From Bacilli bacterium (lineage in GTDB: Bacteria > Bacillota_I > Bacilli_A > RF39 > UBA660): a stretch of DNA of 50,415 nt. Shown here one piece after another: positions 1 to 50,415 of this stretch; positions within the stretch are counted from its first letter, which is position 1, and every line of letters starts with the position of its first letter. Under the pieces are notes generated by a model. The model saw only the letters and a list, made by a program, of their open reading frames with translations. It had not been told where the DNA came from and ran no database searches. The stretch spans positions 1 to 50,415 of the forward strand of contig JAFRIS010000027.1 of assembly GCA_017432665.1 (NCBI GenBank). Reading direction: 5' to 3'. The translations under genes were made by a program, and so were the position numbers.

Positions 1-400
1 GAACCTAAATCAGAAGAGTCAACTGAAGAAAAGAAAGAAGAAACTTCTGAAGTAAAAGAGGAGCCTAAATCAGAGGAGTCAACTGAAGAAAAGAAAGAAG
101 AAGTTTCTGAAGTAAAAGAAGAACCTAAATCAGAAGAGTCAACTGAAGAAAAGAAAGAAGAAACTTCTGAAGTAAAAGAGGAGCCTAAATCAGAGGAGTC
201 AACTGAAGAAAAGAAAGAAGAAGTTTCTGAAGTAAAAGAGGAGCCTAAATCAGAGGAGTCAACTGAAGAAAAGAAAGAAGAAGTTTCTGAAGTAAAAGAA
301 GAAACTAAGTCAGAAGAGCCAGCTGAGGAAAAGAAGGAAGAAGTTTCTGAAGTAAAAGAAGAAACTAAGTCAGAAGAGTCAACTGAGGAAAAGAAAGAGG
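1..400 (+). repeat. Coding tandem repeat, 60-bp unit (EPKSEESTEEKKEE[T/V]SEVKE), about 6.7 copies visible
   Basis: Units at 1, 61, 121, 181, 241, 301 and 361 are near-identical. Units 1 and 3 are identical, as are units 2 and 5. Confidence 0.97.
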
Positions 401-795
401 AATCTACTGGAGATTTAACTGCTGAACAAGAAAAATTCCTTAGAGATAAGGGTGTAGACATGGATAAATCTTTAGAATTTCTTATAGATATGGAAATGTA
501 TAACATGACTATTGTTGACTTCCTTGATACAATTGATGAAAAATGGAATCATATTAAGCAATATAAAGAAGAAAATGATATGCCAAAATATGCAATAGAA
601 GTTCATTCTTTAAAGAGTGATTGTAAATACTTAGGATTCATGAAGTTAGCTGATGTAAGCTATGAACATGAAATAAAGAGTAAAGAGAATAATTCAGAAT
701 TCGTTAATGAAAACTTTGATAGACTAGTTAAAGAATATGAAGCTGCAATGGCAATTATCAAAGAATATGCTGAAAAATATGATATAAAGAGTTAA
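1..795 (+). CDS. 5'-truncated protein with acidic 20-aa repeats and a C-terminal Hpt (histidine phosphotransfer) domain; probably the end of a hybrid sensor kinase/regulator
   Basis: Frame +1 is open from base 1 into the listed 460..795 ORF. Motif VHSLKSDCKYLGF matches the Hpt HxLK[GS] signature. Confidence 0.75.
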   Translation, partial: EPKSEESTEEKKEETSEVKEEPKSEESTEEKKEEVSEVKEEPKSEESTEEKKEETSEVKEEPKSEESTEEKKEEVSEVKEEPKSEESTEEKKEEVSEVKEETKSEEPAEEKKEEVSEVKEETKSEESTEEKKEESTGDLTAEQEKFLRDKGVDMDKSLEFLIDMEMYNMTIVDFLDTIDEKWNHIKQYKEENDMPKYAIEVHSLKSDCKYLGFMKLADVSYEHEIKSKENNSEFVNENFDRLVKEYEAAMAIIKEYAEKYDIKS

Positions 796-796
796 T

Positions 797-857
797 AAAA
801 GGAGTTAAAAAACACTCCTTTTTATTGTAAAAAAAAACAGTTTTATAAACTGTTCTT
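797..857. terminator. Two intrinsic terminator hairpins between convergent genes
   Basis: aaaaggagt...actcctttt and aacagttt-tat-aaactgtt, flanked by A/T tracts. Confidence 0.7.
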
Positions 858-1568
858 TTAGTTAGTAAATTTATTTGCCTTTGTATCAAATATTAAAGTA
901 GTATTTTGCTTACTGAAAATATTTATATATAAGTTATTATTCTTTTCTGAAATACTGATATCTCCACCATTAGCTATTGTTTTAGAATCTAATAAATTTG
1001 TATCATTATCAAATACATAAATAGTATTACCGCGTATCGCAACAATATGAGAAGCATTTATATCAATATCATTATAGATACAGTCTAAAGAAATTTTTCC
1101 ATGTTTATTAATAATTCCGTCTTTATTATCTATCTTAATAATTCCATATTTGTTATTAATAGATGTCTGAGGAATATCATCTAAAACAATTGTATTTTTC
1201 TTTTTGTCTATACTATATAGATTTACTTTTCCATTATCTTCAATAGGTATTAAGTCATCATTATCTATAATAAATTGAATAGATGTAAATTTTGTAATTT
1301 TGCAATCAGCATCACATACATATTTCGTAATTACATTAGTGTCTTGATAAAATGTAATTACATCTCCAGTTTGAAGATATTTATAAGTTTCATTATAAGG
1401 TATATCGCTCAATTTGCTTAGCTGTTCTTCATGCATTCTTTTATAATTATTATTAACAGCTACTATTGTAATTATTATTACTATTATATTAGCGACTCCA
1501 ATCATACTAACTATCAATTTATCAATAAATTGCATTTTGAATTCATTGTTATTTTCAGCCTCATTCAT
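858..1568 (-). CDS. Membrane-anchored hypothetical protein with a WG-repeat-like segment
   Basis: N-terminal TM helix; KDGIINKHGKISLDCIYNDI resembles a WG repeat; RBS gaggt upstream. Confidence 0.6.
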   Translation of the reverse strand: MNEAENNNEFKMQFIDKLIVSMIGVANIIVIIITIVAVNNNYKRMHEEQLSKLSDIPYNETYKYLQTGDVITFYQDTNVITKYVCDADCKITKFTSIQFIIDNDDLIPIEDNGKVNLYSIDKKKNTIVLDDIPQTSINNKYGIIKIDNKDGIINKHGKISLDCIYNDIDINASHIVAIRGNTIYVFDNDTNLLDSKTIANGGDISISEKNNNLYINIFSKQNTTLIFDTKANKFTN

Positions 1569-1733
1569 ATAACACTACCTCGCTATCCTTTTTATCATAT
1601 TAACATTATATCATAGATAATTAAATATGTAATCTTTTTTATAATAAATTTTTATAAACATTATAATAATTATTTGTTTGCAATATCAATGAATTTATGC
1701 TAAAATAATTGTTGTATTTACGGAGGGATTAAA

Positions 1734-1949
1734 ATGGAAGCGTTATTATTAGTTGTTTCAATTTTATTAATAATTATTGTTTTATTACAAAGTGGTAAAG
1801 CAGATGGAGGACCTCAAATTATTTCTGGTGGACAAAGCGAATTGTTTGCAAACAGAAAAGAAAGAGGTTCTGAGTTAGTAATCACAAGGATTACAGCTGT
1901 TTTGGGATTTGCCTTTTTTATGATTTGTTTAATATCAATGTTTTTATAA
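1734..1949 (+). CDS. secG: Preprotein translocase subunit SecG
   Basis: Two TM helices, VLLQSGK...SELF motif, ggaggg RBS, lies upstream of rnr. Confidence 0.93.
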   Translation: MEALLLVVSILLIIIVLLQSGKADGGPQIISGGQSELFANRKERGSELVITRITAVLGFAFFMICLISMFL

Positions 1950-2031
1950 GAAAAAAATGAGGAACATTTTAATGTTCTTTTTTTGTGTTTTTAAAGATTA
2001 TATATTATAATTGGTAATAGAAGGTGATACA

Positions 2032-4179
2032 GTGAGGGATAACATAATAAATGTATTAAAAAATACTGATAAAGCTGTGACTATTGATGAATTACAAGAC
2101 TTATTAGAAGTCAGTTCGGTAGAAGCAGCAGCTGAATTAAGTGAAGAATTAAGAAAATTAGAAGATGAAGCTATTATTTATCATACTAATAAAGATAAAT
2201 ATATGATGATTGAGAATAGTCATTTAAGAAAAGGAATAATGAGAGCTAATAAAAAGGGATTTGGCTTTGTAGAAGTAGATAATTTAGAAGATGATATCTA
2301 TATTTCTCAAGATAATATGAATGGAGCTATTCATGATGACATTGTATTAGTTGAAGTTACTAGTAAAATGACTCTTGATCGTTTAGAAGGAAGAGTATTA
2401 AAAATACTAGAAAGAAGAACTAAACAATATATAGGACTTATTAATTTTGATAAAGATGGAATAGGTCATATTACATTAGATGATAGTAAAATCACTTTAG
2501 AAATAGAAATACCTAAGGGTAATGCTATGAATGCTGTAGATGGTCATAAAGTAGTAGTTGTCTTAGGGAAAAGATTAAACAATAATAAATATGAAGGTGA
2601 AGTAACTGATATTATAGGGCATATTAATGATCCTGGAGTAGATATATTATCTATTATTTATAAATATAGTTTTAATATTGATTTTCCTGAAGATGTAAAA
2701 ACTGAAGTAGCTAAAATGCCTACTGAAGTTAGAGATACAGATTTAAGAGATCGTAGAGATTTACGTGATGAAGTAATCTTTACTATTGATGGAGATGATA
2801 CTAAAGATATTGATGATGCTATTTCTATTAAGAAGATGAAAAATGGGCATTATGAATTAGGAGTACATATAGCTGATGTTAGTTATTATGTAAAAGAAGG
2901 TAGTCCTTTAGACAATGAAGCTATGGAAAGAGGGACAAGTGTTTACTTAGTAGATAGGGTTATTCCTATGTTGCCCCATGAATTATCTAATGGTATTTGT
3001 TCATTGAATCCTAATGCTGATCGTTTAGCTGTTTCCTGTGTTATGGAGTTTGATAGTACAGGAAAGCAATTAAATTATGAAATTTTCCAAAGTGTAATTA
3101 GATCACGTATTCAAATGACATATAAGAAAGTTAATAGTATTTTAGAAGATAATGTTGTGCCTGAGGGGTATGAAGAATTTGAAAATGATTTAAGATTAAT
3201 GAAAGAATTAGCAGATATACTTCGTAAAGCTAAAACTAAGCGTGGTTATATTGATTTTGATGTTGATGAAGCTAAAATATTAGTTGATGAAAAATGTGTT
3301 CCAACTGATGTAATTTTAAGATATCGTGGTAAGGGTGAAAAACTAATTGAAGATTTTATGATCGCTGCTAATGAATGTGTTGCTACTCATATTTATTTTA
3401 TGAATTTACCATTTGTATATCGTATTCATGAATATCCTAAAGAAGAGAAAATTAGAAGTTTCTTGGGATTTGTTAGTAACTTAGGTTATCAAATAACAGG
3501 TAATGTTAAAGATGTTAAGCCTACTACTATGCAAAAGATACTTGAACAATTAAAAGATAAGCCTGAATATAAGATTTTATGTACATTATTACTTAGAAGT
3601 ATGCAAAAGGCAGTCTATAAACCAGAAAATTTAGGTCATTATGGTTTAGCAAGTAGTTGTTATACACACTTCACTTCACCAATTAGAAGATATCCAGATA
3701 CAACAGTACATAGATTATTACATACATATTTATTTGATGGAAAAATGGATATGGGAACTATAAAGAAATGGGAAGAAAGACTGGTCTATGTTACTGAGCA
3801 TTCATCTGAAAGAGAAAGAGCCTCTATTGATTGTGAAAGAGAAGTAGAAGATATGAAGATGGCTGAATATATGGAAAAACATATTGGAGAAGAATATGAA
3901 GGAATGATTTCTTCTGTTACTAGTTTTGGTATGTTTGTAGAATTAGATAATCTAATAGAAGGTTTAGTACCTATTAAAGATATGGATGATTTCTATCATT
4001 TTGATGAAGAGAAACTTACTCTTACCGGCGAAAGAAGTCATGTTAAGTACTCTATTGGAGAAAGAGTAGTAGTTAAAGTAGTACGAGCTTCTAAAGAAGA
4101 TAAAACTATTGATTTTGAAGTGCTAAGAAAGGTAGAAGAAAATGGCAAGAAAGAGAGTAAAACTGAAAAAGAAAGCTAA
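2032..4179 (+). CDS. rnr: Ribonuclease R
   Basis: RNB motifs TIDGDDTKDIDDA and HFTSPIRRYPD, C-terminal S1 domain, secG/smpB context. GTG start at 2032 follows gaaggtga. Confidence 0.95.
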   Translation: MRDNIINVLKNTDKAVTIDELQDLLEVSSVEAAAELSEELRKLEDEAIIYHTNKDKYMMIENSHLRKGIMRANKKGFGFVEVDNLEDDIYISQDNMNGAIHDDIVLVEVTSKMTLDRLEGRVLKILERRTKQYIGLINFDKDGIGHITLDDSKITLEIEIPKGNAMNAVDGHKVVVVLGKRLNNNKYEGEVTDIIGHINDPGVDILSIIYKYSFNIDFPEDVKTEVAKMPTEVRDTDLRDRRDLRDEVIFTIDGDDTKDIDDAISIKKMKNGHYELGVHIADVSYYVKEGSPLDNEAMERGTSVYLVDRVIPMLPHELSNGICSLNPNADRLAVSCVMEFDSTGKQLNYEIFQSVIRSRIQMTYKKVNSILEDNVVPEGYEEFENDLRLMKELADILRKAKTKRGYIDFDVDEAKILVDEKCVPTDVILRYRGKGEKLIEDFMIAANECVATHIYFMNLPFVYRIHEYPKEEKIRSFLGFVSNLGYQITGNVKDVKPTTMQKILEQLKDKPEYKILCTLLLRSMQKAVYKPENLGHYGLASSCYTHFTSPIRRYPDTTVHRLLHTYLFDGKMDMGTIKKWEERLVYVTEHSSERERASIDCEREVEDMKMAEYMEKHIGEEYEGMISSVTSFGMFVELDNLIEGLVPIKDMDDFYHFDEEKLTLTGERSHVKYSIGERVVVKVVRASKEDKTIDFEVLRKVEENGKKESKTEKES

Positions 4180-5344
4180 AGGGTTGCTGGTACTAATTTT
4201 AATGATTTTAGTAGGAATTGGTGTCTATGGTGTGGTTAATTATAAGCAGTCTATTAAAAAGCCTGAGCCCAAGAAAAAAGTAGTAAAGAAAGAAGAACCA
4301 AAAGTTCCTAAAGAGTATACAGCTAAAGTATTTATGGTCGGTGATGCCTTGATTCACAGTGCTGTTTATGAAGATGCCAGAAAAGATGATGGTAGTTATG
4401 ATTTTAAGCCAATGATAGCTGATATTAAGAAAATATCTAGTCAATATGATATTGCTTATTATAATCAAGAGACTATATTGGGAGGAAAAGAATTAGGACT
4501 ATCTAATTATCCAATGTTTAATTCTCCACAAGAAGTAGGAGATGCATTTGTTGATGCAGGATTTAATATGGTGTCTTTAGCTACTAATCATACGATGGAT
4601 AAAGGAGAAGCGGGAGTACTTGCTTCAGTAGCTTATTGGAAAAAGCAAAAAGATGTTGCTTGGTCTGGTCAATGGAGTAGTGAAGAAGAAAGAACTGAAT
4701 CTGTTCAAAAAATATATGAAGTAAATGGTATTAAATATGCCTTTATTTCTTATACTATTTGGAATAATGGATTACCTACACCATATGGTAAAAGTTATTT
4801 AAATAATGAATATAGTCCTGAAAAAGCTACTAAAGATATTGAATCAGTAAGAGATAAAGTGGACTTTGTAATAGTCGCAATGCATTGGGGAACAGAATAT
4901 TCATTTAGGACTGATCCTAAACAAGATGAAATAGCTGCTCATTTATCTAATTTAGGAGTAGATTTAATTATAGGAGCTCATCCTCATGTAATTCAAACAG
5001 TTGAATATATTAATGATAAGAAGACTTTTGTAGTCTATTCATTAGGTAATTTTATAAGTGATCAAAATGATGTAGATAATTTCACAGGTTTAGCTATGGA
5101 AGTTACTTTGAAAAAAGTCGTAGATATAGATGGCAGTGTTACTACAAGTGTTATTGACCCTAAAGCAGAATTAGTTTATACTACTACTGTTAAAAGAGGC
5201 GGAGTTAATCATCAGTTTAAGGTAGTACCTTATCCTAAGCTTACTGATGCCCAATTACCAGGACATGCAGGATATTATGATAAATATAAGAATATAGTTA
5301 AAGAATGTTATCCTGAACTTGTTTGGGGATTATCTGGAGAGTGA
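4142..5344 (+). CDS. CapA family (PGA_cap) metallophosphoesterase-fold protein, membrane-anchored
   Basis: [28 protein letters not shown] and YSLGNF motifs; N-terminal TM helix. Confidence 0.88.
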
Positions 5345-5348
5345 TAGA

Positions 5349-5789
5349 ATGGAAATTCTAAATAGAAAAGCTAAATTTGACTATTTTATAGAAGATCAAA
5401 TAGAAGCAGGAATAGTTTTAACAGGTACTGAAATAAAATCAATTAGAGCTGGTAAATGTAATATTAAAGACTGCTATGGAATAGTTAAAAACGGAGAAGT
5501 ATTCTTACTTAATATGTATATAGCTCAATATACTGAAGGAAATATCTTTAATCATGATGAGAGTAGAAGTAGAAAGCTATTATTACATAAAAAGGAAATT
5601 AAAAAGATTACCCAAGCGATTAATGAACAAGGATTAACTCTTGTACCATTAAAAGGCTATTTTAAAGATAATAAATTTAAGATATTACTTGGAATATGCC
5701 GTGGTAAAAAGAACTATGATAAGAGAGAAACTATTAAAGAGCGAGATATTAAAAGAGATGTCTTAAAAAATATTAAAGGATACAAGTAG
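5349..5789 (+). CDS. smpB: SsrA-binding protein SmpB
   Basis: [41 protein letters not shown]; adjacent to tmRNA. Confidence 0.97.
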
Positions 5790-5835
5790 TATCCTTTATT
5801 TTTTTAAGAAAATATGATATAATATGTGTACATAT

Positions 5836-6211
5836 GGGGCTGATTGGTTTCGACGGGAATAGTAGAGCATAGATGGCAAGTCGAATGTCCACGTCACGGG
5901 CACAAAAAAATAAATGCTAATAAGCTAAAAAATGCTGTAGCTAACATGTTTGGTGGAAACCAAGCTGTTGCTTACGCTCTTTAATAATACGAGCCAGCAC
6001 TTCTTATAGTTTTACCTAGGAACTATATAGAGGTTCAATTTTATAGGTTATAGCTATCTTTTGTCTAGAAGATAGAAAGAATAACAGACTGGTATATCTA
6101 TTTGGTCGTTAATTACTTGATAGGTATATGAGAATAATTAGTTAACTAAGCTTGTAGAAGTTTATGTAGCTCTATTTTCGGACAGGGGTTCAATTCCCCT
6201 CAGTTCCACCA
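5836..6211 (+). ncRNA. ssrA: tmRNA
   Basis: 5' GGGGCTG...GGTTTCGAC; 3' GACAGGGGTTCAATTCCCCTCAGTTCCACCA; internal tag ORF 5916-5984; extended -10 tgatataat upstream; terminator acaaact-tat-agtttgt followed by T-run downstream. Confidence 0.96.
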
Positions 6212-6314
6212 TAATGTATACAACAAACTTTATAGTTTGTTTTTTTATGTAAATTGACTAAAAAGCATATAGTATATATAATATATTTAGAATTGAAGAT
6301 GGGAGAGTGATAGT

Positions 6315-7922
6315 ATGAAGAAGAATAAAAAAAATTCTTTTAAATGGTATCATCTCCTATTTATTTTGTGCGTATCGGTTTTATTTTTGGGAATAGGTTA
6401 TGCTCAAATAGCTAATATTAATTTAAGCGTTACTGGTAGTGCAACTGCTTTAGGTCAAGATGGCATTATTATTAGTGATATTCATTATAATAGTTGTAGT
6501 GATATGAGTGCTGATACTGTTGATATTAAGACTTATTATCAAAATATGTTTTCTGCTGATATTGGTTTGGGTAGTAATCCGAATTCTTATATGACTTTAG
6601 CAGTAACAATAGAAAATCTTACAAATCAAAAGTATATATTTGATAGTTATGTTTATGATAATACTAATCCAGATTTCTATTCTAATTTAAATATTGTTCC
6701 TAGTTTAAGCGGTATTACTGAAAATTCTACTATATTGAATGAATCAGGTACTAGTGGAGATAGTGTTACTTTTAATATTACTTTTTCTTACTTGGATAAG
6801 AATAATATTTCTAATACTGATTTATCAGCAATGGTAAGTTTTCATTTTACTCCAGTTGTTCAAATTACTTATAGTGGTTTAACTAATAGTGCAGGTAATA
6901 GTAGTGAATATATTAGAAGTGAATCTTATACAACTATGAATAATACTACTTATAATCCAAGTGTTAATTTAGGTAGCTATTCAGGAGGTATAAGTATTAG
7001 TAATGGTACTACAACTTTAGTAGAAAATACTGATTATACTTTTTCTAATGGTATTGTTACATTCTCAAATGCTTTAACTGATAATTATACTATTACAGCT
7101 ACTGCTAGCGGGACAATTGCAACTACACAGGTTAAAGGGATACTTACTGGTGTTACTCCTGATGCTAATGGTATTTATACAGGAACTCCTGCTACTGGAT
7201 GTACTAATACATTAGCTTATGATGGGACTACTGATAATAATTTGCGATATGTAGGTGCTACTCCATGTAATTATGTTAAATTTAATTGTGATAATACTGG
7301 AAATAACTGTGAGACTTGGCGAATTATAGGAGTTATGAATGATACTGGAGGAGAATATTTGAAAATAATTAAAGATACCCTTTCAGCAGCAGCTACTTGG
7401 AATGATAAGAATAATACTAATGATTGGAATAATGTATTACTTAATACAACTTTAAATAGTACATATTTGAATTCTTTAAATACAACATATGGAAGTGCCT
7501 TAATTCAGGCAGTTAATTGGAATATGGGAGGAAATACTTCTACAACAGCAACTATTCCAACATTCTATACTGATGAGCATAGTGCGCAAACAACTAATTC
7601 ACTTAGTATAGGATTATCATCCCCAGCAGATCTCGCATATGCGACTAGTGGAGGAGGTACTGCTAGAACAACATGTATCAGTGGTGCTTTTAGTGCTTAT
7701 AATAATAATTGTGTTAACAATAACTGGATAAATGCAGGTGTTAATAATTGGTCTATAATGAATAGTGGTAATAATAGAGCTTTCTACATGACTAGTGCTT
7801 GTAGGGTAACAACAGCAACAGTTAAAAGTTCTTATCAGTATAGACCATGTGTATATTTAAAAGCAAGCGTCAAGATTACCGGAGGAGATGGATCCAGTGG
7901 AACTCCATATGAATTAGGATAA
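6315..7922 (+). CDS. Surface protein with a GxGYA-type N-terminus and a C-terminal DUF6273-like (lectin-fold) domain
   Basis: N-terminal TM ending GIGYAQ; T/S/N-rich body; NYVKF...WRIIG and RPCVYLK...GDGSSGTPY motifs. Confidence 0.65.
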   Translation: MKKNKKNSFKWYHLLFILCVSVLFLGIGYAQIANINLSVTGSATALGQDGIIISDIHYNSCSDMSADTVDIKTYYQNMFSADIGLGSNPNSYMTLAVTIENLTNQKYIFDSYVYDNTNPDFYSNLNIVPSLSGITENSTILNESGTSGDSVTFNITFSYLDKNNISNTDLSAMVSFHFTPVVQITYSGLTNSAGNSSEYIRSESYTTMNNTTYNPSVNLGSYSGGISISNGTTTLVENTDYTFSNGIVTFSNALTDNYTITATASGTIATTQVKGILTGVTPDANGIYTGTPATGCTNTLAYDGTTDNNLRYVGATPCNYVKFNCDNTGNNCETWRIIGVMNDTGGEYLKIIKDTLSAAATWNDKNNTNDWNNVLLNTTLNSTYLNSLNTTYGSALIQAVNWNMGGNTSTTATIPTFYTDEHSAQTTNSLSIGLSSPADLAYATSGGGTARTTCISGAFSAYNNNCVNNNWINAGVNNWSIMNSGNNRAFYMTSACRVTTATVKSSYQYRPCVYLKASVKITGGDGSSGTPYELG

Positions 7923-7972
7923 AGGACTATTAAGTCCTTTATTTTATGCTATAATAATGTTGAGGTGAGTAA

Positions 7973-8572
7973 ATGAAAGAATTAATTAATAAAAGTATAG
8001 GGGCAGCTATTTTAATAGGTTTAGGTAATTATGCACTATTAAAATTAGGTAATCCGATTGGTCCAGTAATATTTGCTTTAGGATTATTAGGAGTTTGTTA
8101 TATGGGACAAAACTTATTCACAGGAAAATGTGGATTTCTCTTCGCAGATTCTATTAATATTTGGGATTTGTTAATAATATTAATGGTTAATTTAATTGCT
8201 GGATATTTATGTGGCTTTATATTCTCTTATGCTGATAAAGAAATAGTAACTAACGCTCTTGCTAAAGTAGCTACTTGGGAGTTTTCAACTGCTTTCTTTA
8301 TAAAAGGTATATTATGTGGAGTTATTATGTATATCGCAGTATTTTTATATCGCAAGGGAACTCCGCTAGGTATCATTTATGGAATACCTTTATTTATTTT
8401 CTGCGGATTTCAACACTGTATTGCTAATATTATTACATTAGGAGTTGCTCATAGATTTCATTGGTCAATTGTATTAGCTATCTTAGGTAACTTTGCCGGA
8501 TCATTAATTATGTGGTACTTTTCTAAAGACATTGTAGTAGAAAAGAATGGTAGAAAAAAGCATGCAAAATAA
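7973..8572 (+). CDS. Formate/nitrite transporter family protein
   Basis: Multi-TM; NLFTG, KGILCG, FIFCGFQHCIAN, LGNFAG motifs. Confidence 0.85.
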   Translation: MKELINKSIGAAILIGLGNYALLKLGNPIGPVIFALGLLGVCYMGQNLFTGKCGFLFADSINIWDLLIILMVNLIAGYLCGFIFSYADKEIVTNALAKVATWEFSTAFFIKGILCGVIMYIAVFLYRKGTPLGIIYGIPLFIFCGFQHCIANIITLGVAHRFHWSIVLAILGNFAGSLIMWYFSKDIVVEKNGRKKHAK

Positions 8573-8780
8573 GAAATTAGTTGTTAAAGCAAATGGAATT
8601 AAAACTTTAAAAGATGCTAGTATAATTAGAAATACTCTGAAAAAAGTTGACGGTGTTAAATCCGTTAAAGTGAGTTTAAAAAACAAAAAAGTTACTTTAA
8701 TTCATAATAAAGTTATTAATGTTTTAGAAATTCGAAAGACAATTAATGACTTAGGATATAAATATATTGGAGTAGAATAG
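8562..8780 (+). CDS. HMA/CopZ-fold small protein lacking the CxxC motif
   Basis: Pattern G...I...L..VDGV.SVKVSL...I.DLGY typical of HMA domains; contains no Cys. Confidence 0.6.
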   Translation: MQNKKLVVKANGIKTLKDASIIRNTLKKVDGVKSVKVSLKNKKVTLIHNKVINVLEIRKTINDLGYKYIGVE

Positions 8781-9602
8781 ATGGAAAGATATCAAGAAAT
8801 AGAAAGAAGTATTATTAAAAAATATCGCAAGGATATTTGGAGTAAGTTTGTTAAGGCAGTAATAGAATATGAACTCATCAAAGAAAACGATAAGATTATG
8901 ATTTGTATTTCTGGAGGAAAAGATTCTTTTTTGCTTGCTAAATGTATGGAAGAATTACAAAAACATGGCAAATTCTCTTTTGAAGTTCATTATGTTTGTA
9001 TGAATCCTGGCTATAATGAAAAAAATTTAAAATTAATTAAAGAAAATGCTAAGACAATGAATATTAATCTTGAAATATTTGAAAGTGATATATTTGATGT
9101 TGTTTCTAGCATTGAAAAGAGTCCTTGTTATTTATGTGCTAGAATGCGTAGAGGATGCCTATATAAAAAAGCTCAAGATTTAGGCTGCAATAAGATAGCT
9201 TTAGGACATCACTTTGATGATGTTATTGAAACTACACTTCTTTCAATGTTTTATGGAGCAGAAATTAAAACAATGATGCCTAAATTACACAGTGAAAATT
9301 TTGAAGGATTGGAATTAATTAGGCCATTACATTTAGTGAAAGAAAGTGATATTAAAGCTTGGGCTAAGGCTAATAATTTGCAATTTTTGAATTGCGCTTG
9401 CCACTTTACTGAAAGAACCGCAAATAAAGAGGAAGAAAGCAAAAGATTAGAAATGAAACAATTAGTTGAAGAGATGAGAAAGAAAAATCCTAATATAGAT
9501 TATAATATCTATAAAGCTCTTGATAATGTTAATCTAAATTGTGTTATTGGCACTAAAGCGAATGGTGAATATAAGAGTTTTTTGGAAGAATATGAGGAAT
9601 AA
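8781..9602 (+). CDS. ttcA: TtcA-like tRNA 2-thiocytidine biosynthesis PP-loop ATPase
   Basis: SGGKDS, PCYLCARMRRG, LGHHFDD, LIRPL, CAC motifs. Confidence 0.8.
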   Translation: MERYQEIERSIIKKYRKDIWSKFVKAVIEYELIKENDKIMICISGGKDSFLLAKCMEELQKHGKFSFEVHYVCMNPGYNEKNLKLIKENAKTMNINLEIFESDIFDVVSSIEKSPCYLCARMRRGCLYKKAQDLGCNKIALGHHFDDVIETTLLSMFYGAEIKTMMPKLHSENFEGLELIRPLHLVKESDIKAWAKANNLQFLNCACHFTERTANKEEESKRLEMKQLVEEMRKKNPNIDYNIYKALDNVNLNCVIGTKANGEYKSFLEEYEE

Positions 9603-9605
9603 AAT

Positions 9606-9896
9606 ATGAATAAAGAAGAAAAGATTGAAAAAGAAGAAAAAGATACTAAACAGGAATCAGGGAATGAATTCTTAACATTTGTAGCTATTTTATCTTTTCT
9701 ATGTACATGTGTTTTGTTTGCTATAGCTTTTTTAACAAATTGCAATGGTTTCCTTTGCAATCTGGAATATATAGTTTTTGGAGTTATGTCTCTACCAATG
9801 ACACTATTTTCACTACTTGGAGCAATTAATAAAGATGGCACTTTCACAATAATTGGTGTAATATTATTGATATTATTTTTTGTTTTTATGTTTTAA
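9606..9896 (+). CDS. Small membrane protein (about 3 TM)
   Basis: Open frame in an operon; hydrophobic segments. Confidence 0.6.
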   Translation: MNKEEKIEKEEKDTKQESGNEFLTFVAILSFLCTCVLFAIAFLTNCNGFLCNLEYIVFGVMSLPMTLFSLLGAINKDGTFTIIGVILLILFFVFMF

Positions 9897-9923
9897 TGAA
9901 ATAGCATCCTTAAATGCTGTTTT

Positions 9924-9952
9924 TTGACATTTAGATCCCAAAGTGCTATAAT
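9924..9952 (+). promoter_or_regulatory. Consensus sigma-A promoter
   Basis: TTGACA-17 nt-TATAAT with extended TG. Confidence 0.8.
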
Positions 9953-9979
9953 AATGGGCATTCAGGGAGGAAAATAGAT

Positions 9980-11005
9980 ATGAAAACTATTGATGTACCG
10001 TCGTGGCGACAGCTAGTAAAAGTTGTTAGTCTGATGGTAGTATCATCGATTATGATGATTAGTTGTTATGTGTATCATAGATATGATACATATAAGAGTA
10101 TCAAGGTTGTTATCGATAGAAAAGCAGCTGTTGAATATGGTAGCGCTAACTACGATATAAACAAACTAATTAAAAAAGTCGAAGGGGAAGTCGTATCTGT
10201 AAAACAAGATATTGATACAAAAAAGATAGGGGAACAAGAAGTAGTTGTTGAAATTAAGAAAGAAGATGTCATTCGAGAAGTGCCATTCATAGTAAATGTA
10301 GTTGATACAGCTGCTCCAGAAATAAAACTAAAAGAAGAAAAGGTAACTATTACTCAAGGCGATAATTATGATTTGACTAATAATATCGAATCTGTGAAAG
10401 ATGTTGTTGATGGTGATGTATCTTATTTGAATGAAGTTAAAGAAGATAGTATTTTCTATTACAATTTCTCTTATGGAGAAGATATTGATAATGTTGGTAT
10501 ACATGAAGTAGTAGTAAATGCCAAAGATAAGAGTGGTAATGCTACACAAGTTAAATTCAATCTTGAAGTAAAAGCTAGACCAGTTGTAGCTGCAAGTGTT
10601 GGACCAGCAACTTATGGTAATGCACCTGCTAATGCGGCAGGAGGAGATATTGTCTCAATTGCTTACTCATTAGTTGGTTCTCCATACATTTCGGGTTCTA
10701 ATGGACCATATGGATTTGATTGTAGTGGGTTTGTCCAATATGTATACGCTAGAGCAGGAAAAAGTATAAGTAGAAGTTCTTATACCCAAGCCTATGATGG
10801 AATTGGAGTTAGTTATGCTAATGCTCAGCCAGGAGACATCTTAAGTTGGGGACATGGAGGATCTATTACTCATTCAGCATTGTATGTTGGTAATGGTCTG
10901 ATGATTCATGCTACTAATCCATCACAAGGTGTAGTGGTAAGTAGTGTTGCTGGATGGCAAAGTGGTTCTATTGATAACTTAATGGCTGTTCGAAGAGTTA
11001 ACTAA
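9980..11005 (+). CDS. NlpC/P60 (C40) cell-wall peptidase with Ig-like stalk
   Basis: GSPY...GFDCSGFV, PGDIL, HSALY, MIHA motifs; N-terminal TM; VDTAAPEI Ig-like linker. Confidence 0.92.
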   Translation: MKTIDVPSWRQLVKVVSLMVVSSIMMISCYVYHRYDTYKSIKVVIDRKAAVEYGSANYDINKLIKKVEGEVVSVKQDIDTKKIGEQEVVVEIKKEDVIREVPFIVNVVDTAAPEIKLKEEKVTITQGDNYDLTNNIESVKDVVDGDVSYLNEVKEDSIFYYNFSYGEDIDNVGIHEVVVNAKDKSGNATQVKFNLEVKARPVVAASVGPATYGNAPANAAGGDIVSIAYSLVGSPYISGSNGPYGFDCSGFVQYVYARAGKSISRSSYTQAYDGIGVSYANAQPGDILSWGHGGSITHSALYVGNGLMIHATNPSQGVVVSSVAGWQSGSIDNLMAVRRVN

Positions 11006-11074
11006 AAGTCATAGTAATATGACTTTTTTTATGCTTAAAAGTGTGATAGAATAAACGACATAGGGGGGCATATT

Positions 11075-13327
11075 ATGAAGCATTATGTAGATTTAGTTTT
11101 AACAAATGCCAAGAAACCAATAGAAAAAGAAACACTATATTTAAAAGTGGCAGAATTATTGAATTCAAAAAATGAAGAAAATTTCAAGATTTCTAGTGAT
11201 GACAAGAATAAAATAGACGAGATTGTCGAAAAAGGGTTGGAAAATTACGAATATATTGAACACAATACTGGCAAAATTTCAGCTATTATGAAAACTTCTT
11301 ACAGGACTGGTAGATTTTATGGAAACCGTAATGGAGGAGGTTTTGTTATTACTAGGAATTTTTTTGTTAATAAAGAAGGAGAACATATAGGTACAGAATC
11401 TAAATATTCTATTACTAGAGATTTTAATAATGGTGCCATTGATGGGGACCTAGTACTTATAGATATTGGTGGTAATGACAGAAAGCCACAAATTGTGGAT
11501 ATTATTGAGAGAAATATAGAAAATGTTGCTGGTGAAGTTATAAGGCAAGGAAATAGCTACTTTCTTTTACCAGCTGATAGAAGGAAACAAAATATAAAAA
11601 TTGCCCTAAAAGGAGAGGCCATTGAAGGTCAAAGGGTGGCAGTTAAATTAATTGAACAAACTAATAATGATTTTTATATAGGAGAAATAACAAGAGTTTT
11701 TAATCACAAAGATGATCCTGATATGGATATTCTTTGGGAGGCTTTTAAATGTGGAATAGATGATCAATTTAGTGATGAATCTTTGGAGCAATTGAAATAT
11801 ATTCCTACTACTGTAAGAGACATTGATAAAATTGGAAGAGAAGATTTAACTAATTGGAAAGTATTTACTATTGATGGTGCTGATACTAAGGATATTGATG
11901 ATGCTCTAAGCTGTAGAAAGCTACCTAATGGTAATTATGAAGTAGGAGTACATATTGCTGATGTCAGTCACTATGTACCTGAAAATTCACCTTTAGATAA
12001 AGATGCTTTTAAAAGAGGTACTAGTAATTATTTGGGTAATAAGGTAATACCTATGTTTCCTCGTGAAATATCCAACGGAATTTGTTCATTAAAGCCTTAC
12101 GTTGAAAGACTTGCAATGAGCTGTATTATGGAAATCAATAATAAGGGAGAAATAGTACACTATCGTATTACTCCAACGGTTATTAAATCAAATTTGCAAA
12201 TGACTTATGATAATGTTAATAATATTTTAAAAGATGGTAAAGTCCTTAAAGAATATGCAGAATTCACAGAAGAATTGCGTACACTTAATAAAATAGCTTT
12301 GTTACTACGTAAGAATAGAATTATGAATGGAGCTATTGAAGTTGATAAAACAGAATTAAAGCGAATATATAGTGACAAAGGAAAAATAGTAGATTTTTCT
12401 ATGAGGGAACATGATTTGGGAGAAAATTTAATTGAAGAGTTTATGGTTTTGGCAAATGAAACAGTAGATAAACATCTAAGCAAATTAGGTTTTCCATGTG
12501 TACATAGAGTTCACGATATACCAAGTGAAGAAAAATTAGCTGAATTTTTGAAAATGTTAGAGGCAATAAATTTACCATTTTCATATAATGCTAAGCAATG
12601 TATAGAATCTTCAAAAGTAATGCAGGATTTAGCAGAACATGTTAAAAAAGCTGGTAAATTAAGCATGATGCTAATTGATAAAGAAATTAAATGTTTATCT
12701 AGAGCTAAGTATAGTTCAATTAATATTGGTCATTATGCACTTGCTATATATTATTATTGTCATTTCACTTCTCCAATTAGAAGATATCCTGATTTAACAG
12801 TGCATCGTATATTGAAAGAGTGTGCTTTCACTGATTCCGAAAGTGCCAGAAAAGCAGCTAGAAAATGGAAAGAAAAAATACCAGATATTGCTATGCAGTC
12901 TTCTAAAATGGAAAGAATGGAAGATAGAGCTGAAGAAGCTGTTAATGACATGAAATGTGCTGAATATATGGAAAGTCATATTGGTGAAGAATATAAAGGA
13001 ACAGTTACTAAGTTGTCATCCCGTGGTTTAACAGTACAATTGGATAATCTGGTAGAGGGTAAAGTAAGACTTAAAAATATGGAAGGCAGATATGCACATA
13101 ATCCTAATACTTATACTTTGATATCTCTAGATGGAAAACAAAATTATTTTCTTGGTGATAGATTACTAGTTAAAGTAAAAGCAGCTTCTAAAGAAGATAA
13201 AACTATTGATTTTGTTGTAAAAAGAAAAATAGAAGAAAACTATATAGATGATATAGACCATTCTAACCAAAAAGTTAAACGACTTGCTAAAAAGAGATGG
13301 GAAAAAAGATATCAAAGTAATTATTGA
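11075..13327 (+). CDS. Second RNase R/RNase II family exoribonuclease
   Basis: FTIDGADTKDIDDA, VHIADVSHYV, HFTSPIRRYPDL, S1 domain. Confidence 0.92.
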   Translation: MKHYVDLVLTNAKKPIEKETLYLKVAELLNSKNEENFKISSDDKNKIDEIVEKGLENYEYIEHNTGKISAIMKTSYRTGRFYGNRNGGGFVITRNFFVNKEGEHIGTESKYSITRDFNNGAIDGDLVLIDIGGNDRKPQIVDIIERNIENVAGEVIRQGNSYFLLPADRRKQNIKIALKGEAIEGQRVAVKLIEQTNNDFYIGEITRVFNHKDDPDMDILWEAFKCGIDDQFSDESLEQLKYIPTTVRDIDKIGREDLTNWKVFTIDGADTKDIDDALSCRKLPNGNYEVGVHIADVSHYVPENSPLDKDAFKRGTSNYLGNKVIPMFPREISNGICSLKPYVERLAMSCIMEINNKGEIVHYRITPTVIKSNLQMTYDNVNNILKDGKVLKEYAEFTEELRTLNKIALLLRKNRIMNGAIEVDKTELKRIYSDKGKIVDFSMREHDLGENLIEEFMVLANETVDKHLSKLGFPCVHRVHDIPSEEKLAEFLKMLEAINLPFSYNAKQCIESSKVMQDLAEHVKKAGKLSMMLIDKEIKCLSRAKYSSINIGHYALAIYYYCHFTSPIRRYPDLTVHRILKECAFTDSESARKAARKWKEKIPDIAMQSSKMERMEDRAEEAVNDMKCAEYMESHIGEEYKGTVTKLSSRGLTVQLDNLVEGKVRLKNMEGRYAHNPNTYTLISLDGKQNYFLGDRLLVKVKAASKEDKTIDFVVKRKIEENYIDDIDHSNQKVKRLAKKRWEKRYQSNY

Positions 13328-13377
13328 TGTTTTGTATGAAATATGGTATAATATCTACTCATCGAGGAGGAATACAT

Positions 13378-13923
13378 ATGTCATACGATGGTAAATGTGG
13401 TAGTTGTGCTAATTTTATAGATGATCATGGTAATCCATTTAATCCAAGATGGTCTTACCCAGCTAAAGGATATTGTACTTGGTATAAAACTTATTATTAT
13501 CCTGATGATAGTTGTGGACCTCATTATAGACCTAGAGGATATGTTACTACTATGGTTTGTAGTAGACTGGGATTAGATAAAAATAGTGAAGTCTATAAGA
13601 CAATTATTGGATTCCAAAAGAGTGTTATGGAAAAAGATCCAAAATATGAAGCAACATTAAGGGAATATGATATTATAGGACCACAAATTTCCAAGTGTTT
13701 AGAGACTGAAAGTATCGGAGTTATAAATACAATATATAGCAATTATTTGGTACCAGTTACTGAATTAATAAAAGATAAGGAAGAAGATTTAGCAGTTTAT
13801 AAATATAAGGGTTTATTAAGCGTACTTAAAGCTCATTATAAAATTAGTAGTAAAAAGACTACTTCTAAGCAATTAATTCCACAAGGAAAAATGAAATTAT
13901 TAAGCGTAAAAAAGAACATTTAA
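13378..13923 (+). CDS. Hypothetical protein: Cys-rich N-terminus plus CFI-box-CTERM-like domain
   Basis: CGSC...YC...C cluster; YVTTMVC...YDIIGPQIS pattern; ATG after ggagga; tggtataat promoter upstream. Confidence 0.6.
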   Translation: MSYDGKCGSCANFIDDHGNPFNPRWSYPAKGYCTWYKTYYYPDDSCGPHYRPRGYVTTMVCSRLGLDKNSEVYKTIIGFQKSVMEKDPKYEATLREYDIIGPQISKCLETESIGVINTIYSNYLVPVTELIKDKEEDLAVYKYKGLLSVLKAHYKISSKKTTSKQLIPQGKMKLLSVKKNI

Positions 13924-14047
13924 TTGTTCTTTTTTTCTTGTATTTTGGTTGCTAAAAAGGCGATAAAATGTTATCATAATAATGAATAGGGGTAAGAAAA
14001 GTGATATTGGCTTTTTTTATCTAAAAAACAAGATAGGAGATGACGCG

Positions 14048-14878
14048 ATGTTAATAACTATGTCTGATGTTTTAACTATATTAAGAAAAATAGTTGATAT
14101 TTCCTTAGTATGGTTTATATTTTATTATATTTTAAAGAATATCAAGAATAATGTTAAATTATCTTTGATATTTAAGGGAGTAGCCTTTGTAATTATCTTA
14201 AAATTGATAAGTGATAAACTTGGTTTTGTAACTGTTGGATATTTATTAGATTATATTATTCAATGGGGACCAGTAGCTTTGATTATTATCTTTCAACCTG
14301 AAATTCGTACTATTCTTGAACAATTAGGAAGAAGTCAATTACTTGGTAGACATAAAGTTCTTACAGTAGATGAAAGAGAACATATGGTATATGAAATGAT
14401 TAACGCTATTGATTATCTTCGTAAAGAAAGAATAGGAGCATTAATTGTTATTGAAAGAGATATAAGTTTAGGTAACTATATTGATAAAGCTAAGAAATTA
14501 TATGCAGATTTATCTAGTGATTTATTAATAGCTATTTTCTATGAAGGTAATCCATTACATGATGGTGGAGTAATTATTCAAGGTGATAGAATAACTTGTG
14601 CAGGAGCAGTATTCCCTACAAGTAGTAGTTCTAAGATTAATAAACGTCTAGGAACTCGTCATAGGGCTGCTTTAGGACTTGCTGAAGAAACTGATGCTAT
14701 ATGTATTGTAGTTTCTGAAGAAACTGGAAGAGTATCAATTGCTCTAAAAGGAGATATGCTATATAACTTAACACTTGATGATGTTAGAATGCTATTAATT
14801 GATGAGTTAAAACCAAAGCAAGATGCTGATTACGAAGAAGAAATAGAAGAGGAAGAGATATATGAAGAAGATAGGTAA
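14048..14878 (+). CDS. cdaA: Diadenylate cyclase CdaA (DacA)
   Basis: Three TM helices, FQPEIR, PLHDGG, GTRHRAA, VSEETG. Confidence 0.95.
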   Translation: MLITMSDVLTILRKIVDISLVWFIFYYILKNIKNNVKLSLIFKGVAFVIILKLISDKLGFVTVGYLLDYIIQWGPVALIIIFQPEIRTILEQLGRSQLLGRHKVLTVDEREHMVYEMINAIDYLRKERIGALIVIERDISLGNYIDKAKKLYADLSSDLLIAIFYEGNPLHDGGVIIQGDRITCAGAVFPTSSSSKINKRLGTRHRAALGLAEETDAICIVVSEETGRVSIALKGDMLYNLTLDDVRMLLIDELKPKQDADYEEEIEEEEIYEEDR

Positions 14879-16217
14879 GTTAATAATGAGACTATTTCGT
14901 CATATTGGATTATTCTTTGATAAATGGTTAATTACTCCAATTACGAAATTGATTCTCAAGATAATGAATATAGGAAAATCACTAGTTAAAAGTTTTGATA
15001 AAGTATCTGGTAAAAAATCAACATTACTTATAGTAAGTTTGATTTTAGCATTTGGTGTATTCGTAGTAATAGATAGAGAATCTAATATTATGATTGATCA
15101 GTATGCAGAGATTTTATATAATCAACCAGTAACTGCTGTTTATAATGAAGAATTATATGTAGTAGAAGGACTTCCAAAAGAAGTAGATATTACATTAATT
15201 GGTCAAAGAAGACATATCTTCTTGGCAAAACAATCTCCTTCTAAAGGAGTATCAGTTGATTTAACTGGATTAAAGCCAGGAAATCATAAAGTTACATTGA
15301 GATATACTCAGAGATTAAGATCATTAGATTATAAACTTGATCCTTCTCAAGTAACTGTTACGATTTATGAAAAAGTAAGTGAGAATAGAAGTTTAACTTA
15401 TGATGTATTACATCAAGAAAGTCTAGATAGTAAATTATATATTAGTAATGTAGAAATTGATCGTAGTGAAGTAATCATTAAAGGTGCTCAATATAAGATT
15501 GATCAAGTTGCTACAGTAAAAGCTTTAGTAGATGTTAAGAATATTCCTAATCCTAAAGCTGGTGAAATAACTGTTAAAGATATTCCACTAGTAGCTTATG
15601 ATAATGATGGTAAGATAGTAGATGTAGAGATTGTTCCTAAAACGGTAGCTGCTAATATTACTATTACTTCTCCAAGTAAGGAAATACCTGTAAGAGTTGT
15701 TCCTAAAGGAGATTTAGCATTTGGTAAGTCTATTAAATCAATGGAAACTAACTTGTCTAAGATTACTGTTTATGGTTCACAAGAAGCAATAGATAAGATT
15801 GAACAATTAGAAGTAGAAATTGATGTTAAAGGATTAGATAAAGATAAAGAATTTAATGTAACATTGAAGAAACCTAAAGGAATTACTGAATTAAGTTCTA
15901 AGACAATGACTATTAAAGTAGTATTAGATAATTCTTCTAGTAAAGAATTTGATAATATTTCAGTACAGTCTGAGAACTTAGATGGTAATCTTAAAGTTCA
16001 AGCTTTATCTGATGAAGATCGTCAAGTAACTGTTGTGGTTAAAGGTAGTGCTGATGCTATTAAAGATGTTCAAGCGTCTGATATTACTGCTTACATAGAT
16101 CTTAAAAACTATGGAGTAGGTGAACATGAAGTAGAAGTAAAAGTAACTGGAACAGATTTAAGATTAGATTATTCATCAAAGACCAAGAAGGTAAAAGTTA
16201 GAATTTCACAAAAGTGA
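14862..16217 (+). CDS. cdaR: CdaR/YbbR-domain regulator
   Basis: Overlaps cdaA; TM followed by repeated YbbR-like beta domains. Confidence 0.88.
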   Translation: MKKIGKLIMRLFRHIGLFFDKWLITPITKLILKIMNIGKSLVKSFDKVSGKKSTLLIVSLILAFGVFVVIDRESNIMIDQYAEILYNQPVTAVYNEELYVVEGLPKEVDITLIGQRRHIFLAKQSPSKGVSVDLTGLKPGNHKVTLRYTQRLRSLDYKLDPSQVTVTIYEKVSENRSLTYDVLHQESLDSKLYISNVEIDRSEVIIKGAQYKIDQVATVKALVDVKNIPNPKAGEITVKDIPLVAYDNDGKIVDVEIVPKTVAANITITSPSKEIPVRVVPKGDLAFGKSIKSMETNLSKITVYGSQEAIDKIEQLEVEIDVKGLDKDKEFNVTLKKPKGITELSSKTMTIKVVLDNSSSKEFDNISVQSENLDGNLKVQALSDEDRQVTVVVKGSADAIKDVQASDITAYIDLKNYGVGEHEVEVKVTGTDLRLDYSSKTKKVKVRISQK

Positions 16218-16292
16218 TCCTAGGGATCACTTTTTCTTATTATGACTGACTATTAAAAATGAATGTAATAAAAAAGAGAACTTAGTTCTCTT

Positions 16293-17114
16293 TTATCTTT
16301 GTTTTGCCTTTATTTTTCTAACTATTGTTTTCTTTAATTTCTTAGTATCTTCATGAAAATCACATAAATCAGAATGATGAGTAGACATTTTATCTTCAAC
16401 GGAATTTTTAATTTCTTCATATTCTTTATTACTAATTGATGGGCTTGCAGCAAGAAATTTGAAACTATCGATTTTTTTAAGTACTTCACTAAATTTTCTT
16501 TCACCAAGCTCCATTTCAAGATAAGGCTTATATAACAGATAACTTGCATCTCTTGGATTAATGTTAGAAAGTACAAAAGCACTATCAAATTTAAATAACT
16601 TATCATTACCATAAGTATCAATACCATAAACATTTAGATCATGTAAAACTAAATTAATAGCATAATTTGCTTCTCTATCTAATCCTTCTTTAGGATTTCC
16701 TGAATAGCAATACAATCTATCTGTTGGTAAATTGATTACAGCACATATGTCATTAAACATATTAACATAATTTCTATAACTACTACTTCCTCTAACTATA
16801 CTAGTTCCTAAACGATGATTAATGTCTTTTTTATCAGGAATGGCATTTTCTTTTAATATACGATCTACAGATAAAAAACCATTTCTTATTAAATAAGAAA
16901 TCATATTTGCACATTCAAGTCCTGATGAATAACCTAAATGTTTCAGTAATTTAGCAACTTCATTTATAAATTCATCATAGTATTCAATAGCATTTCTATA
17001 TTTAATCTTCTCTTCAAGAAATTTTTCTTTATGATATCTTCCTCCATCTTCATAACGCTCAATTTCTTCTGGATTAAACAAATAGTATCTTTCATCCCAT
17101 GCTTTTGGAATCAT
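16293..17114 (-). CDS. Hypothetical protein, possibly a degenerate transglutaminase-like fold
   Basis: Long ORF, ATG after aaggggg; GSSSYRNY / NYAINLV / YGID spacing. Confidence 0.55.
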   Translation of the reverse strand: MIPKAWDERYYLFNPEEIERYEDGGRYHKEKFLEEKIKYRNAIEYYDEFINEVAKLLKHLGYSSGLECANMISYLIRNGFLSVDRILKENAIPDKKDINHRLGTSIVRGSSSYRNYVNMFNDICAVINLPTDRLYCYSGNPKEGLDREANYAINLVLHDLNVYGIDTYGNDKLFKFDSAFVLSNINPRDASYLLYKPYLEMELGERKFSEVLKKIDSFKFLAASPSISNKEYEEIKNSVEDKMSTHHSDLCDFHEDTKKLKKTIVRKIKAKQR

Positions 17115-17241
17115 ATTATACCCCCTTGATAAGGACATATTATACTATAAAATATAAAAAATATGCAATAGATATAGAATTCATTTTTATTAATAGACTT
17201 AACTAATTCTATTGTGGTATACTATTTTCAGGTGATTTTAA

Positions 17242-17778
17242 ATGGCAAACAGACAAACAAGAAGAAAAGAACAAAAAAAGAAAAAAGAAGTGGTTGAAGA
17301 AGTAAAAGTAACTTCAGATAGTATATTAAATAAAATAATTATTGGTTTAATGGTAATATGTCTTTTAGGATTATTCTATTTATTAACAATTTATATTACT
17401 AATAAGCATACTGATAAGAGTGATACTGAAGAAACTTCTGAAAAGAGCAGTGTTTCAATTAATTATGATGAAATATTAATTGGTAAAACATTCTCTATGA
17501 AAGATAATGATTATATAGTAGTATTATATGATCCAAGTGTTAGTGGTGTGGCTGATGCTATTTCTTCATATAAGAATAAAGAGGATCATAAACCAATTTA
17601 TTATGTTAATATGACTAATACTTTTAATAAGAAGTATACTACCACTGAAGAATCCAATAAGGCACCTAGTAAAGCATCTGAATTATCAATTAATGGACCT
17701 ACATTAATTAGAATTACTGATGGTAATTTAATAGAGTATCTTGAAGGAGAAGAAGCAATTACTAATTATTTAAATTAA
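17242..17778 (+). CDS. Membrane-anchored hypothetical protein (thioredoxin-like fold without CxxC)
   Basis: Basic N-terminus, one TM, PIYYVN...GPTLIRI.DG pattern. Confidence 0.6.
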   Translation: MANRQTRRKEQKKKKEVVEEVKVTSDSILNKIIIGLMVICLLGLFYLLTIYITNKHTDKSDTEETSEKSSVSINYDEILIGKTFSMKDNDYIVVLYDPSVSGVADAISSYKNKEDHKPIYYVNMTNTFNKKYTTTEESNKAPSKASELSINGPTLIRITDGNLIEYLEGEEAITNYLN

Positions 17779-17845
17779 AAAGACTTTTAGTGTCTTTTTC
17801 TTTTTATTTATGATATGATTGTTCTAGTAGCGTAGGAGGAGAATT

Positions 17846-19105
17846 ATGAAAAAGAAGAATAAAAAAACTAAGAAAAAAAATATGTTTAGTGTTATTGAAA
17901 ATAAAATTTTTCATAAGGAAGAGGAAGAAGACACTACTTTTTCATTATTTGAAGTAATTATTATTATTTTAATTTCTATATTATTTGGAATAGTCATAGG
18001 ATATATAGTTACTTGTAGTAAAACTTCTATTATTATTAAAGATAAGAATTTAGCTGAAATAGTTAATGTATATAATAATTTAACTAATAATTATTATGAT
18101 AAAGTTAATAAAGATAAATTAAGTGATGGTGCAATTAAAGGGATGGTAGAATCATTAGACGATCCATTTACTAATTATATGGAAAATGAAACTGCTAAAG
18201 AATTTGATAGAGCAGTGAAGGGTAGTTTCATTGGTATTGGTGTTACTGTATCTTATCAAGAAGATGGATATTATAAAATTATTGAAATAATTGATAATAC
18301 TCCTGCTAGTAAAGCTGGATTAAAAGAAGATGATATTTTAATAAAGGTTAATGATATAGATATTGTAAAAGAACCTAAGATGTTTGAAAGTATTGCTAAA
18401 GGTAAAGTTGGTAGTAAAGTTAAACTAACTGTAAAAAGAAGAAATAAGGAAAAAGAATTTAATTTGAAAAGAGCTGTAGTTGAAATTCAAAGTGTTCATA
18501 ATAAAATCATTGATTATGAAGGATTAAATGTCGGTTATCTTAAAATTGATGTCTTTGCTGCTAATTCTTATAAGCAATTTAAAACTTCTATGAAAAGATT
18601 TGATAAGAATAATATTGATGCTTTAGTAATAGATGTTCGTGATAACCCGGGAGGACATTTAAACCAAACGCGAGAGATATTAAGTACTTTCTTCCCAAAG
18701 AAGACTGTCTTATATCAAGTTGAAACAAAAAAGGGTTCTAAGAAAATCTATTCAATGAATAATAGCAGTAAGAATTATCCAGTAATAGTATTAATAAATT
18801 CTGCTAGTGCTTCAGCATCTGAAATATTGGCTTCTTGCTTTAAAGAGAATTATAAGAATGCTACTATTGTAGGAACAAGTTCTTATGGAAAAGGTACTGT
18901 TCAAAAATCACAATCGTTGAATGATGGTAGTAGCATCAAGTATACTACTGAAAAATGGTTAACTTCTAAGGGTAAATGGATAGGAGACAAAGGAATAAAG
19001 CCAGATGTGTTTGTAGAAGAGACTAAAGATTATTGTGAAAATCCAAACTATGATAATGATACACAATTACAAGAAGGTTTAAAAAAATTAAAAGAGTCTA
19101 ATTAG
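17846..19105 (+). CDS. S41 C-terminal processing peptidase with PDZ domain
   Basis: GIGV, DVRDNPGG, SASASE, GKGTVQ motifs. Confidence 0.93.
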   Translation: MKKKNKKTKKKNMFSVIENKIFHKEEEEDTTFSLFEVIIIILISILFGIVIGYIVTCSKTSIIIKDKNLAEIVNVYNNLTNNYYDKVNKDKLSDGAIKGMVESLDDPFTNYMENETAKEFDRAVKGSFIGIGVTVSYQEDGYYKIIEIIDNTPASKAGLKEDDILIKVNDIDIVKEPKMFESIAKGKVGSKVKLTVKRRNKEKEFNLKRAVVEIQSVHNKIIDYEGLNVGYLKIDVFAANSYKQFKTSMKRFDKNNIDALVIDVRDNPGGHLNQTREILSTFFPKKTVLYQVETKKGSKKIYSMNNSSKNYPVIVLINSASASASEILASCFKENYKNATIVGTSSYGKGTVQKSQSLNDGSSIKYTTEKWLTSKGKWIGDKGIKPDVFVEETKDYCENPNYDNDTQLQEGLKKLKESN

Positions 19106-19113
19106 ACTCTTTT
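19090..19113. terminator. Perfect 24-bp palindrome, likely bidirectional terminator, overlapping two stop codons
   Basis: aaaagagtctaa|ttagactctttt. Confidence 0.8.
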
Positions 19114-19607
19114 TTTACGCAATTAATTATTAGTTGATAGCCGTCTTTATTAGGACTACAAGTTGTTAAAACTAATTGGTAATTATTTTCTTTATTAATA
19201 TTGATATAGCCGTCTTTCTTTTCTTCCCAAATAGATACTACATAATAGATATAGTTATTATTTTTATATGTTAATTTAATTGTATCATTAATATTTAAAT
19301 GATCTAATTCTTGAAAATAAGCTATTTTTCCTTTACCTGAATGAGCTGCTAAGACGAGAATATCTGGAAAAGATGACTCTTTTAGAATAGTCACATGTTC
19401 ATCAACATTATTTCTAGGACTATCAATATCATATAAATCTTCTTTTAAATTAATTTTATTAATGGTTAAAGTGCCAATAGGCTTTTCCCCTAAAGTAATT
19501 ATCTTAAAGTTAGGAAATGTTTCCTCTTTTGCTGATATTTTTAAAATTGAAAATGGTAAAAGTAATAATAAGAATAGTACTAATAATAAATATAATCTTT
19601 TTATCAT
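19098..19607 (-). CDS. Sortase
   Basis: LAAHSG and LVLTTC motifs; N-terminal TM; follows a pilin-like gene. Confidence 0.88.
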   Translation of the reverse strand: MIKRLYLLLVLFLLLLLPFSILKISAKEETFPNFKIITLGEKPIGTLTINKINLKEDLYDIDSPRNNVDEHVTILKESSFPDILVLAAHSGKGKIAYFQELDHLNINDTIKLTYKNNNYIYYVVSIWEEKKDGYININKENNYQLVLTTCSPNKDGYQLIINCVKKESN

Positions 19608-21019
19608 AATAGGATTAAAACTAGTCTTATGATTAATAAGAATAAACTAGTTTCAGCACGGGTATTAGGTACCGGTATTCTTAAATCTTTTAGCTCTATT
19701 CTTTCTTCTTCATTATCACTTACTTCTACAGTAAATGGTTCTATTTTAGAATAACCATCAGTAGAATTAATTTGAACAATCTTATATTTTCCATAAGGAA
19801 GAGTAATTTCTATGAGACCATTTTCATCAGTAATCACAGTTTCAATTAACTCATCATTACTATTAAAAATATTAAAACTAATATTTTCTTCATTCATAAG
19901 TTTGTTGTTATCACCATATTTTTTCTCGATAATAATCTTTTTTTCAATTACTTTATTTTCTAAAGTTAATTGTATTGTTGGATTATTCTCAGCAATATTA
20001 ATTTCATACTTATTAGTATCTAGAGTATACCCAATACCTGGGGTATCTTCTAGAAGGTAATATTTACCGAAGTCTATATTATTTAAAACATCGTAATTAT
20101 CATTGATAGTGAATGTATGAATTAAATTATCATTCGTATCATATAATTTATAAACAGCCCCATCTAAAGTAGCTTCTCCTCTAGGAGTGGTTGATTTATT
20201 GTCTTGATCTATCTTAGATAGTTCTATTTTAGTATGAATAGCTTTTACCTTAAATGAAGCATTTAAATCATTTAAATCACCATAATTCACTAGATTTTGA
20301 CTACCATTGGCTTGATAAAAAATGATTGGTTTATTATAGTAATTATCTTGCTTAGTAAATGTATAATTATAGTTACCTTCCTTAATATTATTTAGAGTTA
20401 TTTTATTATCAGTAATAGTTAAATTATCATTTGATTTGAAACTAGTAATAATATTATTAGTATCTTCAACAACTAAGTTATTTCCCTCAATCACAGTATA
20501 TGTTTTGTTATTAAAAGATGGTAATTTATCATATTCTTTTATTAAATTATTAATTTCTTGTATTTCACTTTGATATGGGTTAATTCTAGGACCATTTAGA
20601 CCATCAGTAAAGTAGTAATCTCCAGAAGTATCAGCAGTTTGCCAAATCATTAATTGTGTAATAGCATACCATTTAGTTGTATTATGTTTTTTATAGCCCA
20701 AACCAAAGTGAGCTATTTTAGAAATTCTATCTATTTGAGCTTTAGATAGATTTCTAGGATTAACTGTGGGGGTATAATTCTTATTTTCATCAAAAAAAAC
20801 AAAAGGTTCAAGGCAATAAGCCATTGCATGATCATTAGTTCTTCTAAAAACACGAGCTTGTTGGTAATAGATAGTATTAGTAGAGTATTGGTATTTATTC
20901 ATATAAATATCAGATATATATTCTGCTTCAAAGAAACTTTCAGCATGAACATCAGTAATGAAAATAAAGCTTGAAAATATACTAAAGAGAAGTATTAAGA
21001 AAAATTTAAATTTATTTAT
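19604..21019 (-). CDS. Thioester-domain (TED) adhesin with SpaA/Cna-B domains and VPNT sorting signal; probable ATA start
   Basis: AYCLEP, TQLMIW, SQNLV; LDGAVYKLY and YYLLED..GY SpaA motifs; PVPNT plus hydrophobic tail. Frame is open 39 codons upstream of the ATG at 20902, encoding a signal peptide behind GGAGG. Confidence 0.8.
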   Translation of the reverse strand: MNKFKFFLILLFSIFSSFIFITDVHAESFFEAEYISDIYMNKYQYSTNTIYYQQARVFRRTNDHAMAYCLEPFVFFDENKNYTPTVNPRNLSKAQIDRISKIAHFGLGYKKHNTTKWYAITQLMIWQTADTSGDYYFTDGLNGPRINPYQSEIQEINNLIKEYDKLPSFNNKTYTVIEGNNLVVEDTNNIITSFKSNDNLTITDNKITLNNIKEGNYNYTFTKQDNYYNKPIIFYQANGSQNLVNYGDLNDLNASFKVKAIHTKIELSKIDQDNKSTTPRGEATLDGAVYKLYDTNDNLIHTFTINDNYDVLNNIDFGKYYLLEDTPGIGYTLDTNKYEINIAENNPTIQLTLENKVIEKKIIIEKKYGDNNKLMNEENISFNIFNSNDELIETVITDENGLIEITLPYGKYKIVQINSTDGYSKIEPFTVEVSDNEEERIELKDLRIPVPNTRAETSLFLLIIRLVLILL

Positions 21020-21214
21020 AGTATCCCTCCTTTTTTCTTAATAGTTTAGAGGATAACACCAGTATTTTTATTATGCAAATGCTACTTTCTTATTATTTAT
21101 TAATTTATGTTTATGAAAAATTAAAATTCTCTTAGAGAATTATTAATATTAAAATAAGTAGATATCTAGAATAAAAAGTTCATAGTTGTGGTATAATATG
21201 AAAGAGGTGATATT

Positions 21215-22825
21215 ATGGATGACATAGAAATATCAAAAAGTAGTAAAAAAGATAATATTATCGATGTAGCAAAGAGTATTGGTATAAAGAAAGATGATTT
21301 AATCTTATATGGTGATTATAAAGCTAAATTAAAAGTTAATTTAGATAATCCTAAGGGTAAACTTATTCTAGTAACAGCGATTAGTCCTACGCCATTTGGA
21401 GAGGGGAAAACAACTGTTAGTATTGGCTTAAGTGATGCTTTACATAGAATGAATAAGAAAGTAATAGGAACTCTAAGAGAACCATCTATGGGACCAGTAT
21501 TTGGTATGAAAGGTGGAGCTACTGGTGGAGGATATAGTCAAGTAGTTCCAATGGAAGATATTAATCTTCATTTTACCGGAGACTTTCATGCAATTACTTC
21601 TGCAAATAATTTAATTTGTGCGGCAATAGATAATCATATTTATTTTGGCAATAGTTTAGATATTCAAGAAGTAACATTTAATAGATGCTTAGACGTTAAT
21701 GATCGTGCATTAAGAAGTGTTGATTTAGGTACTAGAAGTGATTCGTTTTCAATTACATCTGCAAGTGAAGTAATGGCTTTATTTTGTTTAGCTACTTCTC
21801 TAGAAGATTTAAGAAAGAGACTAGGAGATATTATTGTCGGTATTAATAGTAAAGGTAATTATGTTTATGTTAGAGACTTAAATATTGAGGGATCTTTAGT
21901 GGCTTTACTAAGAGATGCTTTCTTACCAAATTTAGTTCAAACATTAGAACATACTCCGGTATTAATTCATGGTGGACCTTTTGCTAATATAGCTCATGGT
22001 TGTAATAGTGTTGTTTCAACTAAAACAGCTTTATCTCTTGCAGATTATGTAGTAACAGAAGCTGGCTTCGGAGCAGATTTAGGTGCAGAAAAGTTCTTTA
22101 ATATTATGTGTAGGGTAGGTAATCTAAAACCAAATGCAGTTGTTTTAGTCGCAACTATTAAGGCTTTAAAGTATCATGGAGGAGTTCCTAAGGATGAAAT
22201 CTTTAATGATAACATAGAAGCTCTAAAGAAAGGTTTTGCTAATTTAGATAAGCACTATGAAAATCTTAAGAAATTTGGAGTTAATGTAGTAGTATGTTTA
22301 AATAAATATGATACTGATACTTCAGAAGAAATTGAAGTATTTAAAGAACATTGCCAATCTAAGAATTATAAGTATGCGATTAGTAATGCTTATAGTACTG
22401 GTGGAGAAGGAGCTATTGAATTAGCAAATCAAGTATTAGAATTACCTGATAATGACTTTAAGACTCTATATGATACAGACTTAAGTCTTGTTGAAAAAAT
22501 AAATATTATCTGTAAGGATATTTATGGAGCTAGTAAAGTTAATATTAGTGATGAAATGATGAATAAAATTAAAGCAATTGAATCTAACAATATGGATAAA
22601 CTTCCTATCTGTATAGCTAAAACACAATATTCACTATCAGATGATGCTAAAAAAGTTGGAGTTCCAACTAATTTTGAAGTTAATATAAAAGATGTTAGGT
22701 TATATGGAGGGGCTGCTTTCATCACAGTATTACTTGGTAATATAATGACTATGCCAGGTTTATCTCGTAAGCCTAATTGTGAACTTATCGATGTCATTGA
22801 TGGAGAAATAGTTAATTTAAGTTAA
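21215..22825 (+). CDS. fhs: Formate--tetrahydrofolate ligase
   Basis: GEGKTT, KGGATGGGYSQV, HGGPFANIAHG, VTEAGFGADLG. Confidence 0.97.
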   Translation: MDDIEISKSSKKDNIIDVAKSIGIKKDDLILYGDYKAKLKVNLDNPKGKLILVTAISPTPFGEGKTTVSIGLSDALHRMNKKVIGTLREPSMGPVFGMKGGATGGGYSQVVPMEDINLHFTGDFHAITSANNLICAAIDNHIYFGNSLDIQEVTFNRCLDVNDRALRSVDLGTRSDSFSITSASEVMALFCLATSLEDLRKRLGDIIVGINSKGNYVYVRDLNIEGSLVALLRDAFLPNLVQTLEHTPVLIHGGPFANIAHGCNSVVSTKTALSLADYVVTEAGFGADLGAEKFFNIMCRVGNLKPNAVVLVATIKALKYHGGVPKDEIFNDNIEALKKGFANLDKHYENLKKFGVNVVVCLNKYDTDTSEEIEVFKEHCQSKNYKYAISNAYSTGGEGAIELANQVLELPDNDFKTLYDTDLSLVEKINIICKDIYGASKVNISDEMMNKIKAIESNNMDKLPICIAKTQYSLSDDAKKVGVPTNFEVNIKDVRLYGGAAFITVLLGNIMTMPGLSRKPNCELIDVIDGEIVNLS

Positions 22826-22835
22826 AAAAAAGAAA

Positions 22836-23603
22836 CTACTCAGTAGTTTCTTTTGCTTTTTCTATACATGTCTTAGTAGCTGCATCATATTCTTTAGTTA
22901 AATCTGAGCAAACACATTTACCATCTTTTTCAGGAGCTTCAGTAGGACAACTTTCAGTTGTCTTTGTCATTACTGTTGGTCCTAAAGATTGGATAATTAT
23001 TTTACCTTGGTATTTAGTACCTTTATAAGTAATATAATAATCATAAGTACCAGCAGTGGCATTATCTACCTTTGATAAATCTAATGTAAGATTGTTATAT
23101 ACTTCATTTGATATTTTCTCATTAATATAAGATCTAGGGTTAGTTGATAAAGCATCCCCAACTTTTAATGTTACTGTTTTTAAAGTGAATGTTACATTAG
23201 GTAATTCTTTTTCTTTTACTGTGATTTTTCCAATATACTTTTTCTTTTTATAAGTAATAGTATATTGATATTCTCCAGCTTGATTAATATTTACTAAAGA
23301 AGTATCTAATTTTAATGCTCTTAGCACTTTATCATCTAATTTATCAGCATCTTCTAAGTAATCTTTTACCTCAACACTAATTGGATTGTTTATTTCAATA
23401 GTTAAATCTTTTATTTTAATTTCATTTGTTTTTGCTTGAGCTTCAGGTATTTTTCTAGCTTTAACATCAAGTGAATATTCAGTATGAATAATAGGCTTTA
23501 TTTGTTTTTGCATAACAAAACCGCTGCCAATAAAAAACAAGCCCCATACAGCCATAACTATAGATAAAATAACTTTTTCTTTATTGTTAAACTTCATAGC
23601 CAT
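22836..23603 (-). CDS. Membrane-anchored protein with two Ig-like repeats and a Cys-rich tail
   Basis: Repeated LD[T/L]S.V...AG.Y.Y.ITYK unit; N-terminal TM. Confidence 0.65.
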   Translation of the reverse strand: MAMKFNNKEKVILSIVMAVWGLFFIGSGFVMQKQIKPIIHTEYSLDVKARKIPEAQAKTNEIKIKDLTIEINNPISVEVKDYLEDADKLDDKVLRALKLDTSLVNINQAGEYQYTITYKKKKYIGKITVKEKELPNVTFTLKTVTLKVGDALSTNPRSYINEKISNEVYNNLTLDLSKVDNATAGTYDYYITYKGTKYQGKIIIQSLGPTVMTKTTESCPTEAPEKDGKCVCSDLTKEYDAATKTCIEKAKETTE

Positions 23604-23718
23604 TACTCCTACCTTATATTCATTATATTATATATTTTTTTTATAAACAAGAAAATAATTGTTTTTATTGAAAAATAAATGTATATATCATAGAATATAT
23701 AGTCAAAGAGGTGAGATT

Positions 23719-23985
23719 ATGGTATTTGTTTGGTTCATAATTTTTTTAATACTCTTAGTAATTGAATTAATGAATACTGATTTAAAAACTATTTGGTTTG
23801 TAGTAGGAGCATTAGCAGCAATGATTACAACGATATTTACAAATCTATTACTAATACAAATAGTTGTATTTATTATAGTAAGTGTGATTACTTTGGTAGT
23901 CACTAGACCGATAATAAGCAAAATAAAAGATTCTAAGAAAGTTATAATTAATAGTAAATCTATAAATAAGAAAAAGAAGAAGTAA
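23719..23985 (+). CDS. NfeD-like membrane protein (membrane part only)
   Basis: W...L.VIEL...IWF..GAL...QIVVF...TRP pattern; no OB domain follows. Confidence 0.65.
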   Translation: MVFVWFIIFLILLVIELMNTDLKTIWFVVGALAAMITTIFTNLLLIQIVVFIIVSVITLVVTRPIISKIKDSKKVIINSKSINKKKKK

Positions 23986-24002
23986 TACTTCTTCTTTTTT
24001 TA

Positions 24003-24935
24003 TCATAATTTATTTCCTTGATATGTATCTCTTTTAACCATTTCCTTATCAATGTCATTTAAAACAGTAAACTTTTTTATTAACCAAGTTGGTTCAATTA
24101 AGTCTTTTGGATCAGGATCCCCAGTAATTCTATGTATTACTATTTCTGGTCTTAAGTATTCTAATTGACTAATTACTATATCGATATATTCTTCTTTAGT
24201 AAGTACATGAAATTTCTCTTTTTCATATAATTCAGCTAAAGGAGTATCTTTAATGATACTAAGCATATGGATTTTGATACCTTGAATATCTAAATTGTTT
24301 AAATATTTAACAGTATTAAGCATATCTTCTTTAGTTTCATATGGTAATCCATTAATAATATGTACTACAACATTGATATTTCTCTCTCTTAGTTTATTTA
24401 CCATTTCTTCAAAACATTCTAGAGTGTGGCACCTATTAATTAATTTAGATGTTTTTCCATTAATGGTTTGAAGACCTAATTCAATAGTTAAATAAGTTCT
24501 TTTGTTTATATCAGCCAAATAGTCCAAACATTCATCAGTAATTGAATCAGCACGTGTCGCAATATTAAGTCCAATAACATTATCATATTTAATTACTGGT
24601 TCATATATTTCTTTTAGCTTTTCTACAGGGGCATAAGTATTAGTACGAGCTTGAAGATAAGCTATATACTTACCATCTTTCCATTTATGATGCATTATTT
24701 CTTTGATAGTATTGAATTGCTTTTCTATAGAATCTTTAACATCTCCAGCAAATTCACCACTACCAGTCTTAGAACAATAGATACAACCGCCATATCCAAC
24801 AGTACCATCTATATTTGGACAAGAAAAGCCAGCATTTAAACTTACTTTAAATACTTTAGAATTAAACTTAGTTTTATAAAAGTAATCTAAAGTATGATAT
24901 CTTTTGTTTGTATTTGAATATTTAAAATTATTCAT
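24003..24935 (-). CDS. TIGR01212 family radical SAM protein (YtqA/YhcC-like)
   Basis: CPNIDG...GGCIYC, ELGLQT, HIINGLP, IHRITGD. Confidence 0.92.
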   Translation of the reverse strand: MNNFKYSNTNKRYHTLDYFYKTKFNSKVFKVSLNAGFSCPNIDGTVGYGGCIYCSKTGSGEFAGDVKDSIEKQFNTIKEIMHHKWKDGKYIAYLQARTNTYAPVEKLKEIYEPVIKYDNVIGLNIATRADSITDECLDYLADINKRTYLTIELGLQTINGKTSKLINRCHTLECFEEMVNKLRERNINVVVHIINGLPYETKEDMLNTVKYLNNLDIQGIKIHMLSIIKDTPLAELYEKEKFHVLTKEEYIDIVISQLEYLRPEIVIHRITGDPDPKDLIEPTWLIKKFTVLNDIDKEMVKRDTYQGNKL

Positions 24936-25016
24936 CTTTATCACCTGAAACGCTTTAATAATAACATAGTATATAGTTTTATGCAATTTTGTGGTAAAAT
25001 AATAGTAGGTGAAAAT

Positions 25017-26150
25017 ATGGTGAAGAAGAAGATAAAGAGTATTAAAATAAAAGAACCTTATCTAGGCATATTTAAAATAATAGGTCTTATTCTTTGCATT
25101 GCCTTAATTATTTTAATTTTTTATCTCAAACAAATAAGTGATTTAACTAGACTTGATTACAGTAAAAAGGCCAGTAGGAATATCTTATTCTCTTGGCATA
25201 AAGATGATGTTTTAAAAGTGGGTAAGAACAAAACTTTAAATGCTGCGTTTGAAAGTCCTTATTTTAAAGAAAAATATATTAAAGAATATAGTTTAATTAA
25301 CTATGTTAATCATAAAAATCTAATTAAGAATATTAATAAATTATTAAAGATTGGCTATAGTACTAATGATATTAATATTATACTTAGTCATGGAAATGAT
25401 GATAGTGTTACTAATTTTATTAAAAAAGGAAAAGTTAGATACTTAGAAGAGTTTTATTCTTATGACTTTGCTAAATTAGATAACTATGATCGTTATGTTA
25501 AGTATGAAGATAAAACTGCTGAAGATGAAGAAATAGTAGTTATGTATGTTAATTTAGACTTAGATAAAGAAGACTATAAAGAAAGTATTCCTGTGACTAA
25601 GTTCTCTGAAACCATGCTAGTTAATAAACACCATCATTTGGATAAAAGCTTTGTACCTGACAATCTTGTTACTATTGGAACAAAATATGGTGCTGATAAA
25701 GAAACTAAGTGTTGCAAAGTGGCACTAGATGCTTTTATTGAGATGAGTAAAGCTGCTGAAAAAGAAGGCTATGGTATTTATATAAATTCTGCTTATCGTA
25801 GTTATCAAGATCAAGTAGATGTATCTAATCTATATTTAAAATCCTATGGTCAAGCATATGTTGATAAATTTGTGGCAAAGCCAGGTTATTCAGAACATCA
25901 AACAGGTTTAGCTTTAGATGTTGCTAGTAAAAATGCTAATGTATTTGCTAGTTCTAAAGAATACAAGTGGATGTTAGATAATGCTTACAAATATGGTTTT
26001 ATTCTAAGATTTACTAAAGCATATGAAGAAATAACAGGATTTAGAAATGAGCCATGGCATTATCGTTATGTTGGAAAGAAAGTAGCTAAAACTATTTATG
26101 AAGAAGATATGACCTTGGAAGAATACTATATAAAATACTTGAATAAGTAA
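25017..26150 (+). CDS. M15B (VanY/LdcB-like) D-Ala carboxypeptidase
   Basis: SAYRSY, PGYSEHQTGLALD, EPWHYRYVG; N-terminal TM. Confidence 0.9.
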   Translation: MVKKKIKSIKIKEPYLGIFKIIGLILCIALIILIFYLKQISDLTRLDYSKKASRNILFSWHKDDVLKVGKNKTLNAAFESPYFKEKYIKEYSLINYVNHKNLIKNINKLLKIGYSTNDINIILSHGNDDSVTNFIKKGKVRYLEEFYSYDFAKLDNYDRYVKYEDKTAEDEEIVVMYVNLDLDKEDYKESIPVTKFSETMLVNKHHHLDKSFVPDNLVTIGTKYGADKETKCCKVALDAFIEMSKAAEKEGYGIYINSAYRSYQDQVDVSNLYLKSYGQAYVDKFVAKPGYSEHQTGLALDVASKNANVFASSKEYKWMLDNAYKYGFILRFTKAYEEITGFRNEPWHYRYVGKKVAKTIYEEDMTLEEYYIKYLNK

Positions 26151-26241
26151 TAAAAAAGACTACAAAAAAAGTCTTTTTTTATATTGGTATTTTGAATTAA
26201 TTATGTTATTATATTAATAGAATAATAAGAAGGTGTTTGGT

Positions 26242-28662
26242 ATGTATCCACTTGGAAAACAATTTGAAGTAGATTATACAAAGGCTGTTAGTGATAAGAA
26301 AGCGGTAGTACAAGGGCCTAATTATAGAATTTCAGTTATTACTGAAAGAATAATTAGACTTGAGTTTTCACCTAATGGTCAATTTAATGATAAGCCAACG
26401 CAACTAATCAAAAAGCGTAATGTTGGAATACCAGATTTTTTTGTGCGTCAAGATGCCAATATTATGGAAGTTACAACTAAATACTTTTCTATGACATATA
26501 TTAAAGGACAGCCATTTGAAGCAAATGGTGTTGATAAAATGAAGAATTTAAAGATTACTCTTTTATCAAAAGATAGAGATAGAAATAAAGATTGGCACGT
26601 TGGTCATGCAGAAGCTAGAAATATGCTAGGAAATATGGCTGGGGTAGATCTTGGTATACCTAAGAATCTACAAAAAGGATTGTATTCATTAGATGGTTTC
26701 TGTTCTATAGATGATAGTATGACTAAATGTATTGAAAAAGATGGAACTTTATCAGATCCAATTCCTAATCATACTGATATTTATGTTTTTATGTATGATA
26801 GAGACTTTAAACAAGTACTATTTGATTATTTTAAAATGACAGGAACTCCTCCATTAATCCCAAGATACGCTTTGGGTAACTGGTGGAGTAGAAATATAGA
26901 ATATGATGATCGTAAGATTGCAGATTTAATTAGAAAATTTGAAAGAAAGAAGATACCTTTAGCAGTTATGTTATTTGATCATGATTGGCATATTAGAAAT
27001 GCAGAAAATGTTAAAGATTTAAAAACAGGATTTACTTTCAATAATGGTCTAATTAAAGATCCTAAGCTTATGATTAATGAATTCCATAAGAGAGGAATTA
27101 GAGTAGGTTTATGTGTTAATCCAACAAATGGTATTTATCCACATGAAGAACATTATAAAGAAGCTATAGAGGCTCTAGGATTACAATCACCTACAGTTAT
27201 TCAATTTGATCCGTTAAATCCTAAATTATTGGATGTATTATTTAAAATGTTCCTACATCCATTAGAAGCTCTAGGAGTAGATTTCTTCTGGAATGATTCG
27301 GATGGTGGAAAAGATATTAATAAATTATGGGCACTAAATCATTATATGTATATTGATTCTGGAAGGAATAATGAAAAAAGACCATTATTACTTGCTCGCG
27401 GTAGTGTTTATGCCCCACATAGATATCCAGTCGCATATGGTGGCTCTAGTGAAATAAGTTGGAAAAACTTAAAACAATTACCATTTATGTACTTAAATGC
27501 TTCAAATATTGGAGTTAGTTGGTGGAGCCATGATGTTGGTGGTAATCATGGTGGTATCGAAGATGGAGAATTATACATAAGATATGTTCAACTTAGTACT
27601 TTTGGACCTATTCTTAGATTCCATGGTGCTAGAGGTAGATATTATAAAAAGGAACCATGGTTATGGGATGCCAAAACAGAAAATATAGCGGCTGACTATT
27701 TAAGATTAAGACATAGATTAATTCCATATTTATATACAGAAGCATATAACTATACTAAGAGTGGTACACCACTTATTCAACCATTCTATTATAACTATAT
27801 GTGGGTATATGATGATGAATTATATAGGAATCAATACTATTTAGGATCACAATTACTAGTATGTCCAATACTAGAACCGAAAGATCCTGTAATGAATCGT
27901 AGTATTCATAGATTCTTTGTACCAGATGGAACATGGTATGACTTTGTTACTGGTAAAAAGTTTCCTGGTAATAAGAAATATGTTTCATTCTTTAAAGAAG
28001 ATGATTATCCAGTATTTGCTCATTCTGGTTCAATAATTCCATTCTCTAATAGAAGTGATTATAACAATATCGGACTTCCTACAGATTTAGAGATTCAAAT
28101 ATTCCCAGGAGCAAGTAATACATATACATTATATGAAGATGATGGAATATCTTCTTTATATAGAGAAGGATACTTCCTAAAGACTTCTATTGACTATAAC
28201 TATTTAAGAAATAACTATACAGTTATAATTCGTTCAATAGATGGTAAAAGTGGTATAGTACCAGAAAAAAGAAACTATAAAATGGTATTTAGAAATACTA
28301 AACAAGCAGAAAGTGTTACTATTTATTATAATTCTGAGAAATTAGAATCAGAAAACTATGTTGATGGTAATGACTTCGTAGTTGAAGTTAAGAATGTTCC
28401 TACTATTGGACAATTAACTATTAACTGTAAAGGAAAAGACATTGAAATAGATGCTGTACGTCTTATTAATGATGACTTAGATAGTATCTTAATGGACTTA
28501 AAGATAGAAACTTATTTAAAGGAAGAAATCGCAAAAATTATCTTTGGAAATCTACCTATCAATAAGAAAAGAATTGAAGTTCGTAAATTAAAGAATAAGG
28601 GGTTATCTAAAGAATATATGAATTTATTCTTGAAATTGTTAGACTATATTAATGAATTTTAG
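26242..28662 (+). CDS. Glycoside hydrolase family 31 protein
   Basis: PRYALGNWWSR, DHDWH, HRYP, WWSHDVGG, LRHRLIPYLY, LYEDDG. Confidence 0.88.
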   Translation: MYPLGKQFEVDYTKAVSDKKAVVQGPNYRISVITERIIRLEFSPNGQFNDKPTQLIKKRNVGIPDFFVRQDANIMEVTTKYFSMTYIKGQPFEANGVDKMKNLKITLLSKDRDRNKDWHVGHAEARNMLGNMAGVDLGIPKNLQKGLYSLDGFCSIDDSMTKCIEKDGTLSDPIPNHTDIYVFMYDRDFKQVLFDYFKMTGTPPLIPRYALGNWWSRNIEYDDRKIADLIRKFERKKIPLAVMLFDHDWHIRNAENVKDLKTGFTFNNGLIKDPKLMINEFHKRGIRVGLCVNPTNGIYPHEEHYKEAIEALGLQSPTVIQFDPLNPKLLDVLFKMFLHPLEALGVDFFWNDSDGGKDINKLWALNHYMYIDSGRNNEKRPLLLARGSVYAPHRYPVAYGGSSEISWKNLKQLPFMYLNASNIGVSWWSHDVGGNHGGIEDGELYIRYVQLSTFGPILRFHGARGRYYKKEPWLWDAKTENIAADYLRLRHRLIPYLYTEAYNYTKSGTPLIQPFYYNYMWVYDDELYRNQYYLGSQLLVCPILEPKDPVMNRSIHRFFVPDGTWYDFVTGKKFPGNKKYVSFFKEDDYPVFAHSGSIIPFSNRSDYNNIGLPTDLEIQIFPGASNTYTLYEDDGISSLYREGYFLKTSIDYNYLRNNYTVIIRSIDGKSGIVPEKRNYKMVFRNTKQAESVTIYYNSEKLESENYVDGNDFVVEVKNVPTIGQLTINCKGKDIEIDAVRLINDDLDSILMDLKIETYLKEEIAKIIFGNLPINKKRIEVRKLKNKGLSKEYMNLFLKLLDYINEF

Positions 28663-28671
28663 GAGTTTGGT

Positions 28672-29457
28672 ATGGAAAATATTAAAGAAAAAAGACTTGT
28701 TAGATTATTAGATGCTACTCTTTTATATCATTGTGAAGAAATTACTTTATTAGATGATACTTCTCTTTATGATGCTATGTTTAAGTATCTAGAAGAAGGC
28801 GAATTAGATAGAGTATTTCTTTGTCCAAAGTTAAAAGATGCATCTAAAGAAGAAAGAAAAAAAGCTCTTGATATAGCTAGAAAACACTCTTATTTATGTT
28901 TTTACGAAGGAAATAGAAATTTTTGGGAAGATTCAGCAGAAGGTTATAAGCCAGGGTTCTTTTCAGAGTTTATAGCTGAAGAAATACTAGATAATTATAA
29001 TTTCTTAGTAGAATTAGCTCATGAAAAGGGAGAAACTGCTGTTGAAGAATTAACTAATTTCGTTAGTGAAGAAATGGCTATAGAAAGCTCTGTAGTTGAT
29101 TATTTAAGAAATACTTTTAATAATGATAATTTATTAAAGGTATTATTAGATACTACTTCAAGAGAAGATAGTATTTATGGTGATTTAACACCTAAAAGAA
29201 AAAGAATACTTTATAAGTATCCAAAAGAAGTTCTATATACTGAATATCAAGAAATTGATGAATCTGATTTTATGATAATTCCTAAAGAAGAATTGTTTAA
29301 TAGAATTAGTATTGAAACAAATGATAGTACAGTATTAAGTATGAATAAATTATCTGAAATCGCTGATTATTTAGGAGATGAAGATTTTGAAAGAACAATT
29401 AGAAATGTTCATCTTTTGAATTCAGAAAGTAAAGAAACAGGTGCAAAACACCGATAA
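28672..29457 (+). CDS. Acidic hypothetical protein
   Basis: 261-aa ORF with aggag RBS; no recognised motif. Confidence 0.6.
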   Translation: MENIKEKRLVRLLDATLLYHCEEITLLDDTSLYDAMFKYLEEGELDRVFLCPKLKDASKEERKKALDIARKHSYLCFYEGNRNFWEDSAEGYKPGFFSEFIAEEILDNYNFLVELAHEKGETAVEELTNFVSEEMAIESSVVDYLRNTFNNDNLLKVLLDTTSREDSIYGDLTPKRKRILYKYPKEVLYTEYQEIDESDFMIIPKEELFNRISIETNDSTVLSMNKLSEIADYLGDEDFERTIRNVHLLNSESKETGAKHR

Positions 29458-29509
29458 TTACATTTTTACTTGGAATATTATAAATTTGTGTTATAATAAA
29501 CCTTGTATT

Positions 29510-29695
29510 TGTGATGAACAAGAAGTAGTAATAAAATAATTACTAATAGAGAGTCTATGTTTGGTGGAAATAGATAGTATAGTTTTATGAACTTGTCTTG
29601 GGAACAAAATGGGTAATTCCGTTATCGATTAGAGAGTATAATTTAAGGTGGTACCACGAATAATTCGTCCTTATGGGGATGAATTATTTTTTTTA
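29510..29695 (+). promoter_or_regulatory. T-box riboswitch (Leu)
   Basis: AGTA, AGAGA, GGTGGAA stem I motifs; specifier GAA-CTT; AAGGTGGTACCACG T-box; CGTCCTT antiterminator and terminator with T-run. Confidence 0.92.
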
Positions 29696-29704
29696 GGAGG
29701 ATTT

Positions 29705-30070
29705 ATGGAAGAAATAGTATTATTTATAGGTAGTTTTATCTTTGTATTTATTATTTATCAAATATTTATTGTTTCTAAAGCAAAAAAGAATAAAGAGAAG
29801 AAAAACAAAAGAGAACCTTTTGAGGTTATGTATCTGAAAAAGATGTATAAGAACTTAGATTTTAAAAAGATACCGTATAATCAATTACTTCAATTAATTG
29901 CTATAATATCGTCATTTGATATTAGTTTAATTGTAAGTATTGTAGTTCATATTAAGAATTTTTGGTTAGAAATAGTAATTGGATTTGCTTCTACTCTCTT
30001 AATCATTTTAATTAGTTATCACTTGATATATTTATTTTATAAGAGGAAAGGAATGATTAAAAATGGATAA
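29705..30070 (+). CDS. Small membrane protein co-transcribed with leuS
   Basis: ggagg RBS; three hydrophobic segments; overlaps the leuS start. Confidence 0.7.
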
Positions 30071-32459
30071 TTTTAAAGAAATAGAGAAAAAATGGAGAAA
30101 ATATTGGGAAGATAATGAAACATTTAAAGTAGACTTATGGGATTTTTCAAAGCCTAAGTTTTATGCCCTTGATATGTTTCCTTACCCATCTGGAGTAGGA
30201 TTACATGCCGGACATCCTGAAGGATATACTGCGACTGATATTGTATCTAGAATGAAAATAATGCAAGGATATAATGTACTTCATCCAATGGGATTTGATT
30301 CTTTTGGTCTTCCTGCAGAACAGTATGCGATTAATACGGGTAATCATCCAGCTATATTTACAGAGAAAAATATTAATACTTTTAGAGAACAATTAAAGTG
30401 CTTAGGGTTTACTTATGATTGGGATAAAGAAGTATCAACATCTGATCCAAAGTATTATAAATGGACTCAATGGATATTTAAGCAGTTATATGAAGACGGA
30501 TTAGCTAAAGAAGTAGAAATGCCAGTTAACTGGTGTGAAGAATTAGGAACAGTTTTAGCCAATGATGAAGTAATTGATGGTAAAAGTGAACGTGGAGGAT
30601 ATCCTGTTGTTAGAAAGATGATGAAGCAATGGGTTATAGATATACCAAAGTATGCTGAAAGATTAATTGAAGGATTAGATGATATTGATTGGCCAGAGTC
30701 TACTAAGGAAATGCAAAAGAATTGGATTGGTAAATCAGTAGGAGCTCTTGTAGATTTTAAGATAAAAGGAAAGAGAAAAAAGTTCACTGTCTTTACTACT
30801 AGATGTGATACATTATTTGGGGCTACATACTGCGTATTATCACCAGAACACCCATTAGTAGATGAAATAACTACTTCTGATAGGAAGAAATATGTAGATG
30901 CTTATAAGAAAGAAGCTGCATCAAAGAGTGATTTAGAGAGAACAGAACTTAATAAAGATAAGACAGGAGTGTTTACTGGAGCTTATGCTATTAATCCAGT
31001 TAATAATAAAGAAATACCTATTTGGATATCTGATTATGTATTAATAGGTTATGGTACAGGAGCTATTATGGCAGTACCTGCTCATGATGAAAGAGACTAT
31101 GAATTTGCTAAGAAGTTTGATTTAGAAATAATTCCAGTTCTAGAAGGTGGGGATATTTCTAAAGAAGCTTTTGTTGAAGATGGCCTACATATCAATTCAG
31201 AGTTCTTAGATGGACTAAATAAAGAAGATGCTATAAACAAGATGTTAGAGTTCTTAGAGAAGAATAAATGTGGAGAAAAACATGTTAATTATCGACTAAG
31301 AGATTGGATATTTGCTCGTCAAAGATATTGGGGAGAACCAATTCCAATAGTTCATTATGAAGATGGAACTAGCGAAGCATTAAATGATGAAGAACTTCCT
31401 TTAGTTCTTCCGGAATTAGAAGATTATTCTCCATCAAAAGATGGATCTAGTCCACTTAATAAAGCAACAGATTGGGTAAATATTGAATATAACGGAAAGA
31501 AGGCTAAGAGAGAGACTTCTACAATGCCTGGTTCTGCTGGATCATCTTGGTATTTCTTAAGATATATTGATCCACATAATGATAAGGAATTTGCTAATAA
31601 AGAATTATTAGAACACTGGTTACCAGTAGATTTATATGTAGGTGGACCAGAACATACAGTAGGACACTTATTATATGCTAGAATGTGGAACAACTACTTG
31701 TATGATAAAGGTTTAGTTCCAGTTAAAGAACCATTCCAAAAACTAGTACATCAAGGTATGATATTAGGTTCTAATGGTATTAAAATGGGTAAAAGATATC
31801 CAGAATATTCAGTTAATCCTATGGATATAGTAGATAAGTATGGAGCTGATACTTTAAGGCTTTATGAAATGTTTATGGGTCCATTAGAGGCAGATAAACC
31901 ATGGAGTGACACTACTGTAGAAGCTAGTAAAAAATTCTTAGATAGAGTATGGAGAGTGCTTGTTGAAGATGGTAGAGTAGTAGAAGATAATGATAAGGCA
32001 TTAGAGAAGATTTATCACCAAACAGTAAAAAAGGTTACTTATGATTATGAAACACTAAACTTCAATACCGCAATATCACAAATGATGATTTTCATAAATG
32101 CAGTAATAAAAGAAGGAAAACTTCCTAGAGAATATGCTGAAGGATTTACTAAATTACTTAACCCAATTGCTCCATTTATAACTGAAGAGATATGGGAAAA
32201 ATTAGGGCATAATAAGACTATTGCTCATGAAGAATGGCCAACTTATGATGATGATAAACTAGTTGATGTTATTAAAGAAATAGCTGTTCAAGTAAATGGT
32301 AAAGTACGTGGAACTATTCAAATATCAGTAGAAGATGATGAACAATCTATTAAAGAAATGGCTATGGAATGTGAAAATGTAAAAAAACATATCGATGGAA
32401 AAGAGATTGTTAAAGTAATAGTTATTAAAGGAAAAATAGTAAATATTGTTGTTAAATAA
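30063..32459 (+). CDS. leuS: Leucine--tRNA ligase
   Basis: [37 protein letters not shown]; Leu T-box upstream. Confidence 0.97.
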
Positions 32460-32481
32460 AGCAAGCTTCAGCTTGCTTTTT

Positions 32482-32510
32482 TTGACAAAAAACCAGAAAT
32501 ATGCTATAAT
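32482..32510 (+). promoter_or_regulatory. Consensus sigma-A promoter of the Fic gene
   Basis: TTGACA-17 nt-TATAAT with extended TG, overlapping the leuS terminator T-run. Confidence 0.75.
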
Positions 32511-32537
32511 ATGGCCAATTTTAAAGGGGGAAACAGG

Positions 32538-33488
32538 ATGAGTGATGAAAGGGCACAAAAAAAAGAACTTGTACAATATGTATTAAGTACAGCAGGATTA
32601 GATATACCATTTATAATTCAAGAATCTTTCTTAGGATATAAATATCGTAAGAGATCAAAAAAACTTTATGAAACTGATGCTTTAGTACCAACAAAATTAA
32701 TTAAAATGTATTATAGTTTAAATCCGGGAGAAGTTGAATTTGATAACTTAAGAAAAAGTTTTATAAGTAGATATGTTAAAAATGAAAGTAAACTTGAAGG
32801 TGTAAATAGTGAAAATATTCATGGACGAGAAGAAATTGCTGGTCTTGTTGATATGTATGAATATTTACATTCTACTGAAATGGAAGAAGATTTTTGTATT
32901 TATTCATTAAATGAATTACATAGAAAGTTATTCTGTCACACTGAATTTCCAGAATGTGCAGGAAGTTATCGTACTCATGATGTTTATCTACCAGGAACTG
33001 GTATTGGTTTAACTGAGTGGTCTATGATACCTGTCGAATTATATAGAATTAGTCCTAGAGTTGATATATTACACGAAAAATCTAAGTTAGTTAAGGAATA
33101 TGGTGATGTTGATGACTTGTTAGCCTTCTTAGATGAATGTGTAGAATTAAATTGTGATTTAATAAAGATCCATCCATTTGGTGATGGTAATGGTAGAACT
33201 ATACGAGCTTTTACAAATAAAATGCTTGAAGATGCAGGCCTTCCTTCTATCTATATTAAAGCTAACGAAAGAGCAGAATATCAAGCTGCAATGAGTTTAG
33301 CTTTAGGAGAAGGGGATTACTCATTTATTAAGGGCTTTTATAGATATAAAGTATGTGATTCAATTATTGAATTAGATATTAATGAAAGATTAAAGAATAA
33401 GCCAAAGGAATTATCAAGTGAAACAATACAAAAACAAAAGAAATATGAGTATTACTTTAATATGGCAAAAGAAAGAGAGAGTCGTTAA
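32538..33488 (+). CDS. Fic family protein
   Basis: HPFGDGNGRTIR catalytic motif; ESKLEG segment; ATG after aaggggg. Confidence 0.92.
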   Translation: MSDERAQKKELVQYVLSTAGLDIPFIIQESFLGYKYRKRSKKLYETDALVPTKLIKMYYSLNPGEVEFDNLRKSFISRYVKNESKLEGVNSENIHGREEIAGLVDMYEYLHSTEMEEDFCIYSLNELHRKLFCHTEFPECAGSYRTHDVYLPGTGIGLTEWSMIPVELYRISPRVDILHEKSKLVKEYGDVDDLLAFLDECVELNCDLIKIHPFGDGNGRTIRAFTNKMLEDAGLPSIYIKANERAEYQAAMSLALGEGDYSFIKGFYRYKVCDSIIELDINERLKNKPKELSSETIQKQKKYEYYFNMAKERESR

Positions 33489-33582
33489 TCTCTCCTTTTT
33501 ATTGTTAGCTATTTACATTGTAGTAGTAAAAAGGAAGAAATTTCCTTTTTTTTGTGGTATTATATAGATAATGGAGGAGTAT

Positions 33583-35235
33583 ATGAAAAAGGATCTTACA
33601 ATGAAAAAGAGTACTTTTGTAAAAGGTGCTTTTATAACAACATTAGGAATTATTATTTCTAAGATATTAGGTATTATTTATGTAATTCCTTTTCATGCCA
33701 TAATAGGAGAAACAGGTGGGGCTCTATATGGTTATGCATATACAATTTATTTGGTATTTATGTCTTTATCAACTGCAGGTATTCCTTTAGCTATCAGTAG
33801 AATAGTCTCAGAATATCAGACATTGGGATACTATAGAGCCAAGAAAAGAGTTTTTGTTTTAGGTAAACGAATAGCTTTATTATTAGGAATTATATGTTTT
33901 TTAATTATTATGGTATTTGCTCCAATGCTCGCTAAAGCAGTATTAGGTAATGTTACTGGTGGTAATTCTATTGAAGATGTTACATTTGTTATTAGAGTAA
34001 TAGGAACAGCTATCTTAATAGTACCAGTACTAAGTATTTATCGAGGTTATTTTGAAGGACATAGATTTATGAGTGCCCCTTCTATATCTCAAGTATTAGA
34101 ACAAATTGTAAGGGTTTTAATAATCATATTTGGTAGTTTAATGGCTTTAAAAGTATTTAGGTTTGATTTAACTACAGCAGTAGGAATAGCTTTATTTGGT
34201 GCTACAGTAGGTGCTTTAGTAGCATACCTATACTTGGTATATAAGAAATTAAGAAATAAGAGAAAGTTTAATGAGCGAATTAGACAAGTAAATGAACCAA
34301 TTATAACTGATAAAGTAATTATTAGTAAAATAATTTATTATGCCATTCCTTTTATTATGATAGATCTATTTAAAACAGCTTATAATTATGTAGATATGGT
34401 TACAGTAGTAAAAGGTTTAGTTAATACAGTTAATTTTAGCGCAGTAGATGCTGAAACTATTTATTCAATGCTATCTACTTGGGCCAATAAATTTAATATG
34501 ATTGTTCTAGCTATTTCAACAGGTGTAGTAGTAAGCTTAATACCTAATATTACTGAAAGTGTAGTTAAAAAGCAAGAAAAAGAAGTTAACGCGAAAACTA
34601 ATCAAGCGTTAAGCATTCTAGTATTCTTAACTATACCTATGACTTTAGGAATCAGTTTCCTAGCTAAACCAATTTGGACTTTATTCTATGGAAATAGTAC
34701 CTATGGTCCTAGTGTTTTAAGTTACTACATTTTTCTAGGTTTTATTATTGGACTATTTACTTGTGTAATTACCATTCTTCAAGTATTGAAAGATTATAAA
34801 GCTGTATTTATTAGTTTAATAATTGGAGTAATTATCAAAGTATTATTAAATCATAATCTATTAATAGCTTTTAATAATATGAAATTACCTCCATATTATG
34901 GCTTTATTACTGCCAGTATTCTAGGTTATTTTATATCATTTATTATTTGTATTACTGCCTTACATAATAAATATCAAATAAGGTTTGAGTACTTAGTAAG
35001 AAATCTAATAGATATTATTTGTGGCTCATTAGTTATGATCGTAGTATTAAGTTTAATTAAACTAATTATTCCAATTTATTCTATGACTAGACTAACTAAT
35101 TTAATAATAGTTATAGCGTATGCACTTATAGGTGCAATTGTTTATTTCGTTTATGCATATTTTACGGGGCTAACTAAAAAAATATTTGGTAAAGATATAG
35201 TTTTAGTGTTAAAAAGAGTGTTAACTAAGAAGTAA
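33583..35235 (+). CDS. MOP-family flippase (YtgP/MurJ-like)
   Basis: About 14 TM; KILGIIYVIPF, STAGIPLAIS, RGYFEG, SQVLEQIVR. Confidence 0.85.
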   Translation: MKKDLTMKKSTFVKGAFITTLGIIISKILGIIYVIPFHAIIGETGGALYGYAYTIYLVFMSLSTAGIPLAISRIVSEYQTLGYYRAKKRVFVLGKRIALLLGIICFLIIMVFAPMLAKAVLGNVTGGNSIEDVTFVIRVIGTAILIVPVLSIYRGYFEGHRFMSAPSISQVLEQIVRVLIIIFGSLMALKVFRFDLTTAVGIALFGATVGALVAYLYLVYKKLRNKRKFNERIRQVNEPIITDKVIISKIIYYAIPFIMIDLFKTAYNYVDMVTVVKGLVNTVNFSAVDAETIYSMLSTWANKFNMIVLAISTGVVVSLIPNITESVVKKQEKEVNAKTNQALSILVFLTIPMTLGISFLAKPIWTLFYGNSTYGPSVLSYYIFLGFIIGLFTCVITILQVLKDYKAVFISLIIGVIIKVLLNHNLLIAFNNMKLPPYYGFITASILGYFISFIICITALHNKYQIRFEYLVRNLIDIICGSLVMIVVLSLIKLIIPIYSMTRLTNLIIVIAYALIGAIVYFVYAYFTGLTKKIFGKDIVLVLKRVLTKK

Positions 35236-35302
35236 AAAAGCTTTTATTATTTAAAAATAAGTCAATAAATGTTATGATTAATATGATAAAGTAGGTGATT
35301 GT

Positions 35303-36262
35303 ATGGTAAGTGCTACAAGTGTAACAACACAAAAAACTGATTTAGAAACCCAAGTTAAAAATTATAGAAACCATACTAATGGTGTTGATGGTATTTGGGA
35401 AGGTGAATCGCATGATAAATTTATAGGCGAAGCAGAAAGCTTTGCTTCTGAATGTGCAAAGATATCTACTGGAATGGAGGCTTTTGCTAAGGCATGTACA
35501 GCTTATCAAAACTATATTAATGCTAAAAAAGTAAAAGAAGAAAGAGAACAAAGATATAATCATGCTGTTTCTACTAACAGTGACCCAGAAGTAATACAAA
35601 AATATGCAGATGATGTAGATACATATAAAAAAGAAATGGAAAAGTATAAAAAGGAAATAGAATCTTATTTAGCAACTGCATCTTCTACTACAATAGAAGG
35701 AGGAAGTGCTAGTGTTAATGGCTTCTCAAAAACTTGGACAGCTTACTCAAGTGGTGTAGCTAATCAATTGGGTGGAGGCAGTGGTACTCTTCCAAATGCC
35801 CGTTTAGGAGAGAATGGTAGACCTGATCCTAGTAAAAATATTTTCTTCCAAAATGAAGCCAATGGAGGAATTAATGGTTTCCCTCTTAATGGTGGAGGAC
35901 CAGGAAAAGGTGGAAATTGTACTTACTACGCTTATAGTAGATTTAGTGAATTAATAGGTCAAGAAGCAAAAGGTTTAGCATCAGGTGATGCTTGTTCATG
36001 GTATTCTAATACTAAAGGATTTAAAAAAGGACAAGAACCAAGGCTTGGAGCAATTGCTGTATGGCAATACGGTAATAGTAGTAGTAATGGCCATGTCGCA
36101 GTTGTTGAAAAAATTGAAAAAAATGGTGATATTGTCGTATCAGAAGGTGGCTGGAGCAGTCAAAAATGGTATGGTAATAATACATATAAAAGAGCAAATA
36201 ATTATGCGACAGGATATAGTAATGGACACTTGTTAGGTTTTATTTATCCAGAAAAAGCATGA
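35303..36262 (+). CDS. WXG100-like N-terminus fused to a CHAP amidase/peptidase
   Basis: Helical N-terminus with WEG; GNCTYYA...GAIAVW...GHVAVVE...SE CHAP motifs; no signal peptide. Confidence 0.85.
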   Translation: MVSATSVTTQKTDLETQVKNYRNHTNGVDGIWEGESHDKFIGEAESFASECAKISTGMEAFAKACTAYQNYINAKKVKEEREQRYNHAVSTNSDPEVIQKYADDVDTYKKEMEKYKKEIESYLATASSTTIEGGSASVNGFSKTWTAYSSGVANQLGGGSGTLPNARLGENGRPDPSKNIFFQNEANGGINGFPLNGGGPGKGGNCTYYAYSRFSELIGQEAKGLASGDACSWYSNTKGFKKGQEPRLGAIAVWQYGNSSSNGHVAVVEKIEKNGDIVVSEGGWSSQKWYGNNTYKRANNYATGYSNGHLLGFIYPEKA

Positions 36263-36278
36263 ATAAGTTGGTGATAAA

Positions 36279-37109
36279 ATGGCTCAAGAAGAAATAAAGA
36301 CTGGTGACTATGCCAACTTTGATGCTGCACAAGAGAAGGTAGGGACACTTAATAAGAAACTTGAGAATCATCAAAAGAGTATTTCTGATAGTAAAACAAA
36401 ATTAAGTGATGCAAACATTTTCGCTGGACCCATTTGTGATTCTTGTATTGATGAAGTAACAAAGTTAGGGCAAGGTATGACTAGTATAATAAGTACTTTT
36501 ACTAGTATAAAAGATTATATAGCTACAGCACGAGCTAATTATGAAAAAGGTGATAAGGATGCTATTGCCTATTTGGATATTAAAGGAGATGGCATAGTAA
36601 CTCCTAGTGCTACTAATGGAAATCAGAGTCTAGTTAATTCTCTTACCGGTGAACTTGGAAAAAGAAGTGGCGATTATGGTGACTCCTCTGTTAAATTCCA
36701 TAATGGAGAATGGTGTGCAGATTTTGTTAGCTATATGCTTAAAAAAAATGGTTACAATTATCGTTGGGCTACTTTAGCAGGAGCCAATGATCCAACAACG
36801 ATATTTGGGGTAATGAAAGAACATGGTGATACAGTACATTATGATCAATATTCTGCTATTCAAGGCAAAAAGCCTGATAGTAGTTATGTAGCACAGCCCG
36901 GGGATGTTTTCTTAATGAATATTGGCGATAAAAAAATTTCTTATCATACAGGATTTGTAGTTAAAGATAATGGTGATGGAACTGTTACTACAATCGAAGG
37001 AAATACCTTTAAAGAAGGACAATCATATGATGGCAAAGGTATTGTTGAACAACATGTAAGATCAAAAAAAGATATTTATGGGTATATAAGCCCTACAATG
37101 GATACTTAG
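36279..37109 (+). CDS. WXG100-like N-terminus (FAG, YxxxD) fused to a CHAP-type amidase
   Basis: WCADFVS, PGDVF, HTGFV, TIEGNT; N-terminus paralogous to 38481. Confidence 0.82.
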   Translation: MAQEEIKTGDYANFDAAQEKVGTLNKKLENHQKSISDSKTKLSDANIFAGPICDSCIDEVTKLGQGMTSIISTFTSIKDYIATARANYEKGDKDAIAYLDIKGDGIVTPSATNGNQSLVNSLTGELGKRSGDYGDSSVKFHNGEWCADFVSYMLKKNGYNYRWATLAGANDPTTIFGVMKEHGDTVHYDQYSAIQGKKPDSSYVAQPGDVFLMNIGDKKISYHTGFVVKDNGDGTVTTIEGNTFKEGQSYDGKGIVEQHVRSKKDIYGYISPTMDT

Positions 37110-37123
37110 GAAGGAGATAAAAT

Positions 37124-38179
37124 ATGAGATTTTTATTAGATACAGAGGCAATAAAAAGTCCTACCGATGGATATAAAACTGCCGCTAAAAAGGTTTCATC
37201 TATTGCTGATACTGTTAGTGGCTTTGATACTAGTTGTGAAGATGGCTTTGATTTTGCTGGCGCTAAATCAGTAATTGTAGCAAATCTAACAGCATGTGCT
37301 AATAGAATGAATAATACAGCAGCAATTGTTGATGGAGTAGTAGAAGCACATACTAGTTTGCAAAAGGCATTTACTTATGAAAACTTTATGAATCCTCCTG
37401 AGTCAAAAAAAGACGATGCAAACGTTCAATACTATAGCGGAAGCAATAGTGGCGGTGGCGGTGGAGGATATAATTCATACAGTTCAGGAAGTGGTTATTA
37501 TAGTGGTATATCACCGTTCGTAGGCTCTATTATAGCCGAGCAGACTACTCAACAAGATGAAGGAACTGGTACTGCTCAAGCAACACCAGAAGGAACTCAA
37601 GTAAGTTCTGAAAAATCACAATTTAAGGCAGTATCATATGCTAAGTATGACACTAAAAAATTAAGTAAAGAATCTAAAGAAGTTTTAGATGGAAAAACTG
37701 TTACTGAAAATGGATATTTAAAAATAGATAATAGATATGTCGTTGCTTGTGACCCATCTATTGCTAAAGTAGGTAGTATATTTAGATTTACTGGATCAGA
37801 TGGAAAAACAGTAGAATGTGTTGTAGGAATTAATACAGTAAAACCAGAATATAAAGATAAATTTTTCTTAATAGTTGGAGATAAAAGCTTTAAACCAGTT
37901 GATTTTGCTGGAACAATTACAGCAAAAGATACTAAAGTGGAATCATTAGGTAATGTTCTAACAACTCCACCAGCACCAACTAGTGGTATAGCTACAGGAG
38001 TTACTGAAAATCCTAATAAAGTTCCAGATAACACTACCGTAAACAATGAAAACAGCAATATAACTGCAGCTACTGAGGGAGAAACTACTGTTACTGATTC
38101 TAAAACTGATTCGACTGAGGATAGTGATAAAGTTCAAGCAATGCTTAATGATGAAAGTATTCCTAAGGAGGAAGTATAA
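37124..38179 (+). CDS. Helical N-terminus (FAG) + Gly/Ser linker + putative 3D-like beta-barrel + disordered tail
   Basis: RYVVACDPSIAKVGS...DGKTVECVVG; operon context. Confidence 0.55.
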   Translation: MRFLLDTEAIKSPTDGYKTAAKKVSSIADTVSGFDTSCEDGFDFAGAKSVIVANLTACANRMNNTAAIVDGVVEAHTSLQKAFTYENFMNPPESKKDDANVQYYSGSNSGGGGGGYNSYSSGSGYYSGISPFVGSIIAEQTTQQDEGTGTAQATPEGTQVSSEKSQFKAVSYAKYDTKKLSKESKEVLDGKTVTENGYLKIDNRYVVACDPSIAKVGSIFRFTGSDGKTVECVVGINTVKPEYKDKFFLIVGDKSFKPVDFAGTITAKDTKVESLGNVLTTPPAPTSGIATGVTENPNKVPDNTTVNNENSNITAATEGETTVTDSKTDSTEDSDKVQAMLNDESIPKEEV

Positions 38180-38469
38180 TGGCTAAATATGTGTGTGATT
38201 ATGAAACAGTTAAAGAAATTGGAAAAGCTGTATGCGATGTAGCTCAATCAGTTGTTAGTGATTTAGATACTTATAGTGGCAATGTTGAAAGTGATTTAAA
38301 TGGTTGGAATAGTGCTGCAAAGAATTCTTTTGTAGTTACAAATGCCGCTCAAGTCGCAACTGGAAAAACTGCTGCTGAATATGCTACTAGTGTGGGTAAT
38401 TATATTCAAACTGCTGCTCAAAAAATTCAAGAGACAGATTCAGAATTAGCAGGACAAATTACTATTTAG
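38179..38469 (+). CDS. Stand-alone WXG100-like protein
   Basis: 96 aa, helix-turn-helix pattern, central GWNSAA, C-terminal IQETD; start overlaps the upstream stop (TAATG). Confidence 0.75.
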   Translation: MAKYVCDYETVKEIGKAVCDVAQSVVSDLDTYSGNVESDLNGWNSAAKNSFVVTNAAQVATGKTAAEYATSVGNYIQTAAQKIQETDSELAGQITI

Positions 38470-38480
38470 GTGGGATAATT

Positions 38481-39302
38481 ATGGCATCAACCGAAATAAA
38501 AACAGGCGATTATGACAATTTTAATAACGCACAAAATACAGTACAAACACTTAATAAGGCTATTGCAGAAAATCAGAAAAAAATTTCAAATAGTAAAACA
38601 AAATTGTCAGATGATAGTATCTTTGCAGGTCCTATTAGTGTTGCTTGCAATGATGAACTTTCTAAATTAGATAGTCAAATAACAGGAATTTCTACTAACT
38701 TTTCTAGTATACAGAGTTATTTGGGTAAAGCAGTTAATAATTATCAAGAAGGAGATAAAGCAGCTATTACTTATTTAAGTATTAAAGATGGTAAAATAGT
38801 TGAAACTAATACACCTCCAGCGGTATTAGGATCTGGTAATGAAATAATAACAGGTTTATCAGGTAATAGTAATCAAGAAAAAGTATATGATTATTTAAAA
38901 AAAGCAGGTTTCAACTCTGCTGTTATCAGTGGAATAATGGCTAATATAAATGCAGAGTCTGGTTTCCAAATATCTGTTGATGGTGATGGAGGATGGTCTC
39001 ATGGTCTTTGTCAATGGTATAGAGGTAGGAATGATAATTTGCACAGTTATTGTAAGAAGAATAATTTAAAAGTTGATTCAGTAGAGGGACAAATGGCCTT
39101 TATGATGCATGAATTAAATACTGGTTATAAAAATTCAGTCCTTGAAAAGTTAAAGAATGTTCCCAATACTAAAGAAGGAGCATATGAAGCAGCTTCTATT
39201 TGGACTAAGTATTATGAAATACCTGCTAATACTAATACACAGGCTCATAATAGAGGAAAAACAGCTCAATCTACTTATTGGGATATATATGGAAATAAAT
39301 AA
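38481..39302 (+). CDS. WXG100-like N-terminus (FAG, YxxxD) fused to a phage-tail lysozyme domain
   Basis: GIMANINAESG, GLCQW...R, QMAFMMHEL, YYEIP motifs. Confidence 0.85.
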   Translation: MASTEIKTGDYDNFNNAQNTVQTLNKAIAENQKKISNSKTKLSDDSIFAGPISVACNDELSKLDSQITGISTNFSSIQSYLGKAVNNYQEGDKAAITYLSIKDGKIVETNTPPAVLGSGNEIITGLSGNSNQEKVYDYLKKAGFNSAVISGIMANINAESGFQISVDGDGGWSHGLCQWYRGRNDNLHSYCKKNNLKVDSVEGQMAFMMHELNTGYKNSVLEKLKNVPNTKEGAYEAASIWTKYYEIPANTNTQAHNRGKTAQSTYWDIYGNK

Positions 39303-39333
39303 AAAATCTACATTATGTAGATTTTTATTTTTT
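39301..39333. terminator. Bidirectional intrinsic terminator
   Basis: aaaaatctaca-tta-tgtagattttt between convergent genes. Confidence 0.8.
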
Positions 39334-40605
39334 TAATTTATGATACAAACTAAAAGCTATATTATAAGCATGATACCAAAACTTAGAAATAATTAGGTCA
39401 TATTCACCTATTAATTCGACTACATGGCCTCCAAAACTCTTTTTAAATAGATATAGACCAAACAATGGATTCTCTTTTCTAAAGTCACCTGTAATACCAT
39501 AGAAGTTATATCTCTTATAACCATGATCAATCGCATATTTAATACCGGCATAATGAACAGTATAAGCAGATTGAAATTGCATAAGATTATCATCAGTACC
39601 ACCAAATAATGATAATACTTCGTTACCATATACTAGGAATAAAATAGTTCCTAGATTTTTTTTGTCTCCATATTCTTTTTGATAATCTTTAATTTTATCA
39701 ATTTGTTTCTTTAAACGTTCAATAGACTCCCTATCTTGCTTATTAGTAGACTCATACTTCTTTTCGTTCATTTGAAGTAATTTATTGTCATGCTTATAAA
39801 TTCTATCTTTTAAAGCATCTTCTACAGTTTTAAGTTCTTCTCTAGTATTCTTTTCATATTCTTTAAAGTCTATATCTGCAAGTAGTATTTTTAAAATACC
39901 ACTCTCATATAAATTATCCCACATGGCTTCATAATATGATAAAGGTCTATCTACAAAGTCTCTTCTATCTCCAGTATGTTCCATTATTTCTTTAAATATT
40001 GGTAATTCATCTCTAGTTATTTCTCTAGTTTTAATACAAGATTTTTCATTCTTTCTAAGTATTTGTCTAGTCTTAGATTCCATATCTTTTTGAACTTCTT
40101 CTTCACTTCTACCATTTATCTCAATTACATGCATCCATCTAGGTTGAAGGGTATCTTGCATTAAGTTAAATCCAAAGAATTTATAACCTAAAGCTTTTAA
40201 GTTTTCTACAGCTTGCTTGTTATTATAACCATCTTCTACTACATTACCATCATTATCATGTTCTTGATATTCTACATAAGGATCTATTTTAATAAAGATA
40301 GCTCCTTCTTTTTTAGCAAATTCTTTTATTTCTTTAGTAAATTCTCCTAATAATTTTTTATCATTATAATCAATTAGAAATCCTCTAGGAGAATAGAACA
40401 TTTTTTTCTTGATAATAGGTAATGCCTTAGAAAGTATTAGTGCCCCAGCAACAATCTTTTTCTCATCTTTTAGGCCTAGATAGTAAGCATCCCAGCCATT
40501 AGTTTTTTTAAGATTAGCCCATTCTTCAGTTTGATGAAAAGTAATTTGAGGATGTTTATCAGCAAATTTCTTAAACTCTTTTTTAGTTAGACTTACTAAT
40601 TTCAT
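39325..40605 (-). CDS. FemABX/MurMN peptidoglycan bridge aminoacyltransferase
   Basis: YSPRGF, IKIDP, QPRW, YNFYGI, FKKSFGG; coiled-coil insertion. Confidence 0.92.
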   Translation of the reverse strand: MKLVSLTKKEFKKFADKHPQITFHQTEEWANLKKTNGWDAYYLGLKDEKKIVAGALILSKALPIIKKKMFYSPRGFLIDYNDKKLLGEFTKEIKEFAKKEGAIFIKIDPYVEYQEHDNDGNVVEDGYNNKQAVENLKALGYKFFGFNLMQDTLQPRWMHVIEINGRSEEEVQKDMESKTRQILRKNEKSCIKTREITRDELPIFKEIMEHTGDRRDFVDRPLSYYEAMWDNLYESGILKILLADIDFKEYEKNTREELKTVEDALKDRIYKHDNKLLQMNEKKYESTNKQDRESIERLKKQIDKIKDYQKEYGDKKNLGTILFLVYGNEVLSLFGGTDDNLMQFQSAYTVHYAGIKYAIDHGYKRYNFYGITGDFRKENPLFGLYLFKKSFGGHVVELIGEYDLIISKFWYHAYNIAFSLYHKLKK

Positions 40606-41896
40606 TTTTTAACTCCTTCTTGCTTCTGTTTCTCACTAGTTTTCTATATAACGGAACTAACTTAGTAAAAACAAAATACATTATTGGATTTGTTACTAAA
40701 TCAAATTCTCCAATGAATTCTACATAGTCTCCCCCAAATTTCTTTTTAAACTCATGTAATCCAAGTCTTGGATTATTTTCACTTAAATCACCTATAGTAC
40801 CAAACTGATCATATATTTTAAGACCTTTTTCTTTACAATATTTTAAATGTTCATAATAGGTATTATAGTTAACATAAGTTTCACTAAGAATATTATGATT
40901 ACCAGCATATAATACCCAAGCTTTATCACCATATTCAATAATCATATGAGCACTTAAAGTAATCTCATCACCATGTTCTTTTTTACAATCCTTATATTTA
41001 GATATTTCTTTAGTGACATTTTCTTTTTGCCTAGTTAATTCAGCTAACTTAGCTTTAGCACTTTTACTAAGGTTATCAATCGGTAAAATAGATATTTGAT
41101 CATTAATAATTTTTAAATTCTTTTCTAAAGCTTTAATTGTTTTATCAAAATTAATTTTCCCTAAAAACAGTGTTGCATGAGCATTCTTATTACCATTAAA
41201 AACTTCATATAAAGTTTCATAGTAATCTTCTGTATAAGAAATAAAATCTTTTCTATTTTCAGTTAAAGTCATTAAATGATAAAACTCCTTAACATCATCT
41301 TTATCACCGATAACTACTTCAGTATCAATCTTTTTAGCTTTAGCTATTCTTTGTTTAGTAGTCTTAGAAAAATGATTTTCTATATCTTCTAAGCTTTGTT
41401 CTAAATCAACTCTAAAAGTGTATCTAGGTTGCATAGTTTCAAAGTTCTTAGTAAATCCTAAATGCTTAAAACCACATTCTTTTAAAGTGTTAAATACTTC
41501 ATCAAAATTAGGATTATCTTTTTCTTCATTTTGATAATTAAATGAAGTCTTAATAATATCAGGATCTATCTTAATAAAAATAGCTCTTTTTTCTTTTACA
41601 AAATCTTTTACTTTCTTAGTCATAGTACGGACTATTTCTTTTTTGTTGTAGTCTAAGACAAATCCTCTAGGAGCATAGAAATAACATAAATTTAATGGTA
41701 ATTTCTTTTCTAATAGTAGAGTAGCTCCTACTATTTCATCTTTATCATTAACTAATCCTAAATAATAAGGAGTTAGATTTTTTTTAGCTTTCGCAAATTC
41801 TCCCCAGGCAAGTGATTGTAGGAAATGTGACTTAGTTTTATGATTCACAACAAAGTTATCAAATTGTTCTTTTTCTAGGTTTTTAAGTTTTAACAT
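40583..41896 (-). CDS. FemABX/MurMN peptidoglycan bridge aminoacyltransferase
   Basis: HFLQS..W, YAPRGF, IKIDP, QPRY, FKKKFGG, IGEFD. Confidence 0.92.
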   Translation of the reverse strand: MLKLKNLEKEQFDNFVVNHKTKSHFLQSLAWGEFAKAKKNLTPYYLGLVNDKDEIVGATLLLEKKLPLNLCYFYAPRGFVLDYNKKEIVRTMTKKVKDFVKEKRAIFIKIDPDIIKTSFNYQNEEKDNPNFDEVFNTLKECGFKHLGFTKNFETMQPRYTFRVDLEQSLEDIENHFSKTTKQRIAKAKKIDTEVVIGDKDDVKEFYHLMTLTENRKDFISYTEDYYETLYEVFNGNKNAHATLFLGKINFDKTIKALEKNLKIINDQISILPIDNLSKSAKAKLAELTRQKENVTKEISKYKDCKKEHGDEITLSAHMIIEYGDKAWVLYAGNHNILSETYVNYNTYYEHLKYCKEKGLKIYDQFGTIGDLSENNPRLGLHEFKKKFGGDYVEFIGEFDLVTNPIMYFVFTKLVPLYRKLVRNRSKKELKNEISKSN

Positions 41897-42000
41897 CTAT
41901 ATACCTCACTTTCCTAGAATTAGTATATCATAAATTTATAAATATTTATCTTTTTTATTAAAATATAACGATTTATGGTAAAATAAAAGCAGGTGGATTT

Positions 42001-42645
42001 ATGAGACTTAGAAATGTTAAAAATAAAGAAATAATTATGAATAATTCTAGTTACTTAATAAAGGATTGTTATGACTTAAAAGGTAAATGGAATAAGTTCT
42101 TTAAAAATAATAATCCTATCTATATAGAAATAGGTATGGGAAAAGGTAAGTTTATTATTGAAAACGCTCTAAAATATCCGAATATTAACTTTATTGGAAT
42201 AGAAAAATATGATAGTGTAGTAGCTAAGGCATTGAAGAAAATACCTGATGGTTTAGATAACTTAGCAATGCTTAGATTAAATGCTTTAGAAATAGACCAA
42301 GTATTTAGTCATGAAATAGATCATATATTTTTAAATTTTTCTGATCCTTGGCCTAAAACTAGGCATCATTTGAGAAGATTATCTAGTAAAGTTTTTCTAG
42401 AAAAATATGATAATATTTTTAAAGATAAAAAAATAATAGAAATGCGTACTGATAATCGTAATTTATTTGAATACTCATTAGTAAGCTTTAGTGAATATGG
42501 CTATATACTAAATAATGTCAGTTTAGATTATCATAAAGACAATAGTCCAGATATAACTACTGAATATGAAGATAAATTTACTAAAGAAGGATTGCCAATT
42601 TACTATGTATTATGCACTAGTAATCTTGTTAAAAACCGTAAATAG
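42001..42645 (+). CDS. trmB: tRNA (guanine-N7)-methyltransferase
   Basis: MRLR, EIGMGKG, LNFSDPWPK.RH, TEYE. Confidence 0.96.
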   Translation: MRLRNVKNKEIIMNNSSYLIKDCYDLKGKWNKFFKNNNPIYIEIGMGKGKFIIENALKYPNINFIGIEKYDSVVAKALKKIPDGLDNLAMLRLNALEIDQVFSHEIDHIFLNFSDPWPKTRHHLRRLSSKVFLEKYDNIFKDKKIIEMRTDNRNLFEYSLVSFSEYGYILNNVSLDYHKDNSPDITTEYEDKFTKEGLPIYYVLCTSNLVKNRK

Positions 42646-42705
42646 ATATAAAATATTTTTACATTTACAAAAAAAATGATATAATAAAATAAGAGTAGGT
42701 GAAAT

Positions 42706-43365
42706 ATGAAAAAAATTATTGTTTTACTCTCTACCACTTTACTTTTAATGACTGGTTGTGGGATTGTCAAATTAAGTGATAATGATATTGAAAAAAATAT
42801 TAAGACACTTATGTCTGAAAAAGTAAATTTACATAATGTTCATTATGACGGTTATAAATATTATTTACCTAAAGGAATAAGCTTTGTAAAAAAAGATGAT
42901 TTTAATGCCGTTTTAAAAGATAGTTATGATAATAAGTATTATTTATATGTTGACGTAATAGGTTACTATCATAAAGTAAAGAATACTTACGAAGAAGATT
43001 ATGATTTATATTTGTCTAAGAAAATAAAATATAATAAAAAAGATGGTTATATTCAAATAGAAGAAATTAATTCTAAATACTTTATACAATATGTATATAA
43101 CTATGTAAAAATAGAAGCATATGTTTCAAAAGATGATTTAAATGATGTTATTATCAATTTAAGTTGTATCTTAAGATCTGTTGACTATAATGATAAAGTA
43201 TTAGAAAGTTTAGTTGGAGACAATGTTTTAGACTATAAAGAAGTAGAATATAACTTATTTAAAGCAGATTCTTCTAAAGAATCATTCTTAGATGTTGTTG
43301 AAAGAGAAGAGACAGAGAAGTATAAGAAAGATATAGAAGATGAAAAAATAGAATTAGAAGACTAG
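42706..43365 (+). CDS. Lipoprotein of unknown function
   Basis: MKK, hydrophobic stretch and MTGC lipobox. Confidence 0.8.
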   Translation: MKKIIVLLSTTLLLMTGCGIVKLSDNDIEKNIKTLMSEKVNLHNVHYDGYKYYLPKGISFVKKDDFNAVLKDSYDNKYYLYVDVIGYYHKVKNTYEEDYDLYLSKKIKYNKKDGYIQIEEINSKYFIQYVYNYVKIEAYVSKDDLNDVIINLSCILRSVDYNDKVLESLVGDNVLDYKEVEYNLFKADSSKESFLDVVEREETEKYKKDIEDEKIELED

Positions 43366-43380
43366 ATAAGAGGTGAACTC

Positions 43381-44415
43381 ATGGGTGTATTAGATAAAAT
43401 TAAAAATGCTCTTTTTGAGGTAGAATATGTCGAAGTAGAAGAACCACCTAAGAAAGAAAAGAAAGTAAAAGCAAAAGAATCAAAAGAAGATAAGCCAATT
43501 GCTAAAAAGATAGTTTTACCTGGTAAGAAAGAGGACAAAGTTGAAGAAATAGAAGAGGAAGAATTATTAGATGAAGACTTTGAAATTAGACCAAAAGATG
43601 AAGTTGTAGTAAAAGAAAGCTTTAAATTAATGGATGATGATGATTTCAAAGTAGAAGATGATTATCCAGCTATTGATGAACCGGAAATAATTGAAGAAGA
43701 GCCAAAAGAAGAAGTTAAGCCAATTTATGAGGCATATCAAGAACCACAAGTTGAAAGTAAACCTGTGTATCAACAAGAAAAACTATATCCTGAGAATCGT
43801 GAAAACAAGCTTTATGGTATTGATAATTCATATAGTGTTCAAGCTCATCAATATGGTACTTATGAGAGATATGAAGAAAGGACTTATTTTAAACCAAGTC
43901 CAATCATTTCACCAATCTATGGTATCTTAGATAAGAATTATAAAAAAGAAGATGTTAAAGAAAAACAAGATCCTAAAGTAAGTTCATATACTAGAGGTAG
44001 AGTAAGTGTAGATGATATAAGAGATAAAGCTTATGGAAAACAAGAAGCACCAGAAGAAGAAACTAAATTTGAAACAGAAATTGAAGAAGATAAATTAATG
44101 GTGGATTTAAGTGATAAGGCAAAACCAGAAGTAAAAGAAATAACTGTAGGAGATGCTTTAGAATACTTCCAAGATTTAGGTTTAGAATACAATGTTGATT
44201 ATGTAGATGCTAGTGCTGAAAATAAGCCTAAAGAAGAACCTAAAAAAGAAGAAAAAGTAGAAAAGAAAGAAGAAGTAATTGAAAAACAACCTGAGGAACC
44301 TCAAAAAAATGAAGAAGTAGAAGAAATTAAAGAGGAAACAGCATTAGAAGAAACTTCGGGGGAAGATGATAATCTATTTGATTTAATTGATTCTATGTAT
44401 AAAGAAAATAGTTAG
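43381..44415 (+). CDS. Very acidic low-complexity protein with FKPSPIISPIYG motif
   Basis: 344-aa E/K-rich ORF with aaggtga RBS. Confidence 0.75.
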   Translation: MGVLDKIKNALFEVEYVEVEEPPKKEKKVKAKESKEDKPIAKKIVLPGKKEDKVEEIEEEELLDEDFEIRPKDEVVVKESFKLMDDDDFKVEDDYPAIDEPEIIEEEPKEEVKPIYEAYQEPQVESKPVYQQEKLYPENRENKLYGIDNSYSVQAHQYGTYERYEERTYFKPSPIISPIYGILDKNYKKEDVKEKQDPKVSSYTRGRVSVDDIRDKAYGKQEAPEEETKFETEIEEDKLMVDLSDKAKPEVKEITVGDALEYFQDLGLEYNVDYVDASAENKPKEEPKKEEKVEKKEEVIEKQPEEPQKNEEVEEIKEETALEETSGEDDNLFDLIDSMYKENS

Positions 44416-44429
44416 AAAGGGGAACTAAG

Positions 44430-44723
44430 ATGGAAACATTAAATGCAGTATTGCCAATTCTACTATATATAGCTGCTATAGTACTATTAATAGTATTAAT
44501 AATTATAGGTATTAGAGTACTAGGTTTGTTAGATAGAGTAGATAAAGTAATTGAAGATGTAGAAGGAAAAGTTGAATCTGTTAATAATGCAATTACAACA
44601 ATGAATAAAGCAGTATCTGGAATTGCTAATATTAGTGATTCAGTAATTTTTGGAATCACTTCAGTTGCTTCTAAAGTATTTAATAAAAAACGAAAAGAAG
44701 AGGAGGATAAAGTATATGAGTAA
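44430..44723 (+). CDS. DUF948/YtxG-like protein
   Basis: TM helix plus coiled coil, directly upstream of a YtxH-like gene. Confidence 0.75.
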   Translation: METLNAVLPILLYIAAIVLLIVLIIIGIRVLGLLDRVDKVIEDVEGKVESVNNAITTMNKAVSGIANISDSVIFGITSVASKVFNKKRKEEEDKVYE

Positions 44724-45114
44724 GAAAGGATTAGGAAAGTTCGCAATTGGAGCTGCTATTGGCGCAGGAATTGGATTATTATTCGCACCTAAAAAAGGTG
44801 AAGAAATGCGCAAAGAAGTAAAAGCTAAGTTGGATGAATTGCTAAAAAAAGTAGATGAAATCGATGCTGATGATGTTAAGAAAGAATTCGATGCTAAAGT
44901 AGAAGCGATTAAAGCTGAATTAAAAGATCTTGATAAAGAAAAAGCTTTAGATATAGCTAAAGAAAAAGGAAAAGAAGTAAAGAAACAAGCAGAAGAATTA
45001 GTTAAATTAGCTAAAGAAAAAGGAACTCCAGTTCTAAAAGAAAGCGCAGAAGATTTTTTAGAAACAGTAATTAAAGCATCTAAAGAAGCATTAAAGAAAT
45101 TAGATACAAAATAA
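44716..45114 (+). CDS. YtxH-domain protein
   Basis: GAAIGAGIGLLFAPKKGEEMR signature; aggagg RBS. Confidence 0.9.
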   Translation: MSKKGLGKFAIGAAIGAGIGLLFAPKKGEEMRKEVKAKLDELLKKVDEIDADDVKKEFDAKVEAIKAELKDLDKEKALDIAKEKGKEVKKQAEELVKLAKEKGTPVLKESAEDFLETVIKASKEALKKLDTK

Positions 45115-45164
45115 AAGTCAATTATTGACTTTTTTTCTTTATATGATAAGATATATATGTATTT

Positions 45165-45363
45165 TCGATGAAGGAATACCAGTAGTAAAATAATATATTG
45201 ATAGAGAGTTAACGTTAGGTGAAAGTTAATAATAGTTATTTTATGAATTACATATTCTAGAGAAAAACGTTTGTCGCGTTAAGACATTAAAGAGCATGTT
45301 AAACATGAATTAAGGTGGTACCGCGAATAATTCGTCCTTATGGATAGATTATTCGTTTTTTTT
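45165..45363 (+). promoter_or_regulatory. T-box riboswitch (Tyr)
   Basis: AGTA, AGAGA, GGTGAAA; specifier TAC; AAGGTGGTACCGCG; terminator with T-run. Confidence 0.92.
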
Positions 45364-45397
45364 AGAGTACTAAATAAGAATTAGAGGAGGAAAGAAA

Positions 45398-46624
45398 ATG
45401 ACAGTATACGAAGACTTAGTATGGAGAGGACTAATTCAAGAAATAAGTAGTCCAGAATTAATTGACAAATTAAATAATGGGAAGATAACTTTTTATATAG
45501 GAACAGATCCAACCGCAGATTCTATGCACATAGGACATTATTCATCATTTTTAATATGTAAAAGGCTTGCTAAAGCAGGTCATAGACCATTGTTATTAGT
45601 AGGAGGAGCTACTGGATTAATAGGTGATCCTAAACCAAGTGCTGAACGTCCATTGATAACAAAAGAAGAAGTAGAAAATAATATTAAAGGTTTAACTAAA
45701 CAGGCAAAGAAAATCTTTGGATTTGAGGTTGTTAATAACTGGGATTGGACTAAAGATGTTAATATTTGTGATTTCTTAAGAGATTATGGTAAGTATTTTA
45801 ATGTTAATTACATGCTTGCTAAAGATCATGTTAAATCACGTATGGATGTAGGTATTACATATGCAGAATTCTCATATATGTTACTACAAGCAATGGACTT
45901 CTATTACTTATTTAAAGAGTATGATTGTGAATTACAAGTAGCTGGTTCTGATCAATGGGGTAATATAACTGCTGGTATAGAATTAATTAGAAAAAAATTA
46001 GATAAAGAAGCTTATGGTATGGTTATGCCACTTGTTACTGATTCACATGGTAATAAATTTGGCAAAACTGAAGGTAATGCTTTATGGTTAGATGAAAATA
46101 AAACTTCATCATATGAATTCTATCAATATTTAATTAATTTAGAAGATTGTATGATTATTGATTATCTAAAATACTTTACATTCCTATCTAAAGAAGAAAT
46201 AGAAGCAATTGAGAAAGAAAATAAAGAGCATCCAGAAAAGAGAATTGCTCATAAAGCATTAGCTCATGAAATAATTACTGATATTCATAGTGAAGAAAGT
46301 TATCAAGAAGCAGTTAAAATATCTGAAGCATTATTCAGTGGAGATATTAAAAGTTTTAATGCTAAAGAAGTTGAAATGGCATTTGGAGGATTAACTCCAT
46401 TTGAAGTAACTGAAGATAAAAACATTGTTGATTTATTAGTAGATGGAGAAGTATGCTCTAGTAAGAGAGAAGCACGCGAATTCATTAATAATGGATCAAT
46501 TACACTAAACGGTGAAAAAATAACTGATCTAGAATTTGTTATGAGCAAAGATAAATGTATTGAGAATAAATACATAGTTATTAGAAGAGGTAAAAAGAAA
46601 TACTTCATCGGCGAATATAAATAA
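45398..46624 (+). CDS. tyrS: Tyrosine--tRNA ligase
   Basis: DPTADSMHIGH, GSDQWGN, KFGKT, C-terminal S4 domain. Confidence 0.97.
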   Translation: MTVYEDLVWRGLIQEISSPELIDKLNNGKITFYIGTDPTADSMHIGHYSSFLICKRLAKAGHRPLLLVGGATGLIGDPKPSAERPLITKEEVENNIKGLTKQAKKIFGFEVVNNWDWTKDVNICDFLRDYGKYFNVNYMLAKDHVKSRMDVGITYAEFSYMLLQAMDFYYLFKEYDCELQVAGSDQWGNITAGIELIRKKLDKEAYGMVMPLVTDSHGNKFGKTEGNALWLDENKTSSYEFYQYLINLEDCMIIDYLKYFTFLSKEEIEAIEKENKEHPEKRIAHKALAHEIITDIHSEESYQEAVKISEALFSGDIKSFNAKEVEMAFGGLTPFEVTEDKNIVDLLVDGEVCSSKREAREFINNGSITLNGEKITDLEFVMSKDKCIENKYIVIRRGKKKYFIGEYK

Positions 46625-46704
46625 AAATAAAGAAAATATTAATAATAATATTTTCTTTTTTGATGTATTTTTGATAGAATTAAATATAGATAGGAGGCTG
46701 TCAT

Positions 46705-47925
46705 ATGAGTAAGAGAAGCAATAAAAGAATGTTACAAAGAGTTAAACTAATTACTATAATATGCGCAATTATCTTATTCATAGAGATATGCTTTGTATTA
46801 TATTCTATCTTCTTTAGAAATAAAGAATCATTATATTTTGATGGTATCAATGCTGTTATAAGTAATGATTCATATTATGTTACTGTTGGTAGTAATAATG
46901 ATAACGATAATCACTATGAAAAAGCTAAGATATCTAAGTATGATAAGAAAAAGAACAAGACTTTTGAAAAATTATATAATACAGGCTACAATAGCGCTTT
47001 CTTTGGAGTTGCTTTTGATAATAATAGTATAGTCGCAGTAGGTAGTTATGAAAAAGAATTAGAAGATCATAAAAACTCCGTTAGAAAAGCTTTAATAGTT
47101 AAATATGATTCAGCAGGTGACATAGAGTTTTCTAGAGATTTTGAATTGTTGGATAATTCTAAATTTACTTCTATTGTTAAAGTAAATGATGGCTACTTAG
47201 TAACTGGTCAAAGTGTTTATATGAATACTAAAGTTGGTAATAAAAAAGGTGGAGCTATTTTAGTTAAATATGATACTGAGGGTAATTTACTATGGAATAA
47301 ATCATATGGTAGTAGTAAGAATGCTATATTTAATGATTTACTAGTAGTAAATAATAATATTTATACTGTTGGTACTGATGATAACTATGTGGGTATTCTT
47401 TGTAAGTATGATTTAGAAGGTAATCTAGTTACTTATAATGATTTTAAATCTACTGATGAAGTAGGTTTTAGTGGAATAATTACTTTAGATGATAAAATCT
47501 ATATCAGTGGTGCTGAAAGAGTAGGAAAAAATAAAACTAATGGTATGATAGTAGAATATGATTATGATTGTACTTATTTAAAACAAGTATCTTATAAACC
47601 TGAGGGATCTGCTCGCTATAATAAATTAATGATTGATAAAGATAATAATATTATTGCAATAGGTATTAAAACAAGTACTAAGAAATCTAATAGTAGAACA
47701 GTAAGTGATATTAATTATGATGGAGTTATAGGTAAATATAATTCTGATTTAAAAGAGGTTGCTGTAACTAGTTATGGCGATGATAGAGACGATTATTTTA
47801 CTGATGTTATCTTAGATATTAAAGATTATTTAATAGTAGGTTATTCTTCTTATGAAGATGGAAGTTATCTAAGTAAATTTATCAGATATAGTAATGCTTT
47901 AAAAGTATTGGAGGTAGATTCATGA
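46705..47925 (+). CDS. Membrane-anchored beta-propeller-like protein
   Basis: N-terminal TM; repeated [IL]VKYD..G...F units. Confidence 0.65.
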   Translation: MSKRSNKRMLQRVKLITIICAIILFIEICFVLYSIFFRNKESLYFDGINAVISNDSYYVTVGSNNDNDNHYEKAKISKYDKKKNKTFEKLYNTGYNSAFFGVAFDNNSIVAVGSYEKELEDHKNSVRKALIVKYDSAGDIEFSRDFELLDNSKFTSIVKVNDGYLVTGQSVYMNTKVGNKKGGAILVKYDTEGNLLWNKSYGSSKNAIFNDLLVVNNNIYTVGTDDNYVGILCKYDLEGNLVTYNDFKSTDEVGFSGIITLDDKIYISGAERVGKNKTNGMIVEYDYDCTYLKQVSYKPEGSARYNKLMIDKDNNIIAIGIKTSTKKSNSRTVSDINYDGVIGKYNSDLKEVAVTSYGDDRDDYFTDVILDIKDYLIVGYSSYEDGSYLSKFIRYSNALKVLEVDS

Positions 47926-48458
47926 AAATAACTTTAGTACGTCATGGATTAACTGATGATAATGAAAAAGGTATTATGCAAGGTAGAAGAAATGTCTTAA
48001 TGAATGATACTGGTAGAAGACAATGCCAAATGTTAAGATTGAGACTAGAAAAAGAACATTTTGACTACTGTTATATGTCACCACTTACTAGGACAGTTGA
48101 AACAGCAATGATTCTAATAGGTGATAAAGTTGAAATGATTCCTGATCAAAGACTTTTAGAAAGAGATATGGGAGAATTAGATGGTAAACCTAGAGAAATG
48201 TATAATGCCTATAAATATTGGGATTATGATTTAAATAAAGATGATCGTGGAGTAGAACCAGTACAAAGTGTTATTAAAAGATGTGAAGAATTTCTTAATT
48301 ACTTAAAAGAAAAGTATACTGATGAATCAATATTAATAGTTACTCATCAAGCCCCATATAGAGCACTAAGATTATTAATTAAAGGTAAAGAACTAAAAGG
48401 CAATCTAATAGATAGTATGATTAATAATTGTTCTTATGAAACATTTGAAATAAAATAG
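47922..48458 (+). CDS. Histidine phosphatase family protein
   Basis: LVRHG, SPLTRT.ETA, RLLE, LIVTH. Confidence 0.9.
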   Translation: MKITLVRHGLTDDNEKGIMQGRRNVLMNDTGRRQCQMLRLRLEKEHFDYCYMSPLTRTVETAMILIGDKVEMIPDQRLLERDMGELDGKPREMYNAYKYWDYDLNKDDRGVEPVQSVIKRCEEFLNYLKEKYTDESILIVTHQAPYRALRLLIKGKELKGNLIDSMINNCSYETFEIK

Positions 48459-48527
48459 AGGAGTAATCTTCTTTTTTATTGAACAAAAAGCAAATTCACT
48501 GTATACTTGTATTATAGGAGAATAGAT

Positions 48528-49826
48528 ATGGTAATAGATAAAGATAACATAAAAATTCTTTTAATTATTTTAATACTAGGACTAGGTCTAGGATATGCTT
48601 ATATTAATAGTGACTTAAATATTAATGGAACAGCTCAAGTAAATAGTGCTAACTGGGATGTACATTGGGCTAATATTCAAGTTACTAATGGATCTGTATC
48701 AGGAACAAATGTAGTTACAGCACCAACTATATCAAATAGTACTACAGTAAATTACTCAATCATATTAAATACACCAGGAGATTATTATGAGTTCACAGTA
48801 GATGCAGTAAATGGTGGAAGTATAGATGCCATGATAGATTCAATAGATTCTAAGTTGAATGGAGCGACTATTACTGTACTGCCAGATTATTTAAACTATA
48901 CAGTAACATATTCTGATGGAGTAGAGTTAGCACCAAATCATCAATTGCTACATAATACAACAGAGACATATAAAGTAAGAATAGAGTACAGAACAGATAT
49001 AAATGCTAATCAATTACCAGCAACTAATCAAACATTAAGTCTACAATTTACAGTAACATATAGGCAAGCTACTGATGCTGCAGTTGCAGTTGATCATTCA
49101 TTTAATGGACACTCATGGGAAACAATAATAAATAATGTTCATTCAGGAAATACAAATAATTATAATATAGGAGATACAAAGACAGTAGATATGGGGAGTT
49201 TAGGAACACATACCTTAAGAATAGCAAACAAATCAACACCAAGCGAATGTAGTACAACAGGATTCTCACAAACAGCATGTGGTTTTGTATTAGAATTTGC
49301 CGATATAATTACAACTCATATAATGAATCCATATGCCCAAAGTGGAAATGTAGATGGTGATGGAAATAGAGGCGGCTGGCCAGCAAGTGAAATGAGGACC
49401 TATGTAAATAGTAATATATATAATGCTCTTCCGGAGCAACTAAGAAATGGAATAATAAATACAACAGTAGTGTCAGGGTACGGAAGCAATGATTCAGCAA
49501 ACTTCACCTCAACAGATAAACTATATTTATTATCGACACATGAAGTATGGGAAGATGTAGATGGAAATACAAGTGTTGGGATAGATTATTATGATACAGC
49601 ATATAATAATACAAGACAATTGGATTATTATAGTTCACAAAGCGTAACAACATCAAATTACTCAGGAGCAATTAAGAAAAGAAATGGTTCAAATTCTTTG
49701 TGGTGGCTGCGTTCGGCTAATTCTAACAATTACTTCATTTTCTTCGGTTTGGACAGCGACGGTAACCGAGTCAACCGCACTTCTGCTAATCCTAATGGGG
49801 TTTCACCAGCTTTCCGAATTGGATAA
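48528..49826 (+). CDS. DUF6273-like surface protein; candidate DGR target
   Basis: GLGYA N-terminus, GGWPASEMR, DKLYLLS..E, WWLRSA...GVSPAFRIG C-terminus. Confidence 0.8.
   Translation: MVIDKDNIKILLIILILGLGLGYAYINSDLNINGTAQVNSANWDVHWANIQVTNGSVSGTNVVTAPTISNSTTVNYSIILNTPGDYYEFTVDAVNGGSIDAMIDSIDSKLNGATITVLPDYLNYTVTYSDGVELAPNHQLLHNTTETYKVRIEYRTDINANQLPATNQTLSLQFTVTYRQATDAAVAVDHSFNGHSWETIINNVHSGNTNNYNIGDTKTVDMGSLGTHTLRIANKSTPSECSTTGFSQTACGFVLEFADIITTHIMNPYAQSGNVDGDGNRGGWPASEMRTYVNSNIYNALPEQLRNGIINTTVVSGYGSNDSANFTSTDKLYLLSTHEVWEDVDGNTSVGIDYYDTAYNNTRQLDYYSSQSVTTSNYSGAIKKRNGSNSLWWLRSANSNNYFIFFGLDSDGNRVNRTSANPNGVSPAFRIG
49701..49826 (+). other. Putative DGR variable region (VR)
   Basis: Codon shift: 13 of 41 codons end in C, in a gene otherwise rich in A-ending codons; lies between conserved WWLRSA and GVSPAF. 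Confidence 0.65.
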
Positions 49827-49894
49827 AAATGCAAAGTGCTGTAAAGTATAGGACTAAAGAATATAAAGAAAGAAGTAGGAATAATTCCGACTGA

Positions 49895-49949
49895 ACTATT
49901 TTGGAAAAAGGCACTCTTCGGCTAAGTCCGAAGATGGCGACAAAATAGT
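49895..49949. repeat. Nested inverted repeat/stem-loop downstream of the putative VR
   Basis: actattttg...tcttcgg-ctaagt-ccgaaga...caaaatagt. Confidence 0.75.
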
Positions 49950-50103
49950 GAAAGTTAAGAAAAAATCCGAACAAAGTGAGGATTAAATAAATAAAAGAAA
50001 ACTAAGCTGTTTTTCTGACACTTAGTTTTTTTGTTGATAAATAACATTTTTCTTGCAAAACAAGCAAAAATGGTTATAATATAAGTCAAAAGGAGTGAAA
50101 TGT

Positions 50104-50415
50104 ATGGCTAAAAAAGTAGTTGATAAGGAAAAATTAGCTAAAGTTACTAAAAAAGGGAAAGGTTTTATGGGTGAATTTAAAGAATTCATCATGCGTGGAA
50201 ATGTTATGGATATGGCTGTCGGTGTTATTATCGGTGGTGCATTTTCAGGAATCGTTACAGCATTAACTGATGACTTCATTAATCCATTAATTAATGGTAT
50301 TGGTGGAGCAGAAGTTGGAGGAACTTTAAAAATCTACGGAGGACAAGTTATTAAATATGGTGATTTTATTACTGCAATAATTAATTTCTTAATTATGGCA
50401 TTAGTATTATTCTTC
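50104..50415 (+). CDS. mscL: Large-conductance mechanosensitive channel (3'-truncated)
   Basis: My translation: MAKK...EFKEFIMRGNVMDMAVGVIIGGAF...YGDFITAIINFLI; aaggag RBS. Not in the ORF track because it runs off the window. Confidence 0.95.
   Translation, partial: MAKKVVDKEKLAKVTKKGKGFMGEFKEFIMRGNVMDMAVGVIIGGAFSGIVTALTDDFINPLINGIGGAEVGGTLKIYGGQVIKYGDFITAIINFLIMALVLFF

Follow-up and report, generated by a model that had tools for sequence, protein, structure and literature searches.

Cell-wall hydrolases joined to a diverged WXG100-type domain form a candidate accessory type VII secretion module in an uncultured Bacilli genome

Two neighboring genes of an uncultured gut bacterium of the Bacilli (lineage RF39) encode proteins that begin alike and end in different enzymes. 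This arrangement raises the question of what the common front is for and, if it serves export, whose cell wall the attached enzymes would cut. The initial annotation of this DNA had viewed the two genes, here termed ORF A and ORF B, as polymorphic toxins carrying a lineage-specific targeting domain. We analyzed the surrounding stretch of 50,415 nucleotides (the window; contig JAFRIS010000027.1), which stems from a metagenome-assembled genome (G000) that is 71% complete. ORFs A and B are part of a ~4-kb cluster of five same-strand genes (35303-39302) that encodes putatively secretion-tagged cell-wall hydrolases. The intergenic gaps between the five genes amount to 16, 14, −1, and 11 nt, and the cluster and its flanks read as follows:

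33571..35235, plus strand: MurJ/Polysacc_synt-type flippase, left flank (Pfam)
35303..36262, plus strand: gene 1 (319 aa), WXG100 N-domain with a true W-E-G turn and a C-terminal CHAP domain
36279..37109, plus strand: ORF A (276 aa), FxGP N-domain and CHAP domain
37124..38179, plus strand: gene 3 (351 aa), helical N-domain, low-complexity Gly/Ser/Tyr linker and beta-rich C-domain
38179..38469, plus strand: gene 4 (96 aa), small WXG100-like protein, predicted partner of the FxGP domain
38481..39302, plus strand: ORF B (273 aa), FxGP N-domain and Phage_lysozyme2 domain
39304..39330, no strand assigned: AT-rich inverted repeat with a trailing T-run (found by reading the sequence)
39325..41896, minus strand: FemAB-family pair, right flank (39325-40605 and 40583-41896; Pfam E 7e-110 and 1e-82)

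The ungapped front that had been noticed in A and B is borne out by BLASTP, which aligns the two proteins with 66 identities in 128 positions (52%; E 1e-35); the first gap falls after residue 107, and similarity is gone beyond about residue 125. The common N-terminus of ~105 amino acids (residues 1-105 of each protein; nt 36279-36593 in A and 38481-38795 in B) is followed in ORF A by a CHAP domain (PF05257; residues 142-242, nt 36702-37004, E 2.4e-9) and in ORF B by a muramidase-type Phage_lysozyme2 domain (PF18013; residues 131-266, nt 38871-39278, E 3.4e-33), for which “amidase and lysozyme” had been a fair description. Among family members fused to the same enzymes, C146 is kept in nine and H223 in all of the ten CHAP proteins, while E159, G175, and W179 are invariant in the 12 lysozyme proteins. 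A third paralogue, encoded elsewhere in the genome (G000:C13:1540-2370, minus strand), joins the same N-domain to a Glucosaminidase domain (PF01832), so that this genome holds three FxGP payloads (CHAP, lysozyme, glucosaminidase); F48-x-G50 and Y88-x-x-x-D92 are present in all three proteins. Since the coding DNA of the N-domains of A and B is identical at 204 of 315 positions, with the third codon position the least conserved (55 of 105), the two genes are old paralogues rather than the products of a recent duplication.

An AF2 model of residues 1-105 of B, computed from a 38-sequence alignment (mean pLDDT 87.8, pTM 0.68), predicts a helical hairpin in which a helix (residues 12-42) leads via a turn (residues 43-50) holding F48-A-G50 into a second helix (residues 51-102), with YxxxD located near the end of helix 2, ~12 residues before it. 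The top Foldseek matches of this hairpin are EsxA/EsxB structures (4lws_A, 3zbh, 3o9o, 3gvm, and 3fav; TM 0.66-0.77, for 4lws_A 0.74/0.77 with an rmsd of 2.2 over 93 columns), at E-values of 0.5-2 that are not significant; a two-helix hairpin is, moreover, a generic fold. A profile search of the PDB returned ESAT-6-like matches (E 0.02-0.4) mixed with coiled-coil noise. Helical hairpins are common and these fold matches are statistically weak, which favors a reading in which the domain is no T7SS cargo but a cytoplasmic or regulatory coiled coil, such as those of PcsB/CwlO-type proteins under FtsEX or of phage and ICE lysins, with the enzymes being released by lysis, a holin or another route. 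PcsB and CwlO, however, have a signal peptide or a TM anchor, and neither is present in ORF A (top KD19 0.63 vs. 2.92 for the control flippase); a hydrophobic segment is absent from all five cluster proteins (KD19 of the first 48 residues at most 0.61). Moreover, the FxGP domain matches, in register and with profile E-values of 1e-11 to 1e-16, WXG100 proteins with WxG and YxxxD that related genomes encode next to EssC. These alignments include YxxxD, and place the F of FxGP onto the W of the WXG100 proteins, the glycine being kept and the tryptophan lost, just as had been proposed when FxG was taken to replace WxG.

The two motifs that had been singled out are conserved in 135 to 147 of 152 aligned domains (F48 in 140, G50 in 147, Y88 in 138, D92 in 135), as is P51 (141), in a set of sequences that were retrieved by a profile already containing these motifs; the FxG and YxxxD columns are the best conserved of this alignment, and truncated sequences, which have gaps there, account for most exceptions at Y88 (11 sequences) and D92 (14 sequences). 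Stand-alone family members of ~100 amino acids exist and end ~10 residues past the D of YxxxD. In CFP-10, YxxxD is likewise described as lying ~12 residues before the end of the protein (PMC10765036). As a type VII export motif, YxxxD/E is established for T7SSa; for T7SSb, reviews give an analogous FxxxD in Lap1, a partner of LXG toxins, as part of a composite signal.

In searches of Pfam and NCBIfam, no model reached its cut-off with the N-domain of A or B, and ORF A had no WXG100 match at E ≤ 0.1. WXG100 is nevertheless the commonest Pfam match of the family, found in 10 of 38 aligned members at E ≤ 0.01 (best 1.6e-4), all of them below the gathering cut-off of 27.3 bits (PF06013); B reaches 15.1 bits at full length and 18.5 bits when its N-domain is searched by itself, the third paralogue has 20.2 bits, and among 150 representatives P0125 alone exceeds the cut-off (36 bits). 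The LXG model of Pfam found no match at E ≤ 0.1 in the five cluster proteins; the FxGP carrier domain spans ~105 residues. The suspicion that the targeting domain might lack a Pfam model thus holds for the scores of A and B, but the domain falls within the WXG100 superfamily, as a diverged member, and its fold is not new.

Gene 4 belongs to the “MAKYVCD” family (i) and matches WXG100 of Pfam weakly (E 0.0046); in the alignment its turn reads W-N-S, where relatives have W-x-G, a deviation that counts against the type VII reading. Proteins of this partner family have 95-96 residues, and strong matches (E ≤ 1e-11) are confined to the eight FxGP-type genomes of our sample of the order and present in each of them. 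Eight of the 12 strong matches are encoded directly upstream of an FxGP gene, within 25 nt, and such a dedicated WXG-like partner gene speaks against a coiled coil unrelated to type VII secretion. A model of the gene 4 protein in complex with the FxGP domain reached an ipSAE of 0.76 (runs 0.77, 0.76, and 0.76; best control 0.08). Of 157 solved complexes, 116 reach this mark, as do 2 of 215 mismatched pairs; Esx heterodimers are, however, among the structures already solved, and the score may mirror likeness to them instead of the binding of this particular pair. The runs share at least 91% of their contacts, with a partner pLDDT of at least 85; in the model, the first helices of the two chains pack against each other in antiparallel orientation, and the interface includes both turns (F48-G50 and W43 of the partner). 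The model supports a predicted heterodimer of the FxGP domain and the gene 4 protein.

Swapping of the C-terminal domain extends throughout the family. Eighty-one of the 150 listed representatives have at least 200 residues, i.e., about half are fused to an enzyme of ~150-200 residues, and 57 of these 81 contain a C-domain known to Pfam. Eleven Pfam families are represented: Phage_lysozyme2 (11), NlpC/P60-ELLD (10), CHAP (9), Glucosaminidase (9), Peptidase_C39_2 (6), M23 (3), esterase/S9 (3), M15_4 (2), Hydrolase_2 (2), NAGPA (1), and GDSL (1). The C-terminus is therefore variable, as the initial annotation had expected from a single pair. Peptidoglycan hydrolases of eight families make up 52 of the 57 annotated C-domains, and not one nuclease, deaminase, NADase or pore-former is found among these 57. 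Measured against the criteria for polymorphic toxins (after Zhang et al., 2012; PMC3482391), the swapped C-domains fit that designation; payloads that are nearly all wall hydrolases and the lack of an immunity gene do not. In genome G197, six FxGP fusions, with at least C39_2, lysozyme, and NlpC/P60 payloads, are found along with three WXG-esterase genes. The association of several wall-cutting enzymes with a common diverged T7 tag suggests a swappable exported set. Phage_lysozyme2 and ELLD payloads are also typical of the lysins of phages and conjugative elements; yet no phage, holin or conjugation genes were found by Pfam among the genes flanking the cluster, and tblastn searches with the N-domain gave nothing at E ≤ 1e-3 in 50,697 phage and 72,556 plasmid records.

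Gene 1, a representative of module family (iii) (“MVS..WxG” type), contains a WXG100 domain above the Pfam cut-off (residues 4-66; 29.5 vs. 27.3 bits) and a CHAP domain (residues 202-282; E 1.5e-16); relatives with its N-domain bear CHAP, NlpC/P60-ELLD or esterase domains. Gene 3 had no match in Pfam or NCBIfam. Its N-domain, family (iv), has the turn-like motif FDFAG, and its homologues hold the same position in the module in genomes G376, G008, G408, G257, and G160. An Atlas search with residues 160-285 found unnamed phage and Bacillota proteins as the nearest clusters, a 3D-domain cluster at a score of 0.92, and phage NlpC/P60-YQBQ lysins as structural neighbors; its single-sequence AF2 model has a pLDDT of 35. 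The beta-rich C-domain may be 3D-like, with the Atlas result serving as a lead.

The chromosomal setting indicates that the cluster is accessory. In genomes G021 and G324, which belong to the same genus, the flippase gene abuts the FemAB pair directly, and a variant cluster (M23 and lysozyme) occupies the same flippase/FemAB site in G369. The flippase gene hence lies outside the system and marks its insertion site. On the right, the inverted repeat between ORF B and the convergent FemAB gene (39304..39330) is likely a two-way terminator that marks the end of the cluster; a terminator scan requiring three G-C pairs did not flag it. In G376, the module and the FemAB pair are on different contigs. 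A separate observation concerns contig C4 of G197, where, as in no other case, a gene for a 165-aa lipoprotein follows the last module gene.

No immunity gene was seen within the cluster or beside it, the five genes being closely spaced and ORF B being followed by the hairpin and the convergent FemAB gene; likewise, no gene was seen to recur downstream in G197, G376, and G369. The FemAB pair is kept at 73-79% identity in G021 and G324, which lack the cluster, and in G376; these are housekeeping genes rather than immunity factors dedicated to the hydrolases.

Export through a type VII system would require its ATPase. EssC is encoded in the same genome (G000:C13:21949-26517, minus strand; TIGR03928, 987.8 bits vs. 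a cut-off of 778.4), and it scores above the cut-off in all eight FxGP-type genomes as compared with 193 of the 401 genomes in the order sample, the eight carriers being related genomes from four genera whose co-occurrence counts are not independent. This co-occurrence again disfavors a role apart from type VII secretion. Conversely, the cluster is distant from essC (on different contigs in G000; 65-126 kb apart in G376, G408, and G160), and EssC and a small gene beside it are all that was found of the T7SSb core in G000: searches of this genome with models for EssB/YukC, EsaA, and YukD gave no credible match, and the lists of open reading frames at the essC loci of G215 and G376 contain no obvious large EsaA-like gene with multiple TM segments. 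Both points would suit enzymes released by another route. The secretion machine is, because so little of its core was found, atypical or incompletely seen.

We favor, at a probability of about 0.6, the view that the five genes constitute an accessory T7SSb effector module whose hydrolases are exported as Esx-like dimers, lysis of neighboring cells being their likelier use. The FxGP hairpin would pair with the 96-aa protein to form a four-helix bundle similar to EsxA/EsxB, and this bundle would carry a two-part T7 signal made up of YxxxD on the hydrolase and the turn tryptophan on the partner. EssC would recognize the bundle and export the attached CHAP amidase/peptidase, muramidase or glucosaminidase without a Sec signal. 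Once outside the cell, the enzymes would cut peptidoglycan and might thereby lyse neighboring Gram-positive cells, either for competition or for the release of nutrients. We consider neighbor lysis the likelier use because the module is accessory, multi-copy, and payload-recombining and covers many bond specificities.

Alternatively, exported hydrolases could act on the producer's own wall, either by opening the peptidoglycan locally for T7SS assembly and substrate passage, as the Sec-exported CHAP hydrolase EssH does in S. aureus, or in cell separation and wall turnover, and the lack of an immunity gene would suit such a role. How T7SSb substrates pass the thick wall is an open question according to a 2026 review (PMC13492133), and the EatA paper raises the idea that a wall-cutting T7 substrate may help other substrates to pass (PMC13444075). 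The surroundings of the cluster, with a lipid II-type flippase on one side and FemAB cell-wall genes on the other, would agree with this, but these flanking genes are housekeeping genes that are present also without the cluster. The module was seen in eight of the 193 EssC genomes of the order sample, and two of the four other genomes of the same genus (G021 and G324) encode EssC without it; as it is absent from most EssC genomes, it is not needed for type VII secretion in this lineage. Furthermore, copy number and payload vary as widely as in G197, and eight hydrolase families with differing bond specificities resemble an arsenal rather than a dedicated helper. We therefore deem an own-wall role rather unlikely, and a hairpin that is no T7SS cargo at all, in view of its in-register kinship to essC-adjacent WXG100 proteins, its upstream partner gene, and the lack of membrane-directing segments, improbable.

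Several known systems share features with the module favored here. The FxGP domain is like WXG100 proteins (ESAT-6/CFP-10, EsxA/EsxB; PF06013) in its hairpin of ~100 residues with an aromatic-x-Gly turn, its adjacent gene pairs, the predicted heterodimeric four-helix bundle, its stand-alone 100-aa members, and the presence of EssC in the genome; it differs by F in place of W, an almost invariant proline, sub-cut-off scores, enzyme fusion in about half of the listed representatives, and genes away from essC. LXG toxins (TelA-D of S. intermedius, EsaD-EsxBCD of S. aureus) also combine a helical N-terminal T7SSb targeting domain with a variable enzyme, and their genes are immediately preceded by those of small helical partners, which contribute one part of a composite signal. 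One of these toxins, TelC, likewise interferes with the cell wall pathway on the outer side of the membrane. The LXG domain comprises ~200 residues, however, making the FxGP carrier half its size; FxGP payloads are almost exclusively peptidoglycan hydrolases instead of nucleases, NADases or pore-formers, and the cluster lacks an adjacent immunity gene or DUF4176-type chaperone.

Wall cutters directed against neighbors are known from the T6SS effectors Tae and Tge, peptidoglycan hydrolases with periplasmic immunity proteins, and from the secreted bacteriolysins lysostaphin and zoocin A, whose immunity factors Lif and Zif are of the FemAB type. FemAB genes adjoin the hydrolases in our window as well, but this pair is not dedicated immunity, and the export routes are others. 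EssH of S. aureus is a CHAP peptidoglycan hydrolase that reviews tie functionally to T7SSb; it reportedly has a Sec signal and serves as a single conserved helper whose gene is part of the T7SS locus, whereas the cluster proteins have a WXG100-type domain and no signal peptide, vary in number and kind, and are encoded away from essC. According to the 2026 review, no EssH homologues exist outside S. aureus, and a connection between the T7SS and the CHAP proteins encoded in some of its loci has yet to be established (PMC13492133). In Mycobacterium abscessus, EatA is described as a cell-wall glycanase secreted via the T7SSa ESX-4 with helical Tap partners, and the same paper counts NlpC/P60 as one of the T7 toxins predicted for Actinomycetota (PMC13444075). 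As portrayed there, EatA-TapA1/TapA2-EatI resembles the module as an enzyme against a wall polymer that is secreted against competitors, with a helical N-terminal bundle and small helical partners encoded upstream; it is unlike it in being an actinobacterial T7SSa substrate with another carrier family and a secreted inhibitor, EatI, that has no counterpart here.

Known T7SSb toxins include nucleases, NADases, lipid II phosphatases, and membrane-depolarising proteins carried by LXG domains, and none of the T7SS literature that we found describes a peptidoglycan hydrolase as a T7SSb substrate. The module provides a concrete case, with a short carrier that has a motif pair and a single partner gene and is combined with hydrolases of at least eight families. 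It is possible, if on the doubtful side, that in a lineage of uncultured gut Bacilli with small genomes a stripped-down T7SS (EssC, a small ubiquitin-like gene, and WXG100; no recognizable EsaA/EssA/EssB) exports this recombining, immunity-less FxGP hydrolase arsenal as Esx-like heterodimers. If true, this would be the first class of T7SSb effectors to lyse neighbors by cutting their wall from outside, with self-protection residing in the producer's own wall chemistry and not in an inhibitor; alternatively, the FxGP hydrolases could provide the explanation that is still missing for the passage of T7SSb substrates through the thick wall. If export is confirmed, the module would extend T7SSb by another type of payload and by a minimal carrier, the FxGP...YxxxD signature would find substrates that are missed by current Pfam models, and the findings would suggest that little-known gut bacteria with reduced genomes engage in wall-lytic antagonism or in scavenging.

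ORFs A and B, two genes of the window whose products share an N-terminal domain of about 105 amino acids, belong to a tightly packed cluster of five genes. The host MAG (G000) comprises 1.19 Mb in 47 contigs, is 71% complete and has a G+C content of about 28%; the window is its contig C19.

35303-39302: five-gene cluster encoding, in order, a WXG100-CHAP protein, A, a 351-aa protein, a 96-aa WXG-like protein and B
36279-37109: ORF A, 276 aa, open frame with an RBS-like sequence ahead
37124-38179 (+): gene for the 351-aa protein
38481-39302: ORF B, 273 aa, open frame with an RBS-like sequence ahead

BLASTP aligns A with B at 52% identity over 128 residues (E 1e-35), gap-free up to residue 108, and the similarity ends past about residue 125; at the C-terminus, Pfam recognizes a CHAP domain for A and a Phage_lysozyme2 domain for B. 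The initial annotation, which had described a paralogous N-terminus followed by divergent C-termini, is upheld by this comparison. A profile derived from the two N-termini detected one more paralogue, the third of this genome (C13:1540-2370(-)), in which the same N-domain is joined to a GH73-type Glucosaminidase domain.

All Pfam and NCBIfam models stayed below cut-off on the N-domain, as the initial annotation had thought possible; the commonest sub-threshold Pfam match was WXG100 (10 of 38 aligned family members at E <= 0.01). Word-based homologue searches with the N-domain of A and with the 96-aa protein returned only the window's own proteins, a related-locus search of genome contigs with a three-sequence alignment found no relative, and the N-domain had no match in phage or plasmid collections. 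The family was reached solely through genome-sample searches and an exhaustive profile search over 1.84 billion representatives, which yielded 165 proteins at E <= 0.001; the sole members with names come from 'Bacilli bacterium' MAGs, under the labels hypothetical protein or C40 peptidase. In a class-level sample (E <= 1e-8), none of the 351 genomes of 29 other families and none of the 49 from the window's own family gave a match.

When the best 150 of the 165 proteins were realigned to the profile (152 aligned domains), the most conserved columns, Y11 (142), F14 (131), F48 (140), G50 (147), P51 (141), Y88 (138) and D92 (135), far exceeded the background identity of about 30%. The FxG and YxxxD motifs are hence conserved, as had been proposed. 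[quoted passage not shown] These proteins carry W-S-G at the FxG position and Y-x-x-x-D at the YxxxD position, so that the suggested substitution of F for the W of WxG is corroborated. An AF2 model of residues 1-105 of B (38 sequences; pLDDT 87.8) consists of one helix spanning residues 12-42 and a second spanning residues 51-102, with F48-A-G50 in the turn, and its closest solved folds are EsxA/EsxB chains (TM 0.66-0.77), with E-values that are not significant for a fold so simple. We conclude that the N-domain is a diverged, lineage-restricted WXG100 subfamily with FxGP in place of WxG. It is found both as stand-alone 100-aa proteins and as enzyme fusions.

Among the best 150 of the 165 proteins, 81 representatives are at least 200 aa long, and 57 of these possess a Pfam C-domain, at a limit of 1e-3 for P0001-75 and of 1e-4 for P0076-150.

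Pfam C-domains of the 57 annotated representatives (number of representatives); three Peptidase_C39_2 matches and the Lipase_GDSL_2 match lie under the curated cut-offs
Phage_lysozyme2: 11
NlpC/P60 or ELLD: 10
CHAP: 9
Glucosaminidase: 9
Peptidase_C39_2: 6
Peptidase_M23: 3
Esterase/Peptidase_S9: 3
Peptidase_M15_4: 2
Hydrolase_2: 2
NAGPA: 1
Lipase_GDSL_2: 1

With 11 C-domain families on one N-terminus, the exchange of C-terminal domains claimed at the outset is evident, and the initial interpretation was largely right. Nuclease, deaminase, ADP-ribosyltransferase, NADase and pore-forming domains occurred in none of the 57 annotated representatives. Across the fused members, the catalytic Cys/His of the CHAP domain is retained, as is the conserved lysozyme Glu. 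The other 24 long representatives are devoid of a Pfam C-domain; one of them, P0122 (440 aa, low-complexity and helical), is likely to be a false positive. Stand-alone proteins and fragments make up the 69 shorter representatives; in one fragment, P0133, the beginning of a lysozyme domain is recognizable.

The four N-domain families of the module reappear together in six genomes (G197, G376, G008, G408, G257 and G160). The enzyme ends vary by genome: the WxG-type carrier bears CHAP, NlpC/P60-ELLD or esterase, and the FxGP carrier bears C39_2, lysozyme, NlpC/P60, glucosaminidase or M23. In a sample of 401 genomes of the order, the family of the 96-aa protein gave 12 strong matches (E <= 1e-11), every one of them in the eight genomes that have FxGP-reading hits of the N-domain profile. 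Eight of these matches end at most 25 nt before the start of an FxGP gene, just as esxB and esxA genes are paired. When B (residues 1-105) was modeled in complex with the 96-aa protein, the ipSAE was 0.76 (runs 0.77, 0.76 and 0.76; best control 0.08); in the benchmark, 116 of 157 solved complexes and 2 of 215 mismatched pairs attained the mark for this score. Contacts agree between the runs to at least 91%, the partner pLDDT is at least 85, and the helices pack antiparallel with both turns in the interface. Such modeling supports, rather than shows, that the N-domain of B binds the 96-aa protein, and solved Esx dimers may lie behind the good score.

The 351-aa protein combines a helical N-domain reading 'FDFAG', a Gly/Ser/Tyr-rich low-complexity linker (approximately residues 95-125), a beta-rich C-domain without family assignment and an acidic tail rich in Thr, Ser and Asn. 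For the C-domain, there is an Atlas lead only, and the single-sequence AF2 model (pLDDT 34.7) is unusable; a 'VVACDPSIAKVGS' stretch in the beta-rich core of the protein resembles the first motif of 3D domains. A promoter scan performed no better than shuffles (26 sites vs 20.6 +/- 5.2 expected). One locus of G197 (L044; C4, 4723-8298) encodes three tandem paralogues of 376-388 aa with a WxG-type N-domain and an alpha/beta-hydrolase (esterase/Peptidase_S9); this trio lies directly upstream of a partner gene and two FxGP-hydrolase genes, followed by a gene for a 165-aa lipoprotein on the opposite strand.

Hydrophobic segments are absent from all five proteins (highest KD19 1.08 vs 2.92 in the neighboring flippase), which makes Sec export unlikely. 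G000 encodes an EssC with FHA and FtsK/SpoIIIE domains (TIGR03928, 988 bits vs a cut-off of 778). The profile initially seemed to co-occur with EssC in 38 of 38 genomes; because most of the weaker matches are ordinary WxG proteins adjoining essC, the count was limited to the eight FxGP-reading genomes. EssC exceeds the cut-off in 193 of the 401 genomes, including all eight of these carriers, a co-occurrence that is suggestive rather than a statistical test since the eight represent only four genera. Several findings speak against a straightforward link to type VII secretion. For one, the module never adjoins essC.

A search of G000 for EssB/YukC, EsaA and YukD gave only weak matches (E 4.6e-4 and 0.03), family models found no EsaA, EssA or EssB there, and no large multi-TM ORF is visible near essC in the relatives. 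Listing the ORFs of the essC loci of G215 and G376 turned up only EssC itself, a small gene of 85-87 aa and several WXG100 genes. In this lineage, the T7SS looks minimal. At G000:C13:21681-26517, L054 (G215:C1) and L055 (G376:C5), an EssC of about 1520-1580 aa with FHA has an 85-87-aa gene beside it, and the essC of G215 is preceded by a tandem array of four or five WXG100 genes. Elsewhere in G000 (C36:34172-43360), WXG100 genes of 95, 97, 108 and 124 aa lie on both sides of a 2542-aa ORF (34889-42517, -). This ORF may encode a giant T7SS substrate, and the contig stops shortly beyond it. Small WXG100-like gene clusters at C31:8653-12488 and C5:46228-49276, next to proteins of 481, 536 and 457 aa with helical N-termini, may be other T7 effector modules of the same small genome.

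In two genomes of the same genus (G021 and G324), the flippase gene directly abuts FemAB, and in G369 the same site holds a different pair, M23 and lysozyme, both on FxGP carriers; the cluster is therefore a variable insertion. An origin from a prophage or conjugative element was rejected, as the flanks (LeuRS, Fic, flippase, FemAB, TrmB, TyrRS) are free of phage and transfer genes. The 325-aa Fic/DOC-domain protein (32511-33488, +), encoded between leuS and the flippase gene, occupies the same place in G021 (63% identity). Elsewhere in the window, two genes encode RNB-family exoribonucleases (2011-4179 and 11075-13327), the first of which has a tmRNA gene (5836-6211, +; tag peptide ANKLKNAVANMFGGNQAVAYAL) downstream of it, and a sortase gene directly downstream of a surface protein with thioester (TED) and SpaA-type prealbumin-fold domains forms a pilin or adhesin cassette (19098-20902, -).

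We propose that the FxGP hairpin and its 96-aa partner would form an Esx-like bundle that displays to EssC both YxxxD and the turn with the partner's tryptophan, and that EssC would export this bundle with the attached hydrolase; the exported enzymes would then cut peptidoglycan outside the cell. By analogy with lysostaphin and Lif, FemAB was considered as dedicated immunity and rejected, since the FemAB pair is kept in synteny with or without the cluster. No candidate immunity gene lies within or beside the cluster, and no recurrent downstream gene was seen in the relatives G197, G376 and G369. Remodeling of the producer's own wall, in an EssH-like helper role, stays a serious rival because an immunity gene is absent. 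Use against neighboring Gram-positive cells is favored, because the module is dispensable, multi-copy, recombining and chemically diverse (muramidase, glucosaminidase, amidase/endopeptidase and carboxypeptidase).

A 2012 catalogue covers T7SS polymorphic toxins with N-domains of the WXG, LXG and LDXD types, and its pertinent entries place Tox-NlpC/P60 on the T6SS, PVC and TcdB/TcaC routes only (PMC3482391). The table of T7SSb effectors in a 2026 review lists NADase, lipid II phosphatase, membrane-depolarising and ADP-ribosyl cyclase activities or function unknown, and the review states that CHAP proteins in some T7SS loci lack an established connection with the system (PMC13492133). Also in 2026, a wall glycanase secreted by a T7SSa was described together with helical partners and an inhibitor, in a paper whose pertinent part also predicts NlpC/P60 payloads in Actinomycetota (PMC13444075). 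In a full-text literature search, which is not proof of absence, we came across no account, for Bacillota, of peptidoglycan hydrolases joined to a WXG100-type carrier. The finding is real. It concerns a short WXG100 carrier of the FxGP type that is dedicated to hydrolases of the cell wall, and the FxGP-carrier hydrolases merit experimental follow-up.

What the first reader, a model, noticed from the sequence alone, without database searches (positions are those of the whole stretch)
49701..49826. Orphan DGR-like variable region at the 3' end of a DUF6273-like surface protein
Seen: codons 6-32 of this segment are 25/27 pyrimidine-ending (AAC, TAC, TTC, GAC, AGC, GTC, CGC and others), whereas the rest of the gene favours ACA/GTA/TCA/GGA. 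The segment lies between WWLRSA and GVSPAFRIG*. Established: DGR reverse transcriptases mutate adenines in AAY template codons, giving NNY codons in C-terminal lectin-fold VRs. Inference: this gene is a remote target of a DGR whose RT and template repeat are elsewhere. I found neither in the window.
Basis: partly seen in the sequence, partly recalled or inferred. Interest (0 to 1): 0.75.

Follow-up and report, generated by a model that had tools for sequence, protein, structure and literature searches.

The report
Orphaned DGR variable region, cassette missing
The last 40 codons of this gut-bacterium surface-protein gene carry the codon footprint of a diversity-generating retroelement, but the retroelement is not found in this genome and the region looks frozen, so it is a relic of a known mechanism.

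Summary
Codons 6-32 of 49701-49826 are 25/27 pyrimidine-ending, against 177/391 in the rest of the gene.

The segment is the C-terminal variable region (VR) of a 432-aa DUF6273 / C-type-lectin-like surface protein. Across 20 family VRs, variable codons are 368/380 Y-ending. Four-fold codons are 98/105 Y-ending against 261/1244 in the scaffolds. Amino-acid selection cannot produce that; copying from an AAY template can.

Intact cassettes (target, 3' structured element, 179-aa accessory gene, A-rich template repeat (TR), reverse transcriptase (RT)) occur in one same-genus genome, one other genome and metagenome contigs. Their TR/VR mismatches fall only or almost only at TR adenines.

This genome (71% complete) shows no RT, Avd, accessory gene or TR. 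The window gene keeps the cassette-type 3' element (49868-49991), but a weak hairpin and mscL follow it. Three 98-99% identical database alleles have the same VR.

The likeliest reading is a former cassette-linked target, now frozen. A live remote target whose DGR lies in the unassembled 29% is not excluded. DUF6273 DGR targets, remote targets and targets without a DGR are already in print.

The parts
48528..49826 (+). Target gene, 432 aa plus stop. Surface or secreted protein with a C-terminal DUF6273 domain.
   Evidence: ORF. ATG at 48528 with AGGAG upstream. Pfam DUF6273 E 2.2e-15, 57.4 bits against cut-off 23.5, aa 271-431. 7555 homologues at E<=0.001 among 8000 candidates scored.
48540..48614 (+). 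N-terminal hydrophobic helix (aa 5-29): signal peptide or membrane anchor.
   Evidence: AlphaFold2 model, helix 5-29. Sequence KILLIILILGLGLGYAY.
48645..49085 (+). Beta-sandwich domain (aa 40-186), shared with many paralogues that lack the C-terminal domain.
   Evidence: Model strands 45-180. Fold matches of middling Z only: 7pnb Z 6.4, TasA 8aur Z 5.1. tblastn hits to aa 1-190 on 9 further contigs.
49149..49823 (+). C-type-lectin-like DUF6273 domain (aa 208-432).
   Evidence: VIA-align: 9qa6_A (DUF6273 N-terminal domain of the T. ramosa IgA peptidase) Z 17.1, rmsd 2.5, 180 aligned. Legionella Lcl C-terminal domain Z 7.4. T. denticola variable protein 2y3c Z 6.3. C-type lectins Z 5.2-5.6.
49704..49809 (+). 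106-nt stretch that corresponds position by position to the template repeat of intact cassettes. It ends at CCAG, where TR/VR homology stops.
   Evidence: Ungapped comparison with the L109 TR. The homology end at CCAG is seen in 6 TR/VR pairs.
49719..49796 (+). Hypervariable codons (codons 7-32 of the segment), NNY-restricted.
   Evidence: Per-column table of 21 family VRs: positions 1-2 randomised with A commonest, position 3 T or C. 368/380 Y-ending, K/E/Q/M/W 4/380.
49797..49826 (+). Conserved 3' end GVSPAFRIG plus stop. It spans the TR-homology boundary (an IMH-like position).
   Evidence: Conserved in all 5 own-genome copies and nearly invariant in the 76-sequence alignment.
49868..49991 (+). 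Structured 3' element: long hairpin P1 (49889-49956) and small hairpin P2 with tandem G-A (49964-49984). It is the same element that lies between target gene and accessory gene in intact cassettes.
   Evidence: MFE -30.3 kcal/mol, z -4.58, 0 of 200 shuffles fold as well. 27 consensus pairs, 9 with compensatory changes in 4 sequences. Homologous to the L109 cassette spacer. Covariance model: 5 matches in 4 of 47 genus genomes, one in G000. No Rfam match at E<=1.
50002..50032 (+). Weak hairpin (CTAAG...CTTAG) followed by T7: probable end of the target transcript.
   Evidence: Read from the sequence. Not called by the terminator scan, which needs 3 G-C pairs.
50104..50415 (+). mscL (cut by the contig end). 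This unrelated gene sits where accessory gene, TR and RT sit in intact cassettes.
   Evidence: Pfam MscL E 1.3e-28. Promoter-like TTGCAA-16-TATAAT at 50053-80.

Best explanation
49701-49826 is a genuine DGR variable region. It encodes the ligand-binding surface of a C-type-lectin-like DUF6273 domain at the end of a secreted or anchored protein.

Its sequence was written by mutagenic retrohoming. An RNA template repeat made largely of AAY codons was reverse-transcribed with random bases opposite adenines, and the cDNA replaced the VR up to the CCAG boundary at 49809. This left NNY codons.

In this lineage the writer is a chromosomal cassette ordered as: target gene, structured 3' element, 179-aa helical accessory gene, TR, RT. 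The window gene is the only copy in this genome that still carries that 3' element, but accessory gene, TR and RT are not behind it. A weak hairpin and mscL follow instead.

The likeliest history is that this was a cassette-linked target whose cassette was lost, and that the VR has been static since. Shown: the codon footprint, the fold, the intact cassettes in relatives, the homology of the 3' element, and the absence of cassette parts from the assembly. Inferred: loss by deletion, and present inactivity.
For: (1) Footprint.
- Window codons 6-32 are 25/27 Y-ending.
- In 20 family VRs the variable codons are 368/380 Y-ending, with K/E/Q/M/W at 4/380 against 13.9% in the scaffolds.
- In four-fold codon families 98/105 are Y-ending against 261/1244 in the scaffolds, which are 75% A-ending. 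Scaffold four-fold sites are near saturation between paralogues (mean identity 0.67 against 0.59 expected from composition).
- The bias at synonymous sites excludes amino-acid selection. It shows writing from a Y-ending template after the paralogues diverged.

(2) Fold. The C-terminal domain matches a solved DUF6273 domain (Z 17.1) and, more weakly, C-type-lectin-fold proteins including the T. denticola variable protein (Z 6.3).

(3) Cassettes in relatives. TR/VR mismatches at TR adenines:
- L103 19/19, L105 14/15, L106 20/20, L109 13/13, G013 24/28.
- L033 19/21.
- The L109 target is 68% identical to the window protein over its full length.
- All 7 metagenome hits to the TR pattern were A-rich TR copies.

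(4) Link of this locus to a cassette. The window 3' element aligns with the L109 spacer between target stop and accessory start. It is structured and single-copy in G000.

(5) A series of eroded cassettes.
- L103 keeps only 16 codons of RT.
- G027:C3 keeps the element plus a remnant of about 31-36 codons of the accessory gene.
- The window, L017 and L040 keep the element only.

(6) Absence in G000. RVT_1 0 matches, bAvd 0, accessory profile 0. tblastn with 4 RTs and 4 accessory proteins gave best E 0.025. No TR-like copy was found by blastn: all 4 other VR-like copies are gene 3' ends.

(7) Stasis. P0001-P0003 are 98-99% identical, differ from the window protein at several N-terminal residues, and have the identical VR. 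Of 8 groups with at least 95% scaffold identity, 7 have a single VR.

(8) Rarity. The cassette accessory gene is in 2 of 47 genus genomes (1 intact). The target family is in 26 of 47.
Against: - The genome is only 71% complete. DGR cassettes and these paralogues sit at contig ends, so a cassette could be unassembled or unbinned. In G013 the VR and the TR lie on two contig ends, and many family loci end within 100-350 nt of the gene.
- All 5 four-fold variable codons of the window VR are still Y-ending, so the last writing is not ancient.
- The 3' element is well folded, as expected if it is still in use.
- The non-adenine mismatches (16/68 to the L109 TR, 11 to the family majority) are measured against foreign templates. 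The true cognate TR is unknown.
- The three near-identical alleles may come from related samples.
- The scaffold tree does not group element-bearing targets (5 changes, 15 of 29 branches unresolved). Orthology of the window gene with cassette-linked targets is therefore not shown.
- Laying reads gave no usable within-population data.
Confidence: 0.55

Rival explanations
1. Live remote (trans) target. A DGR cassette of the L109/G013 type lies in the unassembled 29% of the genome, or on an unbinned contig, and still rewrites this VR episodically. The 3' element would serve as the recipient signal.
For: - Completeness is 71%.
- Assemblies break at these repeats.
- The VR four-fold codons are all Y-ending.
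- The conserved boundary CCAG and GVSPAFRIG are intact.
- The element is strongly folded and conserved.
- Remote DGR targets are documented: 45 of 372 DGRs have non-adjacent targets (passages read).
- VR rewriting does occur in the family at about 5-10% scaffold divergence: in the 0.90-0.95 bin, 9 of 16 pairs differ in the VR by more than 2 residues.
Against: - No RT, Avd, accessory gene or TR in 1.19 Mb.
- The VR is identical in three diverged alleles.
- In G013, which has a cassette, only one VR, on a contig end facing the end of the TR contig, matches the TR. One other G013 paralogue that could be parsed has 32 non-adenine mismatches.
- The cassette is intact in 1 of 47 genus genomes.
- The P2 loop of the window element is AAA, where the other copies have GAA, GAAA or GGAA.
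Confidence: 0.27
2. The VR was never a recipient at this locus. The gene, or only its 3' end with the element, was copied here by duplication or gene conversion from a cassette-linked paralogue, carrying an already written VR with it. The paralogue family would then be an archive of past DGR products.
For: - The family is large and scrambled. G000 has 7 matches to the C-terminal domain, many at contig ends.
- The positional counterpart in a close relative (L007) has a flank 98.5% identical over 259 nt that runs into mscL. Its target gene is only 76% identical, has a different VR and lacks the 3' element.
- Element-bearing targets are scattered on the tree.
Against: - Four-fold sites show that VRs were written after the paralogue scaffolds diverged. 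That needs either writing in place or very recent conversion.
- The tree is poorly resolved.
- No donor copy is identified in G000.
Confidence: 0.13
3. There is no DGR involvement. The pyrimidine-ending codons only reflect an N/S/Y/T/D/G-rich loop under diversifying selection, or a chance composition.
For: Y3-rich windows are not unique: 179 of 340,298 windows reach 25 or more, and most of the places are unrelated T-rich frames.
Against: - Synonymous four-fold codons are 93% Y-ending in VRs against 21% in scaffolds of the same genes.
- The preferred third base is column-specific across 21 VRs.
- Six cassettes have adenine-specific TR/VR mismatches in the same family.
Confidence: 0.03

Closest known systems
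DUF6273-domain DGR targets of gut phages (tentaclins and Mtd-like proteins, PMC10743442; Faecalibacterium prophages, PMC11792537; Toutatisvirus hotspot preprint 10.1101/2024.10.15.618418). Passages read.
   Same: DUF6273 domain with a C-type-lectin-like fold and the VR at the C-terminal end of the domain. More than one target per DGR. The preprint reports phages in which the DGR is absent while both target genes remain.
   Different: Here the genes are chromosomal. The flanks are tyrS, a histidine phosphatase and mscL for the window, and SufBD, an ABC transporter and a tRNA synthetase for the cassettes. The host is a small-genome ruminant-gut Bacilli lineage. The protein has an N-terminal anchor and a beta-sandwich instead of Ig or tail-fibre modules. 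The family has up to 15 matches per genome. No close relative of the RT was found in viral contigs with the L109 RT.
Treponema denticola TvpA and its DGR with remote targets (PDB 2y3c; PMC5758913, passages read)
   Same: Cellular DGR with C-type-lectin-fold variable proteins, and several paralogous targets away from the RT. Fold match Z 6.3, 134 residues aligned, 16% identity.
   Different: In Treponema the remote VRs match the TR apart from A-to-N changes. Here no TR is present in the genome, and the VR differs from the nearest TR found at 16 of 68 non-adenine sites.
Bordetella phage BPP-1 target-recognition hairpin/cruciform downstream of the VR (PMC3240598, passages read)
   Same: A conserved structure just beyond the TR/VR homology, in which pairing is kept while the stem sequence varies. 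The P2 loops in relatives are GGAA or GAAA, which fit the published GRNA consensus.
   Different: The published elements have 7-10 bp GC-rich stems and lie 4-34 bp from the VR. This element is 124 nt and bipartite. It starts 42 nt after the stop, and P2 lies about 155 nt after the homology end. P2 contains tandem G-A, and its loop in the window is AAA. A role in homing is untested.
N-terminal DUF6273 domain of the Thomasclavelia ramosa IgA peptidase (PDB 9qa6; PMC12402451, passage read)
   Same: Best structural match of the C-terminal domain: Z 17.1, rmsd 2.5 A, 180 residues, 19% identity. It is a secreted protein of a gut Bacillota organism.
   Different: It is the N-terminal domain of a secreted M64 metallopeptidase, and the passages read give no sign of a DGR. 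The window protein has no peptidase domain.

Membership tests
Pfam DUF6273 (PF19789) | Score above the curated gathering cut-off | tested here: met
   57.4 bits against 23.5, E 2.2e-15, aa 271-431, profile positions 20-170 of 172.
DGR variable protein (C-type-lectin-fold class) | VR lies at the C-terminal end of a C-type-lectin/FGE-like fold | tested here: met
   Model pLDDT 86. Matches to 9qa6 (Z 17.1), Lcl (7.4), TvpA 2y3c (6.3), PvdO (5.7) and C-type lectins (5.2-5.6), all over residues about 200-432. Apart from 9qa6 the Z values are middling.
DGR variable region | Codon footprint of adenine mutagenesis of AAY codons: NNY codons, variation at positions 1-2, no K/E/Q/M/W | tested here: met
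   Window 25/27. Family 368/380 Y-ending and 4/380 K/E/Q/M/W. Four-fold codons 98/105 Y-ending against 261/1244. Column table.
DGR variable region | A cognate TR in the same genome that differs from the VR (almost) only at adenines | tested here: not met
   blastn of the VR against all 47 contigs finds only 4 other gene 3' ends. The TR pattern has 0 matches in G000. The nearest TR found elsewhere (L109) differs at 16 of 68 non-A sites and 19 of 38 A sites. The assembly is 71% complete, so absence from the organism is not shown.
DGR system (complete, in this genome) | Reverse transcriptase gene | tested here: not met
   RVT_1 0 matches in G000. tblastn with 4 genus RTs gave best E 0.025.
DGR system (complete, in this genome) | Accessory protein (Avd or equivalent) | tested here: not met
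   bAvd 0 matches. The profile of the 179-aa accessory protein has 0 matches in G000.
DGR target family (by homology) | Homologous genes sit next to TR plus RT with adenine-specific TR/VR mismatches | tested here: met
   L109 (68% identity to the window protein) 13/13, L106 20/20, L103 19/19, L105 14/15, G013 24/28. L033 19/21.
DGR recipient site | IMH-like boundary and a hairpin/cruciform downstream of the VR | tested here: inconclusive
   The homology boundary CCAG and the following GVSPAFRIG codons are conserved. A conserved structured element follows, but its size and distance differ from the published hairpins and no function was tested.

The most novel reading that the evidence does not exclude
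The 124-nt bipartite 3' element (long hairpin P1 plus a tandem-G-A hairpin P2 with a GNRA-like loop) is the cis-acting licence for retrohoming in this DGR lineage. It would be an elaborate, distant counterpart of the BPP-1 hairpin/cruciform.

Each genome would then hold one licensed recipient, here the window gene. The many element-less paralogues would be an archive of variants that were written after the paralogues diverged, as their Y-biased synonymous sites indicate, and were then retired.
Probability: 0.2. Interest if true: 0.65.

Novelty: new member of a known kind. Interest (0 to 1): 0.4.

Why it matters
The finding adds a cellular, non-phage lineage (small-genome ruminant-gut Bacilli) to the DUF6273 class of DGR targets. 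In that lineage VR-bearing targets far outnumber cassettes: 26 of 47 genus genomes carry the target family, but only 1 of 47 has an intact cassette.

Two practical points follow. First, Y-bias at four-fold codons detects DGR-written regions when no TR or RT is assembled, and it gives a rough age for them. Second, a conserved structured element marks the cassette-linked target and survives loss of the cassette. It could be tested as a recipient signal.

For this particular window the result is mostly corrective. The region is a footprint, and no working hypermutation system was shown here.

Tried and rejected
- **Reads.** The best runs hold at most 0.50 of the sampled words and are kept as contigs. 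The two raw-read runs (X21, X22) covered only the conserved mscL part. In X1 depth falls to 4.96 over 49692-49759, between 134.4 and 49.8, and three contigs skip the VR (joints 49651>49800, 49652>49796, 49532>49801). Paralogues and other species map at 85% likeness, so this shows only that the VR is the most divergent part. It does not show variation within a population.
- **The listing of cluster members.** The shared database was off, so members of the 90% cluster could not be listed. One search gave near-identical proteins instead.
- **Third-position identity between paralogues.** VR 0.70 against scaffold synonymous 0.71. This did not discriminate and was replaced by the four-fold test.
- **Scaffold tree.** 32 rows, 15 of 29 inner branches unresolved, and the element/cassette label needs 5 changes (shuffled mean 7.2; 20 of 500 shuffles as low). 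It is inconclusive on whether element-bearing targets are one orthologous group.
- **Rfam.** No family matches 49600-50415 at E<=1.
- **Viral contigs.** No relative of the L109 RT was found. A single-protein query reaches only close relatives.
- **Accessory protein.** No Pfam or NCBIfam hit and no PDB sequence hit below E 0.1. It matches phrog_30516, of unknown function. The model is a helical bundle. Foldseek gives only weak matches: 2gsc E 0.05-0.35, and chains of the DGR RT ribonucleoprotein entries (8ube_D, 8ub7_E, 8ubb_D) E 0.45-0.78. It is Avd-like at best; this is not shown.
- **Raw Y3 count as a genome-wide detector.** It is not specific.
- **Supplements.** The supplementary tables of the DGR surveys were not opened. 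They may list this lineage.
Full report
**1. The observation**

The segment 49701-49826 is the in-frame 3' end of a 432-codon gene (48528-49826, + strand). It reads WWLRSANSNNYFIFFGLDSDGNRVNRTSANPNGVSPAFRIG*.
- Codons 6-32 are 25/27 pyrimidine-ending, against 177/391 elsewhere in the gene (Fisher p 8.7e-7).
- C-ending codons are 12/27 against 26/391.
- GC is 46%, against 33.5% for the gene and 28.8% for the window.

As a control I slid the same 27-codon window over every open frame of at least 150 codons in the whole assembly. Of 340,298 windows, 179 (0.05%) reach 25 or more, in 15 listed places. Three of these are VRs of this family. The others are T-rich frames, and the one I read is ordinary. 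The count is therefore real and rare, but it would not be decisive alone.

**2. The gene and its protein**

Pfam places aa 271-431 in DUF6273 (57.4 bits, cut-off 23.5). An AlphaFold2 model built from 76 homologues (pLDDT 86) shows three parts:
- an N-terminal hydrophobic helix (aa 5-29);
- a beta-sandwich (aa 40-186);
- a C-terminal domain (aa 208-432).

The C-terminal domain matches the solved DUF6273 domain of the Thomasclavelia ramosa IgA peptidase best (9qa6, Z 17.1, rmsd 2.5 A, 180 residues). It matches C-type-lectin-fold proteins more weakly: Legionella Lcl Z 7.4, Treponema denticola variable protein 2y3c Z 6.3, and several C-type lectins Z 5.2-5.6.

The neighbours are housekeeping genes: tyrS, a histidine phosphatase and mscL. 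Nothing nearby is phage-like.

**3. A paralogue family with VR-like ends**
- The assembly is G000: 1.19 Mb, 47 contigs, 71% complete, with the window as contig C19.
- Four further copies of the VR-like 3' end lie at C1:15433-15595, C1:3352-3531, C27:454-626 and C30:36086-36257. All are gene ends with the stop codon in the same place.
- The C-terminal domain has 7 matches in G000. Several copies are cut by contig ends.
- Related loci come from ruminant-gut Bacilli MAGs.
- The family is present in 26 of 47 genomes of the genus, with up to 15 matches per genome.

**4. The footprint is that of a DGR, not of selection**

I compared 21 family VRs of the standard length, column by column.
- The variable codons have randomised first and second positions, with A the commonest base. 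The third position is T or C, with a preference specific to each column.
- Over 20 VRs, 368 of 380 variable codons end in Y, against 44% in the 150 upstream codons. K, E, Q, M and W make up 4 of 380 residues, against 13.9% upstream.
- The decisive figure comes from four-fold degenerate codon families, where the third base does not change the residue. There, 98 of 105 VR codons end in Y, against 261 of 1244 in the scaffolds of the same genes, which are 75% A-ending.
- Scaffold four-fold sites are close to saturation between paralogues (mean identity 0.67 against 0.59 expected from composition).

The VRs therefore stand far from the genome's synonymous equilibrium. They must have been copied from a Y-ending template after the paralogue scaffolds diverged. 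The window VR fits this: all 5 of its four-fold variable codons end in Y.

**5. The writer exists in relatives**

In the same-genus genome G013, an RT gene (RVT_1 E 1e-10) is preceded by an A-rich template...AAT TCT AAT AAT AAC AAC AAT TTC.... Its only good match in that genome is the VR of a DUF6273 gene at the end of another contig. Of the 28 mismatches, 24 are at TR adenines.

A degenerate TR pattern found 7 metagenome stretches, and all 7 are A-rich TR copies.
- Six of the 7 have a conserved 179-aa accessory gene just upstream. L108 does not.
- An RT homologue follows the TR in L106, L108 and L109.
- L105 and L107 end less than 230 nt after the TR.
- L103 and L104 have no RT in the held flank.

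TR/VR mismatches at adenines in the cassettes:

| Cassette | Mismatches at TR adenines |
|---|---|
| L103 | 19/19 |
| L105 | 14/15 |
| L106 | 20/20 |
| L109 | 13/13 |
| G013 | 24/28 |
| L033 (a Bacillales MAG) | 19/21 |

L107 pairs the TR of L106 with the VR of L103 and gives 41 mismatches. It is probably a chimeric contig.

The L106 TR is identical to that of G013, yet their VRs differ. This cassette type has therefore been active in nature.

The L109 target is 68% identical to the window protein over all 432 residues. Its TR has the same codon skeleton as the main family.

The cassettes lie among chromosomal genes: SufBD, an ABC transporter, a tRNA synthetase and HD-domain genes. No close relative of the L109 RT was found in viral contigs.

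**6. What is missing here**

G000 has none of the cassette parts:
- no RVT_1 match;
- no bAvd match;
- no match to the accessory profile;
- nothing significant with four RTs and four accessory proteins of the genus (best E 0.025);
- no TR-like copy.

Four of five genomes that hold the closest homologues also lack any RVT_1 match. The accessory gene occurs in 2 of 47 genus genomes: intact in G013, and as a 36-codon remnant in G027. Among the 18 genomes that are at least 90% complete and at most 5% contaminated, 8 have the target family and 1 has the accessory gene. VR-bearing targets without an assembled DGR are thus the rule in this genus. One caveat applies: these are MAGs, and repeats of this kind break assemblies.

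**7. The 3' element ties this gene to a cassette**

The other four copies in G000 have a simple hairpin straight after the stop codon. The window gene is instead followed by a 124-nt element (49868-49991).
- It folds well: -30.3 kcal/mol, z -4.58, and 0 of 200 shuffles fold as well.
- It aligns with sequences behind three other family genes. Of 27 consensus pairs, 9 carry compensatory changes.
- It has a long hairpin (P1) and a small hairpin (P2) with tandem G-A. The P2 loop is GAA, GAAA or GGAA in relatives and AAA in the window.
- In L109 this element is the spacer between the target's stop codon and the accessory gene. A permuted version occupies the same place in L103, L105, L106, G059 and L033.
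- A covariance model finds it 5 times in 4 of 47 genus genomes, and once in G000.
- Rfam has no match.

The loci form a series of erosion:

| State of the cassette | Loci |
|---|---|
| Intact | L106, L109, L033; G013 (VR and TR on two contig ends) |
| RT reduced to 16 codons | L103 |
| Accessory gene cut to about 31-36 codons; TR and RT gone | G027:C3 |
| Element only | window, L017, L040 |

In the window the element is followed by a weak hairpin with a T7 run and then the mscL promoter and gene.

**8. Is the VR still being rewritten?**

Three database proteins are 98-99% identical to the window protein. They differ from it at several residues, all in the N-terminal third. Their VR is identical to the window's.

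In the wider family, 113 of 120 listed proteins could be parsed:
- All 15 pairs with at least 98% scaffold identity have identical VRs.
- Of 17 pairs at 95-98%, 15 have identical VRs and 2 differ by one residue (L/W).
- Of 16 pairs at 90-95%, 9 have thoroughly different VRs.
- All 99 pairs at 85-90% differ.
- Of 8 groups joined at 95% or more, 7 have a single VR.

Rewriting is thus episodic. It is not visible at the strain level for this gene.

Against the nearest TR found (L109), the window VR differs at 19 of 38 adenine sites and at 16 of 68 other sites. Against the family majority it deviates at 11 non-adenine sites, which ranks it 16th of 21. VRs next to cassettes show 0-1 such deviations, or 4 in G013. 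The cognate TR is unknown, so this is suggestive only.

Laid reads gave no population data.

**9. Verdict on mechanism**

The segment is a DGR-written variable region (about 0.95). The readings of its present state are:

| Reading | Odds |
|---|---|
| Relic of a cassette-linked target whose accessory gene, TR and RT were lost; VR frozen | 0.55 |
| Live trans target of a cassette in the unassembled 29% | 0.27 |
| VR and element brought here by duplication or conversion from a cassette-linked paralogue | 0.13 |
| Non-DGR origin | about 0.03 |

**10. Comparison with what is known**

The papers below were read as search listings and 'find' passages only.
- DUF6273 domains have been described as C-type-lectin-like DGR targets with the VR at their C-terminal end. 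The reports cover gut phages (PMC10743442; PMC11792537) and a preprint on phage hotspots (10.1101/2024.10.15.618418). The preprint also notes phages that keep both target genes without the DGR.
- Non-adjacent and remote targets are established: 45 of 372 DGRs have them, and the Treponema DGR has seven (PMC5758913).
- A hairpin/cruciform downstream of the VR, with a 7-10 bp GC-rich stem, a GRNA loop and a distance of 4-34 bp, is needed for efficient homing in BPP-1 (PMC3240598).

The window finding is therefore a new member of a known kind. Three things seem less familiar: the cellular, multi-paralogue setting in ruminant Bacilli; the non-Avd-annotated 179-aa accessory protein (phrog_30516; helical model; only weak Foldseek similarity to 2gsc and to chains of the DGR RT ribonucleoprotein entries); and the large conserved 3' element. 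My only search for prior mention was the term DUF6273 (7 papers). I made no literature search for the element itself beyond Rfam, so I cannot say it is undescribed. I recall from memory, not from a call, that 2gsc belongs to the Avd-like four-helix family.

Noticed in passing
L088:5645-7168 (-), L085:9679-10716 (+), L087:7694-9633 (-): A second DGR type occurs in the same genus (G008, G027, G021): an Avd-like gene plus an RT next to a 765-1205-aa target, with its own A-rich TR/VR pair (72-84% identical direct repeats). In G008 the RT open frame is 508 aa and its C-terminal part matches MutS domain I (E 7.4e-5).
   Followed up: partly
L102 (G059:C15, contig end) and L104: These are TR-like copies preceded by the 3' end of the accessory gene but followed by the target-gene end (AFRIG, stop, terminator hairpin) instead of the TR flank and RT. 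They are either TR x VR recombination, which would delete the RT, or assembly chimeras at the repeat. The arrangement was seen twice independently.
   Followed up: partly
L107 versus L103 and L106: L107 carries the VR of L103 but the TR of L106 (41 mismatches, 20 of them not at adenines). It is probably a chimeric metagenome contig.
   Followed up: no
window 49827-50100 versus L007:11270-11612: In a close relative, the flank that runs into mscL is 98.5% identical over 259 nt. The target gene upstream is only 76% identical, has a different VR and lacks the 3' element, and the genes further upstream do not match. This suggests local replacement of the target gene.
   Followed up: partly
G047:C15:7656-11153: One open frame of 3717 aa holds at least five tandem DUF6273 domains.
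   Followed up: no
window 26-276: An 11-mer of the query recurs at exactly 60-nt spacing (26, 86, 146, 206, 266). This points to a tandem repeat with a 60-nt period at the start of the window.
   Followed up: no
L086:7304-8299 (-) (G026): A retron-type RT (NCBIfam retron St85 family, E 4.4e-65) in a same-genus genome, unrelated to the DGRs.
   Followed up: no
G013:C2:97379-97633 (-): A second, truncated copy of the accessory gene (positions 2-86 of 179, one TAG inside) in the genome that also has the intact cassette.
   Followed up: no
window 49915-49934 (- strand): Read on the minus strand, the inner hairpin of P1 is followed by a T run, and the scan calls it terminator-like. No converging gene is present.
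   Followed up: no
window 46705-47925 and 43381-44415: Two neighbouring proteins (406 aa with an N-terminal hydrophobic segment; 344 aa, very acidic and K/E-rich) have no Pfam match at E<=0.001.
   Followed up: no
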